Positions 1-64,000 of a stretch of DNA of 64,000 bases are shown in pieces. The translations under genes were made by a program, and so were the position numbers. This DNA is from Minisyncoccota bacterium. Lineage in GTDB: Bacteria > Patescibacteriota > Minisyncoccia > Phycocordibacterales > PALSA-1337. The notes below the pieces were generated by a model. The model saw nothing but the letters and a program-made list of their open reading frames with translations, was not told where the DNA came from and did not search any database. The stretch lies in assembly GCA_041666915.1 (NCBI GenBank), contig JBAYFZ010000003.1, positions 22,394 through 86,393 of the forward strand. Direction: 5' to 3'. The number at the start of each line of letters is the position of its first letter. Within the stretch, counting starts at the first letter, position 1.

Positions 1-1827
1 GAAGGTATGTGCTTTATAGATCCACACGGAAAGACTGCAGATTTGTTGCTGGAGTATGTTCCAAAGGAACGTATTCGTGATGTTATATATATTGCACCAT
101 TTGATACGGATTACCCTATTTCATTTAATGTTCTTGAAAGTGTAGATCCTCAAAAGAGACACTTGGTAGCCTCTGGTCTTATGAGTACTTTCAAAAAGAT
201 TTGGGAGGATGCTTGGTCTGCCAGAATGGAATATATTTTGACCAATACTCTTTTGGCCTTACTTGAAGCACCTGGTTCTACTTTACTCGGAGTAAACAGG
301 ATGTTGTCTGATAAAGAATATCGTAAAGAGATTGTTTCGCATGTTCAAGATCCGTCGGTCAAAACATTTTGGAATAAAGAGTTTGCTAGTTATACCGAAC
401 GTCAGGCTGCAGAAGCTGTACCAGCTATTCAAAATAAAGTTGGACAATTCACTGCCAATCCCTTGATCCGAAATATGATCGGTCAGGAACATTCTTCTTT
501 TGATTTCCGTGAAGCAATGGACAAAAAGAAAATCATCATCATCAACCTTTCAAAGGGAAGAATCGGTGATGAAAATATGAAACTCTTGGGCGGACTTCTT
601 GTAACCAAGATTTATCTTGCAGCTATGTCACGTGCTGATGTTCCAGATAGGACAGCAAAGATGTTGCCAAATTTCTATCTTTTTGTTGACGAATTTCAAA
701 ACTTCGCTAATGCTTCTTTTGCAGATATTCTCTCTGAAGCTAGAAAATATAAACTCAATCTAACTATTGCTCATCAGTATATAGAACAGATGGACGAGAT
801 AGTTCGTCCAGCCGTCTTTGGTAACGTCGGAACAATGATTGCTTTTCGTGTAGGCGCCACTGATGCTGAAGCTTTGGAAAAAGAATTCGCACCAATCTTT
901 GTTCTTGAAGATTTGGTCAATCTAGGTTTTGCTCAAATATATCTCAAATTGATGATTGATGGACTTTCTTCACAGCCGTTTTCTGCCACGACTTTACCAC
1001 CTATTGCTCATCCAGAAGTTTCTTATGTAAAAGAGATCATATCTGCTTCTCGTGAACAATTTGCTAGACCTAGAGCTGAAGTTGAGCAGATAGTTATGGC
1101 TTTTCATAATCCTGTTGCAAAGCCTCCAGTTACTAAGACTGTTCCAACGGTTAAAACCTCTATACCCAGTACGATTCCAAGTCCTGTAAATAAGGAGTCG
1201 GCTACGATTAAGGTGGTGCCAAATTCAAACCCTGTAAATAAAGAAGTGGTTCCTATTAAAGCTGTAGAAAATATTCCTAAACCGCCAACTATTAATACTG
1301 TAGTTAATTCAAACGTTTCAAAGTCGCCAGTTGTTAATTCGGCGGTTAATTCAAATGTCTCTCAATCTGTTGTGTCAGCCTCAAATCCAGAGCCGGCCGT
1401 TACTTCTTCAAAGTCCATAACTAATTCAAGTGCCCCTAAATCTGTAAGTGCTCCAATTCAACAAGTGTCAAAACCTCCACAATCAAAACCTTCTCCGTCA
1501 ATGCCTTCAATAAATTCGCATCATCCTTTGGAAGATCATACAAAGCCAGTCTCCTTGCATACATTAGCGGCAAGGCATGCTCCTAGAAATGATCCCAAGG
1601 TCCCAACACCAAAGAATGTTAATAGTCTGAAAGATGCTTTGTCAGCTGCTCTAGGTAAAACTAATATTGAAAAAAAGGATTCAGTTGTTCCGCAACAAAA
1701 ACCTGTGAATGTTGGAATTGTCAAACCTGTTCCTCCAACTAATATTTCACCAGCATCAATTCCTGCAAAAGAAGTGCCAAAAGAAGTTCCAGAAGATCTA
1801 TTAAAGAAGGTCTTGAAAGATGACTAA
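1..1827 (+). CDS. Type IV secretion coupling protein-like ATPase (TraG/TraD/VirD4 family), 5'-truncated by the window edge, with a roughly 270-aa disordered P/S/V/N-rich C-terminal tail
   Basis: The ORF runs from the window start. A hydrophobic beta-strand followed by acidic residues (IIIINLSKG...YLFVDEFQNF) looks like the Walker B region of TrwB/VirD4-like coupling ATPases. The C-terminal third is low-complexity (PVAKPPVTKTVPTVK... repeated VNSNVS). Confidence 0.55.
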   Translation, partial: EGMCFIDPHGKTADLLLEYVPKERIRDVIYIAPFDTDYPISFNVLESVDPQKRHLVASGLMSTFKKIWEDAWSARMEYILTNTLLALLEAPGSTLLGVNRMLSDKEYRKEIVSHVQDPSVKTFWNKEFASYTERQAAEAVPAIQNKVGQFTANPLIRNMIGQEHSSFDFREAMDKKKIIIINLSKGRIGDENMKLLGGLLVTKIYLAAMSRADVPDRTAKMLPNFYLFVDEFQNFANASFADILSEARKYKLNLTIAHQYIEQMDEIVRPAVFGNVGTMIAFRVGATDAEALEKEFAPIFVLEDLVNLGFAQIYLKLMIDGLSSQPFSATTLPPIAHPEVSYVKEIISASREQFARPRAEVEQIVMAFHNPVAKPPVTKTVPTVKTSIPSTIPSPVNKESATIKVVPNSNPVNKEVVPIKAVENIPKPPTINTVVNSNVSKSPVVNSAVNSNVSQSVVSASNPEPAVTSSKSITNSSAPKSVSAPIQQVSKPPQSKPSPSMPSINSHHPLEDHTKPVSLHTLAARHAPRNDPKVPTPKNVNSLKDALSAALGKTNIEKKDSVVPQQKPVNVGIVKPVPPTNISPASIPAKEVPKEVPEDLLKKVLKDD

Positions 1828-1847
1828 ATTTATGGAATTATGAAGGT

Positions 1848-3053
1848 ATGAAGCCAAGGCGCATACTCATATTTTCTCTCGTATATTATCCTCGTCTTAT
1901 TGGTGGGGCAGAAGTTGCCATAAAAGAGATAACAGATAGGATTTCTCCGGAAGATGTGGAATTTGATATGGTAACTTTGCGCAAGCATTCACCAGCTTTT
2001 GAACGTATTGGTAATGTTAATATCTATCGAGTTGGTTCAAAGATATTTCCATTTTCAAAATATTTATTTATATTCCTGGCATATTTCAAAGCTTTAGAAT
2101 TACATAAGAAAAATAAATATGATGCCATCTGGTCCATCATGGCCAATTATGCTGGATTTTCTGCACTTTTCTTTAAAAAGAAAAATCCAAAAGTACCATT
2201 TATCTTAACTTTACAAGAAGGGGATTCATTTGATCATATTCGTAGAAGGGTTGGGATTTTCTATCCACTTTTCAAAATGATCTTTGAACGTGCCGACCAT
2301 ATCCAAACCATTTCAAAATATTTGGCAAATTGGGCAAAAGATATGGGCGCAAGATGTCCAGTGACCGTCGTACCAAACGCTGTTGATTATGAATTATTCT
2401 CAAAAGATATTTCTGTAGAAGAAGCTAGTCAATTAAAAAATAAACTTGGTAAAAAAGAGGATGATGTTTTTCTAATAACCACATCTAGGTTGGTGATAAA
2501 AAATGCCGTGAATGACATAATTCAAGCTCTGGAGTATCTTCCAGGTAATATAAAATTTTTGATTCTCGGCACTGGTTATGAAGAAAAAAATCTCAAGAAG
2601 CAAGTTGTTGATTTAAAATTAGAGTACCGCGTCAAATTTTTGGGATTTGTACCACATGCTGAAATGCCGAAGTATTTACATATAAGTGACGTCTTCATCA
2701 GACCATCTCTATCTGAAGGTTTTGGTAACTCTTTTATTGAAGCCATGGCTGTAGGCATTCCTGTTATAGCAACACCAGTTGGTGGTATTGTAGATTTTCT
2801 GAAAGATGGTGAAACGGGACTTTTGTGTGAAGTTAATAATCCAAGAAGTATTGCTCAGAAAGTTGATAAGATAATCAAAGATAGAGAATCAAGAGAATAT
2901 ATTGTGAGACAAGCGAAGGAGATGGTGAAGAAACATTACCAGTGGGACACTGTCGTAGAAAAGATGAAGGAGATTTTTCTATCAGTTTCTACAGTTGAAG
3001 TCTCTCGTCAAGAAATGAAAAATAAGCTTAATTCTGCTAGACTTAAATTATGA
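1848..3053 (+). CDS. Glycosyltransferase family 4 (GT-B fold, retaining)
   Basis: C-terminal EGFGNSFIEAMAVGIPVIATPVGGIVDFL matches the GT4/GT1 E-X7-E donor-binding motif. Length of 401 aa is typical. Confidence 0.8.
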   Translation: MKPRRILIFSLVYYPRLIGGAEVAIKEITDRISPEDVEFDMVTLRKHSPAFERIGNVNIYRVGSKIFPFSKYLFIFLAYFKALELHKKNKYDAIWSIMANYAGFSALFFKKKNPKVPFILTLQEGDSFDHIRRRVGIFYPLFKMIFERADHIQTISKYLANWAKDMGARCPVTVVPNAVDYELFSKDISVEEASQLKNKLGKKEDDVFLITTSRLVIKNAVNDIIQALEYLPGNIKFLILGTGYEEKNLKKQVVDLKLEYRVKFLGFVPHAEMPKYLHISDVFIRPSLSEGFGNSFIEAMAVGIPVIATPVGGIVDFLKDGETGLLCEVNNPRSIAQKVDKIIKDRESREYIVRQAKEMVKKHYQWDTVVEKMKEIFLSVSTVEVSRQEMKNKLNSARLKL

Positions 3054-4159
3054 AAATTTTAATAGCAACCGGAATATACCCACCTGATATTGGAGGGCCT
3101 GCTACATATTCACAATTGCTTCGAGAAAAATTACCGGAGAAGGGAATTCAAGTTAAAATTTTGACCTTTGGAGAAGTTCGTTATTTACCAAAAGTTATCA
3201 GACATCTAGTCTTTTTTTGTAAAGCAATGATTAGGGGTCGTGATGTAGATATAATCTTTGCACAAGATCCAGTTTCGGTCGGCTTTCCATCATGGTTGAC
3301 AACTTTCATCATGCGTAAAAAATTCTTTATACGTGTAGCTGGTGATTATGCTTGGGAACAAGCTGTACAAAGATATGGTATCAAAGATAATATTGATGAT
3401 TTTCAAAAAAAGAAATATGGTGCAAAGACAAGTTTTTTGCGAATGATCCAGAGGTTTGTCGTTGGTAGAGCGGATACAGTATTTACACCTAGTATCTATT
3501 TTAGGGATTTGGTAGCTGGATGGAATAAAAAGCAAAAAAGAGTTTTCCATATTTATAATGGAATTGATATGTTGCCGGTGACTCAAAGTAAAGAAGATGC
3601 ACGAAAAGTGCTTGCGATTCCTAGTGATACAAAAGTTTTAGTAACTATTGGAAGACTTGTACCATGGAAAGGCTTTTTCGGTCTGATAGATGTTGTCGGG
3701 GATTTGCAAAAGGTTTCTTCACAATATCGTCTGTATATTGTTGGTACTGGTCCAGATAAGGAATCTTTGAAGAAATATATCTCTGAAAGAGGTCTTGATG
3801 AAGTGGTTTTTCTCACTGGAGCAGTCCCTCGTGAGAAAGTCTTTTCATATTTGGTAGCTTCAGATGTGTTTGTGCTAAATACGTCATTTGAGAGTTTCTC
3901 ATTCCAAATAGTTGAGGCAATGCACGCTGGTACGCCAGTTATCTCTACGGATATAGGAAATATTTCTGAAATTGTTGAAAATGGTGAGGAGGGAATACTT
4001 GTTGCACCTGATGATAAAAAAGCTTTGAGTGATTCAATCTTGAAAATTGTTAATGATGAACAATTTAGATCGTCTATTATCATGCAGGCTAAAATTAAGT
4101 CAAAGATGTTTTCTATTGAAAATACCTTGAATAAGTTATACACTTTTCTCGTTGAATAA
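3050..4159 (+). CDS. Glycosyltransferase family 4
   Basis: FESFSFQIVEAMHAGTPVISTDIGNISEIVENGEEG is a GT4 signature. The start overlaps the upstream stop by 4 bp, which suggests an operon. Confidence 0.8.
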   Translation: MKILIATGIYPPDIGGPATYSQLLREKLPEKGIQVKILTFGEVRYLPKVIRHLVFFCKAMIRGRDVDIIFAQDPVSVGFPSWLTTFIMRKKFFIRVAGDYAWEQAVQRYGIKDNIDDFQKKKYGAKTSFLRMIQRFVVGRADTVFTPSIYFRDLVAGWNKKQKRVFHIYNGIDMLPVTQSKEDARKVLAIPSDTKVLVTIGRLVPWKGFFGLIDVVGDLQKVSSQYRLYIVGTGPDKESLKKYISERGLDEVVFLTGAVPREKVFSYLVASDVFVLNTSFESFSFQIVEAMHAGTPVISTDIGNISEIVENGEEGILVAPDDKKALSDSILKIVNDEQFRSSIIMQAKIKSKMFSIENTLNKLYTFLVE

Positions 4160-5249
4160 TACCGTGAATCAAAAACGATTATTAATGATTTCGACCGACA
4201 GATTAATCTTTGATGAGAAGAGCGAAGTTCGTGCGCGCCAGATTGAATACGCTAAGAATTGGGACGAAGTACACATTGTCGTCTTTAATCGATACCCCCG
4301 GGGGGTATCAGATGCGAATTTGAAAATCTCCCCTAACTGCTGGATCTATTCAACAGAATCATATTCAAAGTTTTTGTACCCATTTGACGCCATCAAGCTT
4401 GGTCGTCAGATTATTACTGAACATAAAATCAGTGAAATAACTTGCCAAGATTCTTCTCTGACAGCAATGGTCGGCGTATCTCTTAAAAAGAAGTTTAATA
4501 TTCCACTGGAGATTCAGATTCATACGGATATCGGTAGTCCATATTTTGCTCGTACTATTACCAATAAGATCCGACTTATGATGGCAAAAAAATATTTGCT
4601 GGAAGCGGATAAAATAAGGGTCGTTTCAGAGAGAATTAAAAAATATGTTGAGGTGATTCTTTCCAATAAAGATTGTTGCGGTGATTGTAGGTGCGAAACA
4701 GGTAATAGTTGTAAATGTTGCGGTGATAATTGCGCCTGCGATAAGACTTTAATAGAAGTCCGTCCGATAGTTGTAGATACGGAATTTATTAAAAATGCAC
4801 CGATTACTGTTGATTTGCATAAAAAATATCCACAATTTACAAAGATAGTCCTGATGGCTTCACGATTGGAAAAAGAAAAAAATATTGAATTGGCTATTAG
4901 GTCTTGGTCAGAAATTATTAAAATCAATCCAACAGTTGGTTTGATCATAGTCGGTAGTGGCTCCGAAGGATCTAAACTCAAAACATTAATCTCAAAGTTG
5001 GGATTAAATAAGAATATTTTTATGGAAAAATGGGTAGATAAAAATATTCTAGCTTCATATTACAAAACAGCTGATCTGTTTTTGGTCACTTCATTATTTG
5101 AAGGTTACGGTATGACTCTAGTTGAAGCCAATGCTGTCGGGTGTAAGATTGTCTCTACTGACGTAGGAATAGCAAAAGAAATGAATGCGACGATCGTAGG
5201 ATATAATACTAAGGAAGTTGCAGATGTGATTGTTTCCAAGATTAGGTAG
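4152..5249 (+). CDS. Glycosyltransferase family 4 carrying a metallothionein-like Cys-rich insertion
   Basis: EGYGMTLVEANAVGCKIVSTDVG is a GT4 motif. The insert NKDCCGDCRCETGNSCKCCGDNCACDK (12 Cys in about 27 aa) lies between the two Rossmann halves. Confidence 0.7.
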   Translation: MNNTVNQKRLLMISTDRLIFDEKSEVRARQIEYAKNWDEVHIVVFNRYPRGVSDANLKISPNCWIYSTESYSKFLYPFDAIKLGRQIITEHKISEITCQDSSLTAMVGVSLKKKFNIPLEIQIHTDIGSPYFARTITNKIRLMMAKKYLLEADKIRVVSERIKKYVEVILSNKDCCGDCRCETGNSCKCCGDNCACDKTLIEVRPIVVDTEFIKNAPITVDLHKKYPQFTKIVLMASRLEKEKNIELAIRSWSEIIKINPTVGLIIVGSGSEGSKLKTLISKLGLNKNIFMEKWVDKNILASYYKTADLFLVTSLFEGYGMTLVEANAVGCKIVSTDVGIAKEMNATIVGYNTKEVADVIVSKIR

Positions 5250-6288
5250 CAGACGAATTATGAGATTACTGATAATAACCCAAAAAGTAGATAGAGAGGA
5301 TCCAGTATTGGGTTTTTTTCATGGCTGGATAGAAGAATTTTCAAGACGCTTCAAAGCGGTCGTTGTTATTTGTTTATCAAAAGGTAAATATGAATTACCT
5401 GGAAATGTTGCTGTTTTATCACTTGGTAAGGAAAAGTGGCAAAGTAAGGCCAAGTATATTTTTTTATTGTTCTATTTTTCTTTGAGATATTCCAATCGTT
5501 ATGATGCTGTCTTTGTTCACATGAACGAAGAATATGTCGTCTTGGCTGGTTGGTTGTGGAGAATAATGGGAAAGAAGGTTTTCATGTGGCGCAATCATCC
5601 TCATGGAAATACCATGACAGACATAGCTTCAATCTTTTGTAATAAAGTTTTCTGTACATCAAAATATTCTTATACAGCAAAATACAAGAAAACGACGCTT
5701 ATGCCTGTAGGTATAGATATGAATAAATTCAAGGTTGATAATTCTAAACCTAAGATAAAAAATTCCATTCTATTTCTAGGAAGAATAGCAAAGATAAAGA
5801 ATGTTCATATTTTTGTTGAAGCTTTAGGTATGTTGAAAAAAAGCGGAATAATCTTTACGGCTGATATATATGGAGATGCTTTACCAAAAGATACTCAATA
5901 TTTTGAAGAGATAAAGTCAAAAGCAAAAGAGCTTGGTCTTAATAACATGCTTAAATTTATGAGTGGAGTACCGAACTATAAAACACCAGAAATTTATAAT
6001 AGTCATGAAATATTTGTTAACCTGACTCCTAGTGGCGCTTATGATAAGACTATATTTGAAGCAATGGCTTGTGGATGTTTGACTTTGACTACCAATGATA
6101 ATCTGAAAGAACAGGTTGATGGAAGGTTGAGTATAAAGAGTATTGAAGTATCAGAAGTTGTGAAGCAATTGGACGAAGTCTTGTCTTTAGAAGAAGAGAG
6201 TAAAAAGAAGATTATTTCCAATTGTGTTAAGTTTGCTGAAACACAGAGTTTGACGAGTCTCGCTTCCAAGATTGCAGAAACTATCTAA
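5230..6288 (+). CDS. Glycosyltransferase (GT-B, GT4-like)
   Basis: C-terminal ...VNLTPSGAYDKTIFEAMACGCLTLTTND resembles the GT4 EX7E region. It is translationally coupled to its neighbours. Confidence 0.6.
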   Translation: MFPRLGSRRIMRLLIITQKVDREDPVLGFFHGWIEEFSRRFKAVVVICLSKGKYELPGNVAVLSLGKEKWQSKAKYIFLLFYFSLRYSNRYDAVFVHMNEEYVVLAGWLWRIMGKKVFMWRNHPHGNTMTDIASIFCNKVFCTSKYSYTAKYKKTTLMPVGIDMNKFKVDNSKPKIKNSILFLGRIAKIKNVHIFVEALGMLKKSGIIFTADIYGDALPKDTQYFEEIKSKAKELGLNNMLKFMSGVPNYKTPEIYNSHEIFVNLTPSGAYDKTIFEAMACGCLTLTTNDNLKEQVDGRLSIKSIEVSEVVKQLDEVLSLEEESKKKIISNCVKFAETQSLTSLASKIAETI

Positions 6289-6307
6289 TTAACCTATTAT
6301 AATCCCC

Positions 6308-6925
6308 ATGAGTAAACTCATTCCAAGTTTTTGGTATCTCTTAAGAGAGAAGATGAAAGGACGAAATTTTATTTACGAGTTTTATTTCAAAGGTAAAAGA
6401 ACTATTGATGTTGGTTGTGGTGGCGGTCAATTTTTGGCATTTGATAAGAAATTGATACACGGTGTAGATCTGAACGAAGTTGTGGTCCAAAAACTGGCTA
6501 GCGATGGTTTTATGGTCAAAGTTGCTAGTGCCGATAAGATCCCGTATGAAGATGGGAAGTTTGAAATGGCTCATTGTCATAATGTTATAGAACATCTTAT
6601 CCCTAAGACCGCTCACGGAATGTTATGCGAATCTGCAAGAGTTCTGAAAAGGGGCGGTATGTTGGTACTTAGTTCCGAAGTTATAACCAGAAAATTTTGG
6701 GGAACTTTCGGTCACACCAGACCTTATCCTCCAAGTGCTGTTAAAAAATTGTTACGCGAAGATAGTAGGGAAGAATTTGAACCGATTTCCAGCCTTGAAT
6801 GGGTCGGAGTATTTTATTTAGGTGATTATTATTCCAACAGAGTTATGTATTTGATTTCCGCTTTTCTGGGTTATTACACACCACTTTTCAGACGGGAATA
6901 TTTTTTGGTTTTGAGAAAAAAATAA
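6308..6925 (+). CDS. Class I SAM-dependent methyltransferase (Methyltransf_11-like)
   Basis: Motif I IDVGCGGGQFL is present, with a downstream acidic residue and the motif II/III pattern (VLKRGGMLVLS). Confidence 0.7.
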   Translation: MSKLIPSFWYLLREKMKGRNFIYEFYFKGKRTIDVGCGGGQFLAFDKKLIHGVDLNEVVVQKLASDGFMVKVASADKIPYEDGKFEMAHCHNVIEHLIPKTAHGMLCESARVLKRGGMLVLSSEVITRKFWGTFGHTRPYPPSAVKKLLREDSREEFEPISSLEWVGVFYLGDYYSNRVMYLISAFLGYYTPLFRREYFLVLRKK

Positions 6926-6932
6926 GATATTT

Positions 6933-7379
6933 ATGGTTGATTGGACAATAAAAAAATATATAGAATTGAATGATAAATATCCAACGCATACGAAGTTGGT
7001 CCGCTTTTTGATTTCTGGTGGTACAGCTACTTTTGTAAATATTGCTTTGTTGTATGTTTTTACTGACGTATTTGATATATGGTATATAACATCTGCAATA
7101 ATGGCTTTCGTTATTGCTTTTGTTGTTAGTTTTACTCTTCAGAAGTTTTGGACATTCCAAGATATGTCAAAAGAGGGTATGCACCGTCAGGCTATTATAT
7201 ATTTTACGATGGCATCTTTTAACCTTTGTCTGAATGCTGGTTTATTGTATTTATGTGTTGAATATATTGGCCTTCATTATTTATCTGCTCAGATTTTGAT
7301 AAGCATTTTGATTGCAATTGAAAATTATTTCGTTTATCAGTTTTTGATTTTTAGAAGGACTATTTTGATAAAACCATGA
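6933..7379 (+). CDS. GtrA-family membrane protein (polyprenol-phosphate-sugar flippase-like)
   Basis: 148 aa with 4 predicted TM segments. The N-terminal segment LVRFLISGGTATFVNIALLYVFT is typical of GtrA (PF04138). Confidence 0.7.
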   Translation: MVDWTIKKYIELNDKYPTHTKLVRFLISGGTATFVNIALLYVFTDVFDIWYITSAIMAFVIAFVVSFTLQKFWTFQDMSKEGMHRQAIIYFTMASFNLCLNAGLLYLCVEYIGLHYLSAQILISILIAIENYFVYQFLIFRRTILIKP

Positions 7380-9082
7380 TTATTCCAGAATCAAGATTAT
7401 TTTCTTATTCAAAAGAATTGAGAGTTATTCTTATATTATTACTAACCTTTTTTGTGATAAGGATATCGGGTGTCTCCATATCTTATTATCAAGATGAATG
7501 GAAAAATGTATCCTCGGCTTCAAGTGTTGAATCGGCTGGAGCTTTCTTTGCTCATCCGCCTTTGATGCAAATGTGGTTTGTCGCTGGGTATGCGATATTT
7601 GGTGAAAATAATTTTAGACTATTTCCAATACTATTCTCTGCGATGACGCTTGTCCTTCTGTATATTGTTGTGAGGAAAAGATTTGATAATACAACAGCTT
7701 TATTGTCAGCATCTCTTTTTACGGTAGTTTTTTATAGCATCTGGGGTTCTCTAATGGTTGATGTTGATGGCCCAGTGATGCCTTTGCTGTTTTTGCTTGC
7801 AGTATATTGTTACGATGAGTCCAATCTTTCAGCGGATAATTCTAAGCGTAAATGGTTTATATTACTTCTTTTGTCATGTCTTGCTGGATTTTTGATAAAA
7901 CTTAGTTTCATTTTAGTTGTTGGAGTTTTCTTATTGGACTATGTCTGGACTAATTGGCGCAGTTTAACTTTGAAGAAATGGGTGGTCTTGGCTGGATCTC
8001 TGGGTGGTTTCGGTATAATTTATGTCGTTGCTCTTTATGTCATCCAAGCTATTTATCCTGCATTTAGTATTGATTTTATGCTTGGTCATGCCAATCAATT
8101 TGTTCCTGATATTGGAAGGGATTATACACAAATAGTTGTTCAAGGAGTAAAAGCGATTTATTATCTTTCTCCACTTTTGATTGTGCCATTACTATTTTTA
8201 TCAAAAGAGATTTTTAGAAAAACGCGCATATTTTTCATATATCTTTTGGTCGGTTTTCTATTCTATTTCGTCATCTTTGATTTCTCTAGGGGGGTGTTGG
8301 ATAAATATTTGATATTTGCGACGATACCTCTCGCTGTTATATCCGGAGCTATTTTTGCCAGTCTTTTCAAGAATTTTAAACCTTCTTTGAAGAGTCTGAA
8401 AATACCAATAATTATTTCGGTTGTTGTCGCAGTCATTCTCATTGCTATCAATTTCTTACCTCACGCTGTAATGCCTTTGTATCCAAAGACAGAGTGGTTC
8501 TCTAGAGTTTTGCATGGTCAATGGAATTTCCTTAACCCGTTCAATGGTGGTTCTGGTCCAATTGGCTTCTACGTTTCTTTCTTATTTATCGCAGTCTCGT
8601 TTATCTTTTCAGCAGTAGTGGGTTTGGTTGGTCTTATAAAGAAAGATTGGAGACAATCTTGTGCAATTATTCTTATTGCTATTGGTTTGGTTTATAACAT
8701 TGTTCTTGCAGAGGAACTGATGTTCGGAAAGATTAATGGAAATTCTACAAAATTACTCGCCACAGCGGTTTCTTTTATAACCAAAACTGATTCAATAAAG
8801 AAGGTAATGTCATACAACAGTATTGGTATTCGTGAGTTGTCTCCAACTGGGAAATGGTATATGAGGTTTTATGCCGCTCCACAATTTGAGAGTAATCATC
8901 GTAAAGTATTCGCTGACTTCAAAGGGCAATATTTGGTAGTAGATATTCCACATATAAGTGAGAGTATTTTCTATGGAAAGTTCTTGGCTAAATGTGATGT
9001 TATTTTTGAATCTAGATCAGGAAAGATAACCGCTAGAGTTTATGATTGTCTGGACAGTAAGAAGATTATTGATAGTATATAA
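7376..9082 (+). CDS. GT-C fold membrane glycosyltransferase (GT39/ArnT/PMT-like)
   Basis: 568 aa, polytopic with more than 10 TM segments. A DE motif sits in the first extracytoplasmic loop (SYYQDEW). The gene sits between GtrA and a GtrB-like GT2. Confidence 0.5.
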   Translation: MIIPESRLFSYSKELRVILILLLTFFVIRISGVSISYYQDEWKNVSSASSVESAGAFFAHPPLMQMWFVAGYAIFGENNFRLFPILFSAMTLVLLYIVVRKRFDNTTALLSASLFTVVFYSIWGSLMVDVDGPVMPLLFLLAVYCYDESNLSADNSKRKWFILLLLSCLAGFLIKLSFILVVGVFLLDYVWTNWRSLTLKKWVVLAGSLGGFGIIYVVALYVIQAIYPAFSIDFMLGHANQFVPDIGRDYTQIVVQGVKAIYYLSPLLIVPLLFLSKEIFRKTRIFFIYLLVGFLFYFVIFDFSRGVLDKYLIFATIPLAVISGAIFASLFKNFKPSLKSLKIPIIISVVVAVILIAINFLPHAVMPLYPKTEWFSRVLHGQWNFLNPFNGGSGPIGFYVSFLFIAVSFIFSAVVGLVGLIKKDWRQSCAIILIAIGLVYNIVLAEELMFGKINGNSTKLLATAVSFITKTDSIKKVMSYNSIGIRELSPTGKWYMRFYAAPQFESNHRKVFADFKGQYLVVDIPHISESIFYGKFLAKCDVIFESRSGKITARVYDCLDSKKIIDSI

Positions 9083-9087
9083 TCACT

Positions 9088-10341
9088 ATGAAGAAAGACT
9101 TTTGGAAAAGATACTATTACGATTATTTAGATTCCTTCGTTTCTTTTCTTGTACCTGTAAATGCAAAAGTTCTTCATCTAAATCAGAATGAATTTGATAC
9201 GGCAAATCTTTTCTCAAATTCTTCTAAGTATGATTATGTGGTCACTTCTGACACTCTGGGTAATATTCGTGATATAGAGTTGTTCCTAAGGGGAACCAAG
9301 AAAATGCTTACAGATGACGGAAGAGTTGTTATAACTCAATATAATGCCCTTTGGGAGCCTATTTTGAGGCTTGCTTCTGCTTTGGGGTTGAGAAAAGCCG
9401 TTATAGAACAGAACTGGCTTTCAATGTTAGATCTAAAAAACTTTGCTTATTTGGCTGGTTTTGAAGTTATAAAATCTGGTACAAAATTGATTTTACCTGT
9501 TTATATTCCGATCCTATCATTCGTTTGTAATAAATTTTTGATGAATATTTGGCCATTTTCTCATCTTGGTCTTTTTCATTATATTGTTGCAAGAAAGTCC
9601 GGATTAAAGACAGGTGATAAACCATCTATATCTATTGTTGTCCCTGCTAGGAATGAAGCTGGAACAATAGAAAAAATAGCTAGAGAATTGCCAGAATTAG
9701 GTTCGTTCACAGAAATAATTTTTATTGAGGGTAATTCAACCGATAACACTTATTCTGAAATACAAAGAGTTGTAAAGATTTTTGGTAAGACAAAGAAAAT
9801 CAAGTTTGCAAAACAAAGTGGAAAAGGAAAAGGTGATGCTGTCAGAAAAGGTTTTGATATGGCAACTGGTGATATTCTCGCTATATATGATGCTGATATG
9901 ACAGTTCCAGCTGATGAAGTCGTCAAATTCTATGAAGCTATCGTCAGTAATAAAGGGGATTTTATTAATGGGTCTCGTTTGGTCTATCCTATGCAAAAGG
10001 AATCAATGCGAGTTTTGAATTTCTTTGGAAATAAGTTTTTCAGTTTGGCTTTTAGTTGGATTTTGGGACAACCACTCAAAGATACACTTTGTGGTACAAA
10101 AGTCTTGTGGCGTAGTGATTATGAAAAAATCAAACAAGGCAGAACTTTCTTCGGTGATTTTGATCCTTTTGGTGATTTTGATCTCCTGTTTGGTGCAGCA
10201 AAATTAAATTTGAAAATTATTGATATGCCAGTTCATTATGGAGAACGTGTCTATGGCACGACCAACATAAGTCGTTGGAAACATGGATGGTTACTCTTGA
10301 AGATGACAGTTTTCGCTTCAAAAAAGATGAAATTTTTGTAG
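9088..10341 (+). CDS. GT2 glycosyltransferase (polyprenol-phosphate sugar synthase / GtrB-like) with an N-terminal methyltransferase-like domain
   Basis: C-terminal half: SIVVPARNEAGTIEKI ... IYDADMTVPADEV (the GT-A DXD motif). Confidence 0.65.
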   Translation: MKKDFWKRYYYDYLDSFVSFLVPVNAKVLHLNQNEFDTANLFSNSSKYDYVVTSDTLGNIRDIELFLRGTKKMLTDDGRVVITQYNALWEPILRLASALGLRKAVIEQNWLSMLDLKNFAYLAGFEVIKSGTKLILPVYIPILSFVCNKFLMNIWPFSHLGLFHYIVARKSGLKTGDKPSISIVVPARNEAGTIEKIARELPELGSFTEIIFIEGNSTDNTYSEIQRVVKIFGKTKKIKFAKQSGKGKGDAVRKGFDMATGDILAIYDADMTVPADEVVKFYEAIVSNKGDFINGSRLVYPMQKESMRVLNFFGNKFFSLAFSWILGQPLKDTLCGTKVLWRSDYEKIKQGRTFFGDFDPFGDFDLLFGAAKLNLKIIDMPVHYGERVYGTTNISRWKHGWLLLKMTVFASKKMKFL

Positions 10342-10349
10342 TACCCGTG

Positions 10350-11258
10350 TTATTTTTTGACAGCAAAAATATTTTTGAATGATTCACCTTTGGGGAAAGT
10401 CTGAATAAATTCTTCTATATTTGTTATTGGTTGAATATCTTTTTTATTTTCATCTATTAGAGAAAGCGAAAAGCCAAGTCCCGCTAGGTTTTCAAGATAT
10501 CTTTGAGCATTGCCACCTAGTCTGGCCATGGCTTTTGGATAGACTTCAGTGAAGATTATCAAGTTAGGGCTTTTTTGTATTGTTTCTCGCATACCTTCTA
10601 GTGCCAAGAATTCAGCTCCTTCTATGTCTATTTTTATAATATCTATCTTTGGCGAACCAAATTGTTTGAGAGAATTATCTAAAGTATCCAATTCTATTGT
10701 TAATCCTGGTTTATCTTTGTCATAGACTAGAGAATGATGACCTTTATTATTTGGATCTAGATACAATGTATTTGAACCTTTTTTGTCGGACAAACCAATT
10801 TTTTGTGCTTTTACATTTGTAAGTCTATTGACCTCAATATTTTTTTGAAGAAAAGAGTAGTTTCTATTTTCTGGTTCGTAGGCGAATATTTTGCCGTTTG
10901 ATCCAATGTGTCCGCTAGCTATTATGGTGTAGTATCCGATATTTGCACCGATATCAACTACGGTAAAACCATTTTTCAGTGATTTTCGGAATAGCTCTAT
11001 CTCGGTATCTTCAAAACTTCCTAGAGCAAGTGTTCCTGACACTGCCACATCAGTTTGATCCAGTATGATAGTACCTTCTTGGATATTTATCTGTGGGGGG
11101 ATCTTGGATAAGATGATCTTATTTAGAATTGTTTTTAGAATTGGTACAAGTGATGCTGTACGGTAGATTTTTGCTGGTATAGAGGGTGGTAATAGACCAA
11201 TGATCTTTGTTAAAACCGAAGCGTGTCTATCGGATTTGAGAGCTTGTTGTTTCGGCAT
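10350..11258 (-). CDS. FkbM-family methyltransferase
   Basis: VVDIGANIGYYTIIAS, ending ...FAVKK. This is the Methyltransf_21 pattern. Confidence 0.75.
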   Translation of the reverse strand: MPKQQALKSDRHASVLTKIIGLLPPSIPAKIYRTASLVPILKTILNKIILSKIPPQINIQEGTIILDQTDVAVSGTLALGSFEDTEIELFRKSLKNGFTVVDIGANIGYYTIIASGHIGSNGKIFAYEPENRNYSFLQKNIEVNRLTNVKAQKIGLSDKKGSNTLYLDPNNKGHHSLVYDKDKPGLTIELDTLDNSLKQFGSPKIDIIKIDIEGAEFLALEGMRETIQKSPNLIIFTEVYPKAMARLGGNAQRYLENLAGLGFSLSLIDENKKDIQPITNIEEFIQTFPKGESFKNIFAVKK

Positions 11259-11260
11259 AA

Positions 11261-13480
11261 ATGATTATAATTACACGGTTAAAGATTTATATGAAAGCCT
11301 ATAGAGATATTATCATCATACCGACCTATAACGAGAAAGACAACATAGGCAAAATAATTGAAAAAGTTAGTGGGCTTTATCCTGAGCTGGAAATATGGGT
11401 AGTTGACGATAGTTCACCTGATGGAACAGCAAAGATTGTCTCTACAATCATGAAATCCAATCCAAAGGTGAGTTTGATTGTCCGTAAAGCAAAGACTGGT
11501 CTAGGCGATGCTTATAAAGATACTTTGATCAAAATCCAAAAAATGGGTGATGTTAGGAGTGTAATAACGATGGATGCTGATGGTTCTCATAATCCTTTGA
11601 AGATAAGAGAACTTCTAGATTCGCTTCAAAAAGTTGATTTGAGTATTGGTTCTAGATATACGAGCGGCGGTGGTGGAATGAAGGGTATGGGCATGTATAG
11701 GAATTTTTTGAGTATGGGTGGCAATCTATATGCTAGGATTATTATTGGTTTTGGTATCAATGATTCTACTGCTGGTTTTGTAGCCTTCAGGAGAACTGCT
11801 TTGGACGGTATCAATATTCCTGCTATTGCTAGTGCTGGTTATTCTTATCAAATAGAATTCAAGAATACTTTACTTGAAGCTGGAAGAAGTTGGAATGAAA
11901 TTCCTATTACTTTTGTTGATCGTATAGTAGGTACATCAAAAATGTCTGGAAGGATTATCAAAGAGGGAATTTTGACCCCTTGGAGAATAGCGGCTCGTAA
12001 AACATTCAAATGGTCACATTTCAAAGAGGTTTTGAAAAAAGCTTTACTGATTTCTACTGTGCTCTGTGCTTTTATGTTTGCTCTTTTCCATTTAAAAGAG
12101 AGTCCACCTGTCTGGTATGACGAAGGCTTGTATATTCAGGATGCTGTAAACCTTGTCCAAGATGGAATCGTAGGAGTTAGGTTTTCTCCAGATATTATCC
12201 GTCATGTTTCGGAGTTTAGTGTTGGTTTTCCATTGACTTATTCTTTGGCCGGATTTTTCAATATTTTTGGAATAGATATTTTCACAGCACGTTTGCTTAT
12301 GATTTTGTTTATTTTAGGTCTTATCATTTCTAGTTATTTTCTCATAAAGAAACTATATGGCAGAAATATAGCGATAATTTCTACAATTTTATTGTCTACA
12401 TTTCCACCTTTATATGGTAATGGTAAAAGTGTATTAGGTGAGACACCAGGATTGTTGTTTTTAGTCTTAGCTTTATTGTTTGTTTATTTAGCTAGAACAA
12501 AATTTGGATCAAGGAATAAATATATCGTGTTTGCTGGTTTATTTGTTGGTTTGGCTGTAGCTACAAAACCATTCTTTCTTATATTGATTCCAGCGCTTAT
12601 TGTTGGTTTGTTTTCCAGTAGAAAAATTATGCAGATTAAGATGTCTGATCTATATCTAGGTTCAATAGCTACGTTGATACCGATAATTATTTGGCTGACA
12701 ACCCAGTTCCAATCAGGAGATTCATTCTTGAAGATTTTTTCTTTCTACGCCAACCCCTATCAAGTTTCTAGTATTATTAGCATAGTCTTTAATAGTATTA
12801 AAAGTCTATTTACCAGTGTAGGCCCGCTATATCTTATGGTGGTATTGTTTGTCTGGTTGGTATCTTTGATAATTAAGTTTAAGAGACGTTCAGAAATTTC
12901 TCCAGAGGAAATAACAGCCTTCACTTTTTCTGTTCTCTGTGTTTTGGCTTATTTGAGAATATCAGGAATCTTTAGATACCTTTATCCAGCTCAAGTGATT
13001 TCTTTGATTTTCTTTCCATCAGCTTTAGCTTACATACTAAATACATTTTCAACTTCATGGTTTGATAATACGAAAAAGAAATTTGTAACGCTTGGTTTGG
13101 CTATTGTATTTATACCACTGACATTTCTCGGTATATATCAAGTTCTCTTCAATTCTTGGGTTGCTGAAGCTTATGGATCAAATAAGACTGCTGATTGGCA
13201 AAATTACTTTGAGAAGTTACCCTCAAAAGAATCCGTTTTCTTTTACGATACTCCTGAAGTTGCGATCTTTATGAATGGTAGTAATTATTATCAATATATA
13301 GAACCAGCGCCAAGTATGAAGATTGGTACTGAAGAATTGGATGTTATACGTCAAGGTATAACCGATAAAGTAGTTATTACTACAGGTAGATTGAGCGGAC
13401 TTGATCAGAGCCTGTTTGTAAAATATAGTTTAGACAAAACCTTTTACAAATATTCTATTTTGAAAAAGATTAAGAAATAG
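11261..13480 (+). CDS. Fusion: GT2 polyprenol-phosphate-sugar synthase (DPM1-like) + C-terminal polytopic GT-C-like membrane domain
   Basis: N-terminus: IIIPTYNEKDNIGKII, VVDDSSPDGT, DADGSHNP. After about residue 250 there are 10 or more TM helices, with a PMT/ArnT-like DE motif (PPVWYDEGLYIQDA) after the first TM. Confidence 0.65.
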   Translation: MIIITRLKIYMKAYRDIIIIPTYNEKDNIGKIIEKVSGLYPELEIWVVDDSSPDGTAKIVSTIMKSNPKVSLIVRKAKTGLGDAYKDTLIKIQKMGDVRSVITMDADGSHNPLKIRELLDSLQKVDLSIGSRYTSGGGGMKGMGMYRNFLSMGGNLYARIIIGFGINDSTAGFVAFRRTALDGINIPAIASAGYSYQIEFKNTLLEAGRSWNEIPITFVDRIVGTSKMSGRIIKEGILTPWRIAARKTFKWSHFKEVLKKALLISTVLCAFMFALFHLKESPPVWYDEGLYIQDAVNLVQDGIVGVRFSPDIIRHVSEFSVGFPLTYSLAGFFNIFGIDIFTARLLMILFILGLIISSYFLIKKLYGRNIAIISTILLSTFPPLYGNGKSVLGETPGLLFLVLALLFVYLARTKFGSRNKYIVFAGLFVGLAVATKPFFLILIPALIVGLFSSRKIMQIKMSDLYLGSIATLIPIIIWLTTQFQSGDSFLKIFSFYANPYQVSSIISIVFNSIKSLFTSVGPLYLMVVLFVWLVSLIIKFKRRSEISPEEITAFTFSVLCVLAYLRISGIFRYLYPAQVISLIFFPSALAYILNTFSTSWFDNTKKKFVTLGLAIVFIPLTFLGIYQVLFNSWVAEAYGSNKTADWQNYFEKLPSKESVFFYDTPEVAIFMNGSNYYQYIEPAPSMKIGTEELDVIRQGITDKVVITTGRLSGLDQSLFVKYSLDKTFYKYSILKKIKK

Positions 13481-14132
13481 GTTTCTTTAGTTCCAATATT
13501 ACGATACCAAGAAAAAATGGTCGTAGTAGATATACACGTGCAGATGGGGTAATCTTTTTGCCTATCTTTATCAATTCTTTTTTAGAAAAGAATGTTTGAT
13601 CAGTCCATGGCCATAGCGAGCGGAATATTTTTGGACGAGTAATAGTGTACCAAGGTGTGAGATATGACCATTTATACGGAACACTGATGAGGGTGGTTCC
13701 ACCTAGTTTTGTAGCTTTCCAATGTTGCTCTGCTACGAGTAGTGGATTATCAAAATGTTCCATGAGCCCTTGGCTCCAGACTATATCAAATGTCCCCTGA
13801 AAAGGGACATCAAGACAATTCCCGTCAATGAATTTGGCATTTGTAACTCCATATTTTTTTGCGCAATCTTGCGATATTTTCAAAGCTTCTGGAGAAATAT
13901 CTAAACCTACCAAACCCTTCATTTCTTTTGCTAAAGAGATCGTCAGTGTAGAAGTACCGCAACCAAGTTCTAGAAATTCCGTTTGCCCGTTGATATGCTT
14001 TCGCAACATTTTACGAAAGAAACCGTTGTAGACAAAACGTCCGTAATCTACAAAATAAGACAGTCTGTTTTTATGTAGCCAAATATTTTGCCAAATGTCT
14101 CTATGTTCTCTAGTGTTATTTCGGTGTTCCAT
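13470..14132 (-). CDS. Class I SAM-dependent methyltransferase
   Basis: FLELGCGTSTLTISLA is motif I. The protein is 220 aa. Confidence 0.7.
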   Translation of the reverse strand: MEHRNNTREHRDIWQNIWLHKNRLSYFVDYGRFVYNGFFRKMLRKHINGQTEFLELGCGTSTLTISLAKEMKGLVGLDISPEALKISQDCAKKYGVTNAKFIDGNCLDVPFQGTFDIVWSQGLMEHFDNPLLVAEQHWKATKLGGTTLISVPYKWSYLTPWYTITRPKIFRSLWPWTDQTFFSKKELIKIGKKITPSARVYLLRPFFLGIVILELKKPIS

Positions 14133-14171
14133 AAAATTTTTATTTAATATGCTGATTATATTATCATGAAA

Positions 14172-14855
14172 TCATTTGAATCGTTGAATAAATAATACCC
14201 AAATACCGATGATACCATCGCGGTATTTTATCTTTTTACCATTCTCAATAGTTCTTGGATTATGAGATATTGGTACTTCTGCTATTTTGAAATTATTTTT
14301 GACCAAGCTAGTCGAGAATATTAGTTCGGATTCAAATCTACCCGAAACAAAGAGGTGACCAGCTTTCTTCGGAAAGAGTTTATAACAAGTCCAAAGGTCG
14401 GTCAATTTTGAACCGTAAAGTATATTGAATTGTTTTGTTATGAACCAGACTCCAACTCGTGGAATATACATACCTTTTCTTTTTTCATGGTGGATGTTTC
14501 TTGATCCATATATAATGTCGGCTTTACCTTTGTTGAGTTCGTTTATAAGTAGAGGAATTTCTTTTGGGTTATATTCTAGATCAGCGTCTTGTATCAAGAT
14601 ATAATCTCCAGAACTGTTTTCTATACCTGTTTTGACGGCGCTACCTTTTCCTTGGTTTTTTGTGTGGTAAATAATTTTCAAGCGATCCTTGTAGTCATCT
14701 AGAATCTTTCTAGTATCATCTTGCGATCCATCGTCAACTACCACGATTTCTTTTTTCCAGTTTGACGGTAATGATACCTGTAAAACTCTTTGTAGAAGTT
14801 CATGAATAGTAGCTTGCTCGTTGAAGCAAGGTATTATGATGGAAAGAGTTTTCAT
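14172..14855 (-). CDS. Glycosyltransferase family 2
   Basis: LSIIIPCFNEQATI, VVDDGSQDDT, QDADLEY. Confidence 0.75.
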   Translation of the reverse strand: MKTLSIIIPCFNEQATIHELLQRVLQVSLPSNWKKEIVVVDDGSQDDTRKILDDYKDRLKIIYHTKNQGKGSAVKTGIENSSGDYILIQDADLEYNPKEIPLLINELNKGKADIIYGSRNIHHEKRKGMYIPRVGVWFITKQFNILYGSKLTDLWTCYKLFPKKAGHLFVSGRFESELIFSTSLVKNNFKIAEVPISHNPRTIENGKKIKYRDGIIGIWVLFIQRFK

Positions 14856-14869
14856 CGTATAATTGAAGC

Positions 14870-15955
14870 ATGGCGAATGACAAAAGTAAAATATTCTTTT
14901 GGGTTTTTGTAATTGTAATTTCTGTTGTATGTTTTGTTTCTTTATTCATTTTTAAGCCGGTTGTTGCTGGTGACGGTTTTTCATATGTAGATACGATCAA
15001 GGTTATCCAAGGTGGAAATATTCCAAGTGATTTTGTTCCAAATAGGATGATAGCCAATTTTTATGGTCTTGGACTTATAATCTTGCTATCAAAAATATTT
15101 GGAAATGTTGAACTGGGTTGGATTCTTCTAAACATAACACTATTTTTTGTTTCTAGTATTATTTTTTATAAAATAATACGGACCCTCTTTGAAAGTGATA
15201 AAACAGCTTTTATTGCTTCACTTTTCTTTGCTACCAATTACGCCGTCATTTCGTTTGGTTTAGCTTATTTGATGGATATTGGAGGTTGGGCTTTCTACTT
15301 ATTATCCCTCTATTTGACCCTAAAATACGTCCAGACTGGAGATAGAAAGATGTTGTTGTATTCTGCCGTTGTTATTGGTTTCGGAGGTTTATTCAAGGAA
15401 TATGCCTTTTTGGGAGTTATACCTATTGCTATTGTATTAGCTTATGAAAATTGGCCAAAATTTATTACGATTATAAAAAAAGGATTAGTTCCAGCCTTGA
15501 TAGTCTTTGTCCCTGCAATCCCAGTTTATTTGGTTGTTTATAAAAAATTTGGTTACACCTATGCTACGTGGCTCTCTTCTAACCAAGAGCATTACGTTTA
15601 TGCTCATAAGTATATTGAATACATAAAAAGTCTTGGTTCTTTGTATAATTTTCTCGCTTTCTTGTTTATAGGTGGAATATTCTATTTTATTTATAATCGA
15701 AAGGAATTGGTGGCAGATAATAGACTTAGAGTTTTTATTATCTCTGTTTCTTTGTCTATACTCCCAGTCTTTATTTGGCCAGCTATAACTCAGAGGATAT
15801 TATTTATTACCGTTCCAGCCGCTATTGTTATCGCTTCGTTTATGTTCAAAAAATGGGAAAAATATTGGTGGGTTTTCATATTGCCACTTATTTTGTATAT
15901 TGTAGTTAACTTCAATATGAATTACGTCCTTTCCAATTTTAATCTACCGTTTTAA
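14870..15955 (+). CDS. Polytopic membrane protein (possible GT-C-like glycosyltransferase or polymerase)
   Basis: 361 aa with about 10 hydrophobic helices and no soluble domain. It lies in the glycan locus. Confidence 0.35.
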   Translation: MANDKSKIFFWVFVIVISVVCFVSLFIFKPVVAGDGFSYVDTIKVIQGGNIPSDFVPNRMIANFYGLGLIILLSKIFGNVELGWILLNITLFFVSSIIFYKIIRTLFESDKTAFIASLFFATNYAVISFGLAYLMDIGGWAFYLLSLYLTLKYVQTGDRKMLLYSAVVIGFGGLFKEYAFLGVIPIAIVLAYENWPKFITIIKKGLVPALIVFVPAIPVYLVVYKKFGYTYATWLSSNQEHYVYAHKYIEYIKSLGSLYNFLAFLFIGGIFYFIYNRKELVADNRLRVFIISVSLSILPVFIWPAITQRILFITVPAAIVIASFMFKKWEKYWWVFILPLILYIVVNFNMNYVLSNFNLPF

Positions 15956-15957
15956 AC

Positions 15958-17070
15958 ATGAAACTGATTTACCTAACTTCAAAAAGATTCCCAGCGACTA
16001 CGGCCGATCATTTTTTTGTCAAAGAGATGGCCAAAGCTTTTACGAAGATTTTGTCAAAAGATTTTTTACTTGTAGTGGCAGACAACACTTCCGATGAGCT
16101 CAAAGATATTTCTTATAAGAGTTTGGAACTCAAAGCTATAAGACGTCTTGGTATTAGATATTTTGTATGGTTGCCATATTTTATTTGGAAAGATGGTCTA
16201 AATAATATAGACACATTATTTTTTTCCAACGATGCCAATCTATTATCAATCCTCATTTTTTGGAAGAAAGTTTTTGGTTTGAAATACAAGATTGTTTCTG
16301 ATTGGCATATGTTGTTTGAAAATTGGCGAGATAGGTTTGTTTCAAAAAATAGTGCAAAAATGATTACAACCACAGATCATTTGAAAGATTTGTTGGTTGC
16401 TAGTTCTGGCGTTGATAATAAAGATGTCCTGACTGCTTATGGTGGAGTTGATCTGTTGAAGTTTGATGCTGTTACAGAGTCCGTATCTTCTTTGAGAAAT
16501 CGTCTAGGTTTACCAGTTGATGCTTTTATCGTTGGTTATATAGGCTTTTATAAGACGATGAAAATGACCAAAGGTTTGGATACTATGATAAATGCTTTAT
16601 CTTTGATTGAAGATAATAATATAAAGATGGTTTTTGTTGGTGGTAAACCAGATGAGATAGAAGAATATAAGCTTATAGCAAAGAATACTGGCGTTGCTGA
16701 CAGGATCGTCTTTGTGCCAGTTGTACCAGCCGACGGTATGCCAGCTTATGAAAAGGCCATGGATGTTTTGGTTATACCTTATCCTGACCGGCCTCATTTT
16801 AGGAAGTACGGTTTTCCTATGAAAGCTTATGAATATTTGGCTAGCAATAGACCAGTTTTATATTCAAATCTTCCTATAATGAAAGAGGTGCTTGCTGGTT
16901 GTGCTATTTCTTTTGAACCAGGATCAAGTCAAGATTTAGCCAATAAAATTCTTGAATTGAAATCAAATCCAAATAAGGGAAGTGAACTCGTAATGAATGC
17001 CTCTAAGAAAGTTGTCAGTTGTACTTGGTTGGAGCGTGCAAAAAATATCGTTGAGTTTGTGAGGGGTTAG
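15958..17070 (+). CDS. Glycosyltransferase (GT-B, GT4/GT1-like)
   Basis: Two-Rossmann-domain architecture. The C-terminal half has the KAMDVLVIPY...FRKYGFPMKAYEYLASNRPVL region. Confidence 0.6.
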   Translation: MKLIYLTSKRFPATTADHFFVKEMAKAFTKILSKDFLLVVADNTSDELKDISYKSLELKAIRRLGIRYFVWLPYFIWKDGLNNIDTLFFSNDANLLSILIFWKKVFGLKYKIVSDWHMLFENWRDRFVSKNSAKMITTTDHLKDLLVASSGVDNKDVLTAYGGVDLLKFDAVTESVSSLRNRLGLPVDAFIVGYIGFYKTMKMTKGLDTMINALSLIEDNNIKMVFVGGKPDEIEEYKLIAKNTGVADRIVFVPVVPADGMPAYEKAMDVLVIPYPDRPHFRKYGFPMKAYEYLASNRPVLYSNLPIMKEVLAGCAISFEPGSSQDLANKILELKSNPNKGSELVMNASKKVVSCTWLERAKNIVEFVRG

Positions 17071-17087
17071 AGGTGAAATCAGCCCAA

Positions 17088-18113
17088 CTACATCTTTAGT
17101 ATACTTTTTATCAGTATCTTAATGTTGTCAATTGATTTTTTATTCGTAACTAACTTATAGAGTGGTGATGTTTTAAACGCTTTCCACGTCTTCAGTCCTT
17201 GAGTGGTATTAAAACCACAAATTGTTCGCCATCTTTTGTAGACGATTTTATTTAGAGAGTCACTATTATAGATATTAGATTTTATATTTTGTGAGATTAT
17301 TTTCGATAACCAAATATCCTCTTTTTCTATAAAAGATTTAATAGTCTGATATTCTTTTGGTAGTATGGAATTATGGAGACGAATTTCTTCTTCAGATGGT
17401 TTTAGGTCAATTTTATTTAATAATCGAAGTCTAATATTTGTGGCCACATCGGATGTTTCTTTTTTGAAAATTTGCGATGTACTTTTGTCGTGAATACGGT
17501 ATTTCAATAATACTTTATCAATATTAGCAACGTGGAAAAAATTAGTGCACCTGCTCCAAAGATCATAATCTTCACCGTGATTTAGGTTTTCATTATAGGA
17601 TAGACAAAATTTATCGAATAGACTTTTCTTTATCATTACTGAAGGATGAATAAGTGATGTGTTAAATAGAAGGCTAGCCCTAATATCTTCAGGATTTGTA
17701 TAAACTTTATTTACTGTTGATTTACCGTATCCGAACGATTTACACCATGAACCGCATAGACCAACTTCGGGGTGAGAATTCATAAATTCTACCTGTTTTT
17801 CTAGACGCTTAGGTAAACTTATGTCGTCAGCATCCATTCTAGCGATATATTCTCCTTTGGCCTCTTTAATACCTAAGTTGAGTGCTTTTGGTAGATTATC
17901 ATCAGCAGTACGAAATATAAGACGTATTCTATTGTCATTGAATGAATTTATTACATCTAGGCTTTCTTTGTTTGTAGTTGCAGAGATTAAAATTAGTAGT
18001 TCAAAGTTTTTGTATGTTTGATCTAAAATACTTTGTATAGCCTGTCCGACGTATTGTTCACCGTTATGAACAGGTAAAATAACACTTATCAACTGTGGTT
18101 GTTTTTTATTCAT
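17088..18113 (-). CDS. Glycosyltransferase family 2
   Basis: ISVILPVHNGEQYV ... RMDADDISLPKRLEKQVEFM. Confidence 0.75.
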   Translation of the reverse strand: MNKKQPQLISVILPVHNGEQYVGQAIQSILDQTYKNFELLILISATTNKESLDVINSFNDNRIRLIFRTADDNLPKALNLGIKEAKGEYIARMDADDISLPKRLEKQVEFMNSHPEVGLCGSWCKSFGYGKSTVNKVYTNPEDIRASLLFNTSLIHPSVMIKKSLFDKFCLSYNENLNHGEDYDLWSRCTNFFHVANIDKVLLKYRIHDKSTSQIFKKETSDVATNIRLRLLNKIDLKPSEEEIRLHNSILPKEYQTIKSFIEKEDIWLSKIISQNIKSNIYNSDSLNKIVYKRWRTICGFNTTQGLKTWKAFKTSPLYKLVTNKKSIDNIKILIKSILKM

Positions 18114-19095
18114 TCTTAAAAATGATCTCAGATTTTTTATTGGTAAAAGAGAATGGAATATGACGCAAATCTTTCAAAGCATCTTTTAGTTTTTCTTGAT
18201 TCTTCTTTTCACAATAGAATAGGAGACAACCACCACCTCCAGCCCCTAGAAGTTTGCCGCCCAAAGCACCATTTTTAAGTCCAATCTCATAGTATTTATC
18301 AATAATACTATTTGATATTGTTGAAGCCACTGTCTTTTTTAGAAGCCAACCTTTGTGTAGTAATTCTCCGAATTTATCTATACTATCGTCTTCAAGGGCA
18401 TTTCTCATTTCATGGGCAAGTTCTGTCATCTTTCGTAGGGTTGATACAGTTTCTCCGGATTTTTTTATATTATTCTTTTGTTCGCCTAGGATATCATCGG
18501 CTGAACGAGTAATCCCGGTGTAAAAAAGTACAAGATTTTCATTTAGTTCCTTCTTTTTCTTAGGAGAAATATTTACGGGCTCCACTATGACCTTGTTATT
18601 TGGAAGAAATCTATAAAAATTAAAACCTCCATATGCTGAGGCATACTGATCCTGTTTTCCAATTGGATGTCTGAGTTTGTTTATCTCTATATCACAAGCA
18701 TAAGAAGCAAGTTCTTCGGGAGTTAGCTTTTTGTGTTTATATGCACTTAGTGCGTTGTATAAACCAACCGCAAAAGCGCTTGATGAGCCCAGTCCAGTCT
18801 TTGTTGGCACATCTCCAGAACTAGCAATTTCAAGCCCTGTGATTTTTGTATCAGTGAGGATGGTCCTGAATATATCGTTTTTTAAATCTCTTGCGTCAGT
18901 AACTTCTTCAGTTTGGGAATATTTTACTAATAATCTATCAGTGTAAAAGTTTGGATGTAAAAAAATATGGATGTATTTATCGATTGCTGTGCTGATAACA
19001 GCACCTTCCTGTTTTTCATAAAAATCTGGCATATCAGATCCACCTCCTGCGAAACTTATACGAAGTGGGGTTCTACTGATTATCATATTAATCAA
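18106..19095 (-). CDS. GHMP-family sugar kinase (HddA / fucokinase-like)
   Basis: N-terminal SRTPLRISFAGGGSDMPDFY is the hallmark of D-glycero-D-manno-heptose-7-P kinase and fucokinase. The ATP-binding loop PTKTGLGSSSAFAVG is present. Confidence 0.7.
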   Translation of the reverse strand: MINMIISRTPLRISFAGGGSDMPDFYEKQEGAVISTAIDKYIHIFLHPNFYTDRLLVKYSQTEEVTDARDLKNDIFRTILTDTKITGLEIASSGDVPTKTGLGSSSAFAVGLYNALSAYKHKKLTPEELASYACDIEINKLRHPIGKQDQYASAYGGFNFYRFLPNNKVIVEPVNISPKKKKELNENLVLFYTGITRSADDILGEQKNNIKKSGETVSTLRKMTELAHEMRNALEDDSIDKFGELLHKGWLLKKTVASTISNSIIDKYYEIGLKNGALGGKLLGAGGGGCLLFYCEKKNQEKLKDALKDLRHIPFSFTNKKSEIIFKNE

Positions 19096-19142
19096 TATTA
19101 TACTATTCTATCTTTATTTCCAAGCTTTGTTATAATACAAAA

Positions 19143-20066
19143 ATGTTAAAAAATAAGACTATTTTGGTAACCGGTGGTGCTGGATTTATAGGATCCAATA
19201 CCGTAGAACTTCTTTGTGATCAGGGGTATTCGGTTCGAGTAATTGATGATTTGTCTTTCGGGTTTAAGAAATTTTTGGACCCTAGAGCGAAATTTTATGA
19301 AGCTTCAATAGCAGATGAGAAGGTACTAGAAGAAGCTTTATTGGGAGTTGATGCGGTATTTCACTTTGCAGCATCGAGTATTATCAAATTTTCTATTGAT
19401 GACCCAGCATCTTATTTTGAAAATAATATAATCAATGGCGTTAAGTTGCTCGATTCTATGCGTAAAATTGGAGTAAAGAAAATTATCTTTTCTTCCTCAG
19501 CTTCTGTATATGGTGAGCCTGAACAAGTCCCAGTAAAAGAAGATCAGATGAAAAAGCCACTTCAACCTTATGGGGCTAGTAAGTTAGCCTTTGAAGCTGT
19601 GTTATCAGCTTATTACCATAGTTTTGGTATAGAGAGTACCTCATTGCGATATTTCAATGCTTATGGCCCAAGAGATGAGCAAATACCTGCTACGAGGGCG
19701 GTACCGATGTGGATAAAGGAAATATTGGCGAATGAGCCCATTAAAGTATATTGGAAAGGTTGTCAACTTAGAGATTACGTCTTTGTAAAAGATATTGCTC
19801 AAGCACATATAGATGTTCTTGATCTTGGTGGTTGTAACGTCTTCAATGTTGGTTCTGGTACAGGGGTAGTTATGACAGATCTATTGGAAGAAATATTCGA
19901 GATTATTGTCAAACGAAATGAGGTTATTGATTTGGGTGAACGTGTAGGCGATCCGATGAAACTTGTTGCGGATACGAGTGCAATATACAAAGCTGTTGGA
20001 TGGAGACCAAAATATTCTTTACATGATGGGCTTGTAGAAGCAATAAACTTTTATAAGAATCAATGA
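19143..20066 (+). CDS. NAD-dependent sugar epimerase (SDR extended family, GalE-like)
   Basis: VTGGAGFIGSN is the Rossmann motif. Catalytic S...YGASK is present. There is no TDE dehydratase motif. Confidence 0.8.
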   Translation: MLKNKTILVTGGAGFIGSNTVELLCDQGYSVRVIDDLSFGFKKFLDPRAKFYEASIADEKVLEEALLGVDAVFHFAASSIIKFSIDDPASYFENNIINGVKLLDSMRKIGVKKIIFSSSASVYGEPEQVPVKEDQMKKPLQPYGASKLAFEAVLSAYYHSFGIESTSLRYFNAYGPRDEQIPATRAVPMWIKEILANEPIKVYWKGCQLRDYVFVKDIAQAHIDVLDLGGCNVFNVGSGTGVVMTDLLEEIFEIIVKRNEVIDLGERVGDPMKLVADTSAIYKAVGWRPKYSLHDGLVEAINFYKNQ

Positions 20067-21271
20067 AAGCTGTAATTTTATGTGCAGGACTTGGTACTAG
20101 ACTCCGTCCTATAACAAATACGATCCCTAAAGTGATGATTCCTATAGGGGGAAAGCCATTACTTCAACATCATATAGAATGGCTGGTCGGAAATGGAATA
20201 AGAGATATAGGGATAAATTTATTTTATTTACCTGAAGTTGTGGTGGATTATTTCGGTGATGGATCAAAATTTGGTGCACGTATACATTATTCGCATCAGA
20301 AAACTTTATCTGAAACTGCGAGCGGTTTCAAAAATTTTAAAGATTTTGTTGGCAATGAAAGTTGTTTGATTGTTTATGGAGATAACATGTTTGATTTGAG
20401 TGTTTCAGATTTTTCCGATTATCATAAGAAGAAAGGAGGCCTTGCAACTATTGCACTCAAAGAATGGGAAAATCCAGGATCAAAAGGTATAGTTGGCTTG
20501 GATAAAGAAGAAAAGATCTTGTGGTTCAGAGAAAAGCCACAGCCTCATGAAATAACAACAAATGTTGGCAATGCGGGAATATACATAGTAGAACCAGAGA
20601 TTTTTTCTTTCATACCTAGTGATAGAGATTATGATTTTGGTAAGGATATTTTTCCAGCACTTTTGAATGAAGGCAAATTTATTTATGGATACCATTTACA
20701 GGGGTATCATATTGATATTGGCTCCCCAGAAGCTTTAGTGAAAGCTCGGGAAGATTACAAAATATTGTTTCCCAATAAGGCAATATTTATTGATCGTGAT
20801 GGCGTCTTGAATAGAAAACCTAGAGAACATGACTATGTAAAGAATTTCAGCGAATTTTTTTGGAATGATGGGGCTCAAGATCTGATTAAAGAATTTAAAA
20901 CTCGGGGATTTTTGGTTATTGTTATCAGTAATCAACAGGGAATTGCTAAGGGTAAGGTTTCAGAAAAGTTCATTGAGGATTTGCATAAAAAGATGAACGA
21001 AGATCTCAAAACTATCGGAACGAATATCGACGGTTTCTATTATTGCCCGCATCTTGAATCTGAAGGTTGCGTGTGCCGGAAACCTAGCCCAGGACTTTTA
21101 TTTAAGGCTGAATATGATTATAAGATTGATATGTCTAGAAGTTTTATGATTGGTGATTCCAAAAGCGATATTGAGGTGGGGGACAGGGCTGGATGTTTTA
21201 CAATTCAAATTGAGACAGATCTAATTGGTGGACGTTCTGTTCTAGATAAGATAATGCAGAGAGATAAATAG
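20063..21271 (+). CDS. Bifunctional sugar-1-phosphate nucleotidyltransferase (HddC/ManC-like) + HAD phosphatase (GmhB-like)
   Basis: N-terminus: MKAVILCAGLGTRLRPITNTIPKVMIPIGGKPLL. C-terminus: AIFIDRDGVLN ... CPHLESEGCVCRKPSPGLL (the GmhB zinc loop) ... GDSKSD. Confidence 0.7.
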   Translation: MKAVILCAGLGTRLRPITNTIPKVMIPIGGKPLLQHHIEWLVGNGIRDIGINLFYLPEVVVDYFGDGSKFGARIHYSHQKTLSETASGFKNFKDFVGNESCLIVYGDNMFDLSVSDFSDYHKKKGGLATIALKEWENPGSKGIVGLDKEEKILWFREKPQPHEITTNVGNAGIYIVEPEIFSFIPSDRDYDFGKDIFPALLNEGKFIYGYHLQGYHIDIGSPEALVKAREDYKILFPNKAIFIDRDGVLNRKPREHDYVKNFSEFFWNDGAQDLIKEFKTRGFLVIVISNQQGIAKGKVSEKFIEDLHKKMNEDLKTIGTNIDGFYYCPHLESEGCVCRKPSPGLLFKAEYDYKIDMSRSFMIGDSKSDIEVGDRAGCFTIQIETDLIGGRSVLDKIMQRDK

Positions 21272-21296
21272 TTTTTGGTTGATTTTAGACAAAGAA

Positions 21297-22070
21297 TTAT
21301 AGTTTTATCCAACTAGAAGGAATAAGACCTGTCTCTTCTTTATTTTTTTCAACAAACCATTTTTGTGGTGTTGTTACGATTTTTTGTGGGTTTGTATTTA
21401 ACCAAGCACTCCACCAACTAAATGTGCTGTTTGCTGTGATATTATGTTTGCATTGAGTCATAAGGTAGAGTTCTTCAGAATTAGAAAAACCATTTCCAGA
21501 TACGAATTTGATTGGAATATCAAAAGGTATCTTTAAGTTATTTCTTACCCAATCTATATCATCGGAAAAAACAAATACTTTTAATTTATTACTCGAGACA
21601 TCATTTGTTATACCTAGTGTGGTACGAATTTTTTCTATTGCTTTTGAGTAGTATTCTAGTGGAATTTGAAGGTAAACTTTTTGGTTCTTTGTTGCCAGGT
21701 AGTCAGTTCGTCGTATGTGGAGAGAAACTGATTCAGTATTTTTAATTTCTGAAAGATAGGGGTTTAGCTTTTCTTCGTTAATATTTTTTAGTTGGAATTC
21801 TTTTCGTATTATTTTTTCTATAGATTTAAAATACTGTTCACTTTGGAAATAGCCTATAACATGTGTATTGAAAGGATTTAATCTATCAATAAGATTTGCC
21901 ACTTTCGCGTTGATTGAGAAATTTCCTAATTCGTAAGTCCGAAAATTCTTTCGGTCGTATTCTCTCGTATCTAATAATAGTTTCGTATTATTTTTTATAC
22001 TCAAAGAACGTCCCATTGCATATTGGAACATTTGATTACCGAGACCTCCTTGTAGTTTAACGATGATCAT
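21297..22070 (-). CDS. GT11 alpha-1,2-fucosyltransferase-like
   Basis: N-terminal MIIVKLQGGLGNQMFQYA is the GT11 signature. C-terminal STFSWWSAWL. Confidence 0.75.
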   Translation of the reverse strand: MIIVKLQGGLGNQMFQYAMGRSLSIKNNTKLLLDTREYDRKNFRTYELGNFSINAKVANLIDRLNPFNTHVIGYFQSEQYFKSIEKIIRKEFQLKNINEEKLNPYLSEIKNTESVSLHIRRTDYLATKNQKVYLQIPLEYYSKAIEKIRTTLGITNDVSSNKLKVFVFSDDIDWVRNNLKIPFDIPIKFVSGNGFSNSEELYLMTQCKHNITANSTFSWWSAWLNTNPQKIVTTPQKWFVEKNKEETGLIPSSWIKL

Positions 22071-22079
22071 CTGTGGGAT

Positions 22080-22811
22080 TTAAATCTTTTGCGCTAAAAC
22101 GTGGTATCCAAAGCATAGTAATTCTTTGGAACCGATATCTTTCTTGTTGTATTTGTTGAGTAAACGCAACATAAGTTTGATCGAAAGTTTTTCAAATATA
22201 CTTACTTTAGTATTGGAATATTTACTAACAATGTTTGGTACACGACGTATCTCTTGAGCAATATATTCATAGTAGTTTCCATTAGGTATTATCTCTAATA
22301 CCTTAAAACCGTTAGCTTTGAGCACAGTCTCGTAGAAGTATTTATTGAAGCCAGTCGCAAAATGGTAAGGAGTAAAGTGAGATAGACTGCAAAATGGGGC
22401 AGTGATAATCAGTTTGCCGCCAGATTTTAGTAGGCGAGAGAATTCTTTGAAAGCTTCGTTGGGATAAGGGATATGTTCCAGAACCTCAACGCACATTACG
22501 GTGTCAAAGGATTTGTCTGGCCTTGGTATTGAACCAATGTCACTAACGATATCTAATTTGGAGTTGTCCCAGCTACCTGGTTGTAGGGCTGATTCGTTGC
22601 CTCTACCATCATACTTAGCGAAGTCCTGAGAAGTATATTTGAGATGCTGACAGAATTTTTTGTATTGCAATTCACCAGCGCCGGCATCTAGAATGGATAG
22701 GCCCTTAGGTATCTTTTCTAGCGTTGATTTGAGCCAAGTCTCGCGAACTGTTTTGTTATTGGTTCCAATGCTACCATCGGCGAATAGTTTTTTTATAATA
22801 TTGATCGTCAT
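22080..22811 (-). CDS. Class I SAM-dependent methyltransferase
   Basis: ILDAGAGELQY is motif I. Motif II/III VMCVEVLEHIPYP is present. Confidence 0.7.
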   Translation of the reverse strand: MTINIIKKLFADGSIGTNNKTVRETWLKSTLEKIPKGLSILDAGAGELQYKKFCQHLKYTSQDFAKYDGRGNESALQPGSWDNSKLDIVSDIGSIPRPDKSFDTVMCVEVLEHIPYPNEAFKEFSRLLKSGGKLIITAPFCSLSHFTPYHFATGFNKYFYETVLKANGFKVLEIIPNGNYYEYIAQEIRRVPNIVSKYSNTKVSIFEKLSIKLMLRLLNKYNKKDIGSKELLCFGYHVLAQKI

Positions 22812-22820
22812 ATCTTTAAG

Positions 22821-24464
22821 TTATTTTTTAATAAACCAAAAACAACCACAGCCGTAATTTTGAATATTTGCGATTTCTTCTGTAGCATTCTTTATAATTC
22901 CAGCATAGCTTGCATTATCAGGAATCAGGGTGAATTCTTTCAGATCGAATCCTGTAAATAATGAAACAATCTGTTTATAGGAGTAAACACGATGGGAATT
23001 GAATATAACCTTTGGTTTCCCAATAGGTATAACAAAGAGCAAGCTTCCTCCTATTGCTGTAACCCTCTTTAGCTCATCTATAGCTTTGATGTCTGCTGTG
23101 GGATCTATTGGATCACCATATCTCCCTAGTCCTATATGTTCTACTGTATGCATGCATGATATAGAAGTGATACTGTTGTTTTTTAACGGTAATGAAAGAA
23201 GATCTCCTTTTCTTGATTCTAAATCACTCAATGTTATCTTTGCTGGACGAAAGTCGTAGAATTTTACGGGTATAAAGGCTGATAGTATTGATGAAAAAGA
23301 AAGTGTTGATGATATGTCTACGTGAAATTCTGGGTTAATTTGTTTAACTATCCTAGCCGCCCAAGCAGGATGGTAAATATAGTGAGTATCAAATTTTGTG
23401 TCCGCGGTTTTGTCATTCAGTTCTGGTCGTCTATTTTTCCATGAGATTTTAAATCTATAGTCTTTTTTAGACGTAGAATATTGTCGAAATTTTACGAATT
23501 CTTTTAAGTAGATTGTATATTTATAGATCTTTTTTATTGAATTGTAGATTTTTGAAGGAATAAATCTTTTTATTTTTGATAAAAAGGAACTATCAGATAG
23601 AACTATTTTGTAGCCGGTTGTACCAACCTCGCCTGACTTGACTCGTATAGGTCTGTAAATGTAGTTTCTATATTCAAACCATTCTTTTCCACCTTTTTCA
23701 CTGGCAATGTACGCAGCATCCTCATCATTTAATAAGTGTAAATATGGCAATATCATTTTGGTTGCCATGATTGAACTTTTACCAATATCTTGAGCCTTAC
23801 GAACAAACAAGGAATTAATACCATAACGATGTAAATAATATGAATTAGGTAACACAACAAATTTTGCTCCGTTGACGAGTTGTTTGAGAGTAAAACCCCA
23901 TGCTTCCTGAACCCCTTCTCCATATTCCCAATAACCACCGATTTTCTCCCAACTTTTTTTCGTGTACATGAAGTTACCACCAGGTCCGGGATTGATTGGT
24001 CCAGCTAAGAAATCTGCTAGATTCATAACGCCTGGTTTATATGTCCACTTGTGTGTTATTTTATTTATTTTATGTTTTTGAAAATAATGGTATTCACTGA
24101 AAGAAGCCATGTCAGCGTTTTCTGAAAGCAAATAGTTTTTCATTCGTTTGATACTTCCTGGAATCAGGACATTGTCTGAATCTAGATTGAAGATAAGGGG
24201 ATTCTTCGATCTTCTAACACCTATATTGCGACTTGCGGGACACCCAACATTTTTTGGATTATCAATTTCGATTATCGTTGTAAACCTTTTTTTGAGCTTC
24301 CGAATAACGTCTCTTGTCGCATCTGTTGATGCATTGTCAACGATTATAACTTCATCACCATCTTCAAAGTTGCCATTATAAATAGATTCGACCGCTTCAG
24401 CTAAGGTGTCAATACTATTGTACGCCGGTATGACGAAGCTTACTTTTTGATTATTGTTATTCAT
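22821..24464 (-). CDS. GT2 glycosyltransferase fused to a C-terminal DUF268-like putative methyltransferase domain
   Basis: N-terminus: VSFVIPAYNSIDTL, IIVDNASTDAT. C-terminus: SISCMHTVEHIGLGRYGDPIDP ... LLFVIPIGK. Confidence 0.55.
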   Translation of the reverse strand: MNNNNQKVSFVIPAYNSIDTLAEAVESIYNGNFEDGDEVIIVDNASTDATRDVIRKLKKRFTTIIEIDNPKNVGCPASRNIGVRRSKNPLIFNLDSDNVLIPGSIKRMKNYLLSENADMASFSEYHYFQKHKINKITHKWTYKPGVMNLADFLAGPINPGPGGNFMYTKKSWEKIGGYWEYGEGVQEAWGFTLKQLVNGAKFVVLPNSYYLHRYGINSLFVRKAQDIGKSSIMATKMILPYLHLLNDEDAAYIASEKGGKEWFEYRNYIYRPIRVKSGEVGTTGYKIVLSDSSFLSKIKRFIPSKIYNSIKKIYKYTIYLKEFVKFRQYSTSKKDYRFKISWKNRRPELNDKTADTKFDTHYIYHPAWAARIVKQINPEFHVDISSTLSFSSILSAFIPVKFYDFRPAKITLSDLESRKGDLLSLPLKNNSITSISCMHTVEHIGLGRYGDPIDPTADIKAIDELKRVTAIGGSLLFVIPIGKPKVIFNSHRVYSYKQIVSLFTGFDLKEFTLIPDNASYAGIIKNATEEIANIQNYGCGCFWFIKK

Positions 24465-25395
24465 TTTTTCTGAAAACTATTAGAACCGAGTGTCCGATAA
24501 TAAATTTGGTGACAGCTGACACCCCTGTACAAGCTATGCGTCTTGAAATTGGCATTATAAATTTGGTTATAAAACCAATCCTCTTCCTTAGTTTGGTTTC
24601 AATATTTTTATATGCAAGTTTCATTGCATATCCGGAGTGGTATTCTTGTAGGGGCTCTAGGTGAACAGATTCTACGTACATATCAAAATATTTTTGTAAT
24701 TTTATTAGAGAATTTATATCCCATAGGCCCATATGGTGAGGTGGCATATTCAGACTTATTTTATTAGATTGGAAAATAATACTATCGTTGTTGGGGACGC
24801 TTATTATCATTAGTCCTCCAGGTTTCAAGACTGACAGGGAAGATTGAATAAAATTTTTGACCTCAGGTACATGTTCTAGAACTTGGAAAGAACATACCAT
24901 ATCGTATTTATTTGGATTATTTAGAGAGAATTTTTCGATGGAGTCGGTTTTTACTGAGATACCAGAGTTTGTACATGTTCTTGCTGCATCAGAATTCATT
25001 TCTAAGCCTTCAACAATAGCACCTTTATCTTTTAAGGTCTGAAGAAAACTTCCTCGGGCACATCCGATCTCAAGTACCTTATTTCCTTTATTGACATAGT
25101 TTGATGCAATTATATGTTCCCACTTATTATTCATGTAGTACCATGGGAATTTTTCAATTTCTTGATAGAATTTATCATCACCGGCTGTATTGAATGGGGA
25201 ATAGAAACGGTACCCGGTATCGATACACTTGAAGATAGAGATATTTTCAATTGATTTAAAAAAGCTCTTGACGTCTATGTTTAAACCGTTCTTATATTCA
25301 TCGATTATTAGAGAGATTGGGATTTCTTTTTCTAGAATAACGTTATTTGAACCTGTTATTGGGCTTTTTGGTGTCATGGTATTTAATGTTATCAT
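24457..25395 (-). CDS. Class I SAM-dependent methyltransferase
   Basis: VLEIGCARGSFLQTL, then MVCSFQVLEHVPE. Confidence 0.7.
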   Translation of the reverse strand: MITLNTMTPKSPITGSNNVILEKEIPISLIIDEYKNGLNIDVKSFFKSIENISIFKCIDTGYRFYSPFNTAGDDKFYQEIEKFPWYYMNNKWEHIIASNYVNKGNKVLEIGCARGSFLQTLKDKGAIVEGLEMNSDAARTCTNSGISVKTDSIEKFSLNNPNKYDMVCSFQVLEHVPEVKNFIQSSLSVLKPGGLMIISVPNNDSIIFQSNKISLNMPPHHMGLWDINSLIKLQKYFDMYVESVHLEPLQEYHSGYAMKLAYKNIETKLRKRIGFITKFIMPISRRIACTGVSAVTKFIIGHSVLIVFRKNE

Positions 25396-26270
25396 ATTTT
25401 ATTCATAATATATTTCGTAGTCTTCTTTATTGGCTCTGGAATTACTCTTAATAATTTTTGTATTAGAAATCCGATATTATTACCGTTAAACATCTTACGA
25501 TGTGTCATGAGATCGGCAGACAAATTAATTCTAATTACTTTTGGATGAATCAGAGGAAATATAATAGGGTAAGTGGGTAGATTTGAATATTCTGTTATTG
25601 TTGGTGTGTGTGTTGCTTCATTACCAAATCCAATATTAGAAACAAGATTAACATTAGGAAGTATTGATAAACCATTATTTTTGTTTACGGATATTAACCA
25701 TTGTTTATCCCAACTAGAGTAACGTTTTTCTGGTGAGATGCAATTGAAATCATAATAATTCCATGCACGCTTCCAAGTCGCCCATCCCCAGATATGAGTA
25801 TATTCGGAGAAATAATATGATGAATTTCCACGTTTTTTACCATATTGAAAATTATTACCACTTATGTGCATAATTTTATTGTTATTTTTGTAGTATTCTA
25901 ATAATTCCTGACAATAATAATAAAATGATTCATTGGGGAGACAATCATCTTCCAAGATTATTCCATATTCAACATTGTCAAAAAACCAATTAATGGCTGT
26001 TGATACCCCATGACCACAACCGAGATTTTTTTCTTGGAATAATGTTTTTACTTTACATGGCCAGTCTATTTGCTTGGTTATATTACGAGCATCAGAACAT
26101 AGTTGTTTGTCTTCAGATTTATTATTTCTTGGACCATCTCCAGCAATAAATAATCTTTCTGGTTTAACTTTGCGGATCGATTCGAAGACCTTTGCTGTCG
26201 TTTGTGGTCTATTAAAGATAATAAATAGGACAGGTATATCCAGTGATTTTTTTATAGTTTGTTTGTCCAT
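25392..26270 (-). CDS. GT-A fold glycosyltransferase (GNT-I / HlpA-like family)
   Basis: VLFIIFNRPQTT...LFIAGDGPR...NLGCGHGVSTAINWFF...GIILEDDCLP. Confidence 0.5.
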   Translation of the reverse strand: MDKQTIKKSLDIPVLFIIFNRPQTTAKVFESIRKVKPERLFIAGDGPRNNKSEDKQLCSDARNITKQIDWPCKVKTLFQEKNLGCGHGVSTAINWFFDNVEYGIILEDDCLPNESFYYYCQELLEYYKNNNKIMHISGNNFQYGKKRGNSSYYFSEYTHIWGWATWKRAWNYYDFNCISPEKRYSSWDKQWLISVNKNNGLSILPNVNLVSNIGFGNEATHTPTITEYSNLPTYPIIFPLIHPKVIRINLSADLMTHRKMFNGNNIGFLIQKLLRVIPEPIKKTTKYIMNKI

Positions 26271-26317
26271 GTTCTTTTATATAAATAGTTGGTGTTAGAT
26301 AAGTTTTTCGGTTCAGT

Positions 26318-27379
26318 CTAACGTCCGGCGTCAACTTTTACAGTTGAAGCTAGCTTGCTATATCTTTTTTTGAATAATTTTGAAGATATTCTAGAAATTA
26401 TACTTGCACCCCTTGTGATTTCCGGTTTTATTGTTACCCTAACTTTACTAGAATGAGCGTTGTCTCTATTTAATGTATTCATCACCTCACATAATCTAGG
26501 AAAAATCTGATATCTATCTAATATCTGTTTTTTTGCTTCAGATATTTCTTTATGGAATTTTCTGTAATAATCATTTTGAATAGCATTTTCAATAGCCAAT
26601 ATTGCTTCAAAAGGTTTATTTATATCTATCTTTACTATTGTATTTGGAGAAAAATAATCATCGATATTTGGGCAGCCAAAATAGAATGGATAAGATTCAG
26701 CTAATAATGAGTCCGCGAGTTTTTCAGTCCAATAATTTTTATATACGTTATTTTCAATAACTACGTGATATCTGTAAGGAGCGATTCCGTCCCATTTGTC
26801 TGATATCATGTTGATACCGGAACCTAACACATCGAGTTTTTCTTTGAAATGATCTTTTAAAATTTTTATGAATTTTAATCTTTTTCGGTGTCCTCGGGTC
26901 GTAGTTTTACTCGATGATATCACTGATATTAATTTTGTCTTGGATATATCGGTAAGCCGTTTCAATTCATCGTAACTCTTTGTGAAAGGACCAAGTTTAT
27001 TGTTTTTTAAATCAAAATGAGCACCAATATACCACGGTAAGAGCTGGAATTTAAAAATATTTTTATTATCTAATCCTTCTTGAGTAGTGATGATGGTATT
27101 AAACTGCTTGGTGAAGTCTTTGTTGTATTTTTTTATACTTGGAGGTTCACCTGTAATAAGTATTGTATTTTCCGGATAGCACTTTATTGTTTGTTCTCTT
27201 GGTATTCCATCAATGATTACCCACCAGTCAAATTCTTCTGTATTGTCGTCTGTATAAAATTGGTAATTTCCCCAAATCCCCTTTGATTCTGGAGTCTGTC
27301 TCAAGAATGACCAACCATGAGAGTTTGATGATATTTTGACTTTGATTCTTTCGTTCATATTATTATGATTTGTACCCAA
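26318..27379 (-). CDS. GT10-like alpha-1,3/4-fucosyltransferase (candidate)
   Basis: C-terminal YRYHVVIENNVYKNYWTEKLADSLLAESYPFYFG resembles the GT10 F-x-L-x-FENS-x4-Y-x-TEK motif. Confidence 0.45.
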   Translation of the reverse strand: MGTNHNNMNERIKVKISSNSHGWSFLRQTPESKGIWGNYQFYTDDNTEEFDWWVIIDGIPREQTIKCYPENTILITGEPPSIKKYNKDFTKQFNTIITTQEGLDNKNIFKFQLLPWYIGAHFDLKNNKLGPFTKSYDELKRLTDISKTKLISVISSSKTTTRGHRKRLKFIKILKDHFKEKLDVLGSGINMISDKWDGIAPYRYHVVIENNVYKNYWTEKLADSLLAESYPFYFGCPNIDDYFSPNTIVKIDINKPFEAILAIENAIQNDYYRKFHKEISEAKKQILDRYQIFPRLCEVMNTLNRDNAHSSKVRVTIKPEITRGASIISRISSKLFKKRYSKLASTVKVDAGR

Positions 27380-28091
27380 TCAATCTTTTTATAGACCTCT
27401 TGATTTTCTTCATTATTACTTCGTATTTATTTTTTAGTGGTTCTTTGTATGTATTGAAAATAGATTTTTTTAATATGAAAATATCATCGATTTTGATTCT
27501 AGTTAGTTTCTTGTATCCTTTATTAGACAAAAAATTATTTAGACGTTTATCTTCAAATGGATTTTCAACAGAGATACATTCAATATGGAAGCGACCAAAA
27601 TCAATTGATTGTAATATTTCTAGTTCGCCACCTTCAGTATCTAAACTGAAGTAGTCTATATGGGAAAGCCTGAATTTTTCTAGGACATCGTTGATTGTCA
27701 TTGTTTGAACATCTATTGTGGTAGTTGTAACTCCACGTTCTGATGCTTCTTTTTGTAGCCTGTCAAGGTATCGTTTATCAAAGGTTTCAACTAATCCAGA
27801 AATCTGACCCATATCTCCAGGCGCTTCAATAAATTTTTTTGTAGTAGCTTTATTCGAAGAGATAGCTATGTTTGTTGTCTGACAGTGGCGGTTTTTTACA
27901 AGTTTTTCGTAGGCGGACTTTCTTGGTTCTATACATAAACCTGACCAACCCCTTTCGCGTTCAAAGAAAAGAGTATTGCTACCAACCACTCCGTCATCTG
28001 CACCCATCTCCAGAAATACTCCATTTTTGAATTGTTTGAATACATTTTCATCGAGAAATTTATCCTGATTGTATTGGCTATAGTATCTCAT
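27363..28091 (-). CDS. FkbM-family methyltransferase
   Basis: FLEMGADDGVVGSNTL ... IDYFSLDTEGGE. Confidence 0.7.
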   Translation of the reverse strand: MRYYSQYNQDKFLDENVFKQFKNGVFLEMGADDGVVGSNTLFFERERGWSGLCIEPRKSAYEKLVKNRHCQTTNIAISSNKATTKKFIEAPGDMGQISGLVETFDKRYLDRLQKEASERGVTTTTIDVQTMTINDVLEKFRLSHIDYFSLDTEGGELEILQSIDFGRFHIECISVENPFEDKRLNNFLSNKGYKKLTRIKIDDIFILKKSIFNTYKEPLKNKYEVIMKKIKRSIKRLIGYKS

Positions 28092-28093
28092 GG

Positions 28094-28840
28094 TTATTTT
28101 ATTAGTTCTGTTCTGATAAAAATTGCATCCCCAGAGATTAATACATTATCTTTGTCATAGTATAGATTGAAATTTTTATAAAAATGGTAATCATATTGAG
28201 CTAAGAATTTCTCTATGTCTTTGAATAATGGTTGGTTTTTGTAAATAGCTACAAATTCAACTTCAGAGTATATAAGATCAATAGCTTTTTTTGAAAGCAT
28301 CTCTTTTGCACCTTCAAGGACCAACATTTCTCCACCCTGAACATCTATTTTGAGAATGTTTATATGATTCAAATTATTCTTATCACAAAAATTGTCGAGA
28401 GTATTTGTAATAATCTGAATTTGTGATTTTGATTTCAAATTTTCTTTACCGCTGTATTTATCGTCGAAAGGTAAGAGGGAATTGGTATAGTGACATTCGT
28501 TAGAATAAAAAGATGCTGTTCCGGTGTGATTTGAAAGGGCGATATTGTTTCGTAGTGTCATTTTGTCGCCGTCAGTATTGTTTGAATATATTTTAAAAAC
28601 ATCCTTGAATGGTTCGAAACCAAATATTTTACTTTTTGGAAATAGTTTACGATATTTTTGTGTTGTCTGACCTACATTTGCTCCGACGTCAAAAATAATT
28701 TTAGTATTGGTATCTCGTAATAATTTTTTTTGTTCAATGAAATCTGAAGTCATTATTATTTTCCTTAGGCTTAAATCAAGACCAAGAAATTTTCTTGCCA
28801 TAGATTTTATTAATTTCTTTGTATCTTGTATCAGTTTCAT
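28094..28840 (-). CDS. FkbM-family methyltransferase
   Basis: IFDVGANVGQTTQKY ... ILKIDVQGGE. Confidence 0.7.
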   Translation of the reverse strand: MKLIQDTKKLIKSMARKFLGLDLSLRKIIMTSDFIEQKKLLRDTNTKIIFDVGANVGQTTQKYRKLFPKSKIFGFEPFKDVFKIYSNNTDGDKMTLRNNIALSNHTGTASFYSNECHYTNSLLPFDDKYSGKENLKSKSQIQIITNTLDNFCDKNNLNHINILKIDVQGGEMLVLEGAKEMLSKKAIDLIYSEVEFVAIYKNQPLFKDIEKFLAQYDYHFYKNFNLYYDKDNVLISGDAIFIRTELIK

Positions 28841-28844
28841 TATG

Positions 28845-29705
28845 TTAGATTGTTATCCACGATTTCAATATTAGATGTTTGGTATATTCCGCATTCATGA
28901 CTGGGTCGATAAACCATTTTTTTGGATTGATTACGATTTTGTTAGGGTTGGCATTCAACCATGCACCCCACCAACTAAATGTACTATTGCCAATAATGTT
29001 GTGTTTACATCTACTCATTATCGACAGCTCTTCATAGTCAGTTATTTCTTTTCTAGATACAAAAGTTACTGGATTAATAAAATTTAGATTTTCTTTTGCC
29101 CACTTAATATCGTCAGAAAAAACAAAATAATGCGGGTTACTCGTATTTTTAGAGATATAATCAACAGCTTTTTCGTAGTAATCAACTGAAGTTGTTGGTT
29201 TTTCAAATTTCACATTTCCCAACATGATGTCACCCCTTCTAATGTGGATAGAAACAGAGTTGGTATTTGTTATGGCGTTAATCTCGTCTTTGTATTTGAG
29301 ATCTATAGACTGTTTTAATTTGAATTCTTCCCTGAGAATGTCTTCTATTCCTTCAAAATATTTTGGACTTTGAAAAATTCCACGTATGTACATATTTTTT
29401 CTCTTAATACCGATAAGGTTTTTATCAAAAGCCCAGTTTTTTTCCCAGACAAATCTTCTCCTGTAATAGGGTATTAATCGTTCGAGGTAGTATAGAAAAT
29501 CTTTATTTTTTAGTTTTTTGCATTCACTCTCGGTTGCGACAACATCTTTGATATTAAAGAATCTAATTTTAAGAGCGTCCATTACGTTGACGTAACTCCT
29601 AAGATCGAGCTTGATTTCTGTGTGACTGTCATGTGCAAATTTTCGTGCAGCAGCGTACTGAAACAATTGATTTCCTAATTGACCTTTGAAAGCAGTGATA
29701 ATCAT
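28845..29705 (-). CDS. GT11 alpha-1,2-fucosyltransferase-like (paralog of 21297-22070)
   Basis: MIITAFKGQLGNQLFQYA ... STFSWWGAWL. Confidence 0.75.
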   Translation of the reverse strand: MIITAFKGQLGNQLFQYAAARKFAHDSHTEIKLDLRSYVNVMDALKIRFFNIKDVVATESECKKLKNKDFLYYLERLIPYYRRRFVWEKNWAFDKNLIGIKRKNMYIRGIFQSPKYFEGIEDILREEFKLKQSIDLKYKDEINAITNTNSVSIHIRRGDIMLGNVKFEKPTTSVDYYEKAVDYISKNTSNPHYFVFSDDIKWAKENLNFINPVTFVSRKEITDYEELSIMSRCKHNIIGNSTFSWWGAWLNANPNKIVINPKKWFIDPVMNAEYTKHLILKSWITI

Positions 29706-29717
29706 GATGATGTTTAA

Positions 29718-30506
29718 TTATTTAGCGTATACGTCCCCGTAATAAATTGGTTGATTGTTTGCATGTTTTTTTTCTATTTCAGATAACAAGTGTTCAGCAT
29801 TAAGCCAATACAGTGATGCCATTTTAGAGTCTGCTGCAATTACAAAATTGAATTCCGTAAAACCTATTGACTGTAATTTAGATACACATCGCTCGGTGTG
29901 CTGTTTGTCGTCAGTGTGGAATTCAAAATTTATAAGCGGGATTTTTTTTGATAAACCTGATAGTACTTCATACTCAAATCCCTCAACGTCTATTTTGCAA
30001 AAATATGGTATGCCATATTTGGAGATAAGTTTGTCTAACGTTGTTATCTTAACTTTTTCGGTTTTCTCGAATGTGTGATATTTTGTTCCTTGTTGCCATG
30101 TCTTGATAAAACTAGAAAACCCTGGATATTTCGTAGAAATGTTGATTTCAGCCTCACCATCTTCTTTGCCAATACCACATCGCTCAACCGCCACATTTTT
30201 ATTATTTGTATATTTTATTCTGAGGCGGTTGGCCAAATCAGATTGTGGTTCTACTGCAATAACCTTGCATCCTAATTTTAAAAATAGATTAGTTTTGTCA
30301 CCAATATTGGCTCCGATATCAAAAATAAGTTTATTTTTGCCGATGTATTTGTTGTAAAATATAAGTTGCTTCCTATCCGATTCCAAGTCTTTTAATGATT
30401 TGATTACCGTCAAGTTTATAAATTTACCAGTCAGATATTGTCTTAGTATTTTTATACTTTCTGAATATGGTCGTTCAAATAATATTTTTTTAATTTTATT
30501 TTTCAT
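29718..30506 (-). CDS. FkbM-family methyltransferase
   Basis: IFDIGANIGDKTNLF ... CKIDVEGFE. Confidence 0.7.
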   Translation of the reverse strand: MKNKIKKILFERPYSESIKILRQYLTGKFINLTVIKSLKDLESDRKQLIFYNKYIGKNKLIFDIGANIGDKTNLFLKLGCKVIAVEPQSDLANRLRIKYTNNKNVAVERCGIGKEDGEAEINISTKYPGFSSFIKTWQQGTKYHTFEKTEKVKITTLDKLISKYGIPYFCKIDVEGFEYEVLSGLSKKIPLINFEFHTDDKQHTERCVSKLQSIGFTEFNFVIAADSKMASLYWLNAEHLLSEIEKKHANNQPIYYGDVYAK

Positions 30507-31776
30507 TTTGTGTGATTGGTTGAGTCTCGTATTTTAAAATAGTGGCTATTTTACCCCAATGATTATCTCCGAATATTGCTTGTCTTGGATTGTTTTTATT
30601 TGTAATTTCAAAATTGATGTCTTTGACTATATCTACACCACTCTTACCCTCATTGAAATGTTTGAAGCTTATTACTACAGAAATATTGCCAATTTGAAAT
30701 AGGGAACTCGGTATTTCAACTCGAGTTTTATATTTTCCTACTTCATAATCGCGATGTTTTCCATTGGCATCTCCTTCTGTAGATACTAATATCAAATCAC
30801 CATGATAATAGAAGTGAAGTACAATAAGTTTATTTTCTAATTTTTTTCTAACATCTAATTCTATCTCTATAAAAAACTTTTCTCCAACGGGTATTTGAGT
30901 CTGAGATTGATTGTCTTTGTCTAATATAACCACTCTTGTGATCTGTCCCTCGGGATTATTGTTGATAGGATATTCTGTAATAGAATCAAGAGTTCTTTCT
31001 GATTGTAGATAGTAGTTGATAACTTCTGAGGTTTTGCCAAATTTAATAAGCTCACCTTTTTTAAGTAAAACAGTTTTGGTACACAATCTTTCAATCGCAT
31101 CTAAATTATGGCTCACGAAAATGATCGTCCTTCCATCCTGATGCGTTACCTCCTCTATCTTACCCAAACATTTCTTTTGGAATTCGGCGTCACCAACGGC
31201 CAAGACTTCGTCAATGATCAAAATATCTGGTTCCATGTGGGCGGCAACGGAGAAGGCGAGGCGAACGTACATGCCACTGGAGTAATATTTTACGGGTGTA
31301 TCCAAGAATTTTTCAATGCCAGCAAATCCGACGATTTGATCAAATTTCTTGGCTATTTCTTTTTGGGTCATACCTAGAATGGCACCGTTGAGAAAAATAT
31401 TCTCGCGGCCGGTAAGTTCTGGATGGAAACCGGTTCCAACTTCTAGGAGACTACCGACTTTACCACGAAGGATTATTTCTCCTTCGGTTGGTGGGGTGAT
31501 TTGAGAAAGAATTTTCAAAAGAGTTGATTTGCCGGCACCATTTTTACCGATGATACCTATAACCTCGCCTTTATTTACGGTGAAGTTAACATCTTTGAGT
31601 GCCCAGAAATCTTCTTTCTTTTCTAAACCAGCAACTGATTTGGCTTTTGTTTTTAGATAAGAAAGAGGTTGCTTGATTATATTCATCATGACGTCACGCA
31701 AAGCAATATAACCACCACGCTCATGGTTTATCTTATATTTTTTACTTATATTTCTTACTTCAATGATAGGTTCCAT
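30496..31776 (-). CDS. wzt: Polysaccharide ABC exporter ATP-binding protein (Wzt/TagH type) with a C-terminal carbohydrate-binding domain
   Basis: Walker A GIIGKNGAGKSTLLKIL, the ABC signature YSSGMYVRLAF, Walker B ILIIDEVLAVGD. There is an extra beta-rich domain of about 150 aa, as in Wzt_C. Confidence 0.8.
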   Translation of the reverse strand: MEPIIEVRNISKKYKINHERGGYIALRDVMMNIIKQPLSYLKTKAKSVAGLEKKEDFWALKDVNFTVNKGEVIGIIGKNGAGKSTLLKILSQITPPTEGEIILRGKVGSLLEVGTGFHPELTGRENIFLNGAILGMTQKEIAKKFDQIVGFAGIEKFLDTPVKYYSSGMYVRLAFSVAAHMEPDILIIDEVLAVGDAEFQKKCLGKIEEVTHQDGRTIIFVSHNLDAIERLCTKTVLLKKGELIKFGKTSEVINYYLQSERTLDSITEYPINNNPEGQITRVVILDKDNQSQTQIPVGEKFFIEIELDVRKKLENKLIVLHFYYHGDLILVSTEGDANGKHRDYEVGKYKTRVEIPSSLFQIGNISVVISFKHFNEGKSGVDIVKDINFEITNKNNPRQAIFGDNHWGKIATILKYETQPITQNEK

Positions 31777-31784
31777 ATATTTTT

Positions 31785-32633
31785 TTAAACAATATCTGCG
31801 AAATATCTTTCAACTTTCTTGAAAACATAAATTCCTACGAATAAAAGTATTACACAAGCAATGAATGAAATACCCAATAACATCCAGTTGATGGGTGCTG
31901 TACCGAGTAAGGCTGCACGAGCATTTTGGATGACTCCCATCATTGGGTTTAGAGCTAAAATTGTTGAATATTTGCCAGCAATACTAGCGGGGTAAATAAC
32001 TGGCGTTACAAACATAAGAATTTGGATGAAAAAGGGAAGGGCGTATCTAACGTCGCGGTATTTGACGTTGATAGCGGCTAGGAATAGTCCGCCACCAACT
32101 GATGCCATGAAAGTGATAATAAGTAGTAGTGGAACAATGAAAAGACCGGCTAGATGAGGAACGTACCCATAGTAGAACATCAGGCCAATCAATATTACTG
32201 AAGCAATAATAAAATCAACCAGCTTTGTCATAACTGAAGAAATGGGGAGGATGAGTCTTGGAAAATAAACTTTGGTGATGATGGCTTGATTGGTTACTAA
32301 AGTAGTACTTGTTTCGGAAAGAGCACCGGAGAAGAATTGCCAAAATAGAAGTCCGACATAAACGAATATAGGGTAGGGTACTCCGTCAGAAGGGATTTTT
32401 GCTAGTCCACCGAAGAAGACTGAAAAGATAACCATTGTTACGAATGGTTGGAAAATAGCCCAAGCAACACCGATAGCAGTTTGTTTGTATCGGACTTTGA
32501 GATCTCTCCAAGTAAAGAAATAAAGTAATTCACGATACTGCCACAGCTCTTTTAGATCAGAGAAATGGAATAATTTTTTTGGTCTTATGACTGTAATTGA
32601 AGAATTCGTTGTCATGGTTTTAGATTTTACCAT
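31785..32633 (-). CDS. wzm: Polysaccharide ABC exporter permease (ABC-2, Wzm type)
   Basis: 282 aa with 6 TM segments and an N-terminal ...LKELWQYRELLYFFTWRDLKVRYKQT motif. It sits immediately upstream of wzt with a start/stop overlap. Confidence 0.75.
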   Translation of the reverse strand: MVKSKTMTTNSSITVIRPKKLFHFSDLKELWQYRELLYFFTWRDLKVRYKQTAIGVAWAIFQPFVTMVIFSVFFGGLAKIPSDGVPYPIFVYVGLLFWQFFSGALSETSTTLVTNQAIITKVYFPRLILPISSVMTKLVDFIIASVILIGLMFYYGYVPHLAGLFIVPLLLIITFMASVGGGLFLAAINVKYRDVRYALPFFIQILMFVTPVIYPASIAGKYSTILALNPMMGVIQNARAALLGTAPINWMLLGISFIACVILLFVGIYVFKKVERYFADIV

Positions 32634-32875
32634 TTGTTTATCTTATTAACGACTTTCTTTTTTAGTGAAAGATAAGACTTCACAGCTTCTTGTTCTATTT
32701 CGGGGGAGAGGACACGTAGGATTTCTTTGCCAAGGATGCGGTACTGTCCACCAACTTTATTGGCACGGAGCAAACCTTTTTTTAGAAGGCGTTTGACCGT
32801 ACTTTCACTGATCCTCAAAATGTCTTGAGTCTCAGAGGTTGTATATACACTGTTTGGTTTGATTTCTTCTGCCAT
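32627..32875 (-). CDS. Small HTH DNA-binding protein (Xis/HTH_17-type, MerR superfamily)
   Basis: 82 aa. ...TSETQDILRISESTVKRLLKKGLLRANKVGGQYRI fits the HTH_17 pattern. It overlaps the wzm start by 7 bp and is the first gene of the minus-strand operon. Confidence 0.55.
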   Translation of the reverse strand: MAEEIKPNSVYTTSETQDILRISESTVKRLLKKGLLRANKVGGQYRILGKEILRVLSPEIEQEAVKSYLSLKKKVVNKINKW

Positions 32876-32883
32876 AAGGTCAT

Positions 32884-33110
32884 TTTAGCTGAAGTGTCAA
32901 ATGGTGTCAAATAGGGTCAAAGACACATCAGAACATTCCTTTTGAAAGCCGAGAATCTGTCTGAGCGCAGTTTTAGTTTCTTAGTAAAATGCGAATGTCC
33001 TTGGAATTACGAGAGGACGATTAGTCCTCCGTAATTCCTGAGCAGTTTACTTAGAAAGTAAACGGAGCGAGTCTCGCAGGCTTTCAAAAGGAATGTTCTG
33101 ACGTGTCTTT
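32884..33110. promoter_or_regulatory. Three direct GTCAAA-type repeats followed by a 202-bp nested palindromic element bounded by 32-bp inverted repeats (31/32 match); a MITE-like element or a structured leader/operator
   Basis: Direct repeats TGTCAAAT(G/A)G at 32884-32914. Inverted arms are 32909-32940 and 33079-33110. Inside are a perfect hairpin at 33003-33038 (ggaattacgagagga...tcctccgtaattcc) and a second hairpin at 33045-33063. The element lies in the divergent region between the HTH gene and the ligase-like gene. Confidence 0.5.
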
Positions 33111-33139
33111 GGGGGTTCAACATTGAAATCCGTACTGGT

Positions 33140-35401
33140 ATGATGTACGATACCCTTACTTTTACTAATATCAATTTACTCAAAAATATGCCCCTCAAGA
33201 AAATAGTTCATGGTATAACGGTCGCTTCTTTATTCCTTTTGCCGCTTTTTGCTCTATTTCCAATACCTCATACTCCGTTTGAAGTATCTAACCTTTTCTT
33301 TTTCCCATTCATTACCGGTAAAGCTTTCTATTTCAGATTGATGGTTGAGGTCGCTTTCGCAGGATGGCTTATCTTAACTTTTATTGATGCAAAATATAGA
33401 CCAAAATTAACACCACTTACTATTGGTGTAACTTTGTTTACCGTTATCGCTTTTCTTGCGGATATTCTCGGGGTCAATCCTCTTCGCAGTCTTTGGTCAA
33501 ACTTTGAACGTATGGAAGGTTGGATAACAATAGTTCATTTGTGGGCATTGTTCATGGTAACTACAAATGTCTTTGGTTCTGGAGAAGAAGGTAAGAGAAT
33601 GTGGCATCGTTGGTTGAATATGTCTCTTGCTGTTGCTTTGGTCACTGCCTTTTATGGATTGGCTCAATATTTTGGTTGGGCAGAGATTCACCAAGGTAGT
33701 ACACGTTTGGACGCTTCTCTTGGTAACTCAGCATATATGGCAGTTTATATGCTGATCCATGCTTTCATCGCTGCTTATATGTATTTTGTTGCTAAGGCAA
33801 AAAAGATTGTCAATGCTGATTTTTTGAAATGGTTTTATCCTATAATTTCTTTATTGTTTGCTTTCCTTGTATTCCAAACACAGACTCGCGGTACTATTCT
33901 AGGACTCATCGGAGGAATTCTCTTGGCTCTTGGTCTATATGCTTTGCTCGCCAAAAATGAATCAAGTAAATCTCGCGGTATTGCGGTAGGAGTTATAGCT
34001 GTCATCATCTTGATCGGTGTTATCTTCTGGACGAATCGCAATTCTTCTTTTGTTCAAAATAGTCAATTGCTCAATCGTATGGCTAGTATTTCTTGGTCAG
34101 AAGCCAAGGGTCAAGCTCGTAATTACATTTGGCCATTAGCTATAAAAGGTGCAATGGAAAGACCAATTCTCGGTTGGGGACAAGAAAACTTCAACTATAT
34201 ATTCAATGCCAATTACAATCCGGCAATGTACACCCAGGAACAATGGTTTGACCGTGCTCACAGTGTGTTCATAGATTGGTTGGTTGCAGGTGGTTTTGTA
34301 GGTGTTATTGCATATCTTGCATTGTATGTACTATTACTTATGGCAGTCTGGAAATCTTCCATGACCATTGCAGAAAAGAGTGTTCTTACAGGACTTACGG
34401 CTGGATATTTTATCCACAATATCTTCGTCTTTGATAACTTGGCTAGTTACGTTCTATTCTTTACTGTTTTAGGTTTTGCCAATTCACAAACTAGAAGTGA
34501 ACATCGTACATTATTTGGTAAAAATACAGTTAGCAAAGATGCTGTTGAATATGTAGTCGCTCCGATAGTTATAGTTTGTCTGGTTGGTGTATTGTATTTC
34601 TTCCAATATCGTTTGGTACAAGCCAATACACGTCTTATTACTGCTCTGGTTTCTTGTTCAGGAAGCGGTCAGCCAGATGCGACTTTGTATGAGAAAGCTT
34701 TGGATGTAAATGTTTACGGTGCCAACCAAGAGATTCGCGAGCAGATACTTAGTTGTGCTGGTAGAGTTATTCCTTCTCAACAACTTGCAGGTCCTATCCG
34801 ACAAGCTTTCTTTTCTACAGCAATGAATGAGATCCAAGCTCAGATAAAAGCTACTCCTAAAGATACTCGTATTTATACTTTAGGTGGTTCATTCTTGAAT
34901 AGTATAGGACAATTCAATGAAGCTTTACCTCTTCTTGAAAAAGCTCATGAATTATCACCAGCAAAGCAATCAATCTCCTTTGAGTTGGCAACTGATTATT
35001 TGAATCTTGAAAAAGCCGATAAAGCTGTCATCTTACTAAAGCAGGTTTATGAAACCACTCCAGATTTTTATCAAGCAAAATCTTCTTATGCTACAGCCTT
35101 GGTTCTTTCTGGAAAAGAGACAGAGGCTAGAAAGATATTTAGCGATGATTTGGGAATCTTCAACACCGCTCAGATGGCAAAGGCTTTTGTGATGCTCAAA
35201 CAATATTCCAAAGCTATTACAATATATAGAGGTTTGATAAAGGCTAATCCAAAAGATGTAGATCTCCGTGCTCAATTGGCCCAGATACAATATATGGCAG
35301 GTCAGATTTATGAAGCAGTTGCAACTTTGCGTGATATAGAAAAGAGTAATCCAGAATTGAAAGCTCAAATTGACGCTACTATAAAGCAGATACAAAAATA
35401 G
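33140..35401 (+). CDS. O-antigen ligase/polymerase-like membrane protein (Wzy_C-type) with C-terminal TPR repeats
   Basis: An N-terminal domain of about 470 aa has more than 10 TM helices and a large periplasmic loop. The C-terminal 250 aa are TPR-like (YEKALDVN..., AKSSYATALVLSGKETEARKIF...). Confidence 0.6.
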   Translation: MMYDTLTFTNINLLKNMPLKKIVHGITVASLFLLPLFALFPIPHTPFEVSNLFFFPFITGKAFYFRLMVEVAFAGWLILTFIDAKYRPKLTPLTIGVTLFTVIAFLADILGVNPLRSLWSNFERMEGWITIVHLWALFMVTTNVFGSGEEGKRMWHRWLNMSLAVALVTAFYGLAQYFGWAEIHQGSTRLDASLGNSAYMAVYMLIHAFIAAYMYFVAKAKKIVNADFLKWFYPIISLLFAFLVFQTQTRGTILGLIGGILLALGLYALLAKNESSKSRGIAVGVIAVIILIGVIFWTNRNSSFVQNSQLLNRMASISWSEAKGQARNYIWPLAIKGAMERPILGWGQENFNYIFNANYNPAMYTQEQWFDRAHSVFIDWLVAGGFVGVIAYLALYVLLLMAVWKSSMTIAEKSVLTGLTAGYFIHNIFVFDNLASYVLFFTVLGFANSQTRSEHRTLFGKNTVSKDAVEYVVAPIVIVCLVGVLYFFQYRLVQANTRLITALVSCSGSGQPDATLYEKALDVNVYGANQEIREQILSCAGRVIPSQQLAGPIRQAFFSTAMNEIQAQIKATPKDTRIYTLGGSFLNSIGQFNEALPLLEKAHELSPAKQSISFELATDYLNLEKADKAVILLKQVYETTPDFYQAKSSYATALVLSGKETEARKIFSDDLGIFNTAQMAKAFVMLKQYSKAITIYRGLIKANPKDVDLRAQLAQIQYMAGQIYEAVATLRDIEKSNPELKAQIDATIKQIQK

Positions 35402-35537
35402 GGGAAAAGGGTGCCCGCACTTCGAAGTTCCGTCAGGAACGAAGAAGTGGGGATAACTTGTTGAAAACTCTAAAATAGTGTGGTAGTATACCAATGTGTG
35501 AAGTACGGTGTGAGATCTCCTATATAAATGTTTCGCA

Positions 35538-35563
35538 AAGTCCCGCCTCGGCGGGCTTTTGCG
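35538..35563 (+). terminator. Candidate rho-independent terminator
   Basis: GC stem cccgcc-tc-ggcggg followed by cttttgcg, about 135 nt downstream of the 33140-35401 stop. Confidence 0.35.
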
Positions 35564-35581
35564 TTGTGGAGAGGTGGGGTT

Positions 35582-35621
35582 TTTACGGAAGCGAGGCTTC
35601 CGGAGGTGTAACCTCCGTAAA
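35582..35621. repeat. REP-like palindrome (composite: outer TTTACGGA...TCCGTAAA enclosing the 23-bp REP core)
   Basis: tttacggaagcgaggcttccggaggtgtaacctccgtaaa. The core recurs at least 7 more times in the window. Confidence 0.7.
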
Positions 35622-35772
35622 TTTTGCGTTCGCAGTAGCTTTTAAGTTATAATACTTGAGGATTGTACCAAGTGACGGCGACGGTTGTACTCACATAATT
35701 CTAAACATTTTATTTGGAGCTCGCACCCGTCGCCATCATTGGGCGCAAAATTAGTGCACAACTTAAATATTC

Positions 35773-36822
35773 ATGACTATTCAGGAAAACATTCCGCTTG
35801 CACAGTATACAACGTTCAAAATTGGCGGATTAGCTAGATATTTTTGTGTGGTTACAAATGAGACAGAACTTATTGAAGCTGTAAAATTTGCTAAAAGTAA
35901 AAAGTTGCACGTATTTATTTTGGGTGGAGGTTCAAATTTGTTGATTTCAGATGAAGGTTTTCGTGGTTTGGTTATAAAGATAGAAAATCGTGGCATTTCT
36001 TACGTAAATAATATGGTTACAGCATTTGCTGGTGAGATCTGGGATGAATTTGTTGCAAATACAGTCAGTCGTGGTTTTGGCGGTTTAGAAAATCTTTCTG
36101 CTATCCCTGGGACTGTAGGTGCTACCGCTGTACAAAATATTGGAGCTTATGGCTCGGATGTTTCCAGTGTTATTGAATCGGTTAGGGTTTTTGATACTAG
36201 TAATTTGGAATTTGTAGTTTTTTCAAATTCTGATTGCGGTTTTGATTATAGAGATAGTATATTCAAACATCAGAAAGGTCGCTTCATCGTAGTTAGTGTT
36301 ACTTTCAAACTTGAAAAGAATAAGAAAGTAGATATTGGCTACAAGGATTTGGCGGAATATTTTTCTAAAAAAGGCTTTGGTGTAGATAGTTCCGATGTGG
36401 GCAACTCTGGTGCGGATGAAAAAATCCCTTCAATTTTAGAAGTTCGTAATGCGGTTATTGAAATACGTGGTAATAAATTGCCTGATTGGAAAATGTGGGG
36501 GACAGCAGGTTCATTTTTCAAAAATCCGATAATTAAAACTAAACAATATGACGATTTGAAAAAGAAATTTCCAGATTTGCCAGGTTTTGTAGAACCAAAT
36601 GGAATGATTAAGATCCCTCTTGGTTGGATTTTGGATAAGATATGTAATTTTAAGGGACAATTTTTTGGTCACGTTGGTGTCTATGAAAAACAAGCTTTGG
36701 TTATTGTGACCAGGCCTGGTGCAAGTTCTACTGAAGTCGTAGAACTTACTAAAAAAATGCAAGATAAAGTCAAAGAAAAAACTGGTTTGATAATAGAAGC
36801 AGAGGTTGAGTGGGTCAATTGA
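35773..36822 (+). CDS. murB: UDP-N-acetylenolpyruvoylglucosamine reductase
   Basis: N-terminal ...LAQYTTFKIGGLARYFCVV...FILGGGSNLL is the FAD-binding MurB signature. The C-terminal MurB domain is present. Confidence 0.85.
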   Translation: MTIQENIPLAQYTTFKIGGLARYFCVVTNETELIEAVKFAKSKKLHVFILGGGSNLLISDEGFRGLVIKIENRGISYVNNMVTAFAGEIWDEFVANTVSRGFGGLENLSAIPGTVGATAVQNIGAYGSDVSSVIESVRVFDTSNLEFVVFSNSDCGFDYRDSIFKHQKGRFIVVSVTFKLEKNKKVDIGYKDLAEYFSKKGFGVDSSDVGNSGADEKIPSILEVRNAVIEIRGNKLPDWKMWGTAGSFFKNPIIKTKQYDDLKKKFPDLPGFVEPNGMIKIPLGWILDKICNFKGQFFGHVGVYEKQALVIVTRPGASSTEVVELTKKMQDKVKEKTGLIIEAEVEWVN

Positions 36823-36826
36823 TTTT

Positions 36827-37211
36827 GTGTCATTCCCGCGAAGGCGGGAATCCAGGATATTACCAAAACATAACGAATAATATGAATAAGGTATATTATG
36901 TTTATATATTAACAAATGATAAGAATGGTACTTTATATATAGGTGTTACTAATGATCTTAGAAGAAGATTGCATGAACACAAGAATAACCTAGTAAAAGG
37001 ATTTACAGAGAAATATAGTATTCACAAATTAGTTTGGTACGAGTGTACTAATAGTATTGATTCTGCAATACAAAGAGAGAAACAGCTTAAAAAGTGGAAT
37101 CGTAGATGGAAGATTAGATTGATTGAAGAAACTAATCCAATTTGGAAAGATTTATCCAGTAATGATCTATAGTGGTAATATCCTGGATTCCCGCCTTCGC
37201 GGGAATGACAC
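36827..37211. mobile_element. Small GIY-YIG element bounded by perfect 38-bp terminal inverted repeats
   Basis: Left: gtgtcattcccgcgaaggcgggaatccaggatattacc (36827-36864). Right: ggtaatatcctggattcccgccttcgcgggaatgacac (37174-37211). These are exact reverse complements, and each arm is itself a hairpin (ttcccgc/gcgggaa). The element is inserted between the murB stop and secA. Confidence 0.65.
36882..37172 (+). CDS. GIY-YIG nuclease family protein
   Basis: MNKVYYVYILTNDKNGTLYIGVTNDLRRRLHEHKNN...KKWNRRWK has the GIY-YIG core (YVYIL...YIGVT...R...E...N). The track ORF starting at 36810 reads through the left repeat; the internal ATG at 36882 is the more likely start. Confidence 0.75.
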   Translation: MNKVYYVYILTNDKNGTLYIGVTNDLRRRLHEHKNNLVKGFTEKYSIHKLVWYECTNSIDSAIQREKQLKKWNRRWKIRLIEETNPIWKDLSSNDL

Positions 37212-37276
37212 AAGAGGCAGTAATGTAACAAAAAGAAAGCACACAAGGCTCGCCTCACCTCAATAAATGTGATAAA

Positions 37277-39988
37277 GTGGCTCTACGCATGTCATTTTTG
37301 GATAAATTAAGAGGTGGTTCTCATACGAAGGCCTTGAAAGGGTTTCAGCCTATCGTAAAAGAGATAAATCAGCTTGAAGCAAAGATTCAGGCTCTTTCTG
37401 ATGAAGAATTGAAAAGAAAGACAGTTGAATTTAAAAAAAGACTTGAAATAGTTGATCCTAAATCTGGCGAAACCTTGAAATTTACCGACCCTGCAGAAGA
37501 AAAGAAAATTTTGAATGCGAAATTAAATGAGATTTTGCCCGAAGCTTTTGCAGTGATTCGTGAAGCATCTCGCCGTACTTTGGGTCAGAGACATTTTGAT
37601 GTTCAACTTCTGGGAGGTATGGTTTTGAATTCTGGAGGTATTGCAGAGATGCGAACTGGTGAAGGTAAGACTTTGGTGGCCACATTACCAGCGTATTTGA
37701 ATGCTCTGACTGGTAAAGGTGTACATATTGTTACAGTCAACGATTATCTCTCTAGACGTGATGCCGTTTGGATGGGTCAGATTTATTCTTTCTTGGGTCT
37801 TTCTGTAGGTGTTATAAACCACGAAGCATCTTTTTTGTATGATGCTACTGCTGTCACACCTAGTGGTGATATCCTGGATTCCCGCCGAAGTTTATCCTCG
37901 AAGGGGACGGTAAATGACAACAAGAGCCAGGAGGTCACACCTCCAGATTCGCTTCCAGATTCACTAGATAAAGAACGCGATTCACTCGGTGCTTTCAAAG
38001 TTGTTCATGAATTTCTACGACCAGTTTCTAGGCACGAAGCCTACATGGCTGACATTACTTATGGTACTAATAATGAATTCGGTTTTGATTATTTGCGTGA
38101 CAATCTAGAATATTCTAGAGATAGGTTGCGTCAGAGAACTTTCAATTACGCTATTGTTGATGAGATTGACTCTATTCTTATAGATGAAGCTAGGACACCT
38201 CTCATTATCTCTGCACCAACTCGTGATGCCGAAAGTACTTACAAACAATTTGCCCAGCTTGTTACTTCATTCAAAAAAGATGAGGACTACACGGTTGAGG
38301 AGAAACATCGTTCAATCTCTCTTACTCCAGCTGGTATTACCAAAGCTGAAAAGGCTCTGGGTATAGAAAATATTTATACAGAAAAGGGTATCAAGTCAGT
38401 CCATCATTTGGAAACTGCTATCAAGGCCGTAGCTTTGTATAACAATAACAAAGAGTATGTGGTCAAAGATAACCAGATCTTGATCGTTGATGAATTTACA
38501 GGACGTATTCAACCAGGAAGACGTTGGTCTGATGGTTTGCATCAGGCTATAGAAGCCAAAGAAGGTGTTTCTATTCAACAAGAGTCTAGGACTTATGCAT
38601 CTATTACATTCCAGAACTTTTTCCGTATGTATCCGAAGTTGTCGGGTATGACAGGTACAGCCGTCACTTCATCTGAAGAATTTTTCAAAGTTTATGGTTT
38701 GGAAGTTACAACGGTGCCTACGAACGTTCCTGCTGTTCGTAAAGATGAGAATGATCAGATCTTCCGCACGGAGATCGGTAAATACAAAGCTATTTCTCGC
38801 AAAGTAAAAGAGCTTCATGCCAAGGGTCAACCTGTTCTTATTGGTACAGTCTCTATTGAAAAAAATGAAGTTTTGTCACAGTTTTTGAAAGCGGAGGGTG
38901 TTCCTCATGAAATTTTGAATGCCAAGAATCATGAACGTGAAGGAGAGATTATCGCTCAGGCTGGCAAAAAGGGTGCTGTGACTATTGCCACAAACATGGC
39001 TGGTCGCGGAGTTGATATCAAACTTGGTGGTAATCCAAATACTCCAGAATCTTATGCAGAGATAAAACAAAACGGTGGTCTTTTTGTCCTTGGTACAGAG
39101 AGACATGAAGCACGTCGCATTGATAATCAACTTCGAGGCCGTTCGGGTCGTCAGGGTGATCCGGGTGAGACGCAATTCTTCGTTTCTCTTGAAGATACTC
39201 TCATGCGTGTCTTTGCTTCGGATATGTTGAAGTCAATGATGGGTAAGCTCGGCATGCCAGAAGATGAGGCTATTGAACATAAGATCATTTCTAGGTCTTT
39301 GGAATCTGCTCAAGAAAAGATTGAGGGATTCAATTTTGATTCTAGAAAACATGTTTTGGAATTTGATGACATCATAAATCACCAGAGAACTGCTATCTAT
39401 GGTAGACGTCGCAAATTGCTTATGGGTACAGTTGATGATGTTGAAGCGGAGTTAGGTCAGATTATTGGGGGAGAGAACTCTGATGTTACGGGAATAATTC
39501 AAAAGAAAATTGCAGAATTTGGTCGCGAACCTTTCTTGATGGCTGTTCGTATAATTTTATTACAGACGATTGATATGTATTGGGTGGAACACCTAGAGGT
39601 AATGGATTACACGCGTTCAAGTGTAAATCTACGCGCTTACGGTCAACGTGATCCTCTGGTTGAATACAAGAAGGAAGGTCTCAGACTATTCAAAGAAATG
39701 CAGGGCGCTATGAGGGAGCAAGTTATTAAAATCATTCCTCATGTAGTCCCAGTCAATGATGGTAATCCTATTGTCAGCAGTAATTCAAGCAATTCAAATG
39801 GCGCTTCAAAACCTGTTGGTATTCAAGCTGATCTGAAGGAGGTTCATGAAAATGCTCAGATTATTGGTGCAGGTGATGGCTCAAGTAGTTCAAATTCTAT
39901 TAAAAAAGAACCTGAAGTAGGTCGCAACGATCCTTGTCCTTGCGGAAGTGGTAAGAAATACAAGAAATGTCATGGGGCGGGGAAGTAA
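37277..39988 (+). CDS. secA: Preprotein translocase ATPase SecA
   Basis: [59 protein letters not shown], and the C-terminal zinc finger [14 protein letters not shown]. It has an in-frame insertion of about 55 aa after LGLSVGVI. Confidence 0.9.
37861..37886. repeat. 26-nt copy (25/26) of the outer end of the GIY-YIG element's right inverted repeat plus its preceding 'tagtggt', embedded in-frame in secA
   Basis: tagtggtgatatcctggattcccgcc at 37861-37886 versus tagtggtaatatcctggattcccgcc at 37171-37196. Confidence 0.6.
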
Positions 39989-40464
39989 TTTTTCAAATGA
40001 AAAAACAACTAACACTTTGCATAGTTCATCAACATCCAAAAGTCCTTCTTGGAATGAAGAAGAAAGGCTTTGGAGCTGGTAGATGGAATGGTTTTGGTGG
40101 TAAGGTTGAAAAAGGAGAGACTATAGAGGATGCTGCGGTGAGGGAACTACATGAAGAAGCGGGTATCAAAGCTGTCAATCTTGAAAAAGTTGGAATTTTG
40201 GATTTTGAATTTCAGGGCAACCCCGAGATTTTGGAAGTCCATATATTTAAGACCGATGATTTTCGTGGTAGACCAACCGAGAGTGATGAGATGAAACCGC
40301 AATGGTTTTTCGTAGAGGAGATTCCGTTCAAAGAAATGTGGCCAGATGACGTCTATTGGATACCACTATTTTTGAAGAGAAAGAAATTTAAAGGGAAGTT
40401 TCTCTTTGGTGAAGCAGATAAAATACTAGACAAAGATTTGACCGTGGTTGACTATTTGGAGTGA
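39967..40464 (+). CDS. NUDIX hydrolase (MutT-like)
   Basis: Nudix box [24 protein letters not shown]. Confidence 0.8.
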
Positions 40465-40522
40465 TTTTCTGGTCGCCTCCGCCCTTCGACAAGCTCAGGG
40501 CTTTGGCGAACCGAAGGAATAA

Positions 40523-40756
40523 TTATTTACCACCAAAGACTTTTTGTAATTCCTCCTTATGTTTTTCTACAGTCTCCATGACAGCTGTAGTCTGATCTTT
40601 TCCGTTTTTGACTTTACTTTGCACTTCCTCAGCTATTTTTTTGAAGAAATCGGGATTTTTTTCTAATAATTCAAAAATTTTATCCTGTTCTGCTTGAGGA
40701 ACATCCTTCATCTTTGATTTGAGTAATTGCTTGAATAAGAAGTTTTGTATGGCCAT
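40523..40756 (-). CDS. Small hypothetical alpha-helical K/E-rich protein
   Basis: 77-aa ORF in an otherwise empty gap. No recognisable domain. Confidence 0.3.
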   Translation of the reverse strand: MAIQNFLFKQLLKSKMKDVPQAEQDKIFELLEKNPDFFKKIAEEVQSKVKNGKDQTTAVMETVEKHKEELQKVFGGK

Positions 40757-40766
40757 AATGATGTGG

Positions 40767-40832
40767 TTTACGGAAGCGAGGCTTCCAGAAGTTGTTGAAA
40801 TATAGCATATTTCCGGATGTCAGGCATCTGGT
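40767..40832. repeat. Partial REP-composite (left half tttacggaagcgaggcttcc, identical to 35582-35601) plus a second hairpin family TTCCGGATGTCAGRCATC that is also at 43888-43908
   Basis: Exact 20-nt match to the element at 35582. ccggatgtcaggcatctgg versus ccggatgtcagacatcag. Confidence 0.5.
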
Positions 40833-40866
40833 TCCCAAAACCTTTATGGTGTGTTAATCTATAGTC

Positions 40867-41943
40867 ATGATTTCAAGAGTCTCCGCATACTTCTTTTTTG
40901 TCTTATTACTCTGTGCTGTTGTAGCGTCAGTCTTTATTTTCTTGCCATTTTTGACACCGATCATTTTGGGTATAGCTGCTTCGGTTATTGCTTACCCAGT
41001 CTATCGTTGGTTCAGTAAACTTTTTGGAGTTGGTAAAGTTGGTGCTGGAGCAGCTAGGACAAATTTGGCTGCTTTTCTTACCGTCCTTATTCTTGTTGTC
41101 GTTGTCGTTGTACCAGTATTCTTTTTGATCAGTAGAATGTACGTTGAAGTCCAATCTCTTTACACAGCTTTAACAGATGAATCAGAACGCTCGGTTATTA
41201 TCAATAGTCTAAATTCATTGTCCCAGTCATTATCAAATAGACTTTTCAATGTTTTCCCAGCTTATTCTTTTGATTCGCTGAACATTACAGAGTATATGAA
41301 AGGCTTTTTGATCTGGATATTTGGCAATCTGGATAAGATTTTCACTGGTGTAGCGACGGTTGCAATCTATTTGTTCGTCTTCTTATTATCAATGTTCTAT
41401 TTCCTTAGAGATGGAGCAATGATCAAGAGAAAATTTGTCTCATGGAGTCCCTTGCTTGATAATTATGATGAGTATATTACCATAACTTTGAAGAAAGCCA
41501 TTCTGTCGGTTTTCGGAGGTACTGTCGTCGTTGCTTTGATTCAAGGAATACTGACTGGATTTGGCTTCTGGATTTTCGGTGTGCCGGCTCCAGCGGTTTG
41601 GGGTGCCGTGGCATCTATCGCAGCCTTTATTCCTGGAATAGGTACAAGTCTGGTTATTGTCCCTGGAATATTGTACTTGGTATTAACTGGTAATTATCCT
41701 TATGCGGTAGGGTTAACTATTTGGGGAACAGTCGCGGTAGGCCTTATTGATAATATTCTTGGTCCTCATTTGATCAATAAAGGAGTACACATTCATCCAT
41801 TCCTTATTCTTATTTCAGTCTTGGGTGGATTGTCAGTTTTTGGACCAGTCGGATTTGTTCTAGGACCTCTCATACTTTCATTACTCTTTGCATTACTAGA
41901 GATATATAGAACATCATTTACTAACATCAAGGATGGAGAGTAG
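40867..41943 (+). CDS. AI-2E family transporter (PerM/UPF0118 membrane protein)
   Basis: 358 aa, about 8 TM segments, the characteristic length and topology. C-terminal ...GPLILSLLFALLE. Confidence 0.7.
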   Translation: MISRVSAYFFFVLLLCAVVASVFIFLPFLTPIILGIAASVIAYPVYRWFSKLFGVGKVGAGAARTNLAAFLTVLILVVVVVVPVFFLISRMYVEVQSLYTALTDESERSVIINSLNSLSQSLSNRLFNVFPAYSFDSLNITEYMKGFLIWIFGNLDKIFTGVATVAIYLFVFLLSMFYFLRDGAMIKRKFVSWSPLLDNYDEYITITLKKAILSVFGGTVVVALIQGILTGFGFWIFGVPAPAVWGAVASIAAFIPGIGTSLVIVPGILYLVLTGNYPYAVGLTIWGTVAVGLIDNILGPHLINKGVHIHPFLILISVLGGLSVFGPVGFVLGPLILSLLFALLEIYRTSFTNIKDGE

Positions 41944-41995
41944 AGCTAAGAGTTAAGAGGTAAGAGCTAAGATTAATCACAAATTACATCGGCTT

Positions 41996-42043
41996 CTTTA
42001 CCTCTTACCTCTTACCTCTTACCTCTTACCTCTTACCTCTACC
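41996..42043. repeat. Heptanucleotide microsatellite (CCTCTTA)x6 immediately upstream of the obg start
   Basis: cctcttacctcttacctcttacctcttacctcttacctcta. The purine-rich complement (gttaagaggtaagag) lies at 41951-41967, so a stem-loop is possible. Confidence 0.8.
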
Positions 42044-42046
42044 ATC

Positions 42047-43036
42047 ATGGCTCTCATTGACGAAATACAATTTCATGCAAAAGCAGGCAACGGCGGTAAC
42101 GGCGTTGTTCGTTGGCGTCATGAGAAGAATAAAGAATTTGCTGGCGCAGGAGGTGGTAACGGTGGACCTGGTGGGGATGTCTACGTACGGACTGTTCGCG
42201 ATATAAATATCTTAGCTAGACATAAAACTACAAAATTATTCCAAGCTAGAAATGGTGACGATGGACAAAATTTTAATATGCAAGGTAAGGCTGGAGATGA
42301 TTGTTATATAGATTTACCGATCGGTTCAGTGATTGTAAATCTGCAGACTGGACGTACAATTGAGCTATTCAATGAAGGGGAAGAACAGAAGATTCTACAC
42401 GGTGGTCGTGGCGGTCTTGGTAATGAGTACTTCAAGGCTTCTACAAATATTAGACCTGAGCAATCAACTGACGGTGTCTATGGTGAAGAGGCTGACTTTA
42501 CGGTTGAATTGAACCTCATCGCTGACGCGGGGCTTATTGGTCTTCCTAATGCAGGTAAATCTAGTCTGCTGAACGCACTCACGGAGGCACGCGCGAAGGT
42601 TGGTAGTTATCAATTTACAACTCTGGATCCTAACCTAGGAGCTTTACCAGGAGGTTATATTCTCGCTGATTTGCCAGGACTTATAGAAGGTGCGGCTGAA
42701 GGTAAAGGTCTCGGTCATAAGTTCTTGAAGCATGTAAAGAGAACAAAAATGTTGCTCCATCTTGTTTCTTTGGAGAATGAAAATGTTATAGAAGTTTATC
42801 AAGGTATTAGAAAAGAATTGGAGAGATTTGGTGAGGGTTTGGATCAAAAAGAAGAAATAATAATTCTTACGAAGACGGATCTTGTAGGTCCAGAAAAGAT
42901 AGAAGAAGCGAGAAAGAGTCTTTCCGGAGGTGTAACCTCCGGAAATAAGACGCCGACTATTCTCACTGTTAGTATTTTAGATGATGGATCTATTAAAGAT
43001 TTGTCGGATAAATTGACTAAGAAGTTGGCGGAGTAG
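42047..43036 (+). CDS. obg: GTPase Obg/CgtA
   Basis: N-terminal glycine-rich Obg fold (GGNGGPGGDVYV). G1 GLPNAGKSSLLNAL, G3 DLPGLIEGA, G4 TKTD. Confidence 0.9.
   Translation: MALIDEIQFHAKAGNGGNGVVRWRHEKNKEFAGAGGGNGGPGGDVYVRTVRDINILARHKTTKLFQARNGDDGQNFNMQGKAGDDCYIDLPIGSVIVNLQTGRTIELFNEGEEQKILHGGRGGLGNEYFKASTNIRPEQSTDGVYGEEADFTVELNLIADAGLIGLPNAGKSSLLNALTEARAKVGSYQFTTLDPNLGALPGGYILADLPGLIEGAAEGKGLGHKFLKHVKRTKMLLHLVSLENENVIEVYQGIRKELERFGEGLDQKEEIIILTKTDLVGPEKIEEARKSLSGGVTSGNKTPTILTVSILDDGSIKDLSDKLTKKLAE
42922..42944. repeat. REP copy inside the obg coding sequence (encodes SGGVTSGN)
   Basis: ttccggaggtgtaacctccggaa, a perfect 10-bp-arm palindrome. Confidence 0.8.
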
Positions 43037-43628
43037 GGAAGTTTCTTCCGGAGGTGTAACCTCCGGAAAACAGTATTGGTGTTTGTTTACGAATCTCACC
43101 TAAATAATCTTTGAAGCTAGAGTACTCATAATTTTTAGAATAGGCCATTGCTTCCATGGCATGTTCCTTCTGAGCTTCTTTTGACATTTCTGGTTCCTTG
43201 ATCCCGTAAGGATTTAGATGGACATAATTGATTAGCTTATCAAGATAATCTTTTTCGTACACACCTTTTTCTTTGAACGATCCTTGCCAGATAGTTCCAG
43301 AATGATCGTATTTTTTGTTGTAATAACCAGAATAGCCAGTGCAGAATTTATGCATGAATTTAGTAATGTTTTCTGGAGGTGAAGCCTCCGGAAGTTTTAA
43401 GACGATATGGAAATGATTAGGCATTAAACAATAAGCGACAATATCAACAAGCGTACCTTTACGTTCAATTGAAAATATATCTTTTTCTCCGAAACCTTTG
43501 AGTTCAAAAGATTCGGTATTATTAGCTATATAGAGTAGTTTCAACATACGCCAATAGTCGCTGGCGTCATTAAAAATGACTGCTTTATGAGCTCCTCGGT
43601 TGTAGATATGATAGTAAATTTCTTTCAT
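43017..43628 (-). CDS. REP-associated tyrosine transposase (RAYT; IS200/IS605-like Y1 HuH transposase)
   Basis: HuH motif MPNHFHIVLKLPE. Catalytic Tyr region DYLDKLINYVHLNPYG and a downstream YSSF, as in E. coli RAYT (YIYINPVKHG...WPWSSF). It is flanked on both sides by REP palindromes. Confidence 0.75.
   Translation of the reverse strand: MKEIYYHIYNRGAHKAVIFNDASDYWRMLKLLYIANNTESFELKGFGEKDIFSIERKGTLVDIVAYCLMPNHFHIVLKLPEASPPENITKFMHKFCTGYSGYYNKKYDHSGTIWQGSFKEKGVYEKDYLDKLINYVHLNPYGIKEPEMSKEAQKEHAMEAMAYSKNYEYSSFKDYLGEIRKQTPILFSGGYTSGRNFPTPPTS
43046..43068. repeat. REP copy (terminator-like hairpin between convergent obg and RAYT)
   Basis: ttccggaggtgtaacctccggaa, 9 nt after the obg stop. Confidence 0.8.
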
Positions 43629-43632
43629 ATTT

Positions 43633-43654
43633 TTCCGGAGGTGTAACCTCCGAA
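43633..43654. repeat. REP copy immediately 5' of the RAYT start
   Basis: ttccggaggtgtaacctccgaa. Confidence 0.75.
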
Positions 43655-43742
43655 ATTGTATATTATCAGGACGAGTTAAAATCCTGATAAAGAAAGGTTA
43701 AAGAAATGATAAAAAAGTTATGAAGAAACAATGAAGATTTCC

Positions 43743-43765
43743 TCCGGAGGTGTAACCTCCGGAGT
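43743..43765. repeat. REP copy
   Basis: ctccggaggtgtaacctccggag. Confidence 0.75.
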
Positions 43766-43817
43766 CAGCCGAGATTTCGGAAAAACAGAGACATGTCTCT
43801 CGAAAGGGTAGGGAATT

Positions 43818-43842
43818 AAAACACCGCTAGTTGGCGGTGTTT
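43818..43842 (-). terminator. Candidate bidirectional rho-independent terminator downstream of gatB
   Basis: aaacaccgc-tagtt-ggcggtgttt. The minus-strand reading is followed by ttaatt; the plus-strand reading is followed by tattat. Confidence 0.4.
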
Positions 43843-43914
43843 ATTATAGTTTATTAATGTTTAAATATTTTATATGGCTCTAATTCGTTCCGGATGTCAG
43901 ACATCAGAAAAGTG

Positions 43915-45498
43915 TTAACCAATCTTTTCTATGAGTAACTTCTTCAGTATTTCAGGGTTGGCTGAACCTTTTGTGGCTTTCATCGCTTGACCTATGAGGA
44001 ATTGGAGTGAAGCAGTTTTACCGTTTTTGTATTCAGCTATTACAGAAGGGTTGGTAGAGATGATGTTTGCGATGACTGGATCAAGTGCACCAAGATCACT
44101 CTTTTGGATAAGGTTATTTTTTTCAGCGAATGCACGCAATTGACCAGCTTCAACATGAGTCGATTTGCTATCAGTTCCACCTACGAGTAATATCAAAAGA
44201 TCTTTTGCTCCACGTGAAGAAAGGTCACCACTTACGATGAGTTCAATGAGTTCAGCGAAGGTGTCTGATCCGATTGGTCCGAGAATGCCCGAAGATTTTG
44301 CATCAGATCCGATTGAACCTTTTTTATCTGCTGAATTATTTTTTTCGGTGTTTGTATTTGAACTGACATTTTCTGTTGAATCGGTCGTGCCAGTTGAATC
44401 ATTTGTACCAGAGACTTTTTTGAGTAGTCCCAAGTAATCAGTGAGGAGATAGTTGACAGCAAGTTTGATCTTCTTTGCATCACCTTTGAATGTGGAAATG
44501 ACTGATTCAAAATATTTTGCAACTTCTGGTTGTTCTATGAATACCGCAACTTCTTTGTCAGTCATGCCAAAAGAATTTTTGAAGCGATCTCGTTTTGTCC
44601 ATGGCAACTCTGGCAAATCTTTTTCTATAACATTTTTAGAAAATTCCGGCATCTCAGAAATTTTCAACTTTGGAATATCTGGTTCAGGGAAGTAGCGATA
44701 GTCATGAGAACTTTCTTTTTTTCGTTGAGAATAAGTTTCTCCGGCGGAGTCATCCCAACCTCGAGTCTCTTGCACGACAACTTCACCAGCTTCAAGGAGA
44801 GAAGTCTGACGTAGAAGTTCACACTCAATAGCTTTTTCTACAGAACGAAATGAATTTAAATTTTTGACTTCAGTCTTCGTTCCAAATTTTCCTTTGGTAG
44901 TGTCAGCGGGGGAGGCGATAGAAATATTTGCTTCAACACGCATTTCTCCTTTTTCCATATTTGCTTCACCAGCTCCAAGGTAACGTAAAAGTAGTTGCAA
45001 CTCTTTTGCGAAACGTACAGCAGTGACGGCATCATGGATGACAGGTTTTGTAACGAGCTCCATGAGCGGTACTCCAGATCTATTAAAATTTACTAAACTT
45101 TTTTCGTGTGAGTCGTGAGTGGACTGGGCAGTGTCTTCTTCAAGATGGATTCTCTCTAGTTCAATGCCAGCAAGATTTCCTCCAGAGACGAGAGGGTATT
45201 TGTATTGAGAGATCTGGTAACCTTTTGGTATATCAGGATAAAAATAATTTTTGCGATCCCATTCTGTAAAATCGGCAATAGTTCCACCTATGGCTGTACC
45301 TACGCGGATAACATGTTTGATTGCTTCTTTGTTGAGGACTGGAAGAGTACCTGGGTGAGCTAGACAGATAGGGCAGACATTTTGGTTAGGTTTTTCTTCA
45401 TCTGGATTGTTCCTACAAGAACAGAACATCTTTGAATTAGTACGAAGCTCGGCGTGTATTTCCAAGCCAATAGTTGGTATATATTTATTGTTTTCCAT
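43915..45498 (-). CDS. gatB: Asp-tRNA(Asn)/Glu-tRNA(Gln) amidotransferase subunit B
   Basis: MENNKYIPTIGLEIHAELRTNSKMFCSC..., VCPICLAHPGTLPVLNKEA, and a C-terminal GatB/YqeY domain. A low-complexity S/T/N/D-rich insert of about 50 aa sits before the tail domain. Confidence 0.9.
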   Translation of the reverse strand: MENNKYIPTIGLEIHAELRTNSKMFCSCRNNPDEEKPNQNVCPICLAHPGTLPVLNKEAIKHVIRVGTAIGGTIADFTEWDRKNYFYPDIPKGYQISQYKYPLVSGGNLAGIELERIHLEEDTAQSTHDSHEKSLVNFNRSGVPLMELVTKPVIHDAVTAVRFAKELQLLLRYLGAGEANMEKGEMRVEANISIASPADTTKGKFGTKTEVKNLNSFRSVEKAIECELLRQTSLLEAGEVVVQETRGWDDSAGETYSQRKKESSHDYRYFPEPDIPKLKISEMPEFSKNVIEKDLPELPWTKRDRFKNSFGMTDKEVAVFIEQPEVAKYFESVISTFKGDAKKIKLAVNYLLTDYLGLLKKVSGTNDSTGTTDSTENVSSNTNTEKNNSADKKGSIGSDAKSSGILGPIGSDTFAELIELIVSGDLSSRGAKDLLILLVGGTDSKSTHVEAGQLRAFAEKNNLIQKSDLGALDPVIANIISTNPSVIAEYKNGKTASLQFLIGQAMKATKGSANPEILKKLLIEKIG

Positions 45499-45516
45499 AT
45501 ACCGTATAGATTAACA

Positions 45517-45768
45517 TTAATCTGTCAGATGTTGAACCATGAGTTTACGGACCTGCTTTTTCGTAGGCTTCTTCATTCCACGACTGACTTCTATTTCTAT
45601 AAGTAGTTTCTCTATATCAGATACTTTATAAACGCGGTAATTGTTGATAGGGTGACGTCCTGCTGAGAATTTACCGCTATTGTCCCAATTGCGTAATGTG
45701 AGAGGGGTAACACCCAATATCTCGGCTGCTTTCTGTATAGTTATAAGTTTTGTTTGAAGAATATCCAT
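45517..45768 (-). CDS. Small MerR-type HTH DNA-binding protein
   Basis: 83 aa. ITIQKAAEILGVTPLTLRNWDNSGKF...NYRVYKVSDIEKL fits the MerR N-terminal HTH. It is divergent from the surface-locus operon. Confidence 0.55.
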   Translation of the reverse strand: MDILQTKLITIQKAAEILGVTPLTLRNWDNSGKFSAGRHPINNYRVYKVSDIEKLLIEIEVSRGMKKPTKKQVRKLMVQHLTD

Positions 45769-46224
45769 AAAATTAAAGGTTAATAAACATTGATAATAGT
45801 TATTAAATATATATAAATTGAATAAAATGTAATCTAAAATTATGCAAATTCTGTCTAAATCGTATTAATGTTTATAAAGGGTAAAATAAGATAGAAAATT
45901 TTAATAAAAATTCATGATCAACTTTTAGCTTTACGTTTATAAGTTTAACATATTTATTAAGGTGCAACTCTTAAAAATGTGCATAAAGCCCTATAAACGA
46001 TTTTAAAGCCAAGTTTTGAATTGAAATTATTGTCTACTTGTAAAACCATCATATTTATTTATATCACACCTTATAATATTAGCCGTATATTTATTGTGTG
46101 AGTACTATTTATATACTAAGTTTATCCCTTCCTGATTAAAACAGGTCTCTACACGATCTAGTCGCCCGACTCTTTTAAGTATTGATATATCTTTCCCTAT
46201 AAATGAAATTACAGCCTCTGAGAT

Positions 46225-46247
46225 TTACGGAGGTTACACCTCCGGAA
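46225..46247. repeat. REP copy in inverted orientation, within the AT-rich 45769-46350 control region
   Basis: ttacggaggttacacctccggaa (loop tta/cac, the reverse of gtgtaac). Confidence 0.7.
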
Positions 46248-46350
46248 AAATTACTACATACCTTTTTTTATTTCTGTTTTATAATTTGTTGTCCACAGTT
46301 TTCCTGAATATTTTCGTTAAAGATTACGATATAATGATTAGCGAACCAAT

Positions 46351-47526
46351 ATGAAAGATAGCTTTATTATTGAAGGTAAAAAATACATCTCGTCTAGACG
46401 AGCTTCCGAAATCTCGGACTATGCTTCTGATTACATCGGACAACTTTGTCGAGCAGGAAAGTTGGATTGCAAAATGGTCGGACGTGCATGGTTCATTACC
46501 GAAGAGTCTCTCAGTCTACACAAAACAAATGTTCTCCAAGATGAAGTTGTCAGAAACAGGATTGAAAATCTCCGTGGAAAGAAAAATAGGAACTTGGTTG
46601 TAAGCTCAGAAGCAATTAAGACTTCCGCTTCTACACAGACTCAGACTTCAACCAATGTTGTAACAGTTACAAACTCCTCAATAGTTGTTAGTTCAAATCC
46701 TGTAATATCAAATCAACAAGCTCCTGTTGTTTCGGGGTCTACTCCTGCACAATCCAAAGTTTCTGGTTCATCATTTGTTTACACTTCTGATGAAAGGCCA
46801 TTGTTACCAGTATTGAAGAAGCCTGTTACACCAGTTGCGAATGTTTCTAAGAATAAAAAAATACTTTCATTCTTATCAAAGAATGAAAGTAAATCAGCTG
46901 TTACAAAAAATAGATCAGCTAGTGAGATCGCTGGAAAAGTTACAAAGTCTCTCAAGAAGTTAACTACAGTAGGAAAACCTATCATCTCATATCCAGAACT
47001 TACTCGTTCAATAATTTTGAGACGTGCACTTGCTTCAGCTCTAGTAATCATGTTCTTTATCGGTATGGGTACGATGACTTTCAATATTTTCAATAGTGAA
47101 GAAGTCTCGGTCGCAACCAATGCTTCTAGTTCTCCTAGTGTTGCATCGGGATCGGCCAGAGCAAATGTTTACGATGTGATAATGGTTGCTACTTCTTTTG
47201 TTAAAAATGGATTTGGCAATATTGCATCTTTGTTTACAAAAACATCAAAACTCACTCTCAACGATACATCTCCGCCAGATGGTTTTGGTGGTAGTCAAGG
47301 ACTATCACCAAATGGTTTAGCAGTCACATCATCAAGTGGTTCGGATAGTGTAGATGAAGCGGTTAAACAAAAGATTAAGGGTTCGTTTTCAGATGAAGTT
47401 GAAGTTAGTCCAGATGAGAGTGGTACAGCAGGTGTGATCACTCCAGTGTTTAGAGAGTCAAAAGGAAAAGATTTTATTTATGTAATGGTTCCGGTAGATG
47501 GTAAGGGGGCAAGCGTGACACCGTAA
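46351..47526 (+). CDS. Membrane-tethered protein: N-terminal Xis/HTH_17-like DNA-binding domain, S/T-rich linker, single TM, extracytoplasmic C-terminal domain
   Basis: N-terminus: KKYISSRRASEISDYASDYIGQLCRAGKLDCKMVGRAWFITEESL, which is an HTH_17 pattern. TM: ILRRALASALVIMFFIGMGTMTF at about aa 215-237. No known domain after the TM. Confidence 0.45.
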   Translation: MKDSFIIEGKKYISSRRASEISDYASDYIGQLCRAGKLDCKMVGRAWFITEESLSLHKTNVLQDEVVRNRIENLRGKKNRNLVVSSEAIKTSASTQTQTSTNVVTVTNSSIVVSSNPVISNQQAPVVSGSTPAQSKVSGSSFVYTSDERPLLPVLKKPVTPVANVSKNKKILSFLSKNESKSAVTKNRSASEIAGKVTKSLKKLTTVGKPIISYPELTRSIILRRALASALVIMFFIGMGTMTFNIFNSEEVSVATNASSSPSVASGSARANVYDVIMVATSFVKNGFGNIASLFTKTSKLTLNDTSPPDGFGGSQGLSPNGLAVTSSSGSDSVDEAVKQKIKGSFSDEVEVSPDESGTAGVITPVFRESKGKDFIYVMVPVDGKGASVTP

Positions 47527-47579
47527 AGTTTATCAAAAGACATAATGAGCCCTCTATTATAAAGATTTAAGGTAAAAAT

Positions 47580-48257
47580 ATGAAAAAAAATATTATCAGT
47601 GCAATATTGGAAATAGGAATAGGATTCTTTGCAATCTTCTGGATATTCCTATTTTTAGAACCAGCGATATTACAGGGTGCCCAGAACACCTTCACTATCG
47701 CGCAAACAGTCTCCAAAGAGATTTCCTTCACGACACCAGGGTCCAATGTAACCCTTTCTCCTTCTTTGGGAGGTTTGACTGGGGGTACAGCAACAGGCGA
47801 AACGCAGATAGTGGTGACTACTAACAGTAGTCTTGGGTACATGATGACTATCATGGCTAGTTCATCGGTAGGTATGATCGGTAATGCTAGTTCATCCAAT
47901 TCTATTCCAGCTTATGTAACAGCTACAGCAGGTGTTCCAGATTTTAGTTTTACTGTTCCAGCCAATAAGGCATATTTTGGTTATTCAGTTGAAGCGTCTA
48001 CGACTGCTGACCTAGCAACTTCTTTCAAAGACGCTGCTAGTGCTTGTGATTCTGCTGGTGGAAGTGATACTGCTGACAAATGTTGGATAGCAGCAACTTC
48101 AACAGCGTATACGGTAGTCAATAGAACTTGGCAGACGCCAGCTTCTGGAGCAACAACTACTTTGAAATTTAGAGTTACTATCAATGCCAATCCAAGTCCA
48201 GTTATCCCAGATGATACTTATGTTGCTACAACGACACTTACAGCGACTGCAAATTAA
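47580..48257 (+). CDS. Secreted/anchored beta-rich protein of unknown function (paralog of 49363-50178; WxL-like candidate)
   Basis: N-terminal hydrophobic signal/anchor MKKNIISAILEIGIGFFAIFWIFLF. Shares blocks with the downstream paralog (VTLSPSLGGLTGGTATGETQIVVTTNSS... / ...TTTLKFRVTINAN...TYVATTTLTATAN). Confidence 0.45.
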   Translation: MKKNIISAILEIGIGFFAIFWIFLFLEPAILQGAQNTFTIAQTVSKEISFTTPGSNVTLSPSLGGLTGGTATGETQIVVTTNSSLGYMMTIMASSSVGMIGNASSSNSIPAYVTATAGVPDFSFTVPANKAYFGYSVEASTTADLATSFKDAASACDSAGGSDTADKCWIAATSTAYTVVNRTWQTPASGATTTLKFRVTINANPSPVIPDDTYVATTTLTATAN

Positions 48258-48261
48258 AAAT

Positions 48262-49311
48262 ATGAAAAAAATCACGATTATAAACAAATTGAATACTGTC
48301 AATCTGAATAAGGTGCTAGCGATCCTTGCAATATTTGTAGTCGTAGTCGGTGTCTCCAATATGGTGTTGGCAAAAGTAGAAACATCCACCACGACAAGTC
48401 CTGTTACAGAAAAAGCAGTAGTCTCTTTTGAAACTTTGCCAGAAAATACAGTATTCAATGATTTTGTTGTTGGTCCAGGAAAAGTCCAGATAGATATTGC
48501 TCCTGGAGAATCAAAAACTTTTGAACTTACTATTGCGAACAGATTAGGTACAGAGAAAACTTTTTCAATCGTAGAAGAAGATTTCGTCGGCTCAAATGAT
48601 CCAGACAAAACTGTTGTCTTGTTGGGTAATGACCGTGGCCCATATTCGCTCAAGGATTATTTGAAGATAGGTACAAGTTCAATAGACATTCCTCATGCTG
48701 TAAAGTCTCGCGTCTTGATAACTGTATCTGTTCCTAAGAATGCTCAGCCAGGTGGTCTATATGGAAGTGTTGTCATCGGTACCGTGAGTAAGGCTGGTGA
48801 CAATTCTAGTTCAACCGGAGTCAATACAACTAATCCAATAATCACTCGTATAGGTACTTTGGTTTTTGTGAGAGTTGCTGGTGCAGTCAAAGAAAGTGGT
48901 GAGCTTACAGGTTTTATATTAGCTGGCAATCACAAGTTTATTTCTGGAGGAGAGCCTGTAGTCTTTGATCTTTTGTACAAGAATTCAGGAAATATTCACC
49001 TCAATCCAAGTGGAACAATAACTATAAACAATCTGCTTGGTTCAAATGTTGGAAATATAAAAGTTGAACCATGGTTTGCTATGCCAAATTCACTTCGCTT
49101 TCGTGAGGTTGAATGGAAAGCACCTTTTCTCTTTGGAAGATACACAGCTCATGCGGTCATAGAGAGAGGTTACGGTGACCTCAAAGATGAGATGAGTGTC
49201 ACATTCTGGATCGTGCCGTGGAAGATGATGTTGATGGTGATAGCGGGTCTGGTGGTTTTTATAGGATTAGTGAGATGGATATTCAAGAAGTTCAAGATAA
49301 CGAGAAAGTAG
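48262..49311 (+). CDS. Cell-surface protein with N-terminal signal peptide, two beta-sandwich-like regions and a C-terminal TM anchor plus basic tail (DUF916/DUF3324-like architecture)
   Basis: Signal AILAIFVVVVGVSNMVLA. APGESKTFELTIANR looks like a CARDB/DUF916-like strand. C-terminal WKMMLMVIAGLVVFIGLVRWIFKKFKITRK. The track ORF at 48184 overlaps the upstream gene; the ATG at 48262 follows its stop. Confidence 0.4.
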   Translation: MKKITIINKLNTVNLNKVLAILAIFVVVVGVSNMVLAKVETSTTTSPVTEKAVVSFETLPENTVFNDFVVGPGKVQIDIAPGESKTFELTIANRLGTEKTFSIVEEDFVGSNDPDKTVVLLGNDRGPYSLKDYLKIGTSSIDIPHAVKSRVLITVSVPKNAQPGGLYGSVVIGTVSKAGDNSSSTGVNTTNPIITRIGTLVFVRVAGAVKESGELTGFILAGNHKFISGGEPVVFDLLYKNSGNIHLNPSGTITINNLLGSNVGNIKVEPWFAMPNSLRFREVEWKAPFLFGRYTAHAVIERGYGDLKDEMSVTFWIVPWKMMLMVIAGLVVFIGLVRWIFKKFKITRK

Positions 49312-49362
49312 AAGGAAGAGGTAAGAGTTAAGAGGTAGGAGGTAAGAGTTAAGAAAGAAGCA

Positions 49363-50178
49363 ATGAACAAAAATTTCATTAAAAACTTAAGGAAAAATTC
49401 TTGTGATGTCGGATATCACAGCAAGTTTACCGTCTTAATCGTTACTGCCTTTTTTGTAGTTTCAATCTTTGGTCTATTGAATGTTGTCAACGCAGAGGTT
49501 ATGTCTAGCACAAATTACAAACTTGAAAATGACAGTATCAATTTTGGTGGAGGACGTGCCACTTCTACTTCTTATGTCATTGAAGATACTGCCGGAGAAA
49601 TTGCAACAGGTATGTCGTCTAGTACCAATTACATTATGAAAGCTGGTTATCAACAGACTCAAGATATCTACACAGTTTCAGTCACGCAATCTTCAAATGT
49701 AACAATGTCTCCTTCATTCGGAGGTGTTACCGGAGGTACAGCCAATGGACAGACATCCTTTACTGTAACTACCGACAATCCTGCTGGTTATTCAGCGACG
49801 ATCGCAGCAACTATGTCTCCAGCACTTAGGACATCGGCAGATAGTTTTACGGATTATGTTCCAGCTGGTGCGGTCCCTGATTTTACTTTTACGAACGCTT
49901 CAACAAATTCTTCTTTTGCCTTTACTCCAGAGAGTACTGATTTGGATGTTGATTATGAAGATTCTGGTGGAGTTTGTGGGGTTGCAGGAAGTGATACTGC
50001 AGATGCTTGTTGGAATGGTTTATCAACGACAGGAAAGACGATACTAAATAGAACTTCATCAAACAATCCATCTGGTACAGCGTCAACGATAAAGTTTAGA
50101 GCGGAATCAGGGAGTAATCATATACAAGTAGACGGAGTTTATATGGCAACGACAACGATTACGGTAGTGGCATTGTGA
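49363..50178 (+). CDS. Secreted beta-rich protein, paralog of 47580-48257
   Basis: Signal peptide TVLIVTAFFVVSIFGLLNVVNA. VTMSPSFGGVTGGTANGQTSFTVTTDNPAGYSATIAATMS. C-terminal ...TIKFRAESGSNHIQVDGVYMATTTITVVAL. Confidence 0.45.
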   Translation: MNKNFIKNLRKNSCDVGYHSKFTVLIVTAFFVVSIFGLLNVVNAEVMSSTNYKLENDSINFGGGRATSTSYVIEDTAGEIATGMSSSTNYIMKAGYQQTQDIYTVSVTQSSNVTMSPSFGGVTGGTANGQTSFTVTTDNPAGYSATIAATMSPALRTSADSFTDYVPAGAVPDFTFTNASTNSSFAFTPESTDLDVDYEDSGGVCGVAGSDTADACWNGLSTTGKTILNRTSSNNPSGTASTIKFRAESGSNHIQVDGVYMATTTITVVAL

Positions 50179-50234
50179 GGGTAAGGGATTAGAGGATAGA
50201 GAATTAGGGATTAGAAAAAGGGGGCAAAGAAGCA

Positions 50235-53200
50235 ATGAATAAAAATTTTATTAAAAACTTAGGAAAAAATATCATCAAGGTTGCACCTCGATGTTTTGTT
50301 ATCTTTACTTTAATTATTTCTTTCATTGTTTCTCCTTTGTCAGTTTTTGCCGTTCAGTCTACATTTACAACTTCTCTAACTACTACTGGAGTTGCTACAA
50401 CACCACCGGCAATACCTTCCAATCTTTTGGCTACCGCAGTCTCTGATACACAGATTGATCTTTCTTGGACAGCTTCGGTTCCGACATTCTACACAGTTAC
50501 TGGTTATAGGATTTTCCGTGATTCTGTATTTTTGGCCACAACTAGTTCAGTGGTTTATTCCGATACAGGTTTGACTCCAGAGACAGCTTATTCATATACA
50601 GTAGAAGCTTTTGATTCAATTATTCAATTGTCTGGACAGTCTGCCACTTCTACAGCTACAACTACAGCAACACCAGTTGTTCCTCCTGTAACTCCTCCAG
50701 TAACACCACCTTCTTCTGGTGGAGGAAGTTCGGGATCTTCAGTGATCAATATCACTGATATTAAGGTCGTCGCTGGAACAAATAATGCAAATATTTCATT
50801 TAAGACCAATGTATCAGCTCAGACGAAAGTCCAGTGGGGATTCTCAAATGATTTTGAAATCGGTTCCCTTCAAAATATTTTTTATGGAAAAGAACATTCT
50901 CAAATGATAAATGGTCTTGTTGAAGGTTTAACATATTTTGTCAGGATTACAGCTACCAATAGTCAAGGTATATCTACATATAGAGATATTTCTTTCAAGA
51001 CTGATCTTGCTGTAGTAGAACTTGGTCCTTTGCCAAACCCATCAAATTTCTTGGCACAAGCTACAGACAAAAATATCAATCTTACTTGGGACAATCCTAT
51101 AGATGAGAGATTCAATAATGTCAGAATAGTTCGTACAGAAGGATTTTTCCCAATAGATCAATTTGACGGTACTCCTATATATGAGGGTGATGGTCAATCT
51201 TTTGTAGATAAGAGTGCAAAAATCGGTACTACGTATTACTATGCTATTTTTGCAAAGGGTATAGATGGAGAATATTCTTCAGGTGCTTTGGCTCAAGCTC
51301 GCATCGCTCCAGCTGGAGAGATAGTAGTCTCGCCAACTTCAACAGATCCATTTATAAATATTCCAGAGTCAACAAATGTGGATCCGATGATCAAAAAGAT
51401 TACTTTGTCTGATTTTGAATTTATTCAAGAAGGGAAAAATCTTTCAGTTATCGGTAGTACGGTTGCTATAAAAGGTGGCGAAAATCTAACTATTCGTCTT
51501 GCATACAACAAAGTTCCTGAAATTTTGAAGACAGTTGCTTTCACCTTGCAAGATCCATCAGATAAAACAAAAGTCTTCCCATTTTTGTTACGTATCAATG
51601 CTGACAAGACTTACTATGAAGCGACTATTGGTGCTTTGGGTAAATCTGGTCGTTATGGAATGTCAGTAGTTATTTTGGATTATGAAAATAAAGGTTTGAA
51701 ACGTTTGAATGGAACTCTTGCTGCGCTTGCTTTCAATGCAATGCCTTTTGATTTCGGTAATAATTTTGATTTCTTGGGCATATTGTTGTTGCTCTTGGTA
51801 ATCATCCTTGTTATTTTGGCTATCGCATTGCTTCGTAAGTGGATCAATTATTCTCCAGAACATCAGACTGTAGACAAACCAAAAACTTCTGGAGTTACTA
51901 TTTCCAGAGATGTTTTCAATGCTATTTCAAAGATTTCAATATTTGTCTTGGTTGTTACGGCTTCATTCGGAATTCAACAAGCATTTGCTACTACTTTCAA
52001 TCCAGAGATAAATTATCAAGGTAAATTGACCGATAGTGTTGGTTCAAATGTTGCCAATGGTTCATATAGTATTCGTTTCAAACTTTATACGACCTTGTCT
52101 GGAGGTTCACCTATTTGGACTGAGACATGGTGTAACACTTCAACTTGTGATGGTTTGGGTACAGGTGCGGATAGTAGAATAACTTTGACTAGTGGATTAT
52201 TTAGCACCATGCTTGGAAGTACGACTGCTTTAGATGGCATTGATTTCAATCAGCCTCTATATCTCGGTGTTGAGATCGGAGGTTCTGGAGCAACGGCTTC
52301 ATGGGATGGGGAAATGTCACCTCGTAAGATTCTCGGAGCTGTCCCTTCCGCATTTTATTCCGCAACTTCTACGGTGGCTCTTTCTGCAAATTCTGCTGAC
52401 ACCTTATCTGGATTGAATTCTTCACAATTCCTTCGCTCTGATATACAAAATGCTACTTCATCATCTTCAACTTTCTTCAGTGTCTTACAATCTGGTGCTG
52501 GTAAGATTGCAGAATTTTTTGGGAGCGCAGCACAAAGTGTCTTTTCAATTTTATCAAATGGTAATGTCGGAGTCGGAACAACTACTCCATCATCTAGGTT
52601 TAATGTTTATGGTGACGTATCTTTCCAAACTCCATCAAATTCAGCCACAGCTTTTCAGATACTAAACTCGGCCACCAGTTCGGTTTTCTCTGTAGCTACT
52701 ACAGGCTTTGGTACTACTACTTTAGCTGGTCTAACTATTTCTGGTTCAGCTACTTCTACCTCTAACGTAGGTTGGAATATCTCCACGGGATGTTTTGCAG
52801 TCAACGGTGTCTGTTTGAGTGGTGCAGATGGTACGGCCAGTTCCACTCTATTATCTGATACCAACACATGGACAGGTTTGAATGTCTTTGGTTATGCAAG
52901 TACCACTCAGATCAGTTCAACAGGAAATGCTTATCTTGCTACGACTGGTGGGAATGTTGGTATCGGCACCACTTCGCCATTCGCAAAATTTGCAATCAAT
53001 CCAATTGCTGGTGATGGGGCGTCATTCGTCATTGGTTCTTCTACTAGAACAGATTTTATAGTTACAAATGAAGGAATGATTGGGGTTGGAAGCACGAGCC
53101 CTTCTGCAATTTTCAGTATCTTAGGACGAAACGGCAAGACACAAGGTACGGCGGAAACTAGGATTGCACCAACAGCTCTCTATGTTCAAGGAGGAACCGG

Positions 53201-56200
53201 TGGTGGAGGATCTTCGATCCCTGGGGGTAAAGGAGCGGATATTATCCTTATCGCTGGTAATGGAGCAAGTTCTGCTTTAGGAGATGGTAACGGAGGTAGT
53301 TTAACATTTACGGCCGGTAATGGTGGTGCTACTGATGGGAGTGGTGTTGGTGGAAATGTAACAATAAATCCAGGTCTAACTGGAGGTGGAGGTAATGGTA
53401 AAATTGTCTTAGCTGATTTGCGAGGTAATGTTGGAGTTGGTACCACTTCACCATTCAGTAAACTTTCAGTTTCTACTCCTGCTCAACAAAGCGGATCATT
53501 ACCACTCTTTACAGTTGCTTCTACAACGAGTGCCTCGCTACTTACGGTTCTTGGGAATGGCAATGTGGGGATTGGTACGGCGGTGCCTACAAGTGTTTTA
53601 GATGTTAATGGAAATATAAATGCTACAACCATGATAGCCGGTACTCATCTACTTGTTCAGAATACAGGAATATATTATGACTCGGTTTCCAATGGAGCGT
53701 ATTCTTTTGCAAATTCTGGTGTTGATCTTGCTCTCAAAACAGCCTCTGTCGGCACAGTTATGACGATTAAAGATGCCGGCCTCGTAGGCATCGGCACCTC
53801 TACCCCATATTCCAAACTCTCCGTCTGGGGTTCTTCAACAGGAACAAACAGAATGTTTGAATTAACCAACAGTGCTTCAACAACACTAATGAGTATGTTG
53901 GAAAATGGTACAGGTTATTTCTTGGGTAATATCGGAATTGGCACCACCACTCCAGGTACTATTCTTTCTCTTGGAAATACCGGTGATAGCACCATCAATC
54001 TTTCAGTTACAGCCACTTCAACCTTTGGTACAGGAATAAATCTACGAACAGGTTGCTTCGCTGTAAACGGAACTTGTGTCGGTGGTGCAGATGGTACTTC
54101 AAGTTCTACTCTATTATCAGACACTAACACTTGGACAGGTTTGAATGTCTTTGGGTACGCAAGTACCACGCAGATATCTTCAACAGGTTCCGCCTATTTC
54201 GCAACAACTGGTGGGAATGTTGGAGTTGGTACAACTTCACCTTTCAGTAAACTTTCAGTTTCTACTTCTGCACAACAGAGTGGAACATTACCACTCTTTA
54301 CAGTTGCTTCTACAACGAGTGCTTCATTATTTACAGTTTTGGGAAATGGGAATGTGGGGATTGGGACTTCTACTGTTTCAGAAAAACTTTTTGTGGAAGG
54401 CAACATTGCTCCTTCAATGACTAACCTATATACCGCTGGTAGCTACACTCTAAATTCCGCTGTTGCTTCCGTAGCTAATATTACAGCTTCAGGAATCGCT
54501 AATTCAGATCTACTTGGTGTTAGTTCCGCTTCTGCTGGAGATGTGAATGGTGATGGTATTAACGATGTTATTATCGGTGCAACTGCTGCTGATGGTGCAG
54601 GTACCGATCGTGGTCAAGCTTACATCTTCTTTGGTTCAACCACTCCTAGGACAACATTTGCTCCTGCTTCTGCCGACGTTATCCTTTCTGGTTCAGAAGA
54701 TTCTGGTAGTTTTGGTACTAGTGTCGCCTCTGCTGGAGATGTAAACGGTGATGGATATGGCGATGTGATAGTCGGAGCTACTAATGTTGCTGGCGGAGGT
54801 TCATATCGTGGTCAAACATATATCTTTTATGGAGGCCCAAATTTCACAGGTGCAATAATTGCTTCTTCTGCAAATGTAATTATTTCCGGAGCGGCTGATT
54901 ATGATAGTAATGGTCAAGTTGTAGCTTCTGCAGGAGATGTAAACGGTGATGGATATGGCGATGTGATCATGACTGCATTGTCTGCTGATGATGGAGGTTT
55001 TGATCGTGGTCAAGCCTATATCTTTTATGGTAAGCCAAACCTTGCAAGTACATATACTACAGCAAATGCTGATGTTATTATTTCAGGAAATACCGATGGT
55101 GTTCAGATGGGTAATAGCGTAGCTTCTGTTGGAGATGTGAACGGTGATGGATATGGCGATGTGATCATTGGTGCACAATCTGCAGATGTTGGAGGTAATA
55201 ATCGCGGTCAAGCCTATATCTTTTATGGTAAGCCAAACCTTGCAAGTGCTTATTCAGCTTCTTCTGCGAATGTTATTGTCACTGGAATGGTAGATATGGG
55301 CTTTATGGGTATCAGTTCTGCTTCTGCTGGAGATGTGAACGGTGATGGATATTCTGACTTTATCATTGGGGCAAGTAGTGCAGCTGGTGGAGGTACTTCT
55401 CGCGGTCAAGCCTATGTCTTCTACGGTAAATCAAATTTAGCAAGTACATATTCTGCATCTTCCGCTAATGTAACTATTTCCGGAATCGCCAATAGTGATG
55501 CTCTTGGTTACAGTGTTGCCTCCGCTGGAGATGTGAATGGTGACGGATATGGAGATATTATAGTTGGAGCAGTTGGTGCCGCTGGTGGAGGTACATCTCG
55601 CGGTCAAGCATATATTTTCTACGGTAAGTCTGATCTTTCAAGTACTTATACAGCTTCATCTGCAGACGTTGCTTTTTCAGGAATTGCCACTAGTGATGCT
55701 TTTGGTTCCAGTGTTACTTCTGCTGGAGATATAAATAATGATGGGTACTCTGATGTTATGGTTGGAGCATATGGTGCCGCTGGCGGAGGTACATCTCGCG
55801 GTCAAACATATATCTTTACCCCAACCGGCAATCGTTTCAAATCTATTTATGCACAAAGTGGTAGCTTTACAAAGGGAATACAACTAGGTGGTGGAATGTC
55901 AACGTTGAATGCTTACGGTCTTTCAAGCCTAAGTCAATTTTCATTAAACACGGCAGATTGGTCAATCAGTAAATCAGGAACTTCTTCCATGCAGAGTTTG
56001 ATAGTTTCTGGAAATGTTGGTATCGGTACAACTTCGCCATTCTCAACTCTTTCTGTTTCTACTCCTGTACAGCAGAGTGGATTGTTATCGCTCTTCACGG
56101 TTGCTTCTACTACGGGCGCTTCTCTATTTTCTGTCTTAGGCAATGGAAATATCGGCATCGGCACGACCACTCCGGGCACACTTTTATCTCTTGGAAACAC

Positions 56201-59200
56201 CGGCAACAGTACCATTAATATTTCGGCTACTGCCACTTCAACCTTTGGTACGGGAATAGATTTAAGAACAGGTTGTTTCGCCATTAACGGCGTCTGTTTG
56301 AGCGGTGCAGACGGTACAGCAAGTTCTACACTTTTGTCTGATACTAATACTTGGACAGGTTTGAATGTCTTTGGTTACGCAAGTACCACGCAGATCAGTT
56401 CAACAGGAAATGCTTACTTTGCAACGACTGGAGGAAAGGTAGGAGTTGGAACAACTTCGCCATTCTCAACCCTTTCTGTTTCTACTCCTGCACAACAGAG
56501 CGGGTCATTACCACTTCTTACAGTAGCTTCTACGACTGGTGCGACGCTATTAACTGTTTTGGGAAATGGGAATGTGGGGATTGGAACAATGAATCCAGCG
56601 TATCCATTAGATGTTAATGGAAGTGTGAACGCAGCCTCTTATAGAACAAGTAATGTGATTTCTCTTATATTAGCAAATTCTGCTATAAATATAGGAGATA
56701 CTTATGGAAGTACTTATCCTCTTGTAGTTAATGCTGGTGGTTCAGAAAGGATGAGAGTCTCGACTGGTGGCAACGTCGGCATCGGCACCACCTCTCCATA
56801 TTCCAAACTCTCCGTCTGGGGTGCTTCAACAGGAACAAACAGAATGTTTGAATTAACCAACAGTGCTTCAACAACACTCATGAGTATGTTGGAAAATGGC
56901 ACAGGCTATTTCTTGGGTAATATTGGAATTGGAACAACTTCACCATACGCGAAACTTTCAGTGGTTGGTCCGGTAGTGGCTGAATATTTCTATGCAACCT
57001 CCACAACAGCAACTTCAACATTTGCTGGTGGGCTTGATGTAGGAAATGGTGGACTTGTTTATGAGGCTTCTACAGGTATCACTTCAGCTTCTTCATTCCA
57101 AATGGGTAACTTAAGTTTTGATCTCAATGCAGGTGCTGTATCTTGGATAGATCTTCCAATAGATAGTAGTGCCCCAGCAAATACACCACAGAGTTACACT
57201 GCCAACTTGAACGGTTTGCCAATGCTCACTATCGGAGGTCTTTCTGATGGTGCTGGGAATATTATAAATGCTGGTATCGGAATCGGTACAACTACCTCAT
57301 ATTCCAAACTCTCCGTCTGGGGTTCTTCAACAGGAACAAACAGAATGTTTGAATTAACCAACAGTGCTTCAACAACACTCATGAGTATGTTGGAAAATGG
57401 CACAGGATATTTCTTGGGTAATATTGGAATTGGAACAACCACCCCAGGTACACTCCTTTCTCTTGGAAATACCGGCAACAGTACCATTAATATTTCAGCT
57501 ACTGCCACTTCAACATTTGGTACAGGAATAAATCTAAGAACAGGTTGCTTCGCCGTCAACGGAATTTGTGTCGGTGGTGCAGATGGTACAGCAAGTTCTA
57601 CTCTACTATCAGACACCAACACATGGACAGGTTTGAATGTCTTTGGGTATGCCTCTTCAACACAATTCACAACAACGGCTGATACATATCTTGCGACATT
57701 GGGAGGCAATGTTGGCATTGGTACGACAAGTCCTGTCAGTAAGTTTTCAGTTGATGGGACTTCTAGCTTTAGTGGCTACACTATCATTGGTGGAACATCA
57801 CTTATAGATAATTCAGTTCCTCTTAATGTCATAGCTGATGGTTATTTTGGTACAGCAGGTAAGATAGCAAACTTTATTTCCAATCAAGATTATGGACATG
57901 TGGGTATATTCAAAGATGATAATTCTCGCGGATTGTTCCTCGGTTACGGTACTGGTAATTTGCTAGCAGGTAATGATAATGATGCTTTTATACAGATTGG
58001 AGCCGCATCAAGTAGTCGTGGTTACCTCCATTTGGTTGATGGTGTAGGTGCTGGTTCTGATGGTCAATTCGGTCTAATGAGTCCTTATGTTCTCATTGGA
58101 GCTTCTACTGCAAATGGAAGTGGCTCAGTCTTACAAGTTGAAGGCTTGTCTACTCTTGTTGGTAATGTTGGTGTTGGAACGACTTCACCTTTGGCAAGAT
58201 TGGATGTTGCCGGAGTCTTGGGTTCTCAAGCAGATTTATTCAATGTTTCTTCAACGACAGCAACAGATATAGTCTCAAGTCTATTTAAAGTTTCTGCAAA
58301 TGGTAATGTTACTATCGGTTATTTGAATGGTTCTCTCCAAGCTGTCAACGGAGTAGTTTCTGCAACTTCAACACTTTCAATTGCTTATGGAGGTACAGGT
58401 ACATCTACATCTCCAACATATGGAAAATTACTTATGGGTGATGGTACTGGAAAATATGACTTAGTTGCAACTTCAACATTGGGAATTTTGGGTGCTAGTG
58501 CTATTGCATTGGGTACACCTGGTCAGATACCTTATTACTCTGCAAATTTGCAAGCAGTTTCTGCAACTTCTTCTATATTTATAAATCAGACAAATAGTTT
58601 TATTGGTATCGGTACAACTACTCCTACCTCAGCTTTGTCAGTCTTCAACGCTTCCGCTCCTCAATTCCAGCTCGCATATAACACGAGTAATTACATGAAT
58701 GTCGGGGTTTCTTCTACTGGTGGAGTTACAATGGCAGTCAATGGTTCTCTCGGAGGCTTTGCTATCACAAATCCTCAACCGACCGTTGTTGGTAGTGGTA
58801 CAGGTACAAATGCTCCTCTAGGTTTCTCTGTAGCCGGTGGTATCGGAGGAAATTCAAATGATACAAATATTGGTGTTGGTGGTATCGGTGGCGGTTTGCA
58901 ACTTACAGCTGGTGTTGGAGGTTCCGCAGGACTTTCTACTTTCTCAGAGACAGGTGGTGCTGGAGGTGCAGTATCTATGCTTGCTGGTGCTGGAGGTGCA
59001 ACGGCTTCTCCTAGTATTGATTTTATGTCTAGAGTTGCAGGTAACGGAGGTCTCATGACTTTGGCTGGTGGTGCTGGAGGTAATGCTTCAAATGGTGGTC
59101 TAGCAAGTTCTAATACTGCTGGTAATGGTGGAGCTTTCACTTTGAAAGGTGGTGCTGGAGGTAATGCTAGTGGTGCTACAACCAATAATGGTGGTGCTGG

Positions 59201-62200
59201 AGGGAGTCTATATATATCAGGTGGTGCTGGAGGTACAGGTTCTACTGCAAATGGTACTGCTGGTAATCTTTATCTCGGTTATGATTCTTCAAGCGCTCTT
59301 GGTAATGTTTATTTCGGCAATCAGGGTGCCTCGTACATTACAAGTACAGGGAATTTTGGAGTTGGTACCACTTCTCCTTTCAGTAAACTTTCAGTTTCTA
59401 CTTCTGCTCAACAGGATGGATCAACGCCACTCTTTACAGTAGCTTCTACTACAAGTGCTTCGTTATTTACAGTTTTGGGAAATGGGAATGTTGGGATTGG
59501 GACAAATAATCCAACAAAGCTTTTTATTGTCGCGTCTGGAGCAAACACAGTTATGAGTATGAATTCTTCGGGTCTATTGAATATAGCAACTTATCTTCAA
59601 CTTAATGGTGGAACCGCTGTTTCTTATAGTGGTACACAGTTACAGTTGGGTACTGGTTTTACTACGCAATATTTACCAGGCAACGTCGGCATCGGCACCA
59701 CCACTCCATTAGCCAAACTTAACATCTACGGCGACGTGGTTTTCCAGACTCCAACCAATTCAGCCACGGCTTTCCAGATACTGAACGCGGCTACCAGCTC
59801 GGTCTTCTCTGTAGCTACCACCGGCTTTGGCACTACTACTTTGGCTGGTCTAAATATCTCCGGTTCAGCTACTTCTACTTCTAACGTAGGTTGGAATATT
59901 ACATCCGGTTGTTTTGCCATTAACGGCGTCTGCGTAGGAGGTGGTGCAGGCGCAGGTGATGGTACAGCAAGTTCTACTCTTTTGTCTGATAATAATACTT
60001 GGACAGGTTCTAATATATTCAATAGTAATGTTGGAATTGGTACCACCTCACCATTCTCAACTCTTTCTGTTTCTACTTCTGCACAACAAAATGGAGCATC
60101 ACCACTCTTTACAGTAGCTTCTACGACTGGTGCGACGTTATTAACTGTTTTGGGAAATGGGTATGTTGGAATTGGTAAATCTAATCCAACGGTTGCTTTG
60201 GATGTGACAGGGGGAATATCTGCTAGTGGAAATATTGCTGCTGGTGGAGCCTTATATGCGGGTGGTGTTTACGGCTTGATATGGAATGGTCGTAGTAGTA
60301 TTTATTCAACTGCTGATGGTCAATTTTCTTTCTATAATAACGCTGGAACATCTTTTTCAAGAATTAATCTTGGAGGAACCACTTCAGCTTTTCCTGCAAT
60401 TGGGGCTTCTGGATCTAATCTTATAGTCCAGTCTGCTGATGGAACACTTGGCACTAATTTAGGAGTAGGCACCTCCTCCCCATACTCCAAACTCTCCGTC
60501 TGGGGTTCTTCAACAGGAACAAACAGAATGTTTGAGCTAACCAACAGTGCCTCAACAACACTTATGAGTATGTTGGAAAATGGTACAGGCTATTTCTTGG
60601 GTAATGTTGGAATTGGTACAACTTCTCCTTATGCAAAACTTTCAGTAGTTGGTCCAGTAGTGGCTGAATACTTCCATGCAACTTCTACAACAGCAACCTC
60701 AACATTTGCTGGTGGTTTTGATGTAGGTAGTGGTGGACTTACTTACGAACAGGGTTCAGGTATTACTTATATCAGTTCTCTACAGACTTCTAATTTCAAT
60801 TTTGAAACAAATGCAGGTATGGTCTCATGGGTAGATCTTCCTACAGATTCCAATGCTCCAAGCGGTACAGTCCAGAGTTATTCAGCAGGTCTAAACGGAA
60901 GTTCAACACTTACTATATATGGTATATCAGATGGTGCTGGTAATCTTCAATCTGATTGGCCGAGAGTATCTATCGGAGGTACATCTGCAGGTACGACTAC
61001 ACCTAGTTCAAAATTGACAGTTTTTGGTAATGGTACTGGAACAGGAGGAATATTTGAGCTTGTAGATAGTGCCTCAACAACACTTATGAAAGTTTTGAAT
61101 AATGGAAGTGTCGGTATCGGCACAACCTCTCCAGGTACTCTTCTTTCTCTCGGAAACACTGGAAACAATACAATCAACATCTCAGCTACTGCCACTTCAA
61201 CCTTTGGCACAGGAATAAACCTAAGAACAGGATGTTTTGCTGTTAATGATGTTTGTATAGGTGGCGGTGGTGGTGCAGGCGACGGCACATCAAGTTCTAC
61301 TCTACTATCTGATTACAACACATGGACAGGTTTGAATGTCTTCGGATATGCAAGTACCACACAGATCAGTTCAACTGGAAATGCTTACTTTGCTACAACA
61401 GGTGGAAAGGTAGGAGTTGGAACAACTTCACCATTCTCAACTCTTTCAGTTTCTACTTCTGCACAACAAGATGGAGCATTACCACTCTTTACAGTGGCTT
61501 CTACTACTGGAGCTTCGTTACTTACAGTTTTGGGAAATGGGTATGTTGGTATCGGAACAGCAAGCCCAACAAATGTTCTTGATGTCAGTGGAACATTCAA
61601 ATCTAGTGGCCAATCAATAGTCGCTGACGCCTTCCGTTTCTATACAGGCAACAGTGATGCTGGTACCTCATACAGTGATTTTAGAACAAATCCTGCAACC
61701 GGTAATGCAATACTTAGCGCAAAGTCTGGAGCTGTCTATTTCAACTACGATCACGGCAATCAAGGAGTCATCTTTTCAAACGGATCTCAAGCTACGGTAG
61801 CTACTATAAATAGTACTGGACACGCAGTGTTCTATGGTACGGGTGATAACTCATTTGCAGGAGAATTGGGCGTTGGTACAACCACTCCATATTCCAGACT
61901 TTCAGTTTGGGGGGCTTCAACAGGAACAAATAGGATGTTTGAATTAACAAACAGTGCTTCAACAACACTCATGAGTGTATTGGAAAATGGTACAGGTTAT
62001 TTCTCAGGAAATATTGGAATAGGAACAACCACCCCAGGTTCTATCCTTTCTTTGGGTGATACTGGCAGTAACACCATCAACATCTCAGCCACAGCCACTT
62101 CAACATTTGGCACAGGTATAAACCTAAGAACAGGATGTTTTGCTGTTAATGATGTTTGTATAGGTGGCGGTGGTGGTGCAGGCGACGGCACATCAAGTTC

Positions 62201-64000
62201 TACTCTATTATCTGATTACAATACATGGACAGGCTTGAATGTCTTCGGATATGCAAGTACCACACAGATCAGTTCAACAGGAAATGCTTACTTTGCTACA
62301 ACTGGTGGCAATGTCGGTATCGGTAGCACTTCACCATTTGCAAAACTTTCTATTCACGCCGGAGCAACTGATACTTATAACTCCACCTTGTTTGCAATCG
62401 CTTCTTCTACCAGTGCTTATGCCACAACCACTCTCTTTAGTGTCTTAGCAAACGGCAGTATAAGCATGGGTACTTCTACAGCAACGACTACTATCGCTGG
62501 TGGATTTAATGTTGGAAATGGTGGTCTTATCTACGAAGCTTACACAGGTATTACTTCAGCTTCTTCACTCCAAACAGGAAACTTCAATTTTGAAACAAAT
62601 GCCGGTGCTGTATCATGGGCAGAACTTGTCATAGATTCTGGCGCTCCTGCAAATACACCACAGAGTTATACTGCTCATTTGAATAGTGCGCCAATGCTTA
62701 CTATCGGAGGTCTTTCTGATGGTGGAGGTAATATTACAAATGCCGGAGTAGGTATCGGTACGACTTCTCCTTGGGGTAGTTTTGCAATCTCACCATTTAC
62801 AACCACATACCCAGCTTTCAATATTGGTACGACAACAGCAACATTCACTGGTTCATACTTTATGGTTAGCGGTACTGGAAATGTGGGAATTGCTACATCT
62901 TCACCATACGCAAAACTTTCTATCCAAGGAGCAACTTCTGGTACTACACCTTTGTTTGCAATTTCTACTTCAACCAATGCCTCACCATCTCTACAAATTG
63001 ATCAGAATGGACTTTTGACAATGAATACACCCGGAGCAACTTCTACTATCACTGGTAACTTACAGGTCATAGGCGGTTTCCGTGCAGACAATACCTATAC
63101 TGGTGATCTATTCTTCGCAAACAACTTCAGCTTCACTGAAGCACAACCTATCAATTCAACCACTACTCAGGCTTTGTATTTAAAGAGTCAAAAAGGCGAG
63201 AGAGTTTTGTCTATTGACGATCTAGGAAATGTAAATATTTCTGGAGACATTTGTTCAAATAATGTCACTTGTGTCAGTCAGTCATTGAGTAAATTGTCTG
63301 GAGATATGAGTTCTTTGGCTTCAAGTACAGCTGATATGCAAGCGGGTATTGATGGTCAGATCAAGACAACCTCTTCGTCAGTACAAAGTCTAGCCGACGC
63401 TATCGTAGCTTTGGATTTGAAAGTTGATGCAATATTAGCTTCAAGTACTTTGAATATGGAACTTCTCGTAGCTTCAACTAGCGCTACTGTTGCTTCAAAC
63501 TTGGCTTCAAGTACAGAATTTGTTACTGCTGTCTCTTCTTCAACAGCTTCTGTTTTGACTTCAAATCCTTCATTTGTTGCCGTTGTCGCAGAGGCGGTCA
63601 AAAATATTATTTCTTCAGCAGGTGATTGGGTCGTAGACAGATTTACGGCCAAGGTCGCTTATATCAATCGTGTTGAAGCAGGAACAGTCGCTATCTCCAA
63701 AGGTATGGAAATCGTAGATCAGGCTTCTGGTGCAGTATGGTGTGTAACTATCAAGAATGGTGATTGGAATAAGATTCAAGGTACATGTGCTAGTGTTCCT
63801 CTTCCAGAAGTTGCAACTTCAACAATACCAGTAGTTCCAGAGAATCCTGCGATAGTCACTCCAAATCCAGTAGTAATTCCAGTAGAACCTGTAGTTAATC
63901 CTATTCAAGCAAGTTCAACTCCTCCTGTTGTTGCAACGAGTACACCTCCAGTTTCTGAACCAATCCCAACTCCAGATCCAACACCATCTCCAATTACAGA
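50235..64000 (+). CDS. Giant repetitive fibrous surface protein (more than 4,580 aa in the window, 3' end beyond the window). It has a signal peptide, 2 FN3-like domains, an internal TM hairpin, seven FG-GAP repeats and many tail-fibre-like GNVGIGTTSP beta-helix repeats
   Basis: Frame 0 from the ATG at 50235 was read by hand up to about 57.4 kb with no stop; continuity to the window end is inferred from the recurring in-frame repeat blocks. N-terminal signal CFVIFTLIISFIVSPLSVFA. FN3-like LLATAVSDTQIDLSWTA...YSYTVEAFD. TM GILLLLLVIILVILAIALL, then a second hydrophobic segment ISIFVLVVTASFGIQQAFA. Seven FG-GAP repeats SAGDVNGDGYGDVIVGA...RGQAYIFYG (54.5-55.8 kb). More than 20 repeats of ...PFSKLSVST.AQQ.G.LPLFTVASTT.ASL.TVLGNGNVGIGT. 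Confidence 0.7.
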   Translation, partial: MNKNFIKNLGKNIIKVAPRCFVIFTLIISFIVSPLSVFAVQSTFTTSLTTTGVATTPPAIPSNLLATAVSDTQIDLSWTASVPTFYTVTGYRIFRDSVFLATTSSVVYSDTGLTPETAYSYTVEAFDSIIQLSGQSATSTATTTATPVVPPVTPPVTPPSSGGGSSGSSVINITDIKVVAGTNNANISFKTNVSAQTKVQWGFSNDFEIGSLQNIFYGKEHSQMINGLVEGLTYFVRITATNSQGISTYRDISFKTDLAVVELGPLPNPSNFLAQATDKNINLTWDNPIDERFNNVRIVRTEGFFPIDQFDGTPIYEGDGQSFVDKSAKIGTTYYYAIFAKGIDGEYSSGALAQARIAPAGEIVVSPTSTDPFINIPESTNVDPMIKKITLSDFEFIQEGKNLSVIGSTVAIKGGENLTIRLAYNKVPEILKTVAFTLQDPSDKTKVFPFLLRINADKTYYEATIGALGKSGRYGMSVVILDYENKGLKRLNGTLAALAFNAMPFDFGNNFDFLGILLLLLVIILVILAIALLRKWINYSPEHQTVDKPKTSGVTISRDVFNAISKISIFVLVVTASFGIQQAFATTFNPEINYQGKLTDSVGSNVANGSYSIRFKLYTTLSGGSPIWTETWCNTSTCDGLGTGADSRITLTSGLFSTMLGSTTALDGIDFNQPLYLGVEIGGSGATASWDGEMSPRKILGAVPSAFYSATSTVALSANSADTLSGLNSSQFLRSDIQNATSSSSTFFSVLQSGAGKIAEFFGSAAQSVFSILSNGNVGVGTTTPSSRFNVYGDVSFQTPSNSATAFQILNSATSSVFSVATTGFGTTTLAGLTISGSATSTSNVGWNISTGCFAVNGVCLSGADGTASSTLLSDTNTWTGLNVFGYASTTQISSTGNAYLATTGGNVGIGTTSPFAKFAINPIAGDGASFVIGSSTRTDFIVTNEGMIGVGSTSPSAIFSILGRNGKTQGTAETRIAPTALYVQGGTGGGGSSIPGGKGADIILIAGNGASSALGDGNGGSLTFTAGNGGATDGSGVGGNVTINPGLTGGGGNGKIVLADLRGNVGVGTTSPFSKLSVSTPAQQSGSLPLFTVASTTSASLLTVLGNGNVGIGTAVPTSVLDVNGNINATTMIAGTHLLVQNTGIYYDSVSNGAYSFANSGVDLALKTASVGTVMTIKDAGLVGIGTSTPYSKLSVWGSSTGTNRMFELTNSASTTLMSMLENGTGYFLGNIGIGTTTPGTILSLGNTGDSTINLSVTATSTFGTGINLRTGCFAVNGTCVGGADGTSSSTLLSDTNTWTGLNVFGYASTTQISSTGSAYFATTGGNVGVGTTSPFSKLSVSTSAQQSGTLPLFTVASTTSASLFTVLGNGNVGIGTSTVSEKLFVEGNIAPSMTNLYTAGSYTLNSAVASVANITASGIANSDLLGVSSASAGDVNGDGINDVIIGATAADGAGTDRGQAYIFFGSTTPRTTFAPASADVILSGSEDSGSFGTSVASAGDVNGDGYGDVIVGATNVAGGGSYRGQTYIFYGGPNFTGAIIASSANVIISGAADYDSNGQVVASAGDVNGDGYGDVIMTALSADDGGFDRGQAYIFYGKPNLASTYTTANADVIISGNTDGVQMGNSVASVGDVNGDGYGDVIIGAQSADVGGNNRGQAYIFYGKPNLASAYSASSANVIVTGMVDMGFMGISSASAGDVNGDGYSDFIIGASSAAGGGTSRGQAYVFYGKSNLASTYSASSANVTISGIANSDALGYSVASAGDVNGDGYGDIIVGAVGAAGGGTSRGQAYIFYGKSDLSSTYTASSADVAFSGIATSDAFGSSVTSAGDINNDGYSDVMVGAYGAAGGGTSRGQTYIFTPTGNRFKSIYAQSGSFTKGIQLGGGMSTLNAYGLSSLSQFSLNTADWSISKSGTSSMQSLIVSGNVGIGTTSPFSTLSVSTPVQQSGLLSLFTVASTTGASLFSVLGNGNIGIGTTTPGTLLSLGNTGNSTINISATATSTFGTGIDLRTGCFAINGVCLSGADGTASSTLLSDTNTWTGLNVFGYASTTQISSTGNAYFATTGGKVGVGTTSPFSTLSVSTPAQQSGSLPLLTVASTTGATLLTVLGNGNVGIGTMNPAYPLDVNGSVNAASYRTSNVISLILANSAINIGDTYGSTYPLVVNAGGSERMRVSTGGNVGIGTTSPYSKLSVWGASTGTNRMFELTNSASTTLMSMLENGTGYFLGNIGIGTTSPYAKLSVVGPVVAEYFYATSTTATSTFAGGLDVGNGGLVYEASTGITSASSFQMGNLSFDLNAGAVSWIDLPIDSSAPANTPQSYTANLNGLPMLTIGGLSDGAGNIINAGIGIGTTTSYSKLSVWGSSTGTNRMFELTNSASTTLMSMLENGTGYFLGNIGIGTTTPGTLLSLGNTGNSTINISATATSTFGTGINLRTGCFAVNGICVGGADGTASSTLLSDTNTWTGLNVFGYASSTQFTTTADTYLATLGGNVGIGTTSPVSKFSVDGTSSFSGYTIIGGTSLIDNSVPLNVIADGYFGTAGKIANFISNQDYGHVGIFKDDNSRGLFLGYGTGNLLAGNDNDAFIQIGAASSSRGYLHLVDGVGAGSDGQFGLMSPYVLIGASTANGSGSVLQVEGLSTLVGNVGVGTTSPLARLDVAGVLGSQADLFNVSSTTATDIVSSLFKVSANGNVTIGYLNGSLQAVNGVVSATSTLSIAYGGTGTSTSPTYGKLLMGDGTGKYDLVATSTLGILGASAIALGTPGQIPYYSANLQAVSATSSIFINQTNSFIGIGTTTPTSALSVFNASAPQFQLAYNTSNYMNVGVSSTGGVTMAVNGSLGGFAITNPQPTVVGSGTGTNAPLGFSVAGGIGGNSNDTNIGVGGIGGGLQLTAGVGGSAGLSTFSETGGAGGAVSMLAGAGGATASPSIDFMSRVAGNGGLMTLAGGAGGNASNGGLASSNTAGNGGAFTLKGGAGGNASGATTNNGGAGGSLYISGGAGGTGSTANGTAGNLYLGYDSSSALGNVYFGNQGASYITSTGNFGVGTTSPFSKLSVSTSAQQDGSTPLFTVASTTSASLFTVLGNGNVGIGTNNPTKLFIVASGANTVMSMNSSGLLNIATYLQLNGGTAVSYSGTQLQLGTGFTTQYLPGNVGIGTTTPLAKLNIYGDVVFQTPTNSATAFQILNAATSSVFSVATTGFGTTTLAGLNISGSATSTSNVGWNITSGCFAINGVCVGGGAGAGDGTASSTLLSDNNTWTGSNIFNSNVGIGTTSPFSTLSVSTSAQQNGASPLFTVASTTGATLLTVLGNGYVGIGKSNPTVALDVTGGISASGNIAAGGALYAGGVYGLIWNGRSSIYSTADGQFSFYNNAGTSFSRINLGGTTSAFPAIGASGSNLIVQSADGTLGTNLGVGTSSPYSKLSVWGSSTGTNRMFELTNSASTTLMSMLENGTGYFLGNVGIGTTSPYAKLSVVGPVVAEYFHATSTTATSTFAGGFDVGSGGLTYEQGSGITYISSLQTSNFNFETNAGMVSWVDLPTDSNAPSGTVQSYSAGLNGSSTLTIYGISDGAGNLQSDWPRVSIGGTSAGTTTPSSKLTVFGNGTGTGGIFELVDSASTTLMKVLNNGSVGIGTTSPGTLLSLGNTGNNTINISATATSTFGTGINLRTGCFAVNDVCIGGGGGAGDGTSSSTLLSDYNTWTGLNVFGYASTTQISSTGNAYFATTGGKVGVGTTSPFSTLSVSTSAQQDGALPLFTVASTTGASLLTVLGNGYVGIGTASPTNVLDVSGTFKSSGQSIVADAFRFYTGNSDAGTSYSDFRTNPATGNAILSAKSGAVYFNYDHGNQGVIFSNGSQATVATINSTGHAVFYGTGDNSFAGELGVGTTTPYSRLSVWGASTGTNRMFELTNSASTTLMSVLENGTGYFSGNIGIGTTTPGSILSLGDTGSNTINISATATSTFGTGINLRTGCFAVNDVCIGGGGGAGDGTSSSTLLSDYNTWTGLNVFGYASTTQISSTGNAYFATTGGNVGIGSTSPFAKLSIHAGATDTYNSTLFAIASSTSAYATTTLFSVLANGSISMGTSTATTTIAGGFNVGNGGLIYEAYTGITSASSLQTGNFNFETNAGAVSWAELVIDSGAPANTPQSYTAHLNSAPMLTIGGLSDGGGNITNAGVGIGTTSPWGSFAISPFTTTYPAFNIGTTTATFTGSYFMVSGTGNVGIATSSPYAKLSIQGATSGTTPLFAISTSTNASPSLQIDQNGLLTMNTPGATSTITGNLQVIGGFRADNTYTGDLFFANNFSFTEAQPINSTTTQALYLKSQKGERVLSIDDLGNVNISGDICSNNVTCVSQSLSKLSGDMSSLASSTADMQAGIDGQIKTTSSSVQSLADAIVALDLKVDAILASSTLNMELLVASTSATVASNLASSTEFVTAVSSSTASVLTSNPSFVAVVAEAVKNIISSAGDWVVDRFTAKVAYINRVEAGTVAISKGMEIVDQASGAVWCVTIKNGDWNKIQGTCASVPLPEVATSTIPVVPENPAIVTPNPVVIPVEPVVNPIQASSTPPVVATSTPPVSEPIPTPDPTPSPIT

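Follow-up and report, generated by a model that had tools for sequence, protein, structure and literature searches.

A probable nucleotide-activated heptose module with a nucleotidyltransferase-phosphatase fusion in a surface-glycan cluster of an uncultured Paceibacterota bacterium

Three adjacent genes at 18106-21271 of the window, the 64-kb stretch of DNA analysed here, most likely serve to make a nucleotide-activated heptose for a surface glycan. One, on the minus strand, encodes a GHMP kinase; the others encode a GalE-like SDR and a 402-aa fusion of a nucleotidyltransferase (NTase) with a GmhB-like phosphatase. All three lie in a large surface-glycan cluster of an uncultured Paceibacterota (Patescibacteria) bacterium. 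The three open reading frames of the preliminary description were all recovered at these positions. We consider it likely that NDP-heptose is made by a five-step scheme and used for the surface glycan. In this scheme the HddA-like GHMP kinase would phosphorylate O1 to give the 1,7-bisphosphate, from which the C-terminal GmhB-like domain of the fusion would take off the 7-phosphate. The NTase domain at the N terminus of the same polypeptide would then form NDP-heptose from an NTP and the heptose 1-phosphate, and this product would most likely be epimerised by the coupled GalE-type SDR before its use by the glycosyltransferases of the cluster; gmhA would be located elsewhere in the genome. Of the two routes put forward earlier, this one, towards an NDP-D-glycero-D-manno-heptose by HddA, GmhB and an HddC-like enzyme, is favoured by the affinity of the kinase, by gmhA beside orthologous modules and by a GmhA-NTase-GmhB triple fusion.

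The kinase gene (18106..19086, minus strand) encodes the N-terminal motif PLRISFAGGGSD noted in the preliminary description, and its product matches Pfam GHMP_kinases_N (2e-15) and GHMP_kinases_C (1.7e-10). Among NCBIfam models HddA matches best, over the full length, with 189 bits and an E value of 1.3e-55, the curated equivalog cutoff being 600. Solved heptose-7-phosphate kinases are likewise matched over the full length (PDB 3k85, 157 bits; 4n3o, 153; WcbL 4usk, 135), with 31-32% identity to each of the three. Fkp, on the other hand, is matched with 53-56 bits for the PDB chains, over residues 86-295 only, and with 104 bits for the NCBIfam Fkp kinase domain, about one-third of the phmmer score of the solved heptokinases and about one-half of the NCBIfam HddA score. 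Judged by these scores, the kinase is HddA-like, as had been proposed; its place is among the heptose kinases, apart from Fkp and from the galacto- and mevalonate kinases. The counterparts of WcbL R13, D22, S118-120 and Q162-D163 are all conserved, and Q162 has been tied to the room for the extra carbon of a heptose (PMC4691232). The listed open reading frame runs to a TTG at 19095. The alignment with orthologues begins at residue 4, which makes the ATG at 19086 the probable start, for a protein of 326 aa.

The fusion gene (20063-21271, plus strand) encodes, as described before, a sugar-1-phosphate nucleotidyltransferase in residues 1-235 (20063..20767) and a GmhB-like HAD-IIIA phosphatase in residues 236-402 (20768..21271). 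NTP_transferase is matched at 2.7e-42 over residues 2-232 and the HAD-IIIA/GmhB models over residues 238-386. The expected GxGTRLxP signature occurs as GLGTRLRP at residue 9, and further motifs are DRDGV (residue 244), SNQ (289), RKP (339) and GDSKSD (364). The GmhB zinc loop is present too, with the spacing CPHx5CxC (CPHLESEGCVC at residue 328) and not the x6 first reported. The phosphatase domain scores 147.5 bits with the GmhB model PRK08942 (curated cutoff 178) and 127.5 with TIGR00213 (149.6), and passes the cutoff of HAD-SF-IIIA (107 bits, cutoff 44.6). The HisB-N models reach 77.6-83 bits, and among solved proteins E. coli GmhB (2gmw/3l8e) gives 97 bits against 65 for HisB-N. By sequence, the domain would be a GmhB-like phosphatase of the heptose 1,7-bisphosphate 7-phosphatase type.

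Eight orthologues with 56-70% identity are the same continuous two-domain protein and keep the catalytic residues of both domains invariant, among them DRDGV, SNQ, RKP, GDSKSD and CPHx5CxC; on such sequence grounds the fusion is not an assembly artefact. Its AlphaFold model is confident throughout (pLDDT 96.5, pTM 0.94). The fusion had been called notable; it is real, but less notable than claimed, for it is widespread in sequence databases. Of the 150 best cluster representatives, 124 join an NTase to a HAD domain, one (P0483) is an NTase-SIS (GmhA) fusion, and three also carry an SDR. Another of the 150, P0365, is a GmhA-NTase-GmhB triple fusion; it is 42% identical, and its SIS part is 39% identical to the GmhA of locus L002. 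No description of an NTase-GmhB fusion was found in the literature searched, common as this two-step fusion is in the databases. L012 and L013 (63-66% identical) have one gene for the NTase and another for the HAD protein, which overlap but are read in different frames. The fusion probably originated by merger of such adjacent, overlapping NTase and gmhB genes.

As the preliminary description stated, gmhA is absent from the 64 kb, and in L001 none was found up to 10 kb from the module. In other relatives, gmhA (SIS_2) adjoins the orthologous module (L002/L005, L089/L090, L091 and L013), and its product shares 58% identity with proteins named D-sedoheptulose 7-phosphate isomerase. Between the window and gmhA-linked modules, identity is 66-72% for the kinase and 71-74% for the NTase domain; in view of these values we regard the proteins as orthologues, and nothing hints at an altered specificity. 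In L092-94 the genes form a colinear operon in the order GT11-gmhA-SDR-NTase-kinase-gmhB-GT2. NTase homologues of 36-63% identity sit in kinase/gmhA/gmhB clusters, and a kinase, SIS or HAD gene also occurs in about 24 of 33 more distant loci with an NTase at least 36% identical. The heptose clusters of L013, L014, L018, L023, L031, L034 and L035 have the window lineage as their sole NTase and no SDR beside the heptose genes. For instance, L013 is a four-gene cluster, gmhA-kinase and NTase-gmhB; its NTase, 63% identical, is the only one there, and no SDR adjoins the cluster. A pathway gene located elsewhere has a precedent in C. jejuni, where gmhB lies outside its cluster (PMC10680097).

HddC had been proposed as the third enzyme. 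The domain is a sugar-1-phosphate nucleotidyltransferase, but it falls short of the curated HddC family (101 bits, cutoff 300) and, on its scores, lies outside the HddC lineage. The closest solved relative is 8x7s with 157 bits, followed by GMPPB with 93 and YpHddC with 67. The protein of 8x7s is tlr0611, deposited as UTP-glucose-1-phosphate uridylyltransferase and presumably of the CugP type, a UDP-glucose pyrophosphorylase other than GalU. CugP is described in PMC7133116. Checking the nucleotide-specificity motifs, as had been suggested, places Gln79, invariant in the clade, at the base-reading position where a guanine-reading Glu would stand, and the nucleotide is therefore uncertain. By analogy it would be GTP; the Gln, which is the residue of uridylyl- and thymidylyltransferases (PMC6981941), points away from GTP. 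The sugar substrate of the domain would be heptose 1-phosphate.

The SDR gene (19143..20066, plus strand) encodes a GalE-like, NAD-dependent protein of the epimerase type, which matches Pfam Epimerase (1.6e-58) and scores 233.8 bits with the GalE model (cutoff 262.3). Along its whole length it shares about 41% identity with T. maritima UDP-glucose 4-epimerase 4zrm (205 bits); it has the motifs GGAGFIG, SSSASVYG and YGASK, and a motif check found no dehydratase TDE motif in it. Its stop and the fusion gene's start have 4 nt in common, and the two genes are translationally coupled. Gene order and overlap are preserved in L001, L002, L089, L091 and L092, the overlap being common to both versions of the cassette. 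The SDR has the appearance of an ordinary UDP-hexose 4-epimerase, and the counterpart in version B even scores above the equivalog cutoff for GalE; for these reasons it may be unrelated to heptose. Read from the sequence, a short divergent intergenic region (19087..19142) separates it from the kinase gene. A TATAAT lies there at 19131-19136, just 5′ of the SDR start. A promoter scan of the region gave nothing above chance.

Alternatively, the SDR and the NTase could be an ordinary UDP-glucose pyrophosphorylase/4-epimerase pair that makes UDP-galactose, with the heptose genes mere neighbours or the NTase promiscuous. The deposited activity of 8x7s, the resemblance to T. maritima GalE, the version-B SDR and the base-reading Gln all suit such a pair. 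Moreover, a second NTase adjoins its own gmhB in L006, and a window-type NTase is therefore not always the sole candidate. Nevertheless, we consider this reading unlikely. The NTase is covalently joined to GmhB in the clade and in most of the best representatives, and to GmhA in P0365 and P0483; the L013 cluster offers neither an adjacent SDR nor another NTase; and the L092-94 operons would stop at heptose 1-phosphate without the window-type NTase.

A mutase-independent hexose route without gmhA is very improbable. Here the kinase would phosphorylate O1 of mannose 6-phosphate or glucose 6-phosphate, the 6-phosphate would be removed, and the NTase would activate the hexose 1-phosphate. The lack of gmhA in the window and in the L001 flanks would agree with it, as would the sugar pocket of WcbL, which binds D-mannose (PMC4691232); genes for PGM or PMM were likewise not seen in the window. 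The identities of the kinase and the NTase domain to those of gmhA-linked modules, the retained residue matching WcbL Q162 and the C. jejuni precedent argue against it. Split Fkp-like L-fucose salvage, the other route put forward earlier, in which the kinase would produce fucose 1-phosphate and the NTase GDP-fucose for the nearby GT11 and GT10 enzymes of fucosyltransferase families, is hardly credible: the cluster does hold two GT11 genes and one GT10 gene, no gmd or fcl was found in the window and the kinase has some likeness to Fkp, but that match is weak and partial, a bisphosphate phosphatase fused to the NTase would have no role, several relatives have gmhA linked to the orthologous module, and the guanine-reading Glu is replaced by Gln.

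The heptose reading has its nearest parallel in the GDP-heptose route, which was characterised in Aneurinibacillus thermoaerophilus. It was also characterised in Campylobacter jejuni, Yersinia pseudotuberculosis and Burkholderia pseudomallei, with WcbL/WcbN/WcbM in the last (PMC10680097, PMC4691232, PMC6981941). Both have a GHMP-class O1 kinase with the same catalytic residues, a HAD-IIIA 7-phosphatase, a sugar-1-phosphate nucleotidyltransferase, linkage to gmhA (here in relatives) and a surface-polysaccharide cluster. The module differs from the textbook route in its non-HddC NTase, with Gln for the guanine-binding Glu80 and LSETAS for PLGTGG, and in the coupled GalE-type epimerase gene, where known modification routes use a GMD/GFS-like dehydratase/reductase. 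In addition, phosphatase and transferase are one polypeptide, and the window is without gmhA.

Consecutive steps of heptose activation are also fused in HldE and the multidomain enzymes of the ADP-beta-heptose route, as kinase/nucleotidyltransferase or isomerase/kinase/nucleotidyltransferase, and evidence exists that members of that family can differ in nucleotide (PMC11573728). The folds are unrelated, however, being ribokinase-type and cytidylyltransferase-type there and GHMP and RmlA/GalU-type here; that route works on the beta anomer, and its fusions never include a phosphatase. Fkp, the Bacteroides L-fucokinase/fucose-1-phosphate guanylyltransferase (PDB 5yys, 9iip), similarly pairs a GHMP kinase with a pyrophosphorylase to supply a GDP-sugar to GT11/GT10-type transferases, but joins its transferase to the kinase and has no phosphatase domain. 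Thermosynechococcus tlr0611 shares the fold of the NTase domain (34% identity by Foldseek), but has a left-handed beta-helix in place of the GmhB domain, a 9-residue insertion in the base-reading loop and no heptose context. Gamma-proteobacterial HisB combines imidazoleglycerol-phosphate dehydratase with a phosphatase derived from GmhB (PMC9798254); this is likewise a zinc-loop HAD-IIIA domain fused to an enzyme of the same pathway, albeit a different pathway, and the module's domain scores higher with GmhB than with HisB-N models.

The module is flanked by two conserved neighbours. A GT2 glycosyltransferase gene (17088..18113, minus strand; Glycos_transf_2, 7.5e-28) has an 8-nt overlap with the kinase stop; in L002, L089, L091 and L092-94 its orthologues (49-60% identity) adjoin the gene for the kinase or gmhB. 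A GT11-family glycosyltransferase gene (21297..22070, minus strand; Glyco_transf_11, 9.6e-30) lies 25 nt downstream of the fusion gene in convergent orientation, and its HxRRxD motif is HIRRTD at residue 118. GT11 adjoins gmhA in L002, L091, L092, L093 and L094, and the same GT11 and GT2 pair occurs without heptose genes in L095 and L096.

The three genes of the nucleotide-sugar module lie exactly where the preliminary description had placed them: a GHMP kinase at 18106–19095 on the minus strand (329 aa as listed), an SDR at 19143–20066 on the plus strand (307 aa), and a two-domain fusion protein at 20063–21271, also on the plus strand (402 aa). The domain identities claimed for them are borne out by Pfam and NCBIfam, which agree at E-values of 1e-10 to 1e-58, and the quoted motifs are present in the proteins, except that the zinc loop, written as CPHx6CxC, has a real spacing of CPHx5CxC. 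The ATG at 19086 is the more probable start codon of the kinase than the TTG at 19095, since the alignment of its orthologues begins at residue 4 of the listed ORF. Scanning the module region for promoters and terminators gave sites no more numerous than chance, and Rfam and tRNA scans of the 64-kb window were empty.

Both GHMP domains are recognized in the kinase (N-terminal PF00288, 2e-15; C-terminal PF08544, 1.7e-10). Its best three solved matches are the heptose kinases of Bacteroides (3k85, 157 bits), Campylobacter (4n3o, 153 bits) and Burkholderia (WcbL, 135 bits), which span residues 3–319 with 31–32% identity. The next-best structures score 47–56 bits; among them are Fkp (56 bits for the best; 53–56 for 5yys and 9iip) and galactokinase (53 bits), both matching partially, and mevalonate kinase. 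The top NCBIfam model is HddA, matched over the full length with 189.3 bits. This score lies under the 600-bit cutoff of the HddA equivalog NF049969, as does that of the kinase of L092, a homologous locus with a second version of the cassette (version B, 163 bits). The protein is therefore named HddA-like, and its lineage is a divergent one outside the curated equivalog. On the Fkp model PRK13412 the score is 104 bits (cutoff 721), and the match covers only residues 86–294, about two thirds of the protein. Mutagenesis has demonstrated the importance of R13, D22, S118–S120, Q162 and D163 in WcbL (PMC4691232). All of these catalytic and substrate residues are kept in the alignment with the window kinase, where the segments PLRISFAGGGSD, GLGSSS and GKQDQY occupy the corresponding positions. 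In the window, where gmhA is absent, gmhB and the nucleotidyltransferase (NTase) adjoin each other in the module of the kinase; in the orthologous loci L002, L089, L091 and L013 gmhA is adjacent. The preliminary description had left the kinase between HddA and Fkp. By these comparisons it groups with HddA and not with Fkp, and a heptose 7-phosphate O1 kinase is predicted.

Residues 238–386 of the fusion protein form a GmhB-type HAD-IIIA phosphatase domain. HAD motifs I–IV (DRDGV at 244, SNQ at 289, RKP at 339 and GDSKSD at 364) are invariant in eight orthologues, and so are C328, H330, C336 and C338 of the zinc loop CPHLESEGCVC at 328–338. Because a Cys/His zinc loop is also found in HisB-N, the loop is not specific to GmhB. 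The cutoffs of the subfamily IIIA models are passed (TIGR01662, 107 bits, cutoff 44.6; TIGR01656, 127.4 bits, cutoff 84.15), and the scores on the curated GmhB models all stay under theirs (PRK08942, 147.5 bits, cutoff 178; TIGR00213, 127.5, cutoff 149.6; NF050049, 114.6, cutoff 250). HisB models score below the GmhB models, with 83 and 77.6 bits, and among structures E. coli GmhB reaches 97 bits and HisB-N 65. The models for the alpha and beta anomers of GmhB do not separate on this domain.

The fusion is no artefact: the same continuous two-domain protein is encoded by eight orthologues (56–70% identical) taken from different assemblies, with all catalytic residues of both domains invariant. 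The AlphaFold2 model is a confident one with two domains, at a pLDDT of 96.5 and a pTM of 0.94, and MFA6554495.1, from a MAG of Candidatus Paceibacterota, is the identical protein. Foldseek found no solved structure spanning both the NTase and GmhB domains, and no NCBIfam model among the profile matches covers the two. Proteins of this fusion family go by 'HAD-IIIA family hydrolase' (NCBI) or 'D,D-heptose 1,7-bisphosphate phosphatase' (JGI).

The absence of gmhA from the window, stated earlier, is confirmed: no SIS-domain gene, GMD, Fcl or PGM/PMM occurs in the 64 kb, nor does a second nucleotidyltransferase or SDR. In L001, a locus on a 981-kb Patescibacteria contig, gmhA is likewise lacking within 10 kb of the module. 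A pathway gene located elsewhere has a precedent in C. jejuni, where gmhB lies outside the capsule cluster (PMC10680097). In relatives, gmhA is found close by. For instance, in L002 and L005, whose fusion proteins are 65% identical to that of the window, a GT2 gene and the kinase are followed by SDR and fusion, and then by a methyltransferase, gmhA and GT11; in L089 and L090 (fusion 66% identical), gmhA is directly convergent with the fusion gene. The NTase of L091 is unfused and precedes gmhA and GT11, and L013 has gmhA and kinase together with NTase and gmhB. This gmhA is a genuine one: its product shares 58% identity with proteins that carry the name D-sedoheptulose 7-phosphate isomerase. 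Among more distant relatives, a scan of metagenome contigs gave 33 loci in which the NTase reaches 36% identity or more, and about 24 of them also have an HddA-like kinase, SIS or GmhB-like gene; a separate scan of genome contigs with the fusion protein as query gave 4 loci only. Heptose genes without an adjoining SDR and without another NTase occur in seven loci (L013, L014, L018, L023, L031, L034 and L035).

Domain fusions lead in the same direction. A Rosetta-stone search was made in 1.84 billion cluster representatives, the best 150 of which were examined. NTase and HAD domains occur together in 124 of these 150, among them plain NTase-HAD proteins (75), proteins with a C-terminal extension (34) and proteins with the reverse order (11), so the fusion, previously regarded as notable, is common rather than exceptional. 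In the members scanned, the extension is a PRK/uridine-kinase-like domain. Such proteins, with NTase, GmhB-like HAD and PRK/uridine-kinase-like P-loop domains in 600–640 aa, come mostly from Bacteroidales; an HddA-like kinase gene comes after those of L015 (2683–4554) and L016 (10001–11875), and in L016 gmhA does too. The unusual architectures are drawn from P0365, P0483, P0500, P0460, P0438 and P0511. P0365, 42% identical, is a GmhA-NTase-GmhB protein with a SIS part 39% identical to the GmhA of L002, and an NTase-SIS fusion is seen in one of the best 150. Three fusions contain an SDR (P0500, P0460 and P0438); in SDR-NTase-GmhB proteins both epimerase-type and RmlD-type SDRs occur. Further forms are GmhB-NTase followed by a GDP-mannose-dehydratase-type SDR, and NTase-GmhB-methyltransferase. 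Since NTase and gmhB are separate genes overlapping in different frames in L012 and L013, the window-type fusion is a merger of neighbouring genes. The heptose route, the primary reading of the preliminary description, thus gains support from kinase placement, the GmhB domain, gmhA synteny and the fusions in relatives, and the synteny, the NTase-bearing clusters and the Rosetta-stone fusions together make it the best explanation of the predicted genes.

Homologues of the GT11 gene lead to three colinear operons, L092–94, with the order GT11-gmhA-[methyltransferase]-SDR-NTase-kinase-[gmhB]-GT2, in which gmhB is called in L092 and L094. The window has the gene set of these operons except for gmhA and the methyltransferase, which is optional; its SDR-fusion pair is inverted. 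Identity matrices divide the activation genes into two versions, A (window, L002, L089 and L091) and B (L092–94), which share 37–43% identity in the NTase, 45–48% in the kinase and 36–40% in the SDR. The gmhA of L002, a version A locus, is nevertheless 88–89% identical to that of the version B loci L093 and L094, all three being from JGI sample 3300037810. Such similar gmhA genes beside activation genes of 36–48% identity imply cassette exchange, and indicate that recombination has swapped the activation cassettes beside a conserved GT11-gmhA pair.

The SDR carries GGAGFIG at residue 11, SSSASVYG, and YGASK at 143, lacks the dehydratase Asp-Glu pair, and is of the epimerase type; aligned end to end, it shares about 41% identity with T. 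maritima GalE. On the GalE equivalog TIGR01179 it scores 233.8 bits, under the cutoff of 262.3, and the version B SDR at the same operon position in L092 scores 381.6, above it. A putative NDP-heptose epimerase is favoured, because the SDR stop and the NTase start overlap by 4 nt, a tight coupling, and because SDR-NTase-GmhB fusions exist (P0500 and P0460); the SDR may also be a plain UDP-hexose epimerase. The 4-nt arrangement recurs in L092–94, whose SDRs are only 36–40% identical to that of the window.

Residues 1–232 of the fusion are a sugar-1-P nucleotidyltransferase (PF00483, 2.7e-42) with the GxGxR signature as GLGTR at residues 9–13, and Foldseek matches it to MurU, RmlA and GDP-mannose pyrophosphorylase structures. 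The closest solved relative is 8x7s (157 bits), which is tlr0611, deposited as a UTP-glucose-1-P uridylyltransferase; GDP-mannose pyrophosphorylases score 90–97 bits. Because Yersinia HddC (5xhw) reaches 67 bits and the HddC equivalog NF049965 only 101 against a cutoff of 300, the NTase stands outside the HddC lineage. The heptose-context NTases of this lineage, all those scored, obtain about 90–125 bits on the HddC model, and the lineage supplies the sole NTase in the heptose clusters of L013, L014, L018, L019 and L092–94. The domain is thus predicted to work like HddC without belonging to its family.

The residue that reads guanine in HddC is Glu80, within the EXXPLGTGGA motif; uridylyltransferases have Gln there (PMC6981941). 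The window NTase has QKTLSETASG as its base-reading loop, without the EXXPLGTGGA motif; Gln79 does not vary among the eight fused orthologues, and 22 of the 24 closest homologues have it too. In the P0001–P0120 alignment of homologous proteins, the loop of fused NTases takes three forms: Glu with LGTAG (74 more distant sequences, Glu being aligned in GMPPB as well), Gln with LSETAS or LSGTAG (a Patescibacteria clade), and Gly/Thr/Ser (YSIGDVSFETGKRIK; 21 sequences, some of them from Fusobacteriaceae and Falkowbacteria). The three forms may correspond to different nucleotides. The specificity motif, named earlier as worth checking, gave a divided answer: Gln79 points away from GTP, but the Glu/Gln rule is unsafe for predicting the nucleotide in this lineage, because 8x7s, annotated for UTP, aligns a Glu at the position beside a 9-residue insertion, because version B operons join a Glu-type NTase to an SDR scoring as a bona fide GalE, and because GT11 stays 65–71% identical across Gln-type and Glu-type cassettes. 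That the Gln-type NTase does not use GTP is a rather doubtful proposal, under which its product would go into Patescibacterial surface glycans. We know of no alpha-configured pyrimidine nucleotide heptose in nature so far, and CDP- and UDP-beta-heptoses have recently been found. Together with the occurrence of at least three loop forms, this makes the NTase family a reasonable place to seek new nucleotide-activated alpha-heptoses. At 8912–14714 of one locus (L006/L010/L011), a window-type SDR (73%) is accompanied by an unfused, Glu-type, window-like NTase (71%). Kinase, gmhA, NTase and gmhB genes of a second and more distant type (34–37%) are also there, so that one heptose cluster has two NTases.

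GT11 adjoins gmhA in five loci, which suggested GT11 as a heptosyltransferase. This candidate was downgraded on L095 and L096, GT11 homologues picked regardless of gmhA, in which GT2 comes straight after GT11 and the surrounding 8 kb are free of heptose genes. In these loci GT11 and a GT2 of about 340 aa are an overlapping pair (8001–9868 in L095, 8001–9838 in L096), and the clusters around them are for other sugars, with FdtA/DegT, NeuB and UDP-glucose dehydrogenase. Given such heptose-free pairs, the heptose genes resemble an optional insertion within a conserved GT11-GT2 pair. Neither gmd nor fcl was seen in the GT11-GT2 flanks of L095 and L096. The split Fkp-like fucose salvage route, offered earlier as the alternative use of kinase and pyrophosphorylase beside fucosyltransferases, is rejected on the kinase scores, the GmhB fusion and the gmhA synteny; the NTase domain has no match to Fkp in NCBIfam and PDB searches.

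The window differs from the known GDP-heptose route in the fusion of phosphatase to transferase, in the separate lineage of the transferase, in the base-reading residue and in having a partner SDR of the GalE type. HldE and its relatives have unrelated folds, and their multidomain enzymes never include the phosphatase (PMC11573728). The literature searched held no description of an HddC-GmhB fusion and nothing relevant on heptose synthesis in Parcubacteria or Patescibacteria. Patescibacteria have very small genomes, and lipopolysaccharide synthesis is, to our knowledge, not known in them. The present assignment would place a heptose-activation pathway in Patescibacteria, inside a 31-kb methyltransferase-rich glycan cluster, as a handle on cell-surface display, and would assign a large NTase-GmhB fusion family to heptose biosynthesis. 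Current understanding is not overturned; what is gained is a solid, useful annotation and a lead that can be tested, with little surprise for a specialist.

The surrounding glycan cluster is a very large single one (1848–32633, about 1.8–33 kb). It holds five GT4 and six GT2 genes, some of the latter fused to a methyltransferase (9088–10341), PMT_2 (11261–13480) or DUF268 (22821–24464), along with two further PMT_2 genes, a GtrA gene, two GT11 genes and one GT10-like gene. About eleven methyltransferases are present, six of class I, counting the GT2 fusion, and five of the FkbM type (10350–11258, 27363–28091, 28094–28840, 29718–30506 and one more in 24–31 kb). A Wzm/Wzt-type ABC transporter (30496–32633) and a Wzy_C/TPR protein also belong to it; from this gene content, the polysaccharide that Wzm/Wzt would export is probably heavily methylated. 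The cluster is flanked by a TraG/VirD4-like coupling-protein gene at 7–1827 and by Wzy_C/TPR-MurB-SecA at 33140–39988. Within 1–21209 of L001 the same flanks enclose a cluster that is much shorter and has a Wzx-type flippase, and the site is a conserved chromosomal position with variable glycan content.

The rest of the window consists of housekeeping genes (MurB, SecA, Obg and GatB) and a giant ORF on the plus strand (50208–64000) of at least 4,597 codons, which runs off the window end and probably encodes a giant surface protein. It has a signal-like hydrophobic start and one fibronectin type III match in the first 1,000 residues, and the part at the window end is rich in Pro, Thr and Ser. 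Directly upstream on the same strand are four consecutive ORFs of 225–391 aa (46351–50178) with no Pfam match, the last of which has an N-terminus like that of the giant ORF (MNKNFIKNL...). Between obg and gatB, the minus strand carries an IS200-like Y1 transposase gene (43017–43628).

Follow-up and report, generated by a model that had tools for sequence, protein, structure and literature searches.

A phased TTGACAC repeat array, candidate operator of a BldC-like protein, and an adjoining orphan palindrome in a divergent control region of a Patescibacterium

The window, i.e., the whole 64,000-nt stretch of a Minisyncoccota bacterium contig that was analyzed, contains a divergent control region between a small regulator gene and an O-antigen-ligase-like gene. 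The regulator gene (32627..32875, minus strand) encodes an 82-aa protein with a BldC-like winged helix-turn-helix (Pfam HTH_17, E = 7.9e-12) and heads a minus-strand operon, in which it is followed by genes for Wzm (ABC2_membrane), Wzt (ABC_tran) and an FkbM methyltransferase. On the other side, the ligase-like gene (33188..35401, plus strand) encodes a Wzy_C + TPR protein of 737 aa (Pfam Wzy_C, E = 9.7e-19). Its start was moved from 33140 to 33188 because the ATGATG frame at 33140 contains a stop codon in a related locus (L004) and the aligned loci share the AAATATG start context; in L001, which corresponds to the window, the called gene likewise has 737 aa from 33188. The intergenic gap consequently measures 312 bp (32876-33187), replacing the 264 bp of an earlier note on this DNA, which rested on the start at 33140. 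Two features occupy the gap, a short array of tandem repeats in front of the HTH gene and a long imperfect palindrome, and these are unrelated to each other.

Each gene has its own predicted promoter. The HTH promoter, on the minus strand, was found by a promoter scan as TTGACA-17-TAAAAT, with 11 of 12 consensus matches. A distance of 6 nt separates the end of its -10 box TAAAAT (32882..32887) from the ATG at 32875, so that the HTH mRNA is predicted to be leaderless, starting at or next to the ATG. The promoter of the ligase-like gene, TTGAAA-17-TACGAT (33123..33151, plus strand), is supported by the scan and by conservation, its TTGAAA and a GTAC(G/T)ATA block being invariant in the window and in three related loci (L004, L094 and L095). 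The palindrome occupies the interval between the -35 boxes of these divergent promoters; both core promoters lie outside it and fire away from it, and no sigma-70-like promoter was detected by the scan within it.

In front of the HTH gene, three tandem repeats follow one another with a spacing of 10 bp: AGTGTCAAA (32893-32901), GGTGTCAAA (32903-32911) and AGGGTCAAA (32913-32921), the last being a degenerate third repeat. Read on the minus strand, they become TTGACAC (proximal, 32900-32894), TTGACAC (middle, 32910-32904) and TTGACCC (distal, 32920-32914). According to the promoter scan and to an alignment with close relatives (alignment A3), in which this promoter layout is also found, the first six bases of the middle repeat (32905-32910) form the -35 box. 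The distal repeat shares its first 3 nt with the end of the palindrome. It is nevertheless ancestral, as the nearest relative (L094) has its counterpart CTGACCCC but no palindrome. The proximal repeat lies within the promoter spacer, only 7 nt from the -10 box, and is too near to it to act as a -35 box. Yet it is invariant in alignment A3, and this conservation would imply a DNA-binding factor other than sigma. The hexamer GTCAAA by itself is not enriched in the 64-kb window (57 sites against 54.7 expected), and the tandem form TTGACACNNNTTGACAC occurs in the window at this one site only.

The array is conserved far beyond this genome. Homologous loci were gathered via the HTH protein and 79 distinct upstream regions, from Patescibacteria, were compared. 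At least two phased TTGACAC-like repeats were present in 72 of them, two repeats being found in 42 regions, three in 29 and four in one, with a spacing of exactly 10 bp in all 103 cases (103/103). In the regions compared, the -10 box begins 11-14 nt past the start of the last repeat; in 40 distinct loci it ends 5-11 nt short of the start codon, most often at 6 nt. When 375 kb were scanned on both strands, 106 tandem matches fell upstream of the HTH gene and 4 were scored elsewhere; these 4 were likewise located upstream of the HTH gene and on the same strand. The array accompanies the HTH gene irrespective of whether the downstream gene codes for Wzm/Wzt or for a fused ABC exporter. From these comparisons, the array is best read as a putative promoter/operator that is conserved phylum-wide and specific to the promoter of the BldC-like regulator. 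The repeats had been taken before for three iteron-like copies of GTCAAA; the three copies are there, but they are a -35 box and its flanking copies on the minus strand and not iterons. Iterons of a plasmid or phage replicon were rejected on the unit length (10 bp, not 17-22 bp), the overlap with a chromosomal promoter, the lack of a rep gene, a GC skew without inflection and the maintenance of the array upstream of the HTH gene in 72/79 loci.

The genes behind the regulator are of a recurrent type. Wzm/Wzt follow the HTH gene directly or nearly directly in at least 15 loci. The alternative downstream gene, 12 nt after the HTH gene in many lineages, encodes a 594-aa fused ABC exporter (ABC_membrane + ABC_tran), with glycosyltransferase or capsule-synthesis genes as neighbours; it was checked with Pfam in L014 and L072, whose weak Wzt-like match at about +1.1 kb recurs in about 25 other loci. 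The predicted regulator thus consistently heads exporter genes of the glycan type.

The HTH protein has 1546 homologues, of which the best 120 (74-91% identity) are nearly all from Patescibacteria, and 34 positions are invariant among 37 aligned homologues. Its AlphaFold2 model (pLDDT 86.7) found its best fold matches in the PDB among the BldC-DNA complexes 6AMA and 6AMK, with a TM of 0.78-0.87 (normalised on BldC), an rmsd of 1.1-1.5 Å over 50-51 residues and 26-29% identity over about 50 residues. RacA, NmlR, Xis of phage Pukovnik and RdfS were ranked next. A sequence search of the PDB with the protein or its profile returned nothing significant, and the fold search alone was informative. 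A sub-threshold Pfam match of residues 11-36 to sigma-70 region 4 (E = 0.0037) was also observed; it is curious in that the presumed site of the protein, TTGACA(C), is the -35 consensus bound by sigma-70 region 4.

The likeness to BldC of Streptomyces extends from the fold to the DNA sites. BldC, a MerR-like winged-HTH protein (6AMA, 6AMK), binds direct repeats of variable number as head-to-tail oligomers (PMC5859096). The window protein is likewise a small stand-alone MerR-like winged HTH, devoid of any dimerisation or effector domain, and its TTGACAC repeats are also direct, variable in number (2-4 here) and about one helical turn apart. It differs from BldC by an extra C-terminal helix (residues 58-80) and by the lack of a sequence-level match in the PDB. 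Besides, the BldC sites are AT-rich, AATTNNNN(C) at 9 bp, whereas the window repeats are TTGACAC at 10 bp, and, unlike the BldC sites, the window array overlaps the predicted leaderless promoter of its own gene. The same winged-HTH fold is shared by Xis of phage Pukovnik (4J2N) and RdfS (8DGL), two proteins of the excisionase type that assemble into filaments on direct repeats, and the JGI annotation of the window protein is indeed "excisionase family". In contrast to excisionases, the HTH gene has a fixed chromosomal context, at the head of glycan-export operons throughout the phylum, where neither an integrase nor an att context was noticed.

Because the model best matches BldC, a head-to-tail oligomer on direct repeats, the best reading of the array is that of a candidate autoregulatory operator of the BldC-like protein. 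The 82-aa protein would bind the TTGACAC repeats head to tail, with one protomer per helical turn, and its sites would be the proximal repeat in the spacer, the middle repeat that doubles as the -35 box and the distal repeat upstream. Once assembled on the array, it would cover the -35 box and the spacer, and may thereby set its own level and the expression of the downstream glycan ABC-exporter operon. An operator array for the adjacent HTH protein was one of the possibilities raised in the earlier note, and it is the one favored by the phylum-wide occurrence of the repeats, only before the HTH gene, and by the BldC-like model of the protein. However, the repeat unit is identical with the -35 consensus, and contacts with sigma, rather than with the HTH protein, could explain some of its conservation.

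In other Patescibacteria, long hairpins (56-180 nt) unrelated to the palindrome of the window were observed between the TTGACAC promoter and the HTH start codon. They are located at 2264-2410 in L093 (147 nt), at 2311-2490 in L058 (180 nt), at 276-415 in L081 (140 nt) and at 2433-2488 in L063 and L066 (56 nt); a 125-nt hairpin is also found in L092 (542-666), where the array is absent. The HTH genes bearing such hairpins have leaders of 90-180 nt rather than being leaderless, and no obvious Shine-Dalgarno sequence was seen in any of them. In addition, L015 contains a perfect 21-nt inverted repeat at about 2308-2421 (-193 to -80 from the HTH start), one arm of which falls within the initial codons of the divergent ligase gene; a hairpin controlling the translation of that gene is possible.

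The second feature of the gap is an imperfect palindrome of 194 bp (32918..33111). Its outer arms of 33 nt (32918..32950 and 33079..33111) are complementary at 32 of 33 positions, and the single mismatch is an A:C when the plus strand is folded but a G:U pair in the minus strand. Further inside, two inner arms of 21 nt (32972..32992 and 33042..33062) pair at 18 of 21 positions (86%), and the center is an apical hairpin (33003..33038), whose 15-bp stem has a single A bulged out and is capped by a GATTA loop. Compared with its own reverse complement, the palindrome shows 73% identity, with indels. It folds stably in both orientations, with z = -9.2 for the plus strand and -10.5 for the minus strand, a stability equalled by 0 of 200 shuffles for either strand. 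The nested palindrome and the repeats first noticed in the earlier note are real and far beyond chance, with some corrections to the geometry of the palindrome: the size is 194 bp instead of 202 bp; the long near-perfect arms are real, but the left one had been placed 9-10 nt off (32909-32940), and their complementarity of 31/32 becomes 32/33; and the apical hairpin is where it was reported, with a 15-bp stem carrying a bulge and not a perfect stem of 14 bp. The fold comprises 75-77 Watson-Crick pairs and one G:U on either strand, hence without any strand-specific RNA signature. The palindrome contains only short ORFs interrupted by stops, and no transposase gene. An assembly foldback was rejected, given that the palindrome is imperfect (73%, with indels) and that the same sequence was recovered in two independently assembled samples.

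Searches for a second copy returned only the palindrome itself. With blastn and nhmmer, nothing but the self match was obtained in the 64-kb window or in about 90 related loci (about 440 kb). An exact-pattern scan of the arms and of the apical hairpin in 185,579 GTDB representative genomes gave one chance match to a single arm, in a Chitinophaga MAG, and exact-pattern scans of metagenome contigs and, three times, of viral contigs gave no copy. Phage and plasmid collections, searched in a distant mode, contained no match either, nor did 5.8 billion proteins compared with the concatenated six-frame translation. Rfam 15, including 6S, SRP and riboswitch families, was run on the whole window and gave nothing at the gathering threshold, tRNA and rRNA included; up to E = 10, a run on the control region showed only two chance-level matches (12-14 bits), and no family matched the palindrome.

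The comparison of loci indicates that the palindrome was inserted, as had been envisaged from the start, since every relative examined is devoid of it. It is absent from L004, L010, L013, L094 and L095 and from 80 further metagenome loci. In the nearest relative, L094, the ligase is 72% identical and the HTH protein 88% identical to those of the window, and the two promoters are separated by TTTGACCACCACTCCTAACATACCCCTGACCCC. As the nearest ligase homologue found is only 72% identical, no congeneric "empty site" is available. The two -35 boxes are 212 bp apart with the palindrome; they would be 18 nt apart if it were deleted, against 39-86 nt in the relatives. Hence, the insertion was not clean, and the ancestral spacer was probably partly lost or replaced when it occurred. 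The palindrome would have landed in the sole stretch that is not transcribed, between the divergent -35 boxes, leaving both core promoters intact. Its one certain effect is that these boxes, tens of bp apart before, are now separated by 212 bp, with the addition of cruciform-prone DNA. The earlier note had named simple terminator hairpins as its fallback, should there be neither further copies nor covariation, or should close relatives lack the region with no effect on gene orientation; this fallback does not hold either. The genes diverge from the region, and the terminator scan detected no T-run after the stem on either strand and no terminator-like site. An intrinsic terminator was rejected on these grounds, both neighbouring genes beginning, not ending, at the palindrome.

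On present evidence, the palindrome is an orphan. Most probably it represents a palindromic insertion that is neutral or selfish, of the MITE-like or foldback type, without a dedicated function, "neutral" being the default reading. The other hairpins and palindromic elements seen here and in the relatives make a selfish or accidental insertion of a hairpin more plausible a priori. Considered jointly, an array acting as promoter/operator of the HTH gene and a palindrome that is a single-copy, lineage-specific insertion, probably without a dedicated function, form a reading that we hold to be somewhat on the probable side. The alternatives to a functionless insertion were ranked with a MITE first, then a cruciform, then an RNA.

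A genuine MITE would be a transposon that is non-autonomous, bounded by terminal inverted repeats of 33 bp and present in several copies elsewhere in the genome. The palindrome has the corresponding structure, being small, non-coding and free of a transposase gene, with long terminal inverted repeats (33 nt, 32/33), and it shares with MITEs and with ERIC/Correia-type elements a size of 100-200 bp, an intergenic location and a fold into one long hairpin. It is clearly inserted relative to all relatives, other mobile palindromic elements are present in the genome, and one JGI contig breaks within the palindrome. The flanks show ACCC on both sides, a possible 4-bp duplication, but offset by an extra C between ACCC and the repeat on one side, and its status is ambiguous because the TGACCC of the distal repeat is ancestral (present in L094). 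Such families consist by definition of numerous scattered copies, whereas the palindrome was found once: none of the searches, whether of the window, of the related loci (about 440 kb) or of the GTDB, metagenome, viral, phage and plasmid collections, yielded a second copy, no protein resembled the translation, and an IS element whose ends match was not observed. The MITE proposed in the earlier note is therefore upheld as an insertion and not as a MITE, for want of a further copy and of a clear target-site duplication, and we regard a genuine MITE as a possible but rather unlikely explanation. An invertible promoter switch, i.e., an inverton driving phase variation of surface-glycan genes, would be suggested by 33-bp inverted repeats around a segment between surface-polysaccharide genes. 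The interior of that segment is itself palindromic, however, so its inversion would change little; it contains no promoter, and both assemblies that reach the interior (window/L001 and L002) have it in the same orientation, which makes such a switch barely credible.

Other readings give the palindrome a role as DNA or as RNA. Under the negative supercoiling that arises between the two divergent promoters it might extrude a cruciform, or it might be bound by a protein, and so insulate or silence the promoters, perhaps modulated by a filament of the HTH protein. Its position exactly between the two divergent -35 boxes, its strand-symmetric Watson-Crick pairing around a 5-nt center, and ends that carry the GACAC core of the operator, with terminal base pairs that merge with the distal repeat, are consistent with a cruciform. 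By contrast, the arm identity of 73% and the internal loops lower the propensity for extrusion, and the relatives share the promoters and the regulator but not the palindrome, so the system does not need it; we consider a DNA-level function improbable. A comparable arrangement is the HlyU-attenuated cruciform of Vibrio exsBA (PMC10325908), also an intergenic inverted repeat adjoining the sites of a winged-HTH regulator, although that cruciform is conserved and functionally proven, whereas the palindrome is lineage-specific and its extrusion hypothetical. By analogy, the palindrome might be a supercoil-sensitive insulator or silencer of two surface-glycan promoters, with its extrusion set by the adjacent BldC-like filament; this more specific proposal has in our view little chance of being right but, if true, it would make the palindrome a Patescibacterial analogue of the HlyU-cruciform switch. 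Alternatively, the palindrome could be transcribed, either as a small RNA or as the hairpin leader of the HTH operon from a second promoter (TTGATA-16-TATCGT, 33174..33147, minus strand). The fold is very stable on both strands, the sole arm mismatch is a G:U on the minus strand, the weak minus-strand promoter lies upstream (9/12 matches), and in L093, L058, L081 and L063 the HTH gene has an unrelated long hairpin in its 5' leader. However, the -35 box of this weak promoter is not kept in L004, L094 and L095, where the conserved bases fit the plus-strand ligase promoter. Moreover, there is one G:U pair per strand, no terminator follows the palindrome, Rfam gave no match (6S and SRP included), and the palindrome has no homologues and hence no covariation. 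An RNA function is in our opinion quite doubtful. The idea that the palindrome is a leader RNA or an attenuator of the ligase gene was not borne out, since the ligase promoter (33123-33151), kept in four lineages, lies downstream of the palindrome. As predicted from these promoters, the palindrome is outside both transcripts.

Other repeated elements were observed in the window. A Y1_Tnp (IS200-like) transposase gene (43017-43628, minus strand) has the hairpin TTCCGGAGGTGTAACCTCCGGAA on both sides; this hairpin occurs in 7 copies in the window, against 0 expected (35600, 42924, 43048, 43373, 43635, 43744 and 46227), one of them inside the 3' end of the Obg ORF. Together, the gene and its hairpins look like a REP/RAYT system in a Patescibacterium. 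REPINs (PMC3116915, PMC3337134) are, like the palindrome, hairpin-forming and non-autonomous, and the Y1 transposase with its REP-like hairpins is 10 kb away from it; unlike them, the palindrome lacks the local REP motif, has twice the usual REPIN size and is single-copy. A REPIN of the local RAYT was accordingly rejected, the REP motif CCGGAGGNNNNNCCTCCGG having 7 sites in the window and 0 within 32918-33111. Between murB and secA, a gene for a 96-aa GIY-YIG nuclease (36882-37172) lies between perfect 41-bp inverted repeats (36825-37213) with the hairpin ATTCCCGCGAAGGCGGGAAT, a partial third copy of the repeat being located at 37864-37886; this may be a mobile cassette. Hairpins made of heptamer repeats (AAGAGGT... 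/ ...ACCTCTT) are found in intergenic positions at two gene ends (41940-42054 and 49308-49355); they make up another repeated hairpin family and may be terminators. Finally, the region from about 50200 to 64000, for which no ORF is listed, is highly repetitive, with 198-nt tandem units, 25 copies of a 40-nt motif and a higher G+C of 0.42-0.44; it is probably a single giant gene for a repetitive surface protein that runs off the end of the window.

Transcription control in Patescibacteria (Candidate Phyla Radiation) is almost unstudied, and our literature search found no paper on the HTH protein, its repeats, leaderless promoters or MITEs in this phylum. As the palindrome demonstrates, the surroundings of the HTH promoter tolerate long hairpin-forming insertions, and these recur there. 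The main value of the locus lies not in the palindrome but in the extremely conserved 82-aa BldC-like protein and the equally conserved, 10-bp-phased TTGACAC array. As a phylum-wide array for a putative BldC-like regulator, the repeats are of moderate interest for CPR biology. Judging from comparative sequence data and the structural model, the protein and the array would constitute a simple and testable candidate regulator-operator pair in a phylum with very few known regulators.

Follow-up and report, generated by a model that had tools for sequence, protein, structure and literature searches.

In the stretch of DNA analysed here, 64,000 nucleotides (64 kb) from a Paceibacterota (CPR) MAG and called the window below, the interval between murB and secA holds what we judge from the sequence, with a probability of about 0.85, to be an NTS-ssn-NTS cassette: the gene of a 96-aa Ssn-family nuclease enclosed by two inward-facing copies of its cognate recognition hairpin. 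The locus belongs to the Ssn/NTS system already described in 2025 (PMC11893778), and it leaves the published picture unchanged. What it adds is a minimal and uncluttered example from a CPR genome that is itself reduced, with a perfect 41-nt repeat and a comparison of filled and empty sites that is resolved to the base. The mobility of NTS-ssn-NTS and the role of Ssn outside Neisseria are questions raised by the discoverers of the system (PMC11893778). The locus comprises the following features.

35773-36822, + strand: murB (FAD_binding_4 and MurB_C domains), context, ending in a TGA stop
36821-37245, no strand assigned: extra segment of 425 nt compared with the relative L001, with breakpoints within the murB stop codon or directly at it
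36825-36865, + strand: left inverted-repeat arm, 41 nt, TTGTGTCATTCCCGCGAAGGCGGGAATCCAGGATATTACCA
36828-36855, + strand: left NTS/SRM motif, an SRM pattern match that points into the cassette
36832-36851 and 37187-37206: hairpin cores, one per arm
36882-37172, + strand: ssn, the gene of a single-domain GIY-YIG nuclease of the Ssn family, ATG to TAG, 96 aa
37173-37213, - strand: right inverted-repeat arm, 41 nt, exact reverse complement of the left arm
37183-37210, - strand: right NTS/SRM motif, an SRM pattern match that points into the cassette
37214-37245, no strand assigned: extra 32 nt outside the inverted repeat, likewise absent from L001
37289-39988, + strand: secA, context, with the conserved MSFLDK start at 37289
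37858-37930, - strand: degenerate third arm copy, in-frame inside secA and part of a loop insertion

Ssn proteins are site-specific ssDNA endonucleases, single-domain GIY-YIG proteins of ~94 aa that correspond to CDD cd10448 (GIY-YIG_unchar_3) (Chenal et al., Nat Commun 2025, PMC11893778). Their target is a directional hairpin, the Neisseria Transformation Sequence CGTCATTCCCGCGMAVGCGGGAATCYRG (NTS) or more generally the SRM motif; both binding and cutting are confined to ssDNA, which is cleaved a few nt 5' of the motif, while dsDNA, RNA and the reverse strand stay uncut (PMC11893778). Cleavage at the motif was shown experimentally for four homologs, from Neisseria, N. elongata, N. wadsworthii and Wolbachia, and mutations of Y6, Y17 and E64 abolish cleavage by Nm SsnA (PMC11893778). 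The ssn genes typically bear the motif on both sides, and the authors call the NTS-ssnA-NTS architecture IS-like; the genomes are usually, though not always, rich in SRM copies, and ssn is present in 81% of the genomes with >200 SRMs (PMC11893778). For N. meningitidis SsnA, donor DNA of the form NTS-gene-NTS was found to transform less well (PMC11893778).

A reading made earlier from the sequence alone, hereafter the sequence-only reading, had recognised a 96-aa GIY-YIG ORF between two repeats. This ORF is confirmed at 36882-37172, with a Pfam GIY-YIG match at E 2e-17 over residues 5-78; T5orf172, which overlaps GIY-YIG, is the sole other family match of the protein. The Ssn family has been delimited by a <150 aa filter and by homology to Neisseria SsnA at E < 1e-10 (PMC11893778). 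The window protein has 96 aa and no extra domain, and BLASTP aligns it with the SsnA ortholog of N. gonorrhoeae at 58% identity over 85 ungapped residues (E 2e-38). This reference is the 94-aa gonococcal ortholog (L132, 1489-1773), not the meningococcal protein itself. It was found by tblastn against PLSDB in two 2.17-Mb N. gonorrhoeae chromosomes filed as plasmids, and we regard it as the SsnA ortholog because it has 94 aa with Y6, Y17 and E64. These residues align to Y8, Y19 and E66 of the window protein with identical spacing (11 and 47); Y8, Y19 and E66 are invariant across 35 homologs and are the predicted catalytic residues.

An AF2 model of the protein forms one compact domain (pLDDT 91.7), the significant structural neighbours of which are all GIY-YIG nucleases (UPF0213, Slx1, HIGLE and UvrC-N). 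We found no Ssn structure in the PDB. The nearest solved structures are UPF0213 proteins (1zg2, with E 1.8e-4 by sequence and a Foldseek E of 2.4e-4), and the UPF0213/YhbQ-like proteins (1zg2, 1ywl) resemble the window protein in size and fold. The sequence similarity nevertheless amounts to 110 bits to SsnA versus 25 bits to UPF0213, and we know of no association of UPF0213/YhbQ-like proteins with NTS hairpins. Neither Pfam nor NCBIfam contains a subfamily model for Ssn. The GC content of the ssn ORF is 0.278, compared with 0.373 for the window. To our knowledge, Ssn enzymes are the only nucleases that cut ssDNA site-specifically; they are being developed as ssDNA tools.

The gene is framed by two arms of 41 nt (36825-36865 and 37173-37213) that are 100% complementary and lie 307 nt apart, the whole inverted-repeat unit spanning 389 bp. 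The sequence-only reading was right that the repeats are exact reverse complements and that they bound a unit, although its figures of 38 bp for each repeat and 385 bp for the unit were too short. The 41-mer occurs at just these two sites in 64 kb, even with up to 3 mismatches allowed, and the arm match was reproduced by 0/100 dinucleotide shuffles; on both grounds, the arm pair is not due to chance. The left arm starts 2 nt past the murB stop, which agrees with the claimed location between the murB stop and the secA upstream region, the right arm starts directly after the ssn stop codon, and its end lies 75 nt before the secA ATG.

Each arm contains the hairpin ATTCCCGC-GAAG-GCGGGAAT, with a loop of 4 nt and a stem of 8 bp in place of the 7 bp first proposed, and it folds as ssDNA with -8.7 to -9.7 kcal/mol (z -2.7 to -3.3). 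In both arms, the sequence TGTCATTCCCGCGAAGGCGGGAATCCAG agrees with the Neisseria NTS consensus at 27 of 28 positions. The two SRM matches in the window, compared with a mean of 0.06 in shuffles, lie in the 5' and 3' flanks of ssn, each with the directional bases, a GTC before the palindrome and a C directly after it, and the perfect inverted repeat reaches 9-10 nt beyond the NTS. With this 27/28 motif, the proposal that the repeats might be recognition sites of the nuclease is borne out by analogy with the experimentally characterised homologs of the family (PMC11893778). At the sequence level, the protein and its putative sites agree with every testable property of Ssn members. The count of SRM copies covered the 64-kb window and gave 2 intact motifs and 1 degenerate relic.

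A scan of the unit found neither an intrinsic terminator nor a + strand promoter, and a T-tract is absent after either hairpin. Because the scan gave no terminator within the unit, we dropped the idea of a terminator pair. The three genes are co-oriented and the unit is devoid of terminators and + strand promoters, so ssn is probably co-transcribed with murB and secA. An Rfam search of the window gave no family at threshold. Both arms match FtrB weakly, and these matches were rejected, as they arise only from the NTS core within the FtrB consensus. As a side observation, in an RNA form the two arms could pair with each other as a 41-bp stem.

The association between this gene and this hairpin extends far beyond the window. 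A scan with one genome per species retrieved 80 loci from >15 phyla, encoding proteins 56-70% identical to the window protein. The published SRM pattern lies within 300 nt of 52 of 86 genes and on both sides of 19 of them. When NTS motifs were defined by their anchors, 95 motifs within 200 nt of 87 homolog genes from >15 phyla pointed inward versus 18 outward, and 33 of these genes were flanked by inward motifs on either side. Independently of any motif, a search for inverted repeats from flank to flank gave scores >=15 for 54 of 83 genes, compared with ~9 in shuffled controls, and the repeats thus retrieved are NTS-like hairpins. The arms for the covariation analysis were chosen by their outer anchors alone, and selection on a perfect stem was avoided as circular. 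The inner three stem positions are paired in 90 of 91 anchor-selected arms, using at least 8 combinations. In the alignment of 83 arm sequences, 99.8% of the cells are paired, with compensatory double changes at 5 of the 8 stem pairs; none of 500 shuffles (0/500) reaches the observed values, and slid controls pair at 17-54%. Because stem pairing and compensatory changes exceed all shuffles, the hairpin is a selected structure. G7, T8, C9 and C30 are invariant in the 83 arms from many phyla, and this invariant GTC before the hairpin and C after it agree with published mutagenesis (PMC11893778).

Comparison with related genomes indicates that the unit is an insertion. In L001, the closest relative (MurB 77%), the sequence reads ...GGGTCAATTAG/GCTCGCTCAACCTCAATAAATG..., the murB stop followed by the secA leader. 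Blastn carries window positions 36820 and 37246 to the adjacent L001 positions 1762 and 1763, respectively, and the junction CAATT/AGGCTCG of L001 corresponds to CAATT/GATTTTGTGTC...CACACA/AGGCTCG in the window. No NTS is present at the empty site of L001. The empty-site junction has the form ...GGGTCAATT[AG/GA]GGCTCGCC..., and the murB stop is TGA in the window versus TAG in the empty-site relatives. As aligned, the insertion point lies inside the TAG stop and the insert provides the GA that turns it into TGA; a placement 2 nt further to the right combined with a TAG/TGA substitution could account for the same sequences. Besides the 389-bp unit, the insert includes 4 nt on the left (36821-36824) and 32 nt on the right (37214-37245), and the latter might be either co-inserted sequence or an ancestral spacer lost in L001.

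As murB of L001 runs straight into the secA leader, the claim of an inserted unit is upheld. The comparison of murB-secA synteny that the sequence-only reading proposed yielded, in addition to this clean empty site, two relatives in which murB adjoins secA too (L003 and L004, MurB 63%), and one with an unrelated 303-aa gene between murB and secA (L002, MurB 65%). Thus, ssn is missing from the orthologous site in all four relatives (L001-L004), and parsimony from these sequences favours a gain of the cassette in the lineage of the window. Three contigs of this species, recovered from three samples, either contain the cassette or end within its left hairpin (3/3), one of them (L086) being 100% identical over 2975 nt.

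The cassette also behaves as a discrete unit when its copies are compared with each other. Homology between the window and the related cassette L089 covers 36818-37213 and ends at the edge of the right arm, and two paralogous cassettes in L012 share 85% identity across 398 nt, up to the outer edges of the NTS. Several genomes (L012, L039, L078 and L009/L019) contain 2-3 copies, with paralogs 85-94% identical. The nearest protein relatives reside in unrelated surroundings: P0004 (79% identity) is flanked by an ATP-cone/Mrr gene and ddl, P0008 (76%) follows RNase J, and P0010 (75%) has an aminoacyl-tRNA synthetase and an M50 protease on its two sides. The context of P0010 is the same in 14 of 14 contigs, which argues against frequent movement. 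At the P0004 locus (L088), the relatives L134/L135, 94% identical in DNA, cease to align exactly at the stop codon, which lies 2-3 nt away from the left arm. We considered this locus as a second clean empty site and rejected it, as the relatives hold another gene in the segment, which indicates replacement. As ssn was found on viral contigs at 13 loci only, it is not phage-borne as a rule.

The search for further repeat copies, also proposed by the sequence-only reading, found arm copies in metagenomes and, within 64 kb, one degenerate copy in secA. An exact search of metagenomes with the 33-nt arm core returned 29 loci with 65 NTS-like motifs, 3 of them beside an ssn gene. Among these loci (L090-L118), 21 convergent pairs of NTS, 84-185 bp long and without a gene, have the extended arm (...CCAGGATRTWACCA), and one of them (L096) carries the extended arm of the window exactly. 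A subfamily of ~114 bp with a conserved spacer is present at five loci on four contigs (L093, L101, L105, L115 and L118). We found no target-site duplications at the window unit or at the 21 gene-less pairs, and the 64-kb window contains no second ssn copy and no further intact NTS.

Several known systems resemble the cassette in part. It shares with the Ssn/NTS system of Neisseria the single domain of ~94-96 aa, the conserved Y/Y/E residues and the motif on both sides of the gene (PMC11893778). It differs in its host, a Paceibacterota (CPR) MAG with 37% GC, and in the number of motifs, since the window has 2 flanking motifs and a relic in 64 kb, whereas Neisseria has hundreds per genome; for this reason, the role in modulating transformation may not apply here. 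Orientation differs as well: the nearest NTS at the gonococcal locus face outward, in arrays, whereas those of the window and of most phyla face inward. In Neisseria, NIMEs consist of dRS3 inverted repeats flanking RS elements of 50-150 bp in Neisseria-specific arrays (Bentley et al. 2007, PMC1797815). The hairpin core of the window is a dRS3 (ATTCCC-N8-GGGAAT), and the gene-less convergent metagenome pairs of 84-185 bp have the same dRS3-spacer-dRS3 layout; however, those pairs stand isolated in low-GC environmental contigs, and the window unit has a gene-bearing spacer of 307 nt.

IS200/IS605 and REP/RAYT systems employ HUH Y1 transposases acting on ssDNA hairpins, with distinct left and right hairpins. 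They are alike in combining a small enzyme with subterminal ssDNA hairpins, an adjacent cut and no target-site duplication, and in the multiplication of associated short palindromic repeats in genomes. Unlike theirs, the ends of the window unit are inverted copies of one motif and its enzyme is a GIY-YIG hydrolase. Because its only ORF encodes a GIY-YIG protein and no HUH enzyme, the cassette belongs neither to IS200/IS605 nor to REP-RAYT.

By homology to the characterised members, each strand would fold its 8-bp GC-rich hairpin once the DNA becomes single-stranded. The nuclease would then bind both the hairpin and the directional bases beside its stem, GTC on the 5' side and C on the 3' side, and would cut a few nt 5' of the motif, sparing dsDNA, RNA and the complementary strand. 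With both motifs facing into the cassette, cleavage is predicted at its two outer edges, on the top strand near 36822-36827, just left of 36828, and on the bottom strand near 37211-37216, just right of 37210. Homology to the relatives breaks at these positions. That this enzyme cuts these two sites is what we infer by analogy with its characterised homologs. This Paceibacterota lineage probably acquired the cassette at the murB stop, within a co-oriented murB-secA pair, without terminators. The candidate outcomes are self-propagation, shielding of the resident allele from incoming NTS-bearing ssDNA, and a host function as in Neisseria. The clean junctions at the predicted cuts, the gene-less miniatures and the relic in secA together make the hypothesis of mobility concretely testable.

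What the cassette does for its own spread or for its host is a matter of weighing these outcomes. A tentative possibility is that NTS-ssn-NTS is a self-mobilising prokaryotic transposable element of a new class, with IS200/IS605 and REP/RAYT as analogues. A GIY-YIG enzyme of ~95 aa, acting as the transposase, would nick each strand as ssDNA at the 5' border of the element, next to the hairpin, host repair would finish the reaction, and the gene-less pairs would be MITE-like derivatives. Filled and empty sites at murB-secA, homology between copies that stops at the outer arm edges, the three unrelated contexts of the nearest protein relatives (75-79%) and the 2-3 copies in several genomes all point in this direction, as do the 21 gene-less convergent NTS pairs with a shared extended arm, including the ~114-bp subfamily at five loci, and the degenerate arm copy within secA. 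The low GC content of the ssn ORF (0.278 versus 0.373), 56-70% identity over >15 phyla, predicted cuts that fall on the junctions and the IS-like architecture remarked by the authors (PMC11893778) are consistent with it too. If it were true, the gene-less NIME-like pairs and in-frame relics such as that of secA would be non-autonomous progeny, and the window would be a clean minimal example, combining a single element with a single relic and with an empty site that is defined at a stop codon. However, GIY-YIG enzymes are hydrolytic, and we know of no strand-transfer activity or covalent intermediate among them, so the joining step would need host functions. Target-site duplications are absent from the window unit and the 21 others, within 64 kb there is neither another ssn copy nor an intact NTS on its own, the position is fixed in 3/3 same-species contigs and, for P0010, in 14/14 contigs, and viral-contig loci are few (13). 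The filled/empty comparison at L088 amounts to a segment replacement, and in Neisseria, dRS3 is a known target of other recombinases. Somewhat less probable, and on balance unlikely, is a domesticated host function as in Neisseria, namely restriction of incoming NTS-bearing ssDNA in natural transformation, by which the choice of replaceable loci would be tuned, with the flanking motifs being incidental or autoregulatory. It has been demonstrated for N. meningitidis SsnA (PMC11893778), and the arm motif almost identical to the Neisseria NTS and the stable position within populations would suit it; but intact motifs within 64 kb occur at the ssn flanks only, which leaves such an enzyme little in the genome to regulate. 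The mobile-cassette reading is thus partly supported: the insertion and the discrete ends of the compact mobile element first proposed stand, whereas autonomous mobility is not demonstrated, given no target-site duplication, no second copy and fixed positions.

The term homing-type cassette, which the sequence-only reading had also applied, has to be abandoned. GIY-YIG homing enzymes such as I-TevI, I-BmoI and phage Seg/Mob measure ~200-270 aa, carry a DNA-binding domain at the C-terminus, cleave the empty allele as dsDNA and reside in introns or phage genomes. The cassette shares their catalytic fold and the insertion polymorphism between relatives, and the protein has a weak N-terminal match to TIGR01453 (group I intron endonuclease). 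Yet neither the size, nor the extra domain, the dsDNA target or the intron/phage setting holds here. The match to TIGR01453 reaches 30.0 bits, below the cut-off of 56.05, and covers residues 7-41 alone, and the 96-aa single domain lacks the DNA-binding module on which GIY-YIG homing enzymes depend. The element itself carries the recognition motif while the empty site has no NTS, and an intron or intein context is absent. Characterised Ssn members cut ssDNA only, not dsDNA (PMC11893778). We therefore consider it very improbable that the gene was copied in by repair of a cut empty allele, as in classical homing. The least credible reading of all is a housekeeping UPF0213/YhbQ-like GIY-YIG protein next to a regulatory or terminator hairpin pair. 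UPF0213 (1zg2) is indeed the best solved-structure relative, and GC-rich stem-loops in an AT-rich genome might suggest regulation. Against this stand the 110 bits to SsnA versus 25 bits to UPF0213, hairpins without a T-tract in a unit without a terminator, the absence of the gene at the orthologous site of all four relatives, and the same hairpin flanking homologs in >15 phyla. The empty sites together with the cross-phylum association of gene and motif refute it, in keeping with the initial remark that this is not an ordinary housekeeping gene. The NTS-ssn-NTS cassette is accordingly an accessory unit, neither a housekeeping gene nor a classical homing endonuclease.

In the secA relic, positions 37861-37886 are identical to 37170-37195 at 25 of 26 nt (blastn E 3e-5), followed by a gapped match through AATGACA-CAAGAG-CAG. 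The arm copy encodes part of a loop insertion specific to the lineage, and SecA of L002 and L003 is without these ~24-31 residues. Rickettsia palindromic elements, which Ogata and co-workers are said to have described in 2000, are reportedly inserted in-frame in protein genes. The secA copy resembles them in that a segment derived from a repeat sits in frame in an essential protein, at a permissive loop, and differs in belonging to another repeat family and another host and in being a single case here. We also observed that the first ~7 nt of 37214-37245 (GAGGCAG) resemble the sequence past the degenerate arm copy in secA.

The empty-site test took as its synteny frame the gene order conserved at window 33140-41943, in which a Wzy_C/TPR protein, murB, secA, a NUDIX gene and an AI-2E transporter follow one another, an order that is also kept in the three more distant relatives (L002-L004). 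Within this frame, the gap between murB and secA holds other sequences in two of them. The L002 gap carries a 303-aa gene that could not be annotated and is encoded on the opposite strand. In L003, the same intergenic gap is filled by a palindrome that differs from the cassette repeat and is followed by a short direct repeat:

L003 6047-6092: perfect 46-nt palindrome, GTACAGAGGTGTGACATCTGCG-AA-CGCAGATGTCACACCTCTGTAC, in the murB-secA spacer

The gap appears to be an insertion hotspot in the clade of the window genome and its relatives.

The gene upstream of the cassette ends with a TGA stop codon 2 nt from the left arm in both the window (36820-36822) and L088 (3002-3004), the locus of the nearest related cassette, and the junction reads TGATT(T)TGTGTCATT in both. 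The murB stop codon is TAG in the empty-site relatives, and the last two bases of the window murB stop codon may have been supplied by the insert. A further arm-like sequence lies downstream:

Window 37858-37930: degenerate copy of the cassette right arm, in-frame inside secA

This copy is held in a loop insertion of ~24-31 aa, which SecA of L002 and L003 does not have, and looks like a repeat-derived insertion tolerated by an essential protein. In the closest relative (L001), the contig breaks off at precisely the position of this arm copy.

Elsewhere, NTS hairpins occur both without the gene and between several copies of it, tandem or close together within one genome:

L093, L101 (3572-3685), L105, L115 and L118: gene-less unit of ~94-114 bp
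L039 5001-6281: three ssn in a row, Flavivirga sp.
L078 4130-5261: two ssn, Ignavibacteriaceae MAG
L012 1258-3998: two ssn, Bdellovibrionales MAG

In the gene-less unit, a pair of NTS arms in inverted orientation encloses an AT-rich spacer that is conserved between the copies (…GGATTATTACGAGATAATAGTTT…TTTGTGGTAA…). Its five loci are spread over four contigs (GC ~0.37-0.40; one with two copies) of a single metagenome, and the units behave like a MITE family.

The NTS core GTCATTCCCGCGAAGGCGGGAAT is identical between the viral contigs (L119-L131), with 66-69% GC, and the window genome, with 37% GC; conservation of the motif is independent of host base composition. The PLSDB records NZ_CP119140.1 and NZ_CP119142.1 (L132; 2.17 Mb) are listed as plasmids but evidently represent the complete chromosome of Neisseria gonorrhoeae; each has a single ssnA ortholog within NTS arrays, where the nearest NTS copies point outward. 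Sub-threshold matches to Rfam RF02748, the Francisella sRNA FtrB, were found at the window arms because the FtrB consensus contains the NTS core GUCAUUCCCGCGUAGGCGGGAAUC:

Window 36811-36912, + strand: sub-threshold FtrB match
Window 37147-37231, - strand: sub-threshold FtrB match

An overlap of the annotated Francisella sRNA with a repeat of the NTS/SRM type is therefore possible.

The window ends within a very long reading frame:

Window 57003-63998, + strand: ORF of >2,332 codons without a stop, continuing past the window end

Its product, with Thr/Ser/Pro-rich ends, is probably a giant surface protein.

Follow-up and report, generated by a model that had tools for sequence, protein, structure and literature searches.

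A probable REPtron at the obg-gatB locus of a small-genome Paceibacterota

The RAYT-like gene and the 23-bp hairpin repeats

The window, i.e. the whole 64-kb stretch of DNA analysed here, comes from a small-genome Paceibacterota and carries at its obg-gatB locus an intact gene for a RAYT-like class-2 Y1/HUH transposase (43017-43628, minus strand; 203 aa), present in one copy. The open reading frame is found as reported in the first-pass annotation, with the HUH and Tyr motifs quoted there. Its key residues are H72/H74 of the HUH motif, W114-Q115, the catalytic Y135 in Y-VHL-NP and S170-S171; when the window protein is aligned with 27 homologues, the HUH, WQ, Y-x3-NP (Y135-VHL-N139-P140) and SS motifs are invariant in all 28 sequences, the family consensus of the Y motif being Y[IV]HLNP. 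There are at least 2,610 homologues, and those with a source name are from Patescibacteria.

The earlier identification of this gene as a RAYT is supported by profiles and by fold. With Pfam Y1_Tnp (PF01797), whose cut-off is 23, the protein scores 33.4 bits (E 5.6e-8). Among the NCBIfam families, the RAYT model NF047646 scores highest, with 47.5 bits, under the equivalog cut-off of 80 for that model, compared to 13.9 bits for the IS200 model NF033573 (cut-off 55). The AF2 model of the 203-aa protein (pLDDT 90.3) has as its top PDB match 4ER8, a complex of the E. coli TnpA-REP with a REP hairpin (E 2.9e-7), and the IS200/IS605 TnpAs rank behind it; the 27 best PDB matches are all TnpA-REP or IS200/IS605 TnpA chains. 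The gene family, the fold and the integrity of the motifs are directly established.

Equally established are the copies of the hairpin repeat. Allowing up to 3 mismatches, the 64-kb window contains seven copies of the 23-mer TTCCGGAGGTGTAACCTCCGGAA; the expectation derived from 100 shuffles is 0.00. The seven copies span 10.65 kb (35.6-46.2 kb), which uniform placement would give with a chance of ~1.3e-4; none lies more than about 8 kb from the RAYT gene, and at this threshold the remaining 53 kb are free of the repeat. As single-stranded DNA, the repeat folds into a hairpin with a short perfect 10-bp stem and a 3-nt loop (-11.5 kcal/mol, z = -6.6). The canonical 5' GT[AG]G or CGTC tag is absent from the hairpin foot, where the flanks are T-rich and the stem positions read GGAG. 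Searches of the window for tRNAs and Rfam families found nothing.

Four of the seven copies decorate the RAYT gene, two on its 5' side, one in-frame just after the HUH motif and one in the C-terminal tail. The distal 5' copy (CTCCGGAGGTGTAACCTCCGGAG; 43742-43764, plus strand) has its outer pair changed and is still a perfect palindrome, and the proximal one (43633-43655, plus strand, 1 mismatch) ends 4 nt before the RAYT ATG. Between them lies a T-rich leader (43656-43741, minus strand) that is conserved in the alignment of six RAYT loci and contains a promoter-like TTATCA-17-GATAAT (43690..43662), the two hexamers each occupying one arm of a small inverted repeat. The proximal copy is probably located in the 5' UTR and, directly against the start codon, may keep RAYT translation low. 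The in-frame copy (43371-43393, plus strand) is degenerate, with 3 mismatches and a kept stem, and encodes L79-N87 (LPEASPPEN), which in the AF2 model forms the loop between the HUH strand β3 (72-78) and helix αC (86-107). The 3' copy (43046-43068, plus strand, perfect) starts 10 nt past the obg stop and encodes the RAYT tail F187-R195, modelled with low pLDDT; past this copy, the ORF continues antisense to the 3' end of obg, which it overlaps by 20 bp (43017-43036).

The three remaining copies comprise a perfect, in-frame one in obg (42922-42944, plus strand), so that three of the seven lie inside coding sequence, and two solo copies with 1 mismatch each. The first of these (35598-35620, plus strand) lies in the spacer between wzy and murB, where it sits within the 3' arm of a different hairpin (35586-35602; CGGAAGC-GAG-GCTTCCG); the second (46225-46247, minus strand) is inverted and lies in AT-rich intergenic DNA upstream of ORF 46351. 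We also observed two degenerate relatives. A REP-like hairpin in secA (37926-37948, minus strand, 6 mismatches) encodes QEVTPPD in a variable loop, and a decayed hairpin of another, older REP family (CCGGATGTCAGACATC...; 43888-43910, minus strand) lies between the RAYT unit and the gatB stop, has a second copy at 40813-40831 and matches in type the REP of the homologous locus L093.

Overall, the pattern described in the first-pass annotation, hairpins that bracket the gene (43046, 43633 and 43742) and recur nearby between 35.6 and 46.2 kb, is recovered, with corrections in detail. Its count of at least eight copies drops to seven clear ones besides the two degenerate relatives; perfect 23-mers, announced more widely, are limited to 42922 and 43046, two of the coordinates being 1 base off; and its half-site at 40767-40786 is instead a copy of the different hairpin (CGGAAGC-GAG-GCTTCC) that is also present at 35586-35602, where it abuts a REP.

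Six of the seven copies are oriented alike, and the four at the RAYT gene all have the same loop orientation. Inverted pairs are typical of REPtrons, and the single orientation of these four copies counts against one. Inverted doublets of the BIME or REPIN type, raised in the earlier annotation, were looked for, and no close inverted pair occurs among the seven copies in the 64-kb window.

Scans of public genome and metagenome contig collections with CGGAGGTGTAACCTCCG yielded no more than isolated single hits, dispersed over unrelated taxa. Two metagenome contigs carry the same 21-mer, with no RAYT within the 13-14 kb fetched for each, and in one case, at the locus L079, it forms an inverted doublet 54 bp apart; these contigs favour a spread of the repeat beyond a RAYT gene. 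An identical 26-mer hairpin is shared by five other loci (L036, L048, L049, L051 and L076), in a GC-rich transketolase gene; as the cognate REP of the RAYT-like gene of L048 it was rejected, the flanks of that gene carrying a different repeat.

Host genes, homologous loci and rival explanations

The obg gene (42047-43036), which encodes the essential GTPase Obg, contains one of the hairpins. The copy at 42922-42944 encodes S293-G299 of Obg and corresponds to a net insertion of six residues, GGVTSG, which among the 120 closest cluster representatives is found only in the Obg of the window (0 of the 119 others); this bears out the earlier proposal of coding regions being shaped by REPs. All in-gene copies occupy tolerant spots, namely a surface loop of Obg, the variable loop of SecA, and the β3-αC loop and C-terminal tail of the RAYT.

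We then compared homologous loci. In the closest Obg relative (L091/L092, 82%), obg and gatB are separated by a gap of 85 bp without RAYT or hairpin, whereas the locus is filled in the window, L087 and L093. Six other RAYT loci each bear their own hairpin (L087, L088, L090, L093, L094 and L095). It is found at all three gene positions (5' side, inside and 3' end) in L087, L090, L094 and L095, the inside copy having the same β3-αC position as the 43371 copy, and at both gene ends only in L088; L093 is a partial RAYT fragment with its hairpin at the 3' end and in the obg loop. The proximal copy is likewise placed before the RAYT ATG in L087 and L090. The hairpin sequence is uniform within a genome and varies between genomes along with the RAYT; those of L094 and L095 contain GTAG...CTAC, unlike the window hairpin. 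Three genomes display different hairpins at the same obg codons and at the RAYT 3' end, with net obg gains of 18, 12 and 12 nt, under the full hairpin length. The Obg insertion, the empty site of the relative and the genome-specific hairpins at the same gene positions are, like the gene and its repeats, direct observations.

These comparisons bear on the possibility that the hairpins are selected host regulatory or structural elements (terminators, mRNA-stabilising stem-loops or protein-binding sites) and that the proximity of a Y1 gene is incidental. Such a role would suit the 43046 copy, which follows the obg stop by 10 nt and lies where two genes converge, as is classic for conv-REPs (PMC3733652), and the 42922 copy, flagged as terminator-like on the minus strand by a simple scan. 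However, three coding sequences contain copies, gatB already has its own intrinsic terminator (43819-43842), the hairpin changes between genomes together with the RAYT and yet is uniform per genome, and the empty-site relative is without both gene and hairpins. The terminator reading in particular was rejected because the intergenic copies are not followed by a T tract and other copies lie within ORFs. Taken as a whole, a host-element origin appears highly improbable. A Shine-Dalgarno/anti-SD mimic, suggested by the stem GGAGGT/ACCTCC, was dropped because the relatives use GATGTC or GAGAGG stems.

The filled and empty sites at the syntenic obg-gatB locus could also be explained by an autonomous, horizontally moving IS200-like insertion sequence, made of the whole ~720-bp unit (distal REP, leader, proximal REP, gene and 3' REP), in which case the solo hairpins would be footprints or decayed ends rather than separately mobilised REPs. 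Consistent with horizontal movement, the RAYT at this locus does not follow its host: between L093 and the window, Obg is 80% identical and the RAYT fragment 56% identical, the latter being closest to P0019. The closest RAYT homologue (77%) lies in an unrelated context and adjoins a DGR, and six loci share the leader and the end hairpins as one conserved block. An insertion sequence of this kind is, however, poorly compatible with the single copy per 64 kb and with the two RAYT paralogues found on one 461-kb contig, which are only ~60% identical to the window RAYT and have each their own hairpin variant. The Y-x3-NP motif in place of the IS200 Y-x3-Q and the IS200 profile score far below its cut-off also speak against it, as does the missing tnpB partner, no TnpB-like gene being found among the neighbours of the RAYT gene. 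Finally, the perfect solo copies lie 0.1-8 kb away, one of them in obg, and are too short for IS remnants, and in one relative the density of hairpin clusters around a single RAYT gene exceeds one per kb. We consider the insertion sequence improbable.

Proposed mechanism and significance

The locus is best explained as a REPtron, i.e. an intact RAYT gene of the TnpA-REP-like, class-2 Y1/HUH type together with its cognate 23-bp hairpin repeats, and we regard this assignment as probable. It departs from the canonical REPtron by the lack of a GT[AG]G tag, a sub-cut-off NCBIfam RAYT score, and, within the 64-kb window, the lack of inverted doublets and the restriction of the copies to the vicinity of the gene. 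By analogy with the E. coli TnpA-REP and the IS608 TnpA, the protein would bind the hairpin in single-stranded DNA and cleave beside it through a 5'-phosphotyrosine intermediate on Tyr135, with a metal held by His72/His74; rejoining of the strand elsewhere would then spread the hairpin as a non-autonomous element. We also infer mobility, local hopping and the translational occlusion by the proximal copy.

A further reading, which we hold as doubtful, is that Paceibacterota RAYTs form a distinct subclass, with short tag-less palindromes (core GAKGT-N3-ACMTC) that would be kept at fixed sites. These sites would be, in the RAYT gene, its 5' UTR, the codons of the β3-αC loop and the 3' tail, and, next to it, the Obg loop. 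Copies would be overwritten together once the RAYT/REP lineage of the locus changes. If true, this would imply hairpin-targeted REP-for-REP replacement, possibly with self-regulation via the intragenic copy, and some ultra-small genomes would be seeded with hairpin clusters at a density above one per kb, for the most part within housekeeping genes.

The REPtron assignment would extend REP/RAYT systems to the Candidate Phyla Radiation; our literature search found no published description of them in Patescibacteria, Parcubacteria or CPR. With seven copies, an empty-site relative and three genomes with differing hairpins, the locus would offer a compact natural case of co-evolution between a hairpin repeat and its enzyme. 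That hairpins add residues to proteins is already established in other phyla; here, mobile hairpins would do so in essential proteins (Obg, SecA) even in very small genomes, which matters for annotation and for interpreting 'lineage-specific insertions' in CPR proteins.

Comparison with known systems

The E. coli REPtron (TnpA-REP/YafM, 4ER8, REP/BIME; subclass 2.2 or Bertels group 2) shares with the window the HUH/Y1 fold, the Y-x3-NP motif, and cognate hairpins that flank the gene and are also found as solo copies elsewhere. The two differ in the HUH motif (NHFH in the window, DHLH in E. coli), and the direct sequence similarity between the window RAYT and TnpA-REP is insignificant (E 0.55). 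The window stem is short and perfect whereas the E. coli one is long and bulged with a 5' GTAG, the flanking copies are direct rather than inverted, and the window copies are seen only close to the gene, with nearly half of them in coding sequence.

Y-x3-NP is the class-2 TnpA-Y1 signature, class 1 having Y-x3-Q (PMC6006769). Accordingly, the IS200/IS605 TnpAs (IS608, ISDra2) resemble the window protein in fold and catalytic motifs, and their hairpin-dependent single-strand chemistry provides the mechanistic model, but the window differs by its Y-x3-NP, the absence of tnpB, the single copy, and left and right end hairpins that are identical instead of distinct.

Within class 2, subclass 2.4 (Bertels group 4), known from Cyanobacteria, Bacteroidetes and others, has a YIxNNP motif and in-frame REPs within tnpA-REP, in the HUH-Y interval at β3:αC (PMC6006769). 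The window shares this in-frame position (43371-43393), symmetric 'double-foot'-like palindromes, the NH[IFV]H and WQ motifs and a length of ~194-203 aa. Its Y motif is Y[IV]HLNP rather than YIxNNP, and it has the C-terminal SS motif; the former is listed under subclass 2.1 and the latter under 2.1, 2.2 and 2.6 (PMC6006769). The foot is GGAG...CTCC and not GT[AG]G...C[TC]AC, and the host is a Patescibacteria; this comparison with subclass 2.4 is one of described features.

Published precedents exist for REPs lying in-frame within RAYT genes, for intragenic REPs and for REP classes that differ between orthologous RAYTs. Palindromic repeats that lie in-frame in genes whose known protein products are probably functional, and that map to loops or termini, have been described as intragenic REPs and as the Rickettsia RPE (PMC3733652), to which the in-frame palindromes of obg, secA and the RAYT gene are comparable; unlike the RPE, the window inserts are much shorter (18-23 nt, 6-9 residues) and have a cognate RAYT adjacent. 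In the Pseudomonas/Stenotrophomonas REP 'orthogroups', related genomes carry syntenic RAYTs whose flanking REPs belong to different classes (PMC3686654), and the window, L087 and L093 likewise differ in REP class at the obg-gatB locus. Unlike in these orthogroups, each genome has its own class at the intragenic sites as well, in the loops of Obg and of the RAYT, and even close hosts differ in their RAYT lineage.

A RAYT gene between obg and gatB

The window belongs to k141_1372067 (ENA ERZ27249449), a metagenome contig of 112 kb that NCBI places in a MAG of Candidatus Paceibacterota (Patescibacteria/CPR); its GC content is 37%. The ORF at 43017-43628 (minus strand) lies in the gene order wzy, murB, GIY-YIG gene, secA, NUDIX gene, AI-2E transporter gene, obg, ORF, gatB, MerR-type HTH gene. 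A giant ORF with FG-GAP and fn3 matches occupies 50.2-64 kb and runs past the window end, its full length on the source contig being 4,642 aa; it contains a tandem repeat of 198-bp period at ~54795-55785.

The first-pass annotation had taken the ORF for a REP-associated tyrosine transposase (RAYT) with HuH and Tyr motifs, and our searches bear this out. The 203-aa product passes the Pfam Y1_Tnp cut-off (33.4 bits versus 23), its best NCBIfam match is the RAYT model, at 47.5 bits and below the cut-off of 80, and the NCBIfam IS200 model gives 13.9 bits. At least 2,610 homologues were found at E ≤ 1e-3; among the best 120 of the 2,610, the window's own protein aside, identity ranges from 52 to 77%, and all those with an organism name are Patescibacteria, several being labelled RayT by JGI. 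Residues invariant in a 28-sequence alignment include H72 and H74 (HUH), Q115-G116 following W114, Y135, H137, N139 and P140 (Y-x3-NP), and S170-S171. The Y-x3-NP motif is the signature of class 2 (TnpA-REP), Y-x3-Q being that of IS200 (Quentin et al, 2018; PMC6006769). The AlphaFold model (pLDDT 90.3) best matches PDB entry 4ER8, E. coli TnpA-REP with bound REP (E 2.9e-7), followed by IS200/IS605 TnpAs; plain sequence comparison with 4ER8 detected no significant similarity (E 0.55).

REP copies around the gene and within coding regions

The REP 23-mer, TTCCGGAGGTGTAACCTCCGGAA (10-bp stem, 3-nt loop), occurs seven times in the window at ≤3 mismatches versus 0.00 expected from shuffles, confirming the initial REP/RAYT observation, with six copies on the plus strand (35598, 42922, 43046, 43371, 43633 and 43742) and one on the minus strand (46225). 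All seven fall within 10.65 kb (P ~1.3e-4 under uniform placement), the other 53 kb holding none at this threshold, and loosening the search to 6 mismatches added only 37926, in secA, and 43888. When single-stranded, the unit has a DNA folding energy of -11.5 kcal/mol (z = -6.6). A check for BIME-like inverted REP doublets found none within the 64-kb window, and the supposed REP half-site at 40767 is instead a copy of a different hairpin, CGGAAGC-GAG-GCTTCC.

On the RAYT strand, the distal REP (43742-43764) lies 5' of the gene and is followed by an 86-nt T-rich leader (43656-43741) and by the proximal REP (43633-43655), which ends 4 nt ahead of the ATG. Within the gene, a degenerate REP (43371-43393) codes L79-N87, exactly the HUH strand-helix alphaC loop (beta3-alphaC), and a perfect REP at the 3' end (43046-43068) codes the tail F187-R195, past which the ORF continues into the end of obg, reading its 3' part in antisense. 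The leader, kept in an alignment of six RAYT loci, contains a promoter-like TTATCA-17-GATAAT detected by promoter scan; the proximal REP would then be part of the 5' UTR, right beside the start codon, where it may limit RAYT translation. The stretch that separates the distal REP from the gatB terminator (43819-43842), at 43765-43818, contains two further small palindromes, CCGAGATTTCGG and AGAGACATGTCTCT.

In obg, a perfect REP (42922-42944) codes S293-G299, with a net insertion GGVTSG. Within the set of the 120 nearest Obg cluster representatives, only the window's own protein has this peptide, which supports the proposal that REPs reshape coding regions; the site is a variable loop preceding the last G-domain strand, where other lineages carry different small insertions. 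A degenerate REP in secA codes QEVTPPD, also in a variable loop. In the window, REP copies stay close to the RAYT gene, the intragenic ones at insertion-tolerant spots. In L087, a homologous RAYT locus, the secA gene (9053-12001, minus strand) codes a ~25-aa peptide, SPRVPEVNPPPGAMSGLGEDLTQGQ, twice, in two different SecA variable loops, as another in-frame repeated insertion.

Other hairpins coexist with the REPs. The (TTTA)CGGAAGC-GAG-GCTTCCG family (35586-35602 and 40771-40787), whose centre GCGAGGC resembles the REP of the RAYT locus L088, carries the REP at 35598 nested in the 3' arm of its first member, where deleting 15 nt gives back a perfect hairpin with an 11-bp stem. Perfect inverted repeats of ~40 bp (36826-36865 and 37172-37212), each containing the hairpin ATTCCCGC-GAAG-GCGGGAAT, bracket the GIY-YIG gene (ORF 36884-37172, plus strand; Pfam PF01541). 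The 40-mer occurs four further times in the metagenome locus L079 (95-97% identity), and similar hairpins lie at 20320-20403 of the RAYT locus L094; these repeats are a second dispersed palindromic family, possibly a miniature mobile cassette.

Hairpins at homologous loci

In the closest relative by Obg (L091/L092, 82%), obg and gatB are spaced by 85 bp, and the locus has neither a RAYT nor a GC-rich hairpin. A RAYT convergent with obg occupies the equivalent site in L093 (Obg 80%) and L087 (Obg 73%), each genome having a hairpin of its own, TCGATGTCGGACATCGA and TCCGAGAGGTCSGACCTCTCGGA, respectively, which both occupies the Obg loop that holds the REP in the window and marks the 3' end of the RAYT; that of L087 additionally lies just 5' of the RAYT start and in the beta3-alphaC loop. 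The L093 RAYT, a partial fragment, is 56% identical to that of the window, its nearest relative being the homologue P0019. The hairpin pattern recurs at the non-syntenic L090 (TTCGGGAGGTGWCACCTCCCGAA) and in L094 and L095, paralogues that share a 461-kb contig but have a different variant each, and at least eight RAYT homologues each repeat a short peptide of theirs in the loop and in the C-terminal tail. L088 (Paceibacterota contig Ga0376277_0002365) is heavily invaded: its 20.6 kb hold 25 clusters of the cognate hairpin CCTCGAGGCGAGGCCTCGAGG, and 18 of these clusters lie within called genes (TGT, PfkB, POR, NifS and others), adding peptides such as LEARPRGEAS. A purely regulatory function of the hairpins is unlikely, because they lie within ORFs and change in sequence along with the RAYT. 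A more novel reading, of low probability, is concerted, hairpin-targeted REP replacement at fixed intragenic sites.

A decayed family, CCGGATGTCAGRCATC ('GATGTC'; 40813-40831 and 43888-43910), shares its type with the active REP of L093 and with the 'MSDI' peptides of the homologues P0019 and P0026, and may be a relic of an earlier RAYT/REP lineage at the window's locus. Together with the divergence of the L093 RAYT, these hairpins suggest that RAYT/REP lineages have turned over or been replaced at one locus. The window's 21-mer was also found on two contigs of one metagenome, once as an inverted doublet; the stretches examined, 13-14 kb per contig, contained no RAYT.

The presence/absence polymorphism at this locus, the incongruence of the RAYT lineage with its host and the conservation of the leader together with the end hairpins would suit a horizontally moving, IS200-like element comprising the whole 720-bp unit. 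We consider this main rival reading improbable, as the unit is a single divergent copy without tnpB, the protein carries the class-2 motif and perfect solo REP copies exist.

Two further observations concern other loci. At L090 5765-7642, the closest RAYT homologue among the matches listed (77%) adjoins a diversity-generating retroelement (RVT_1 and bAvd), with a copy of the homologue's own REP inside the reverse-transcriptase gene (6660-6684). In five loci of ~57% GC (L036, L048, L049, L051 and L076), orthologous transketolase C-terminal-subunit genes keep an identical 26-mer, CCTCCGGAGGTGTAACCTCCGGAGTC, between diverged flanks; it codes PEVTPPE and is identical to window 43741-43766, and was rejected as the cognate repeat of the L048 RAYT-like gene.

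Relation to known REPtrons

The data fit a REPtron, and the window system is probably a RAYT gene with its cognate REPs, in line with the first interpretation. The enzyme presumably works as E. coli TnpA-REP and IS608 TnpA do: it would bind the hairpin in single-stranded form and use Tyr135 to cut and rejoin the DNA, the HUH histidines holding a metal.

Gene-specific REPs are an established feature of REPtrons, and in subclass 2.4 REPs are inserted in-frame within tnpA-REP genes at beta3:alphaC (PMC6006769); REPs within genes for known proteins (PMC3733652) and syntenic RAYTs with differing REP classes, or 'orthogroups' (PMC3686654), have also been described. The system belongs to a known kind and is found here in a phylum, Patescibacteria, for which our literature search found no published REP/RAYT description. 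Unlike canonical REPtrons, the window has REPs that carry neither a GT[AG]G nor a CGTC tag, lacks inverted doublets and holds a small and local repeat population, and its RAYT scores under the NCBIfam cut-off and mixes the motifs of different subclasses, an SS tail and a 2.1-like Y motif being combined with a 2.4-like insertion site. The system possibly represents a new subclass.
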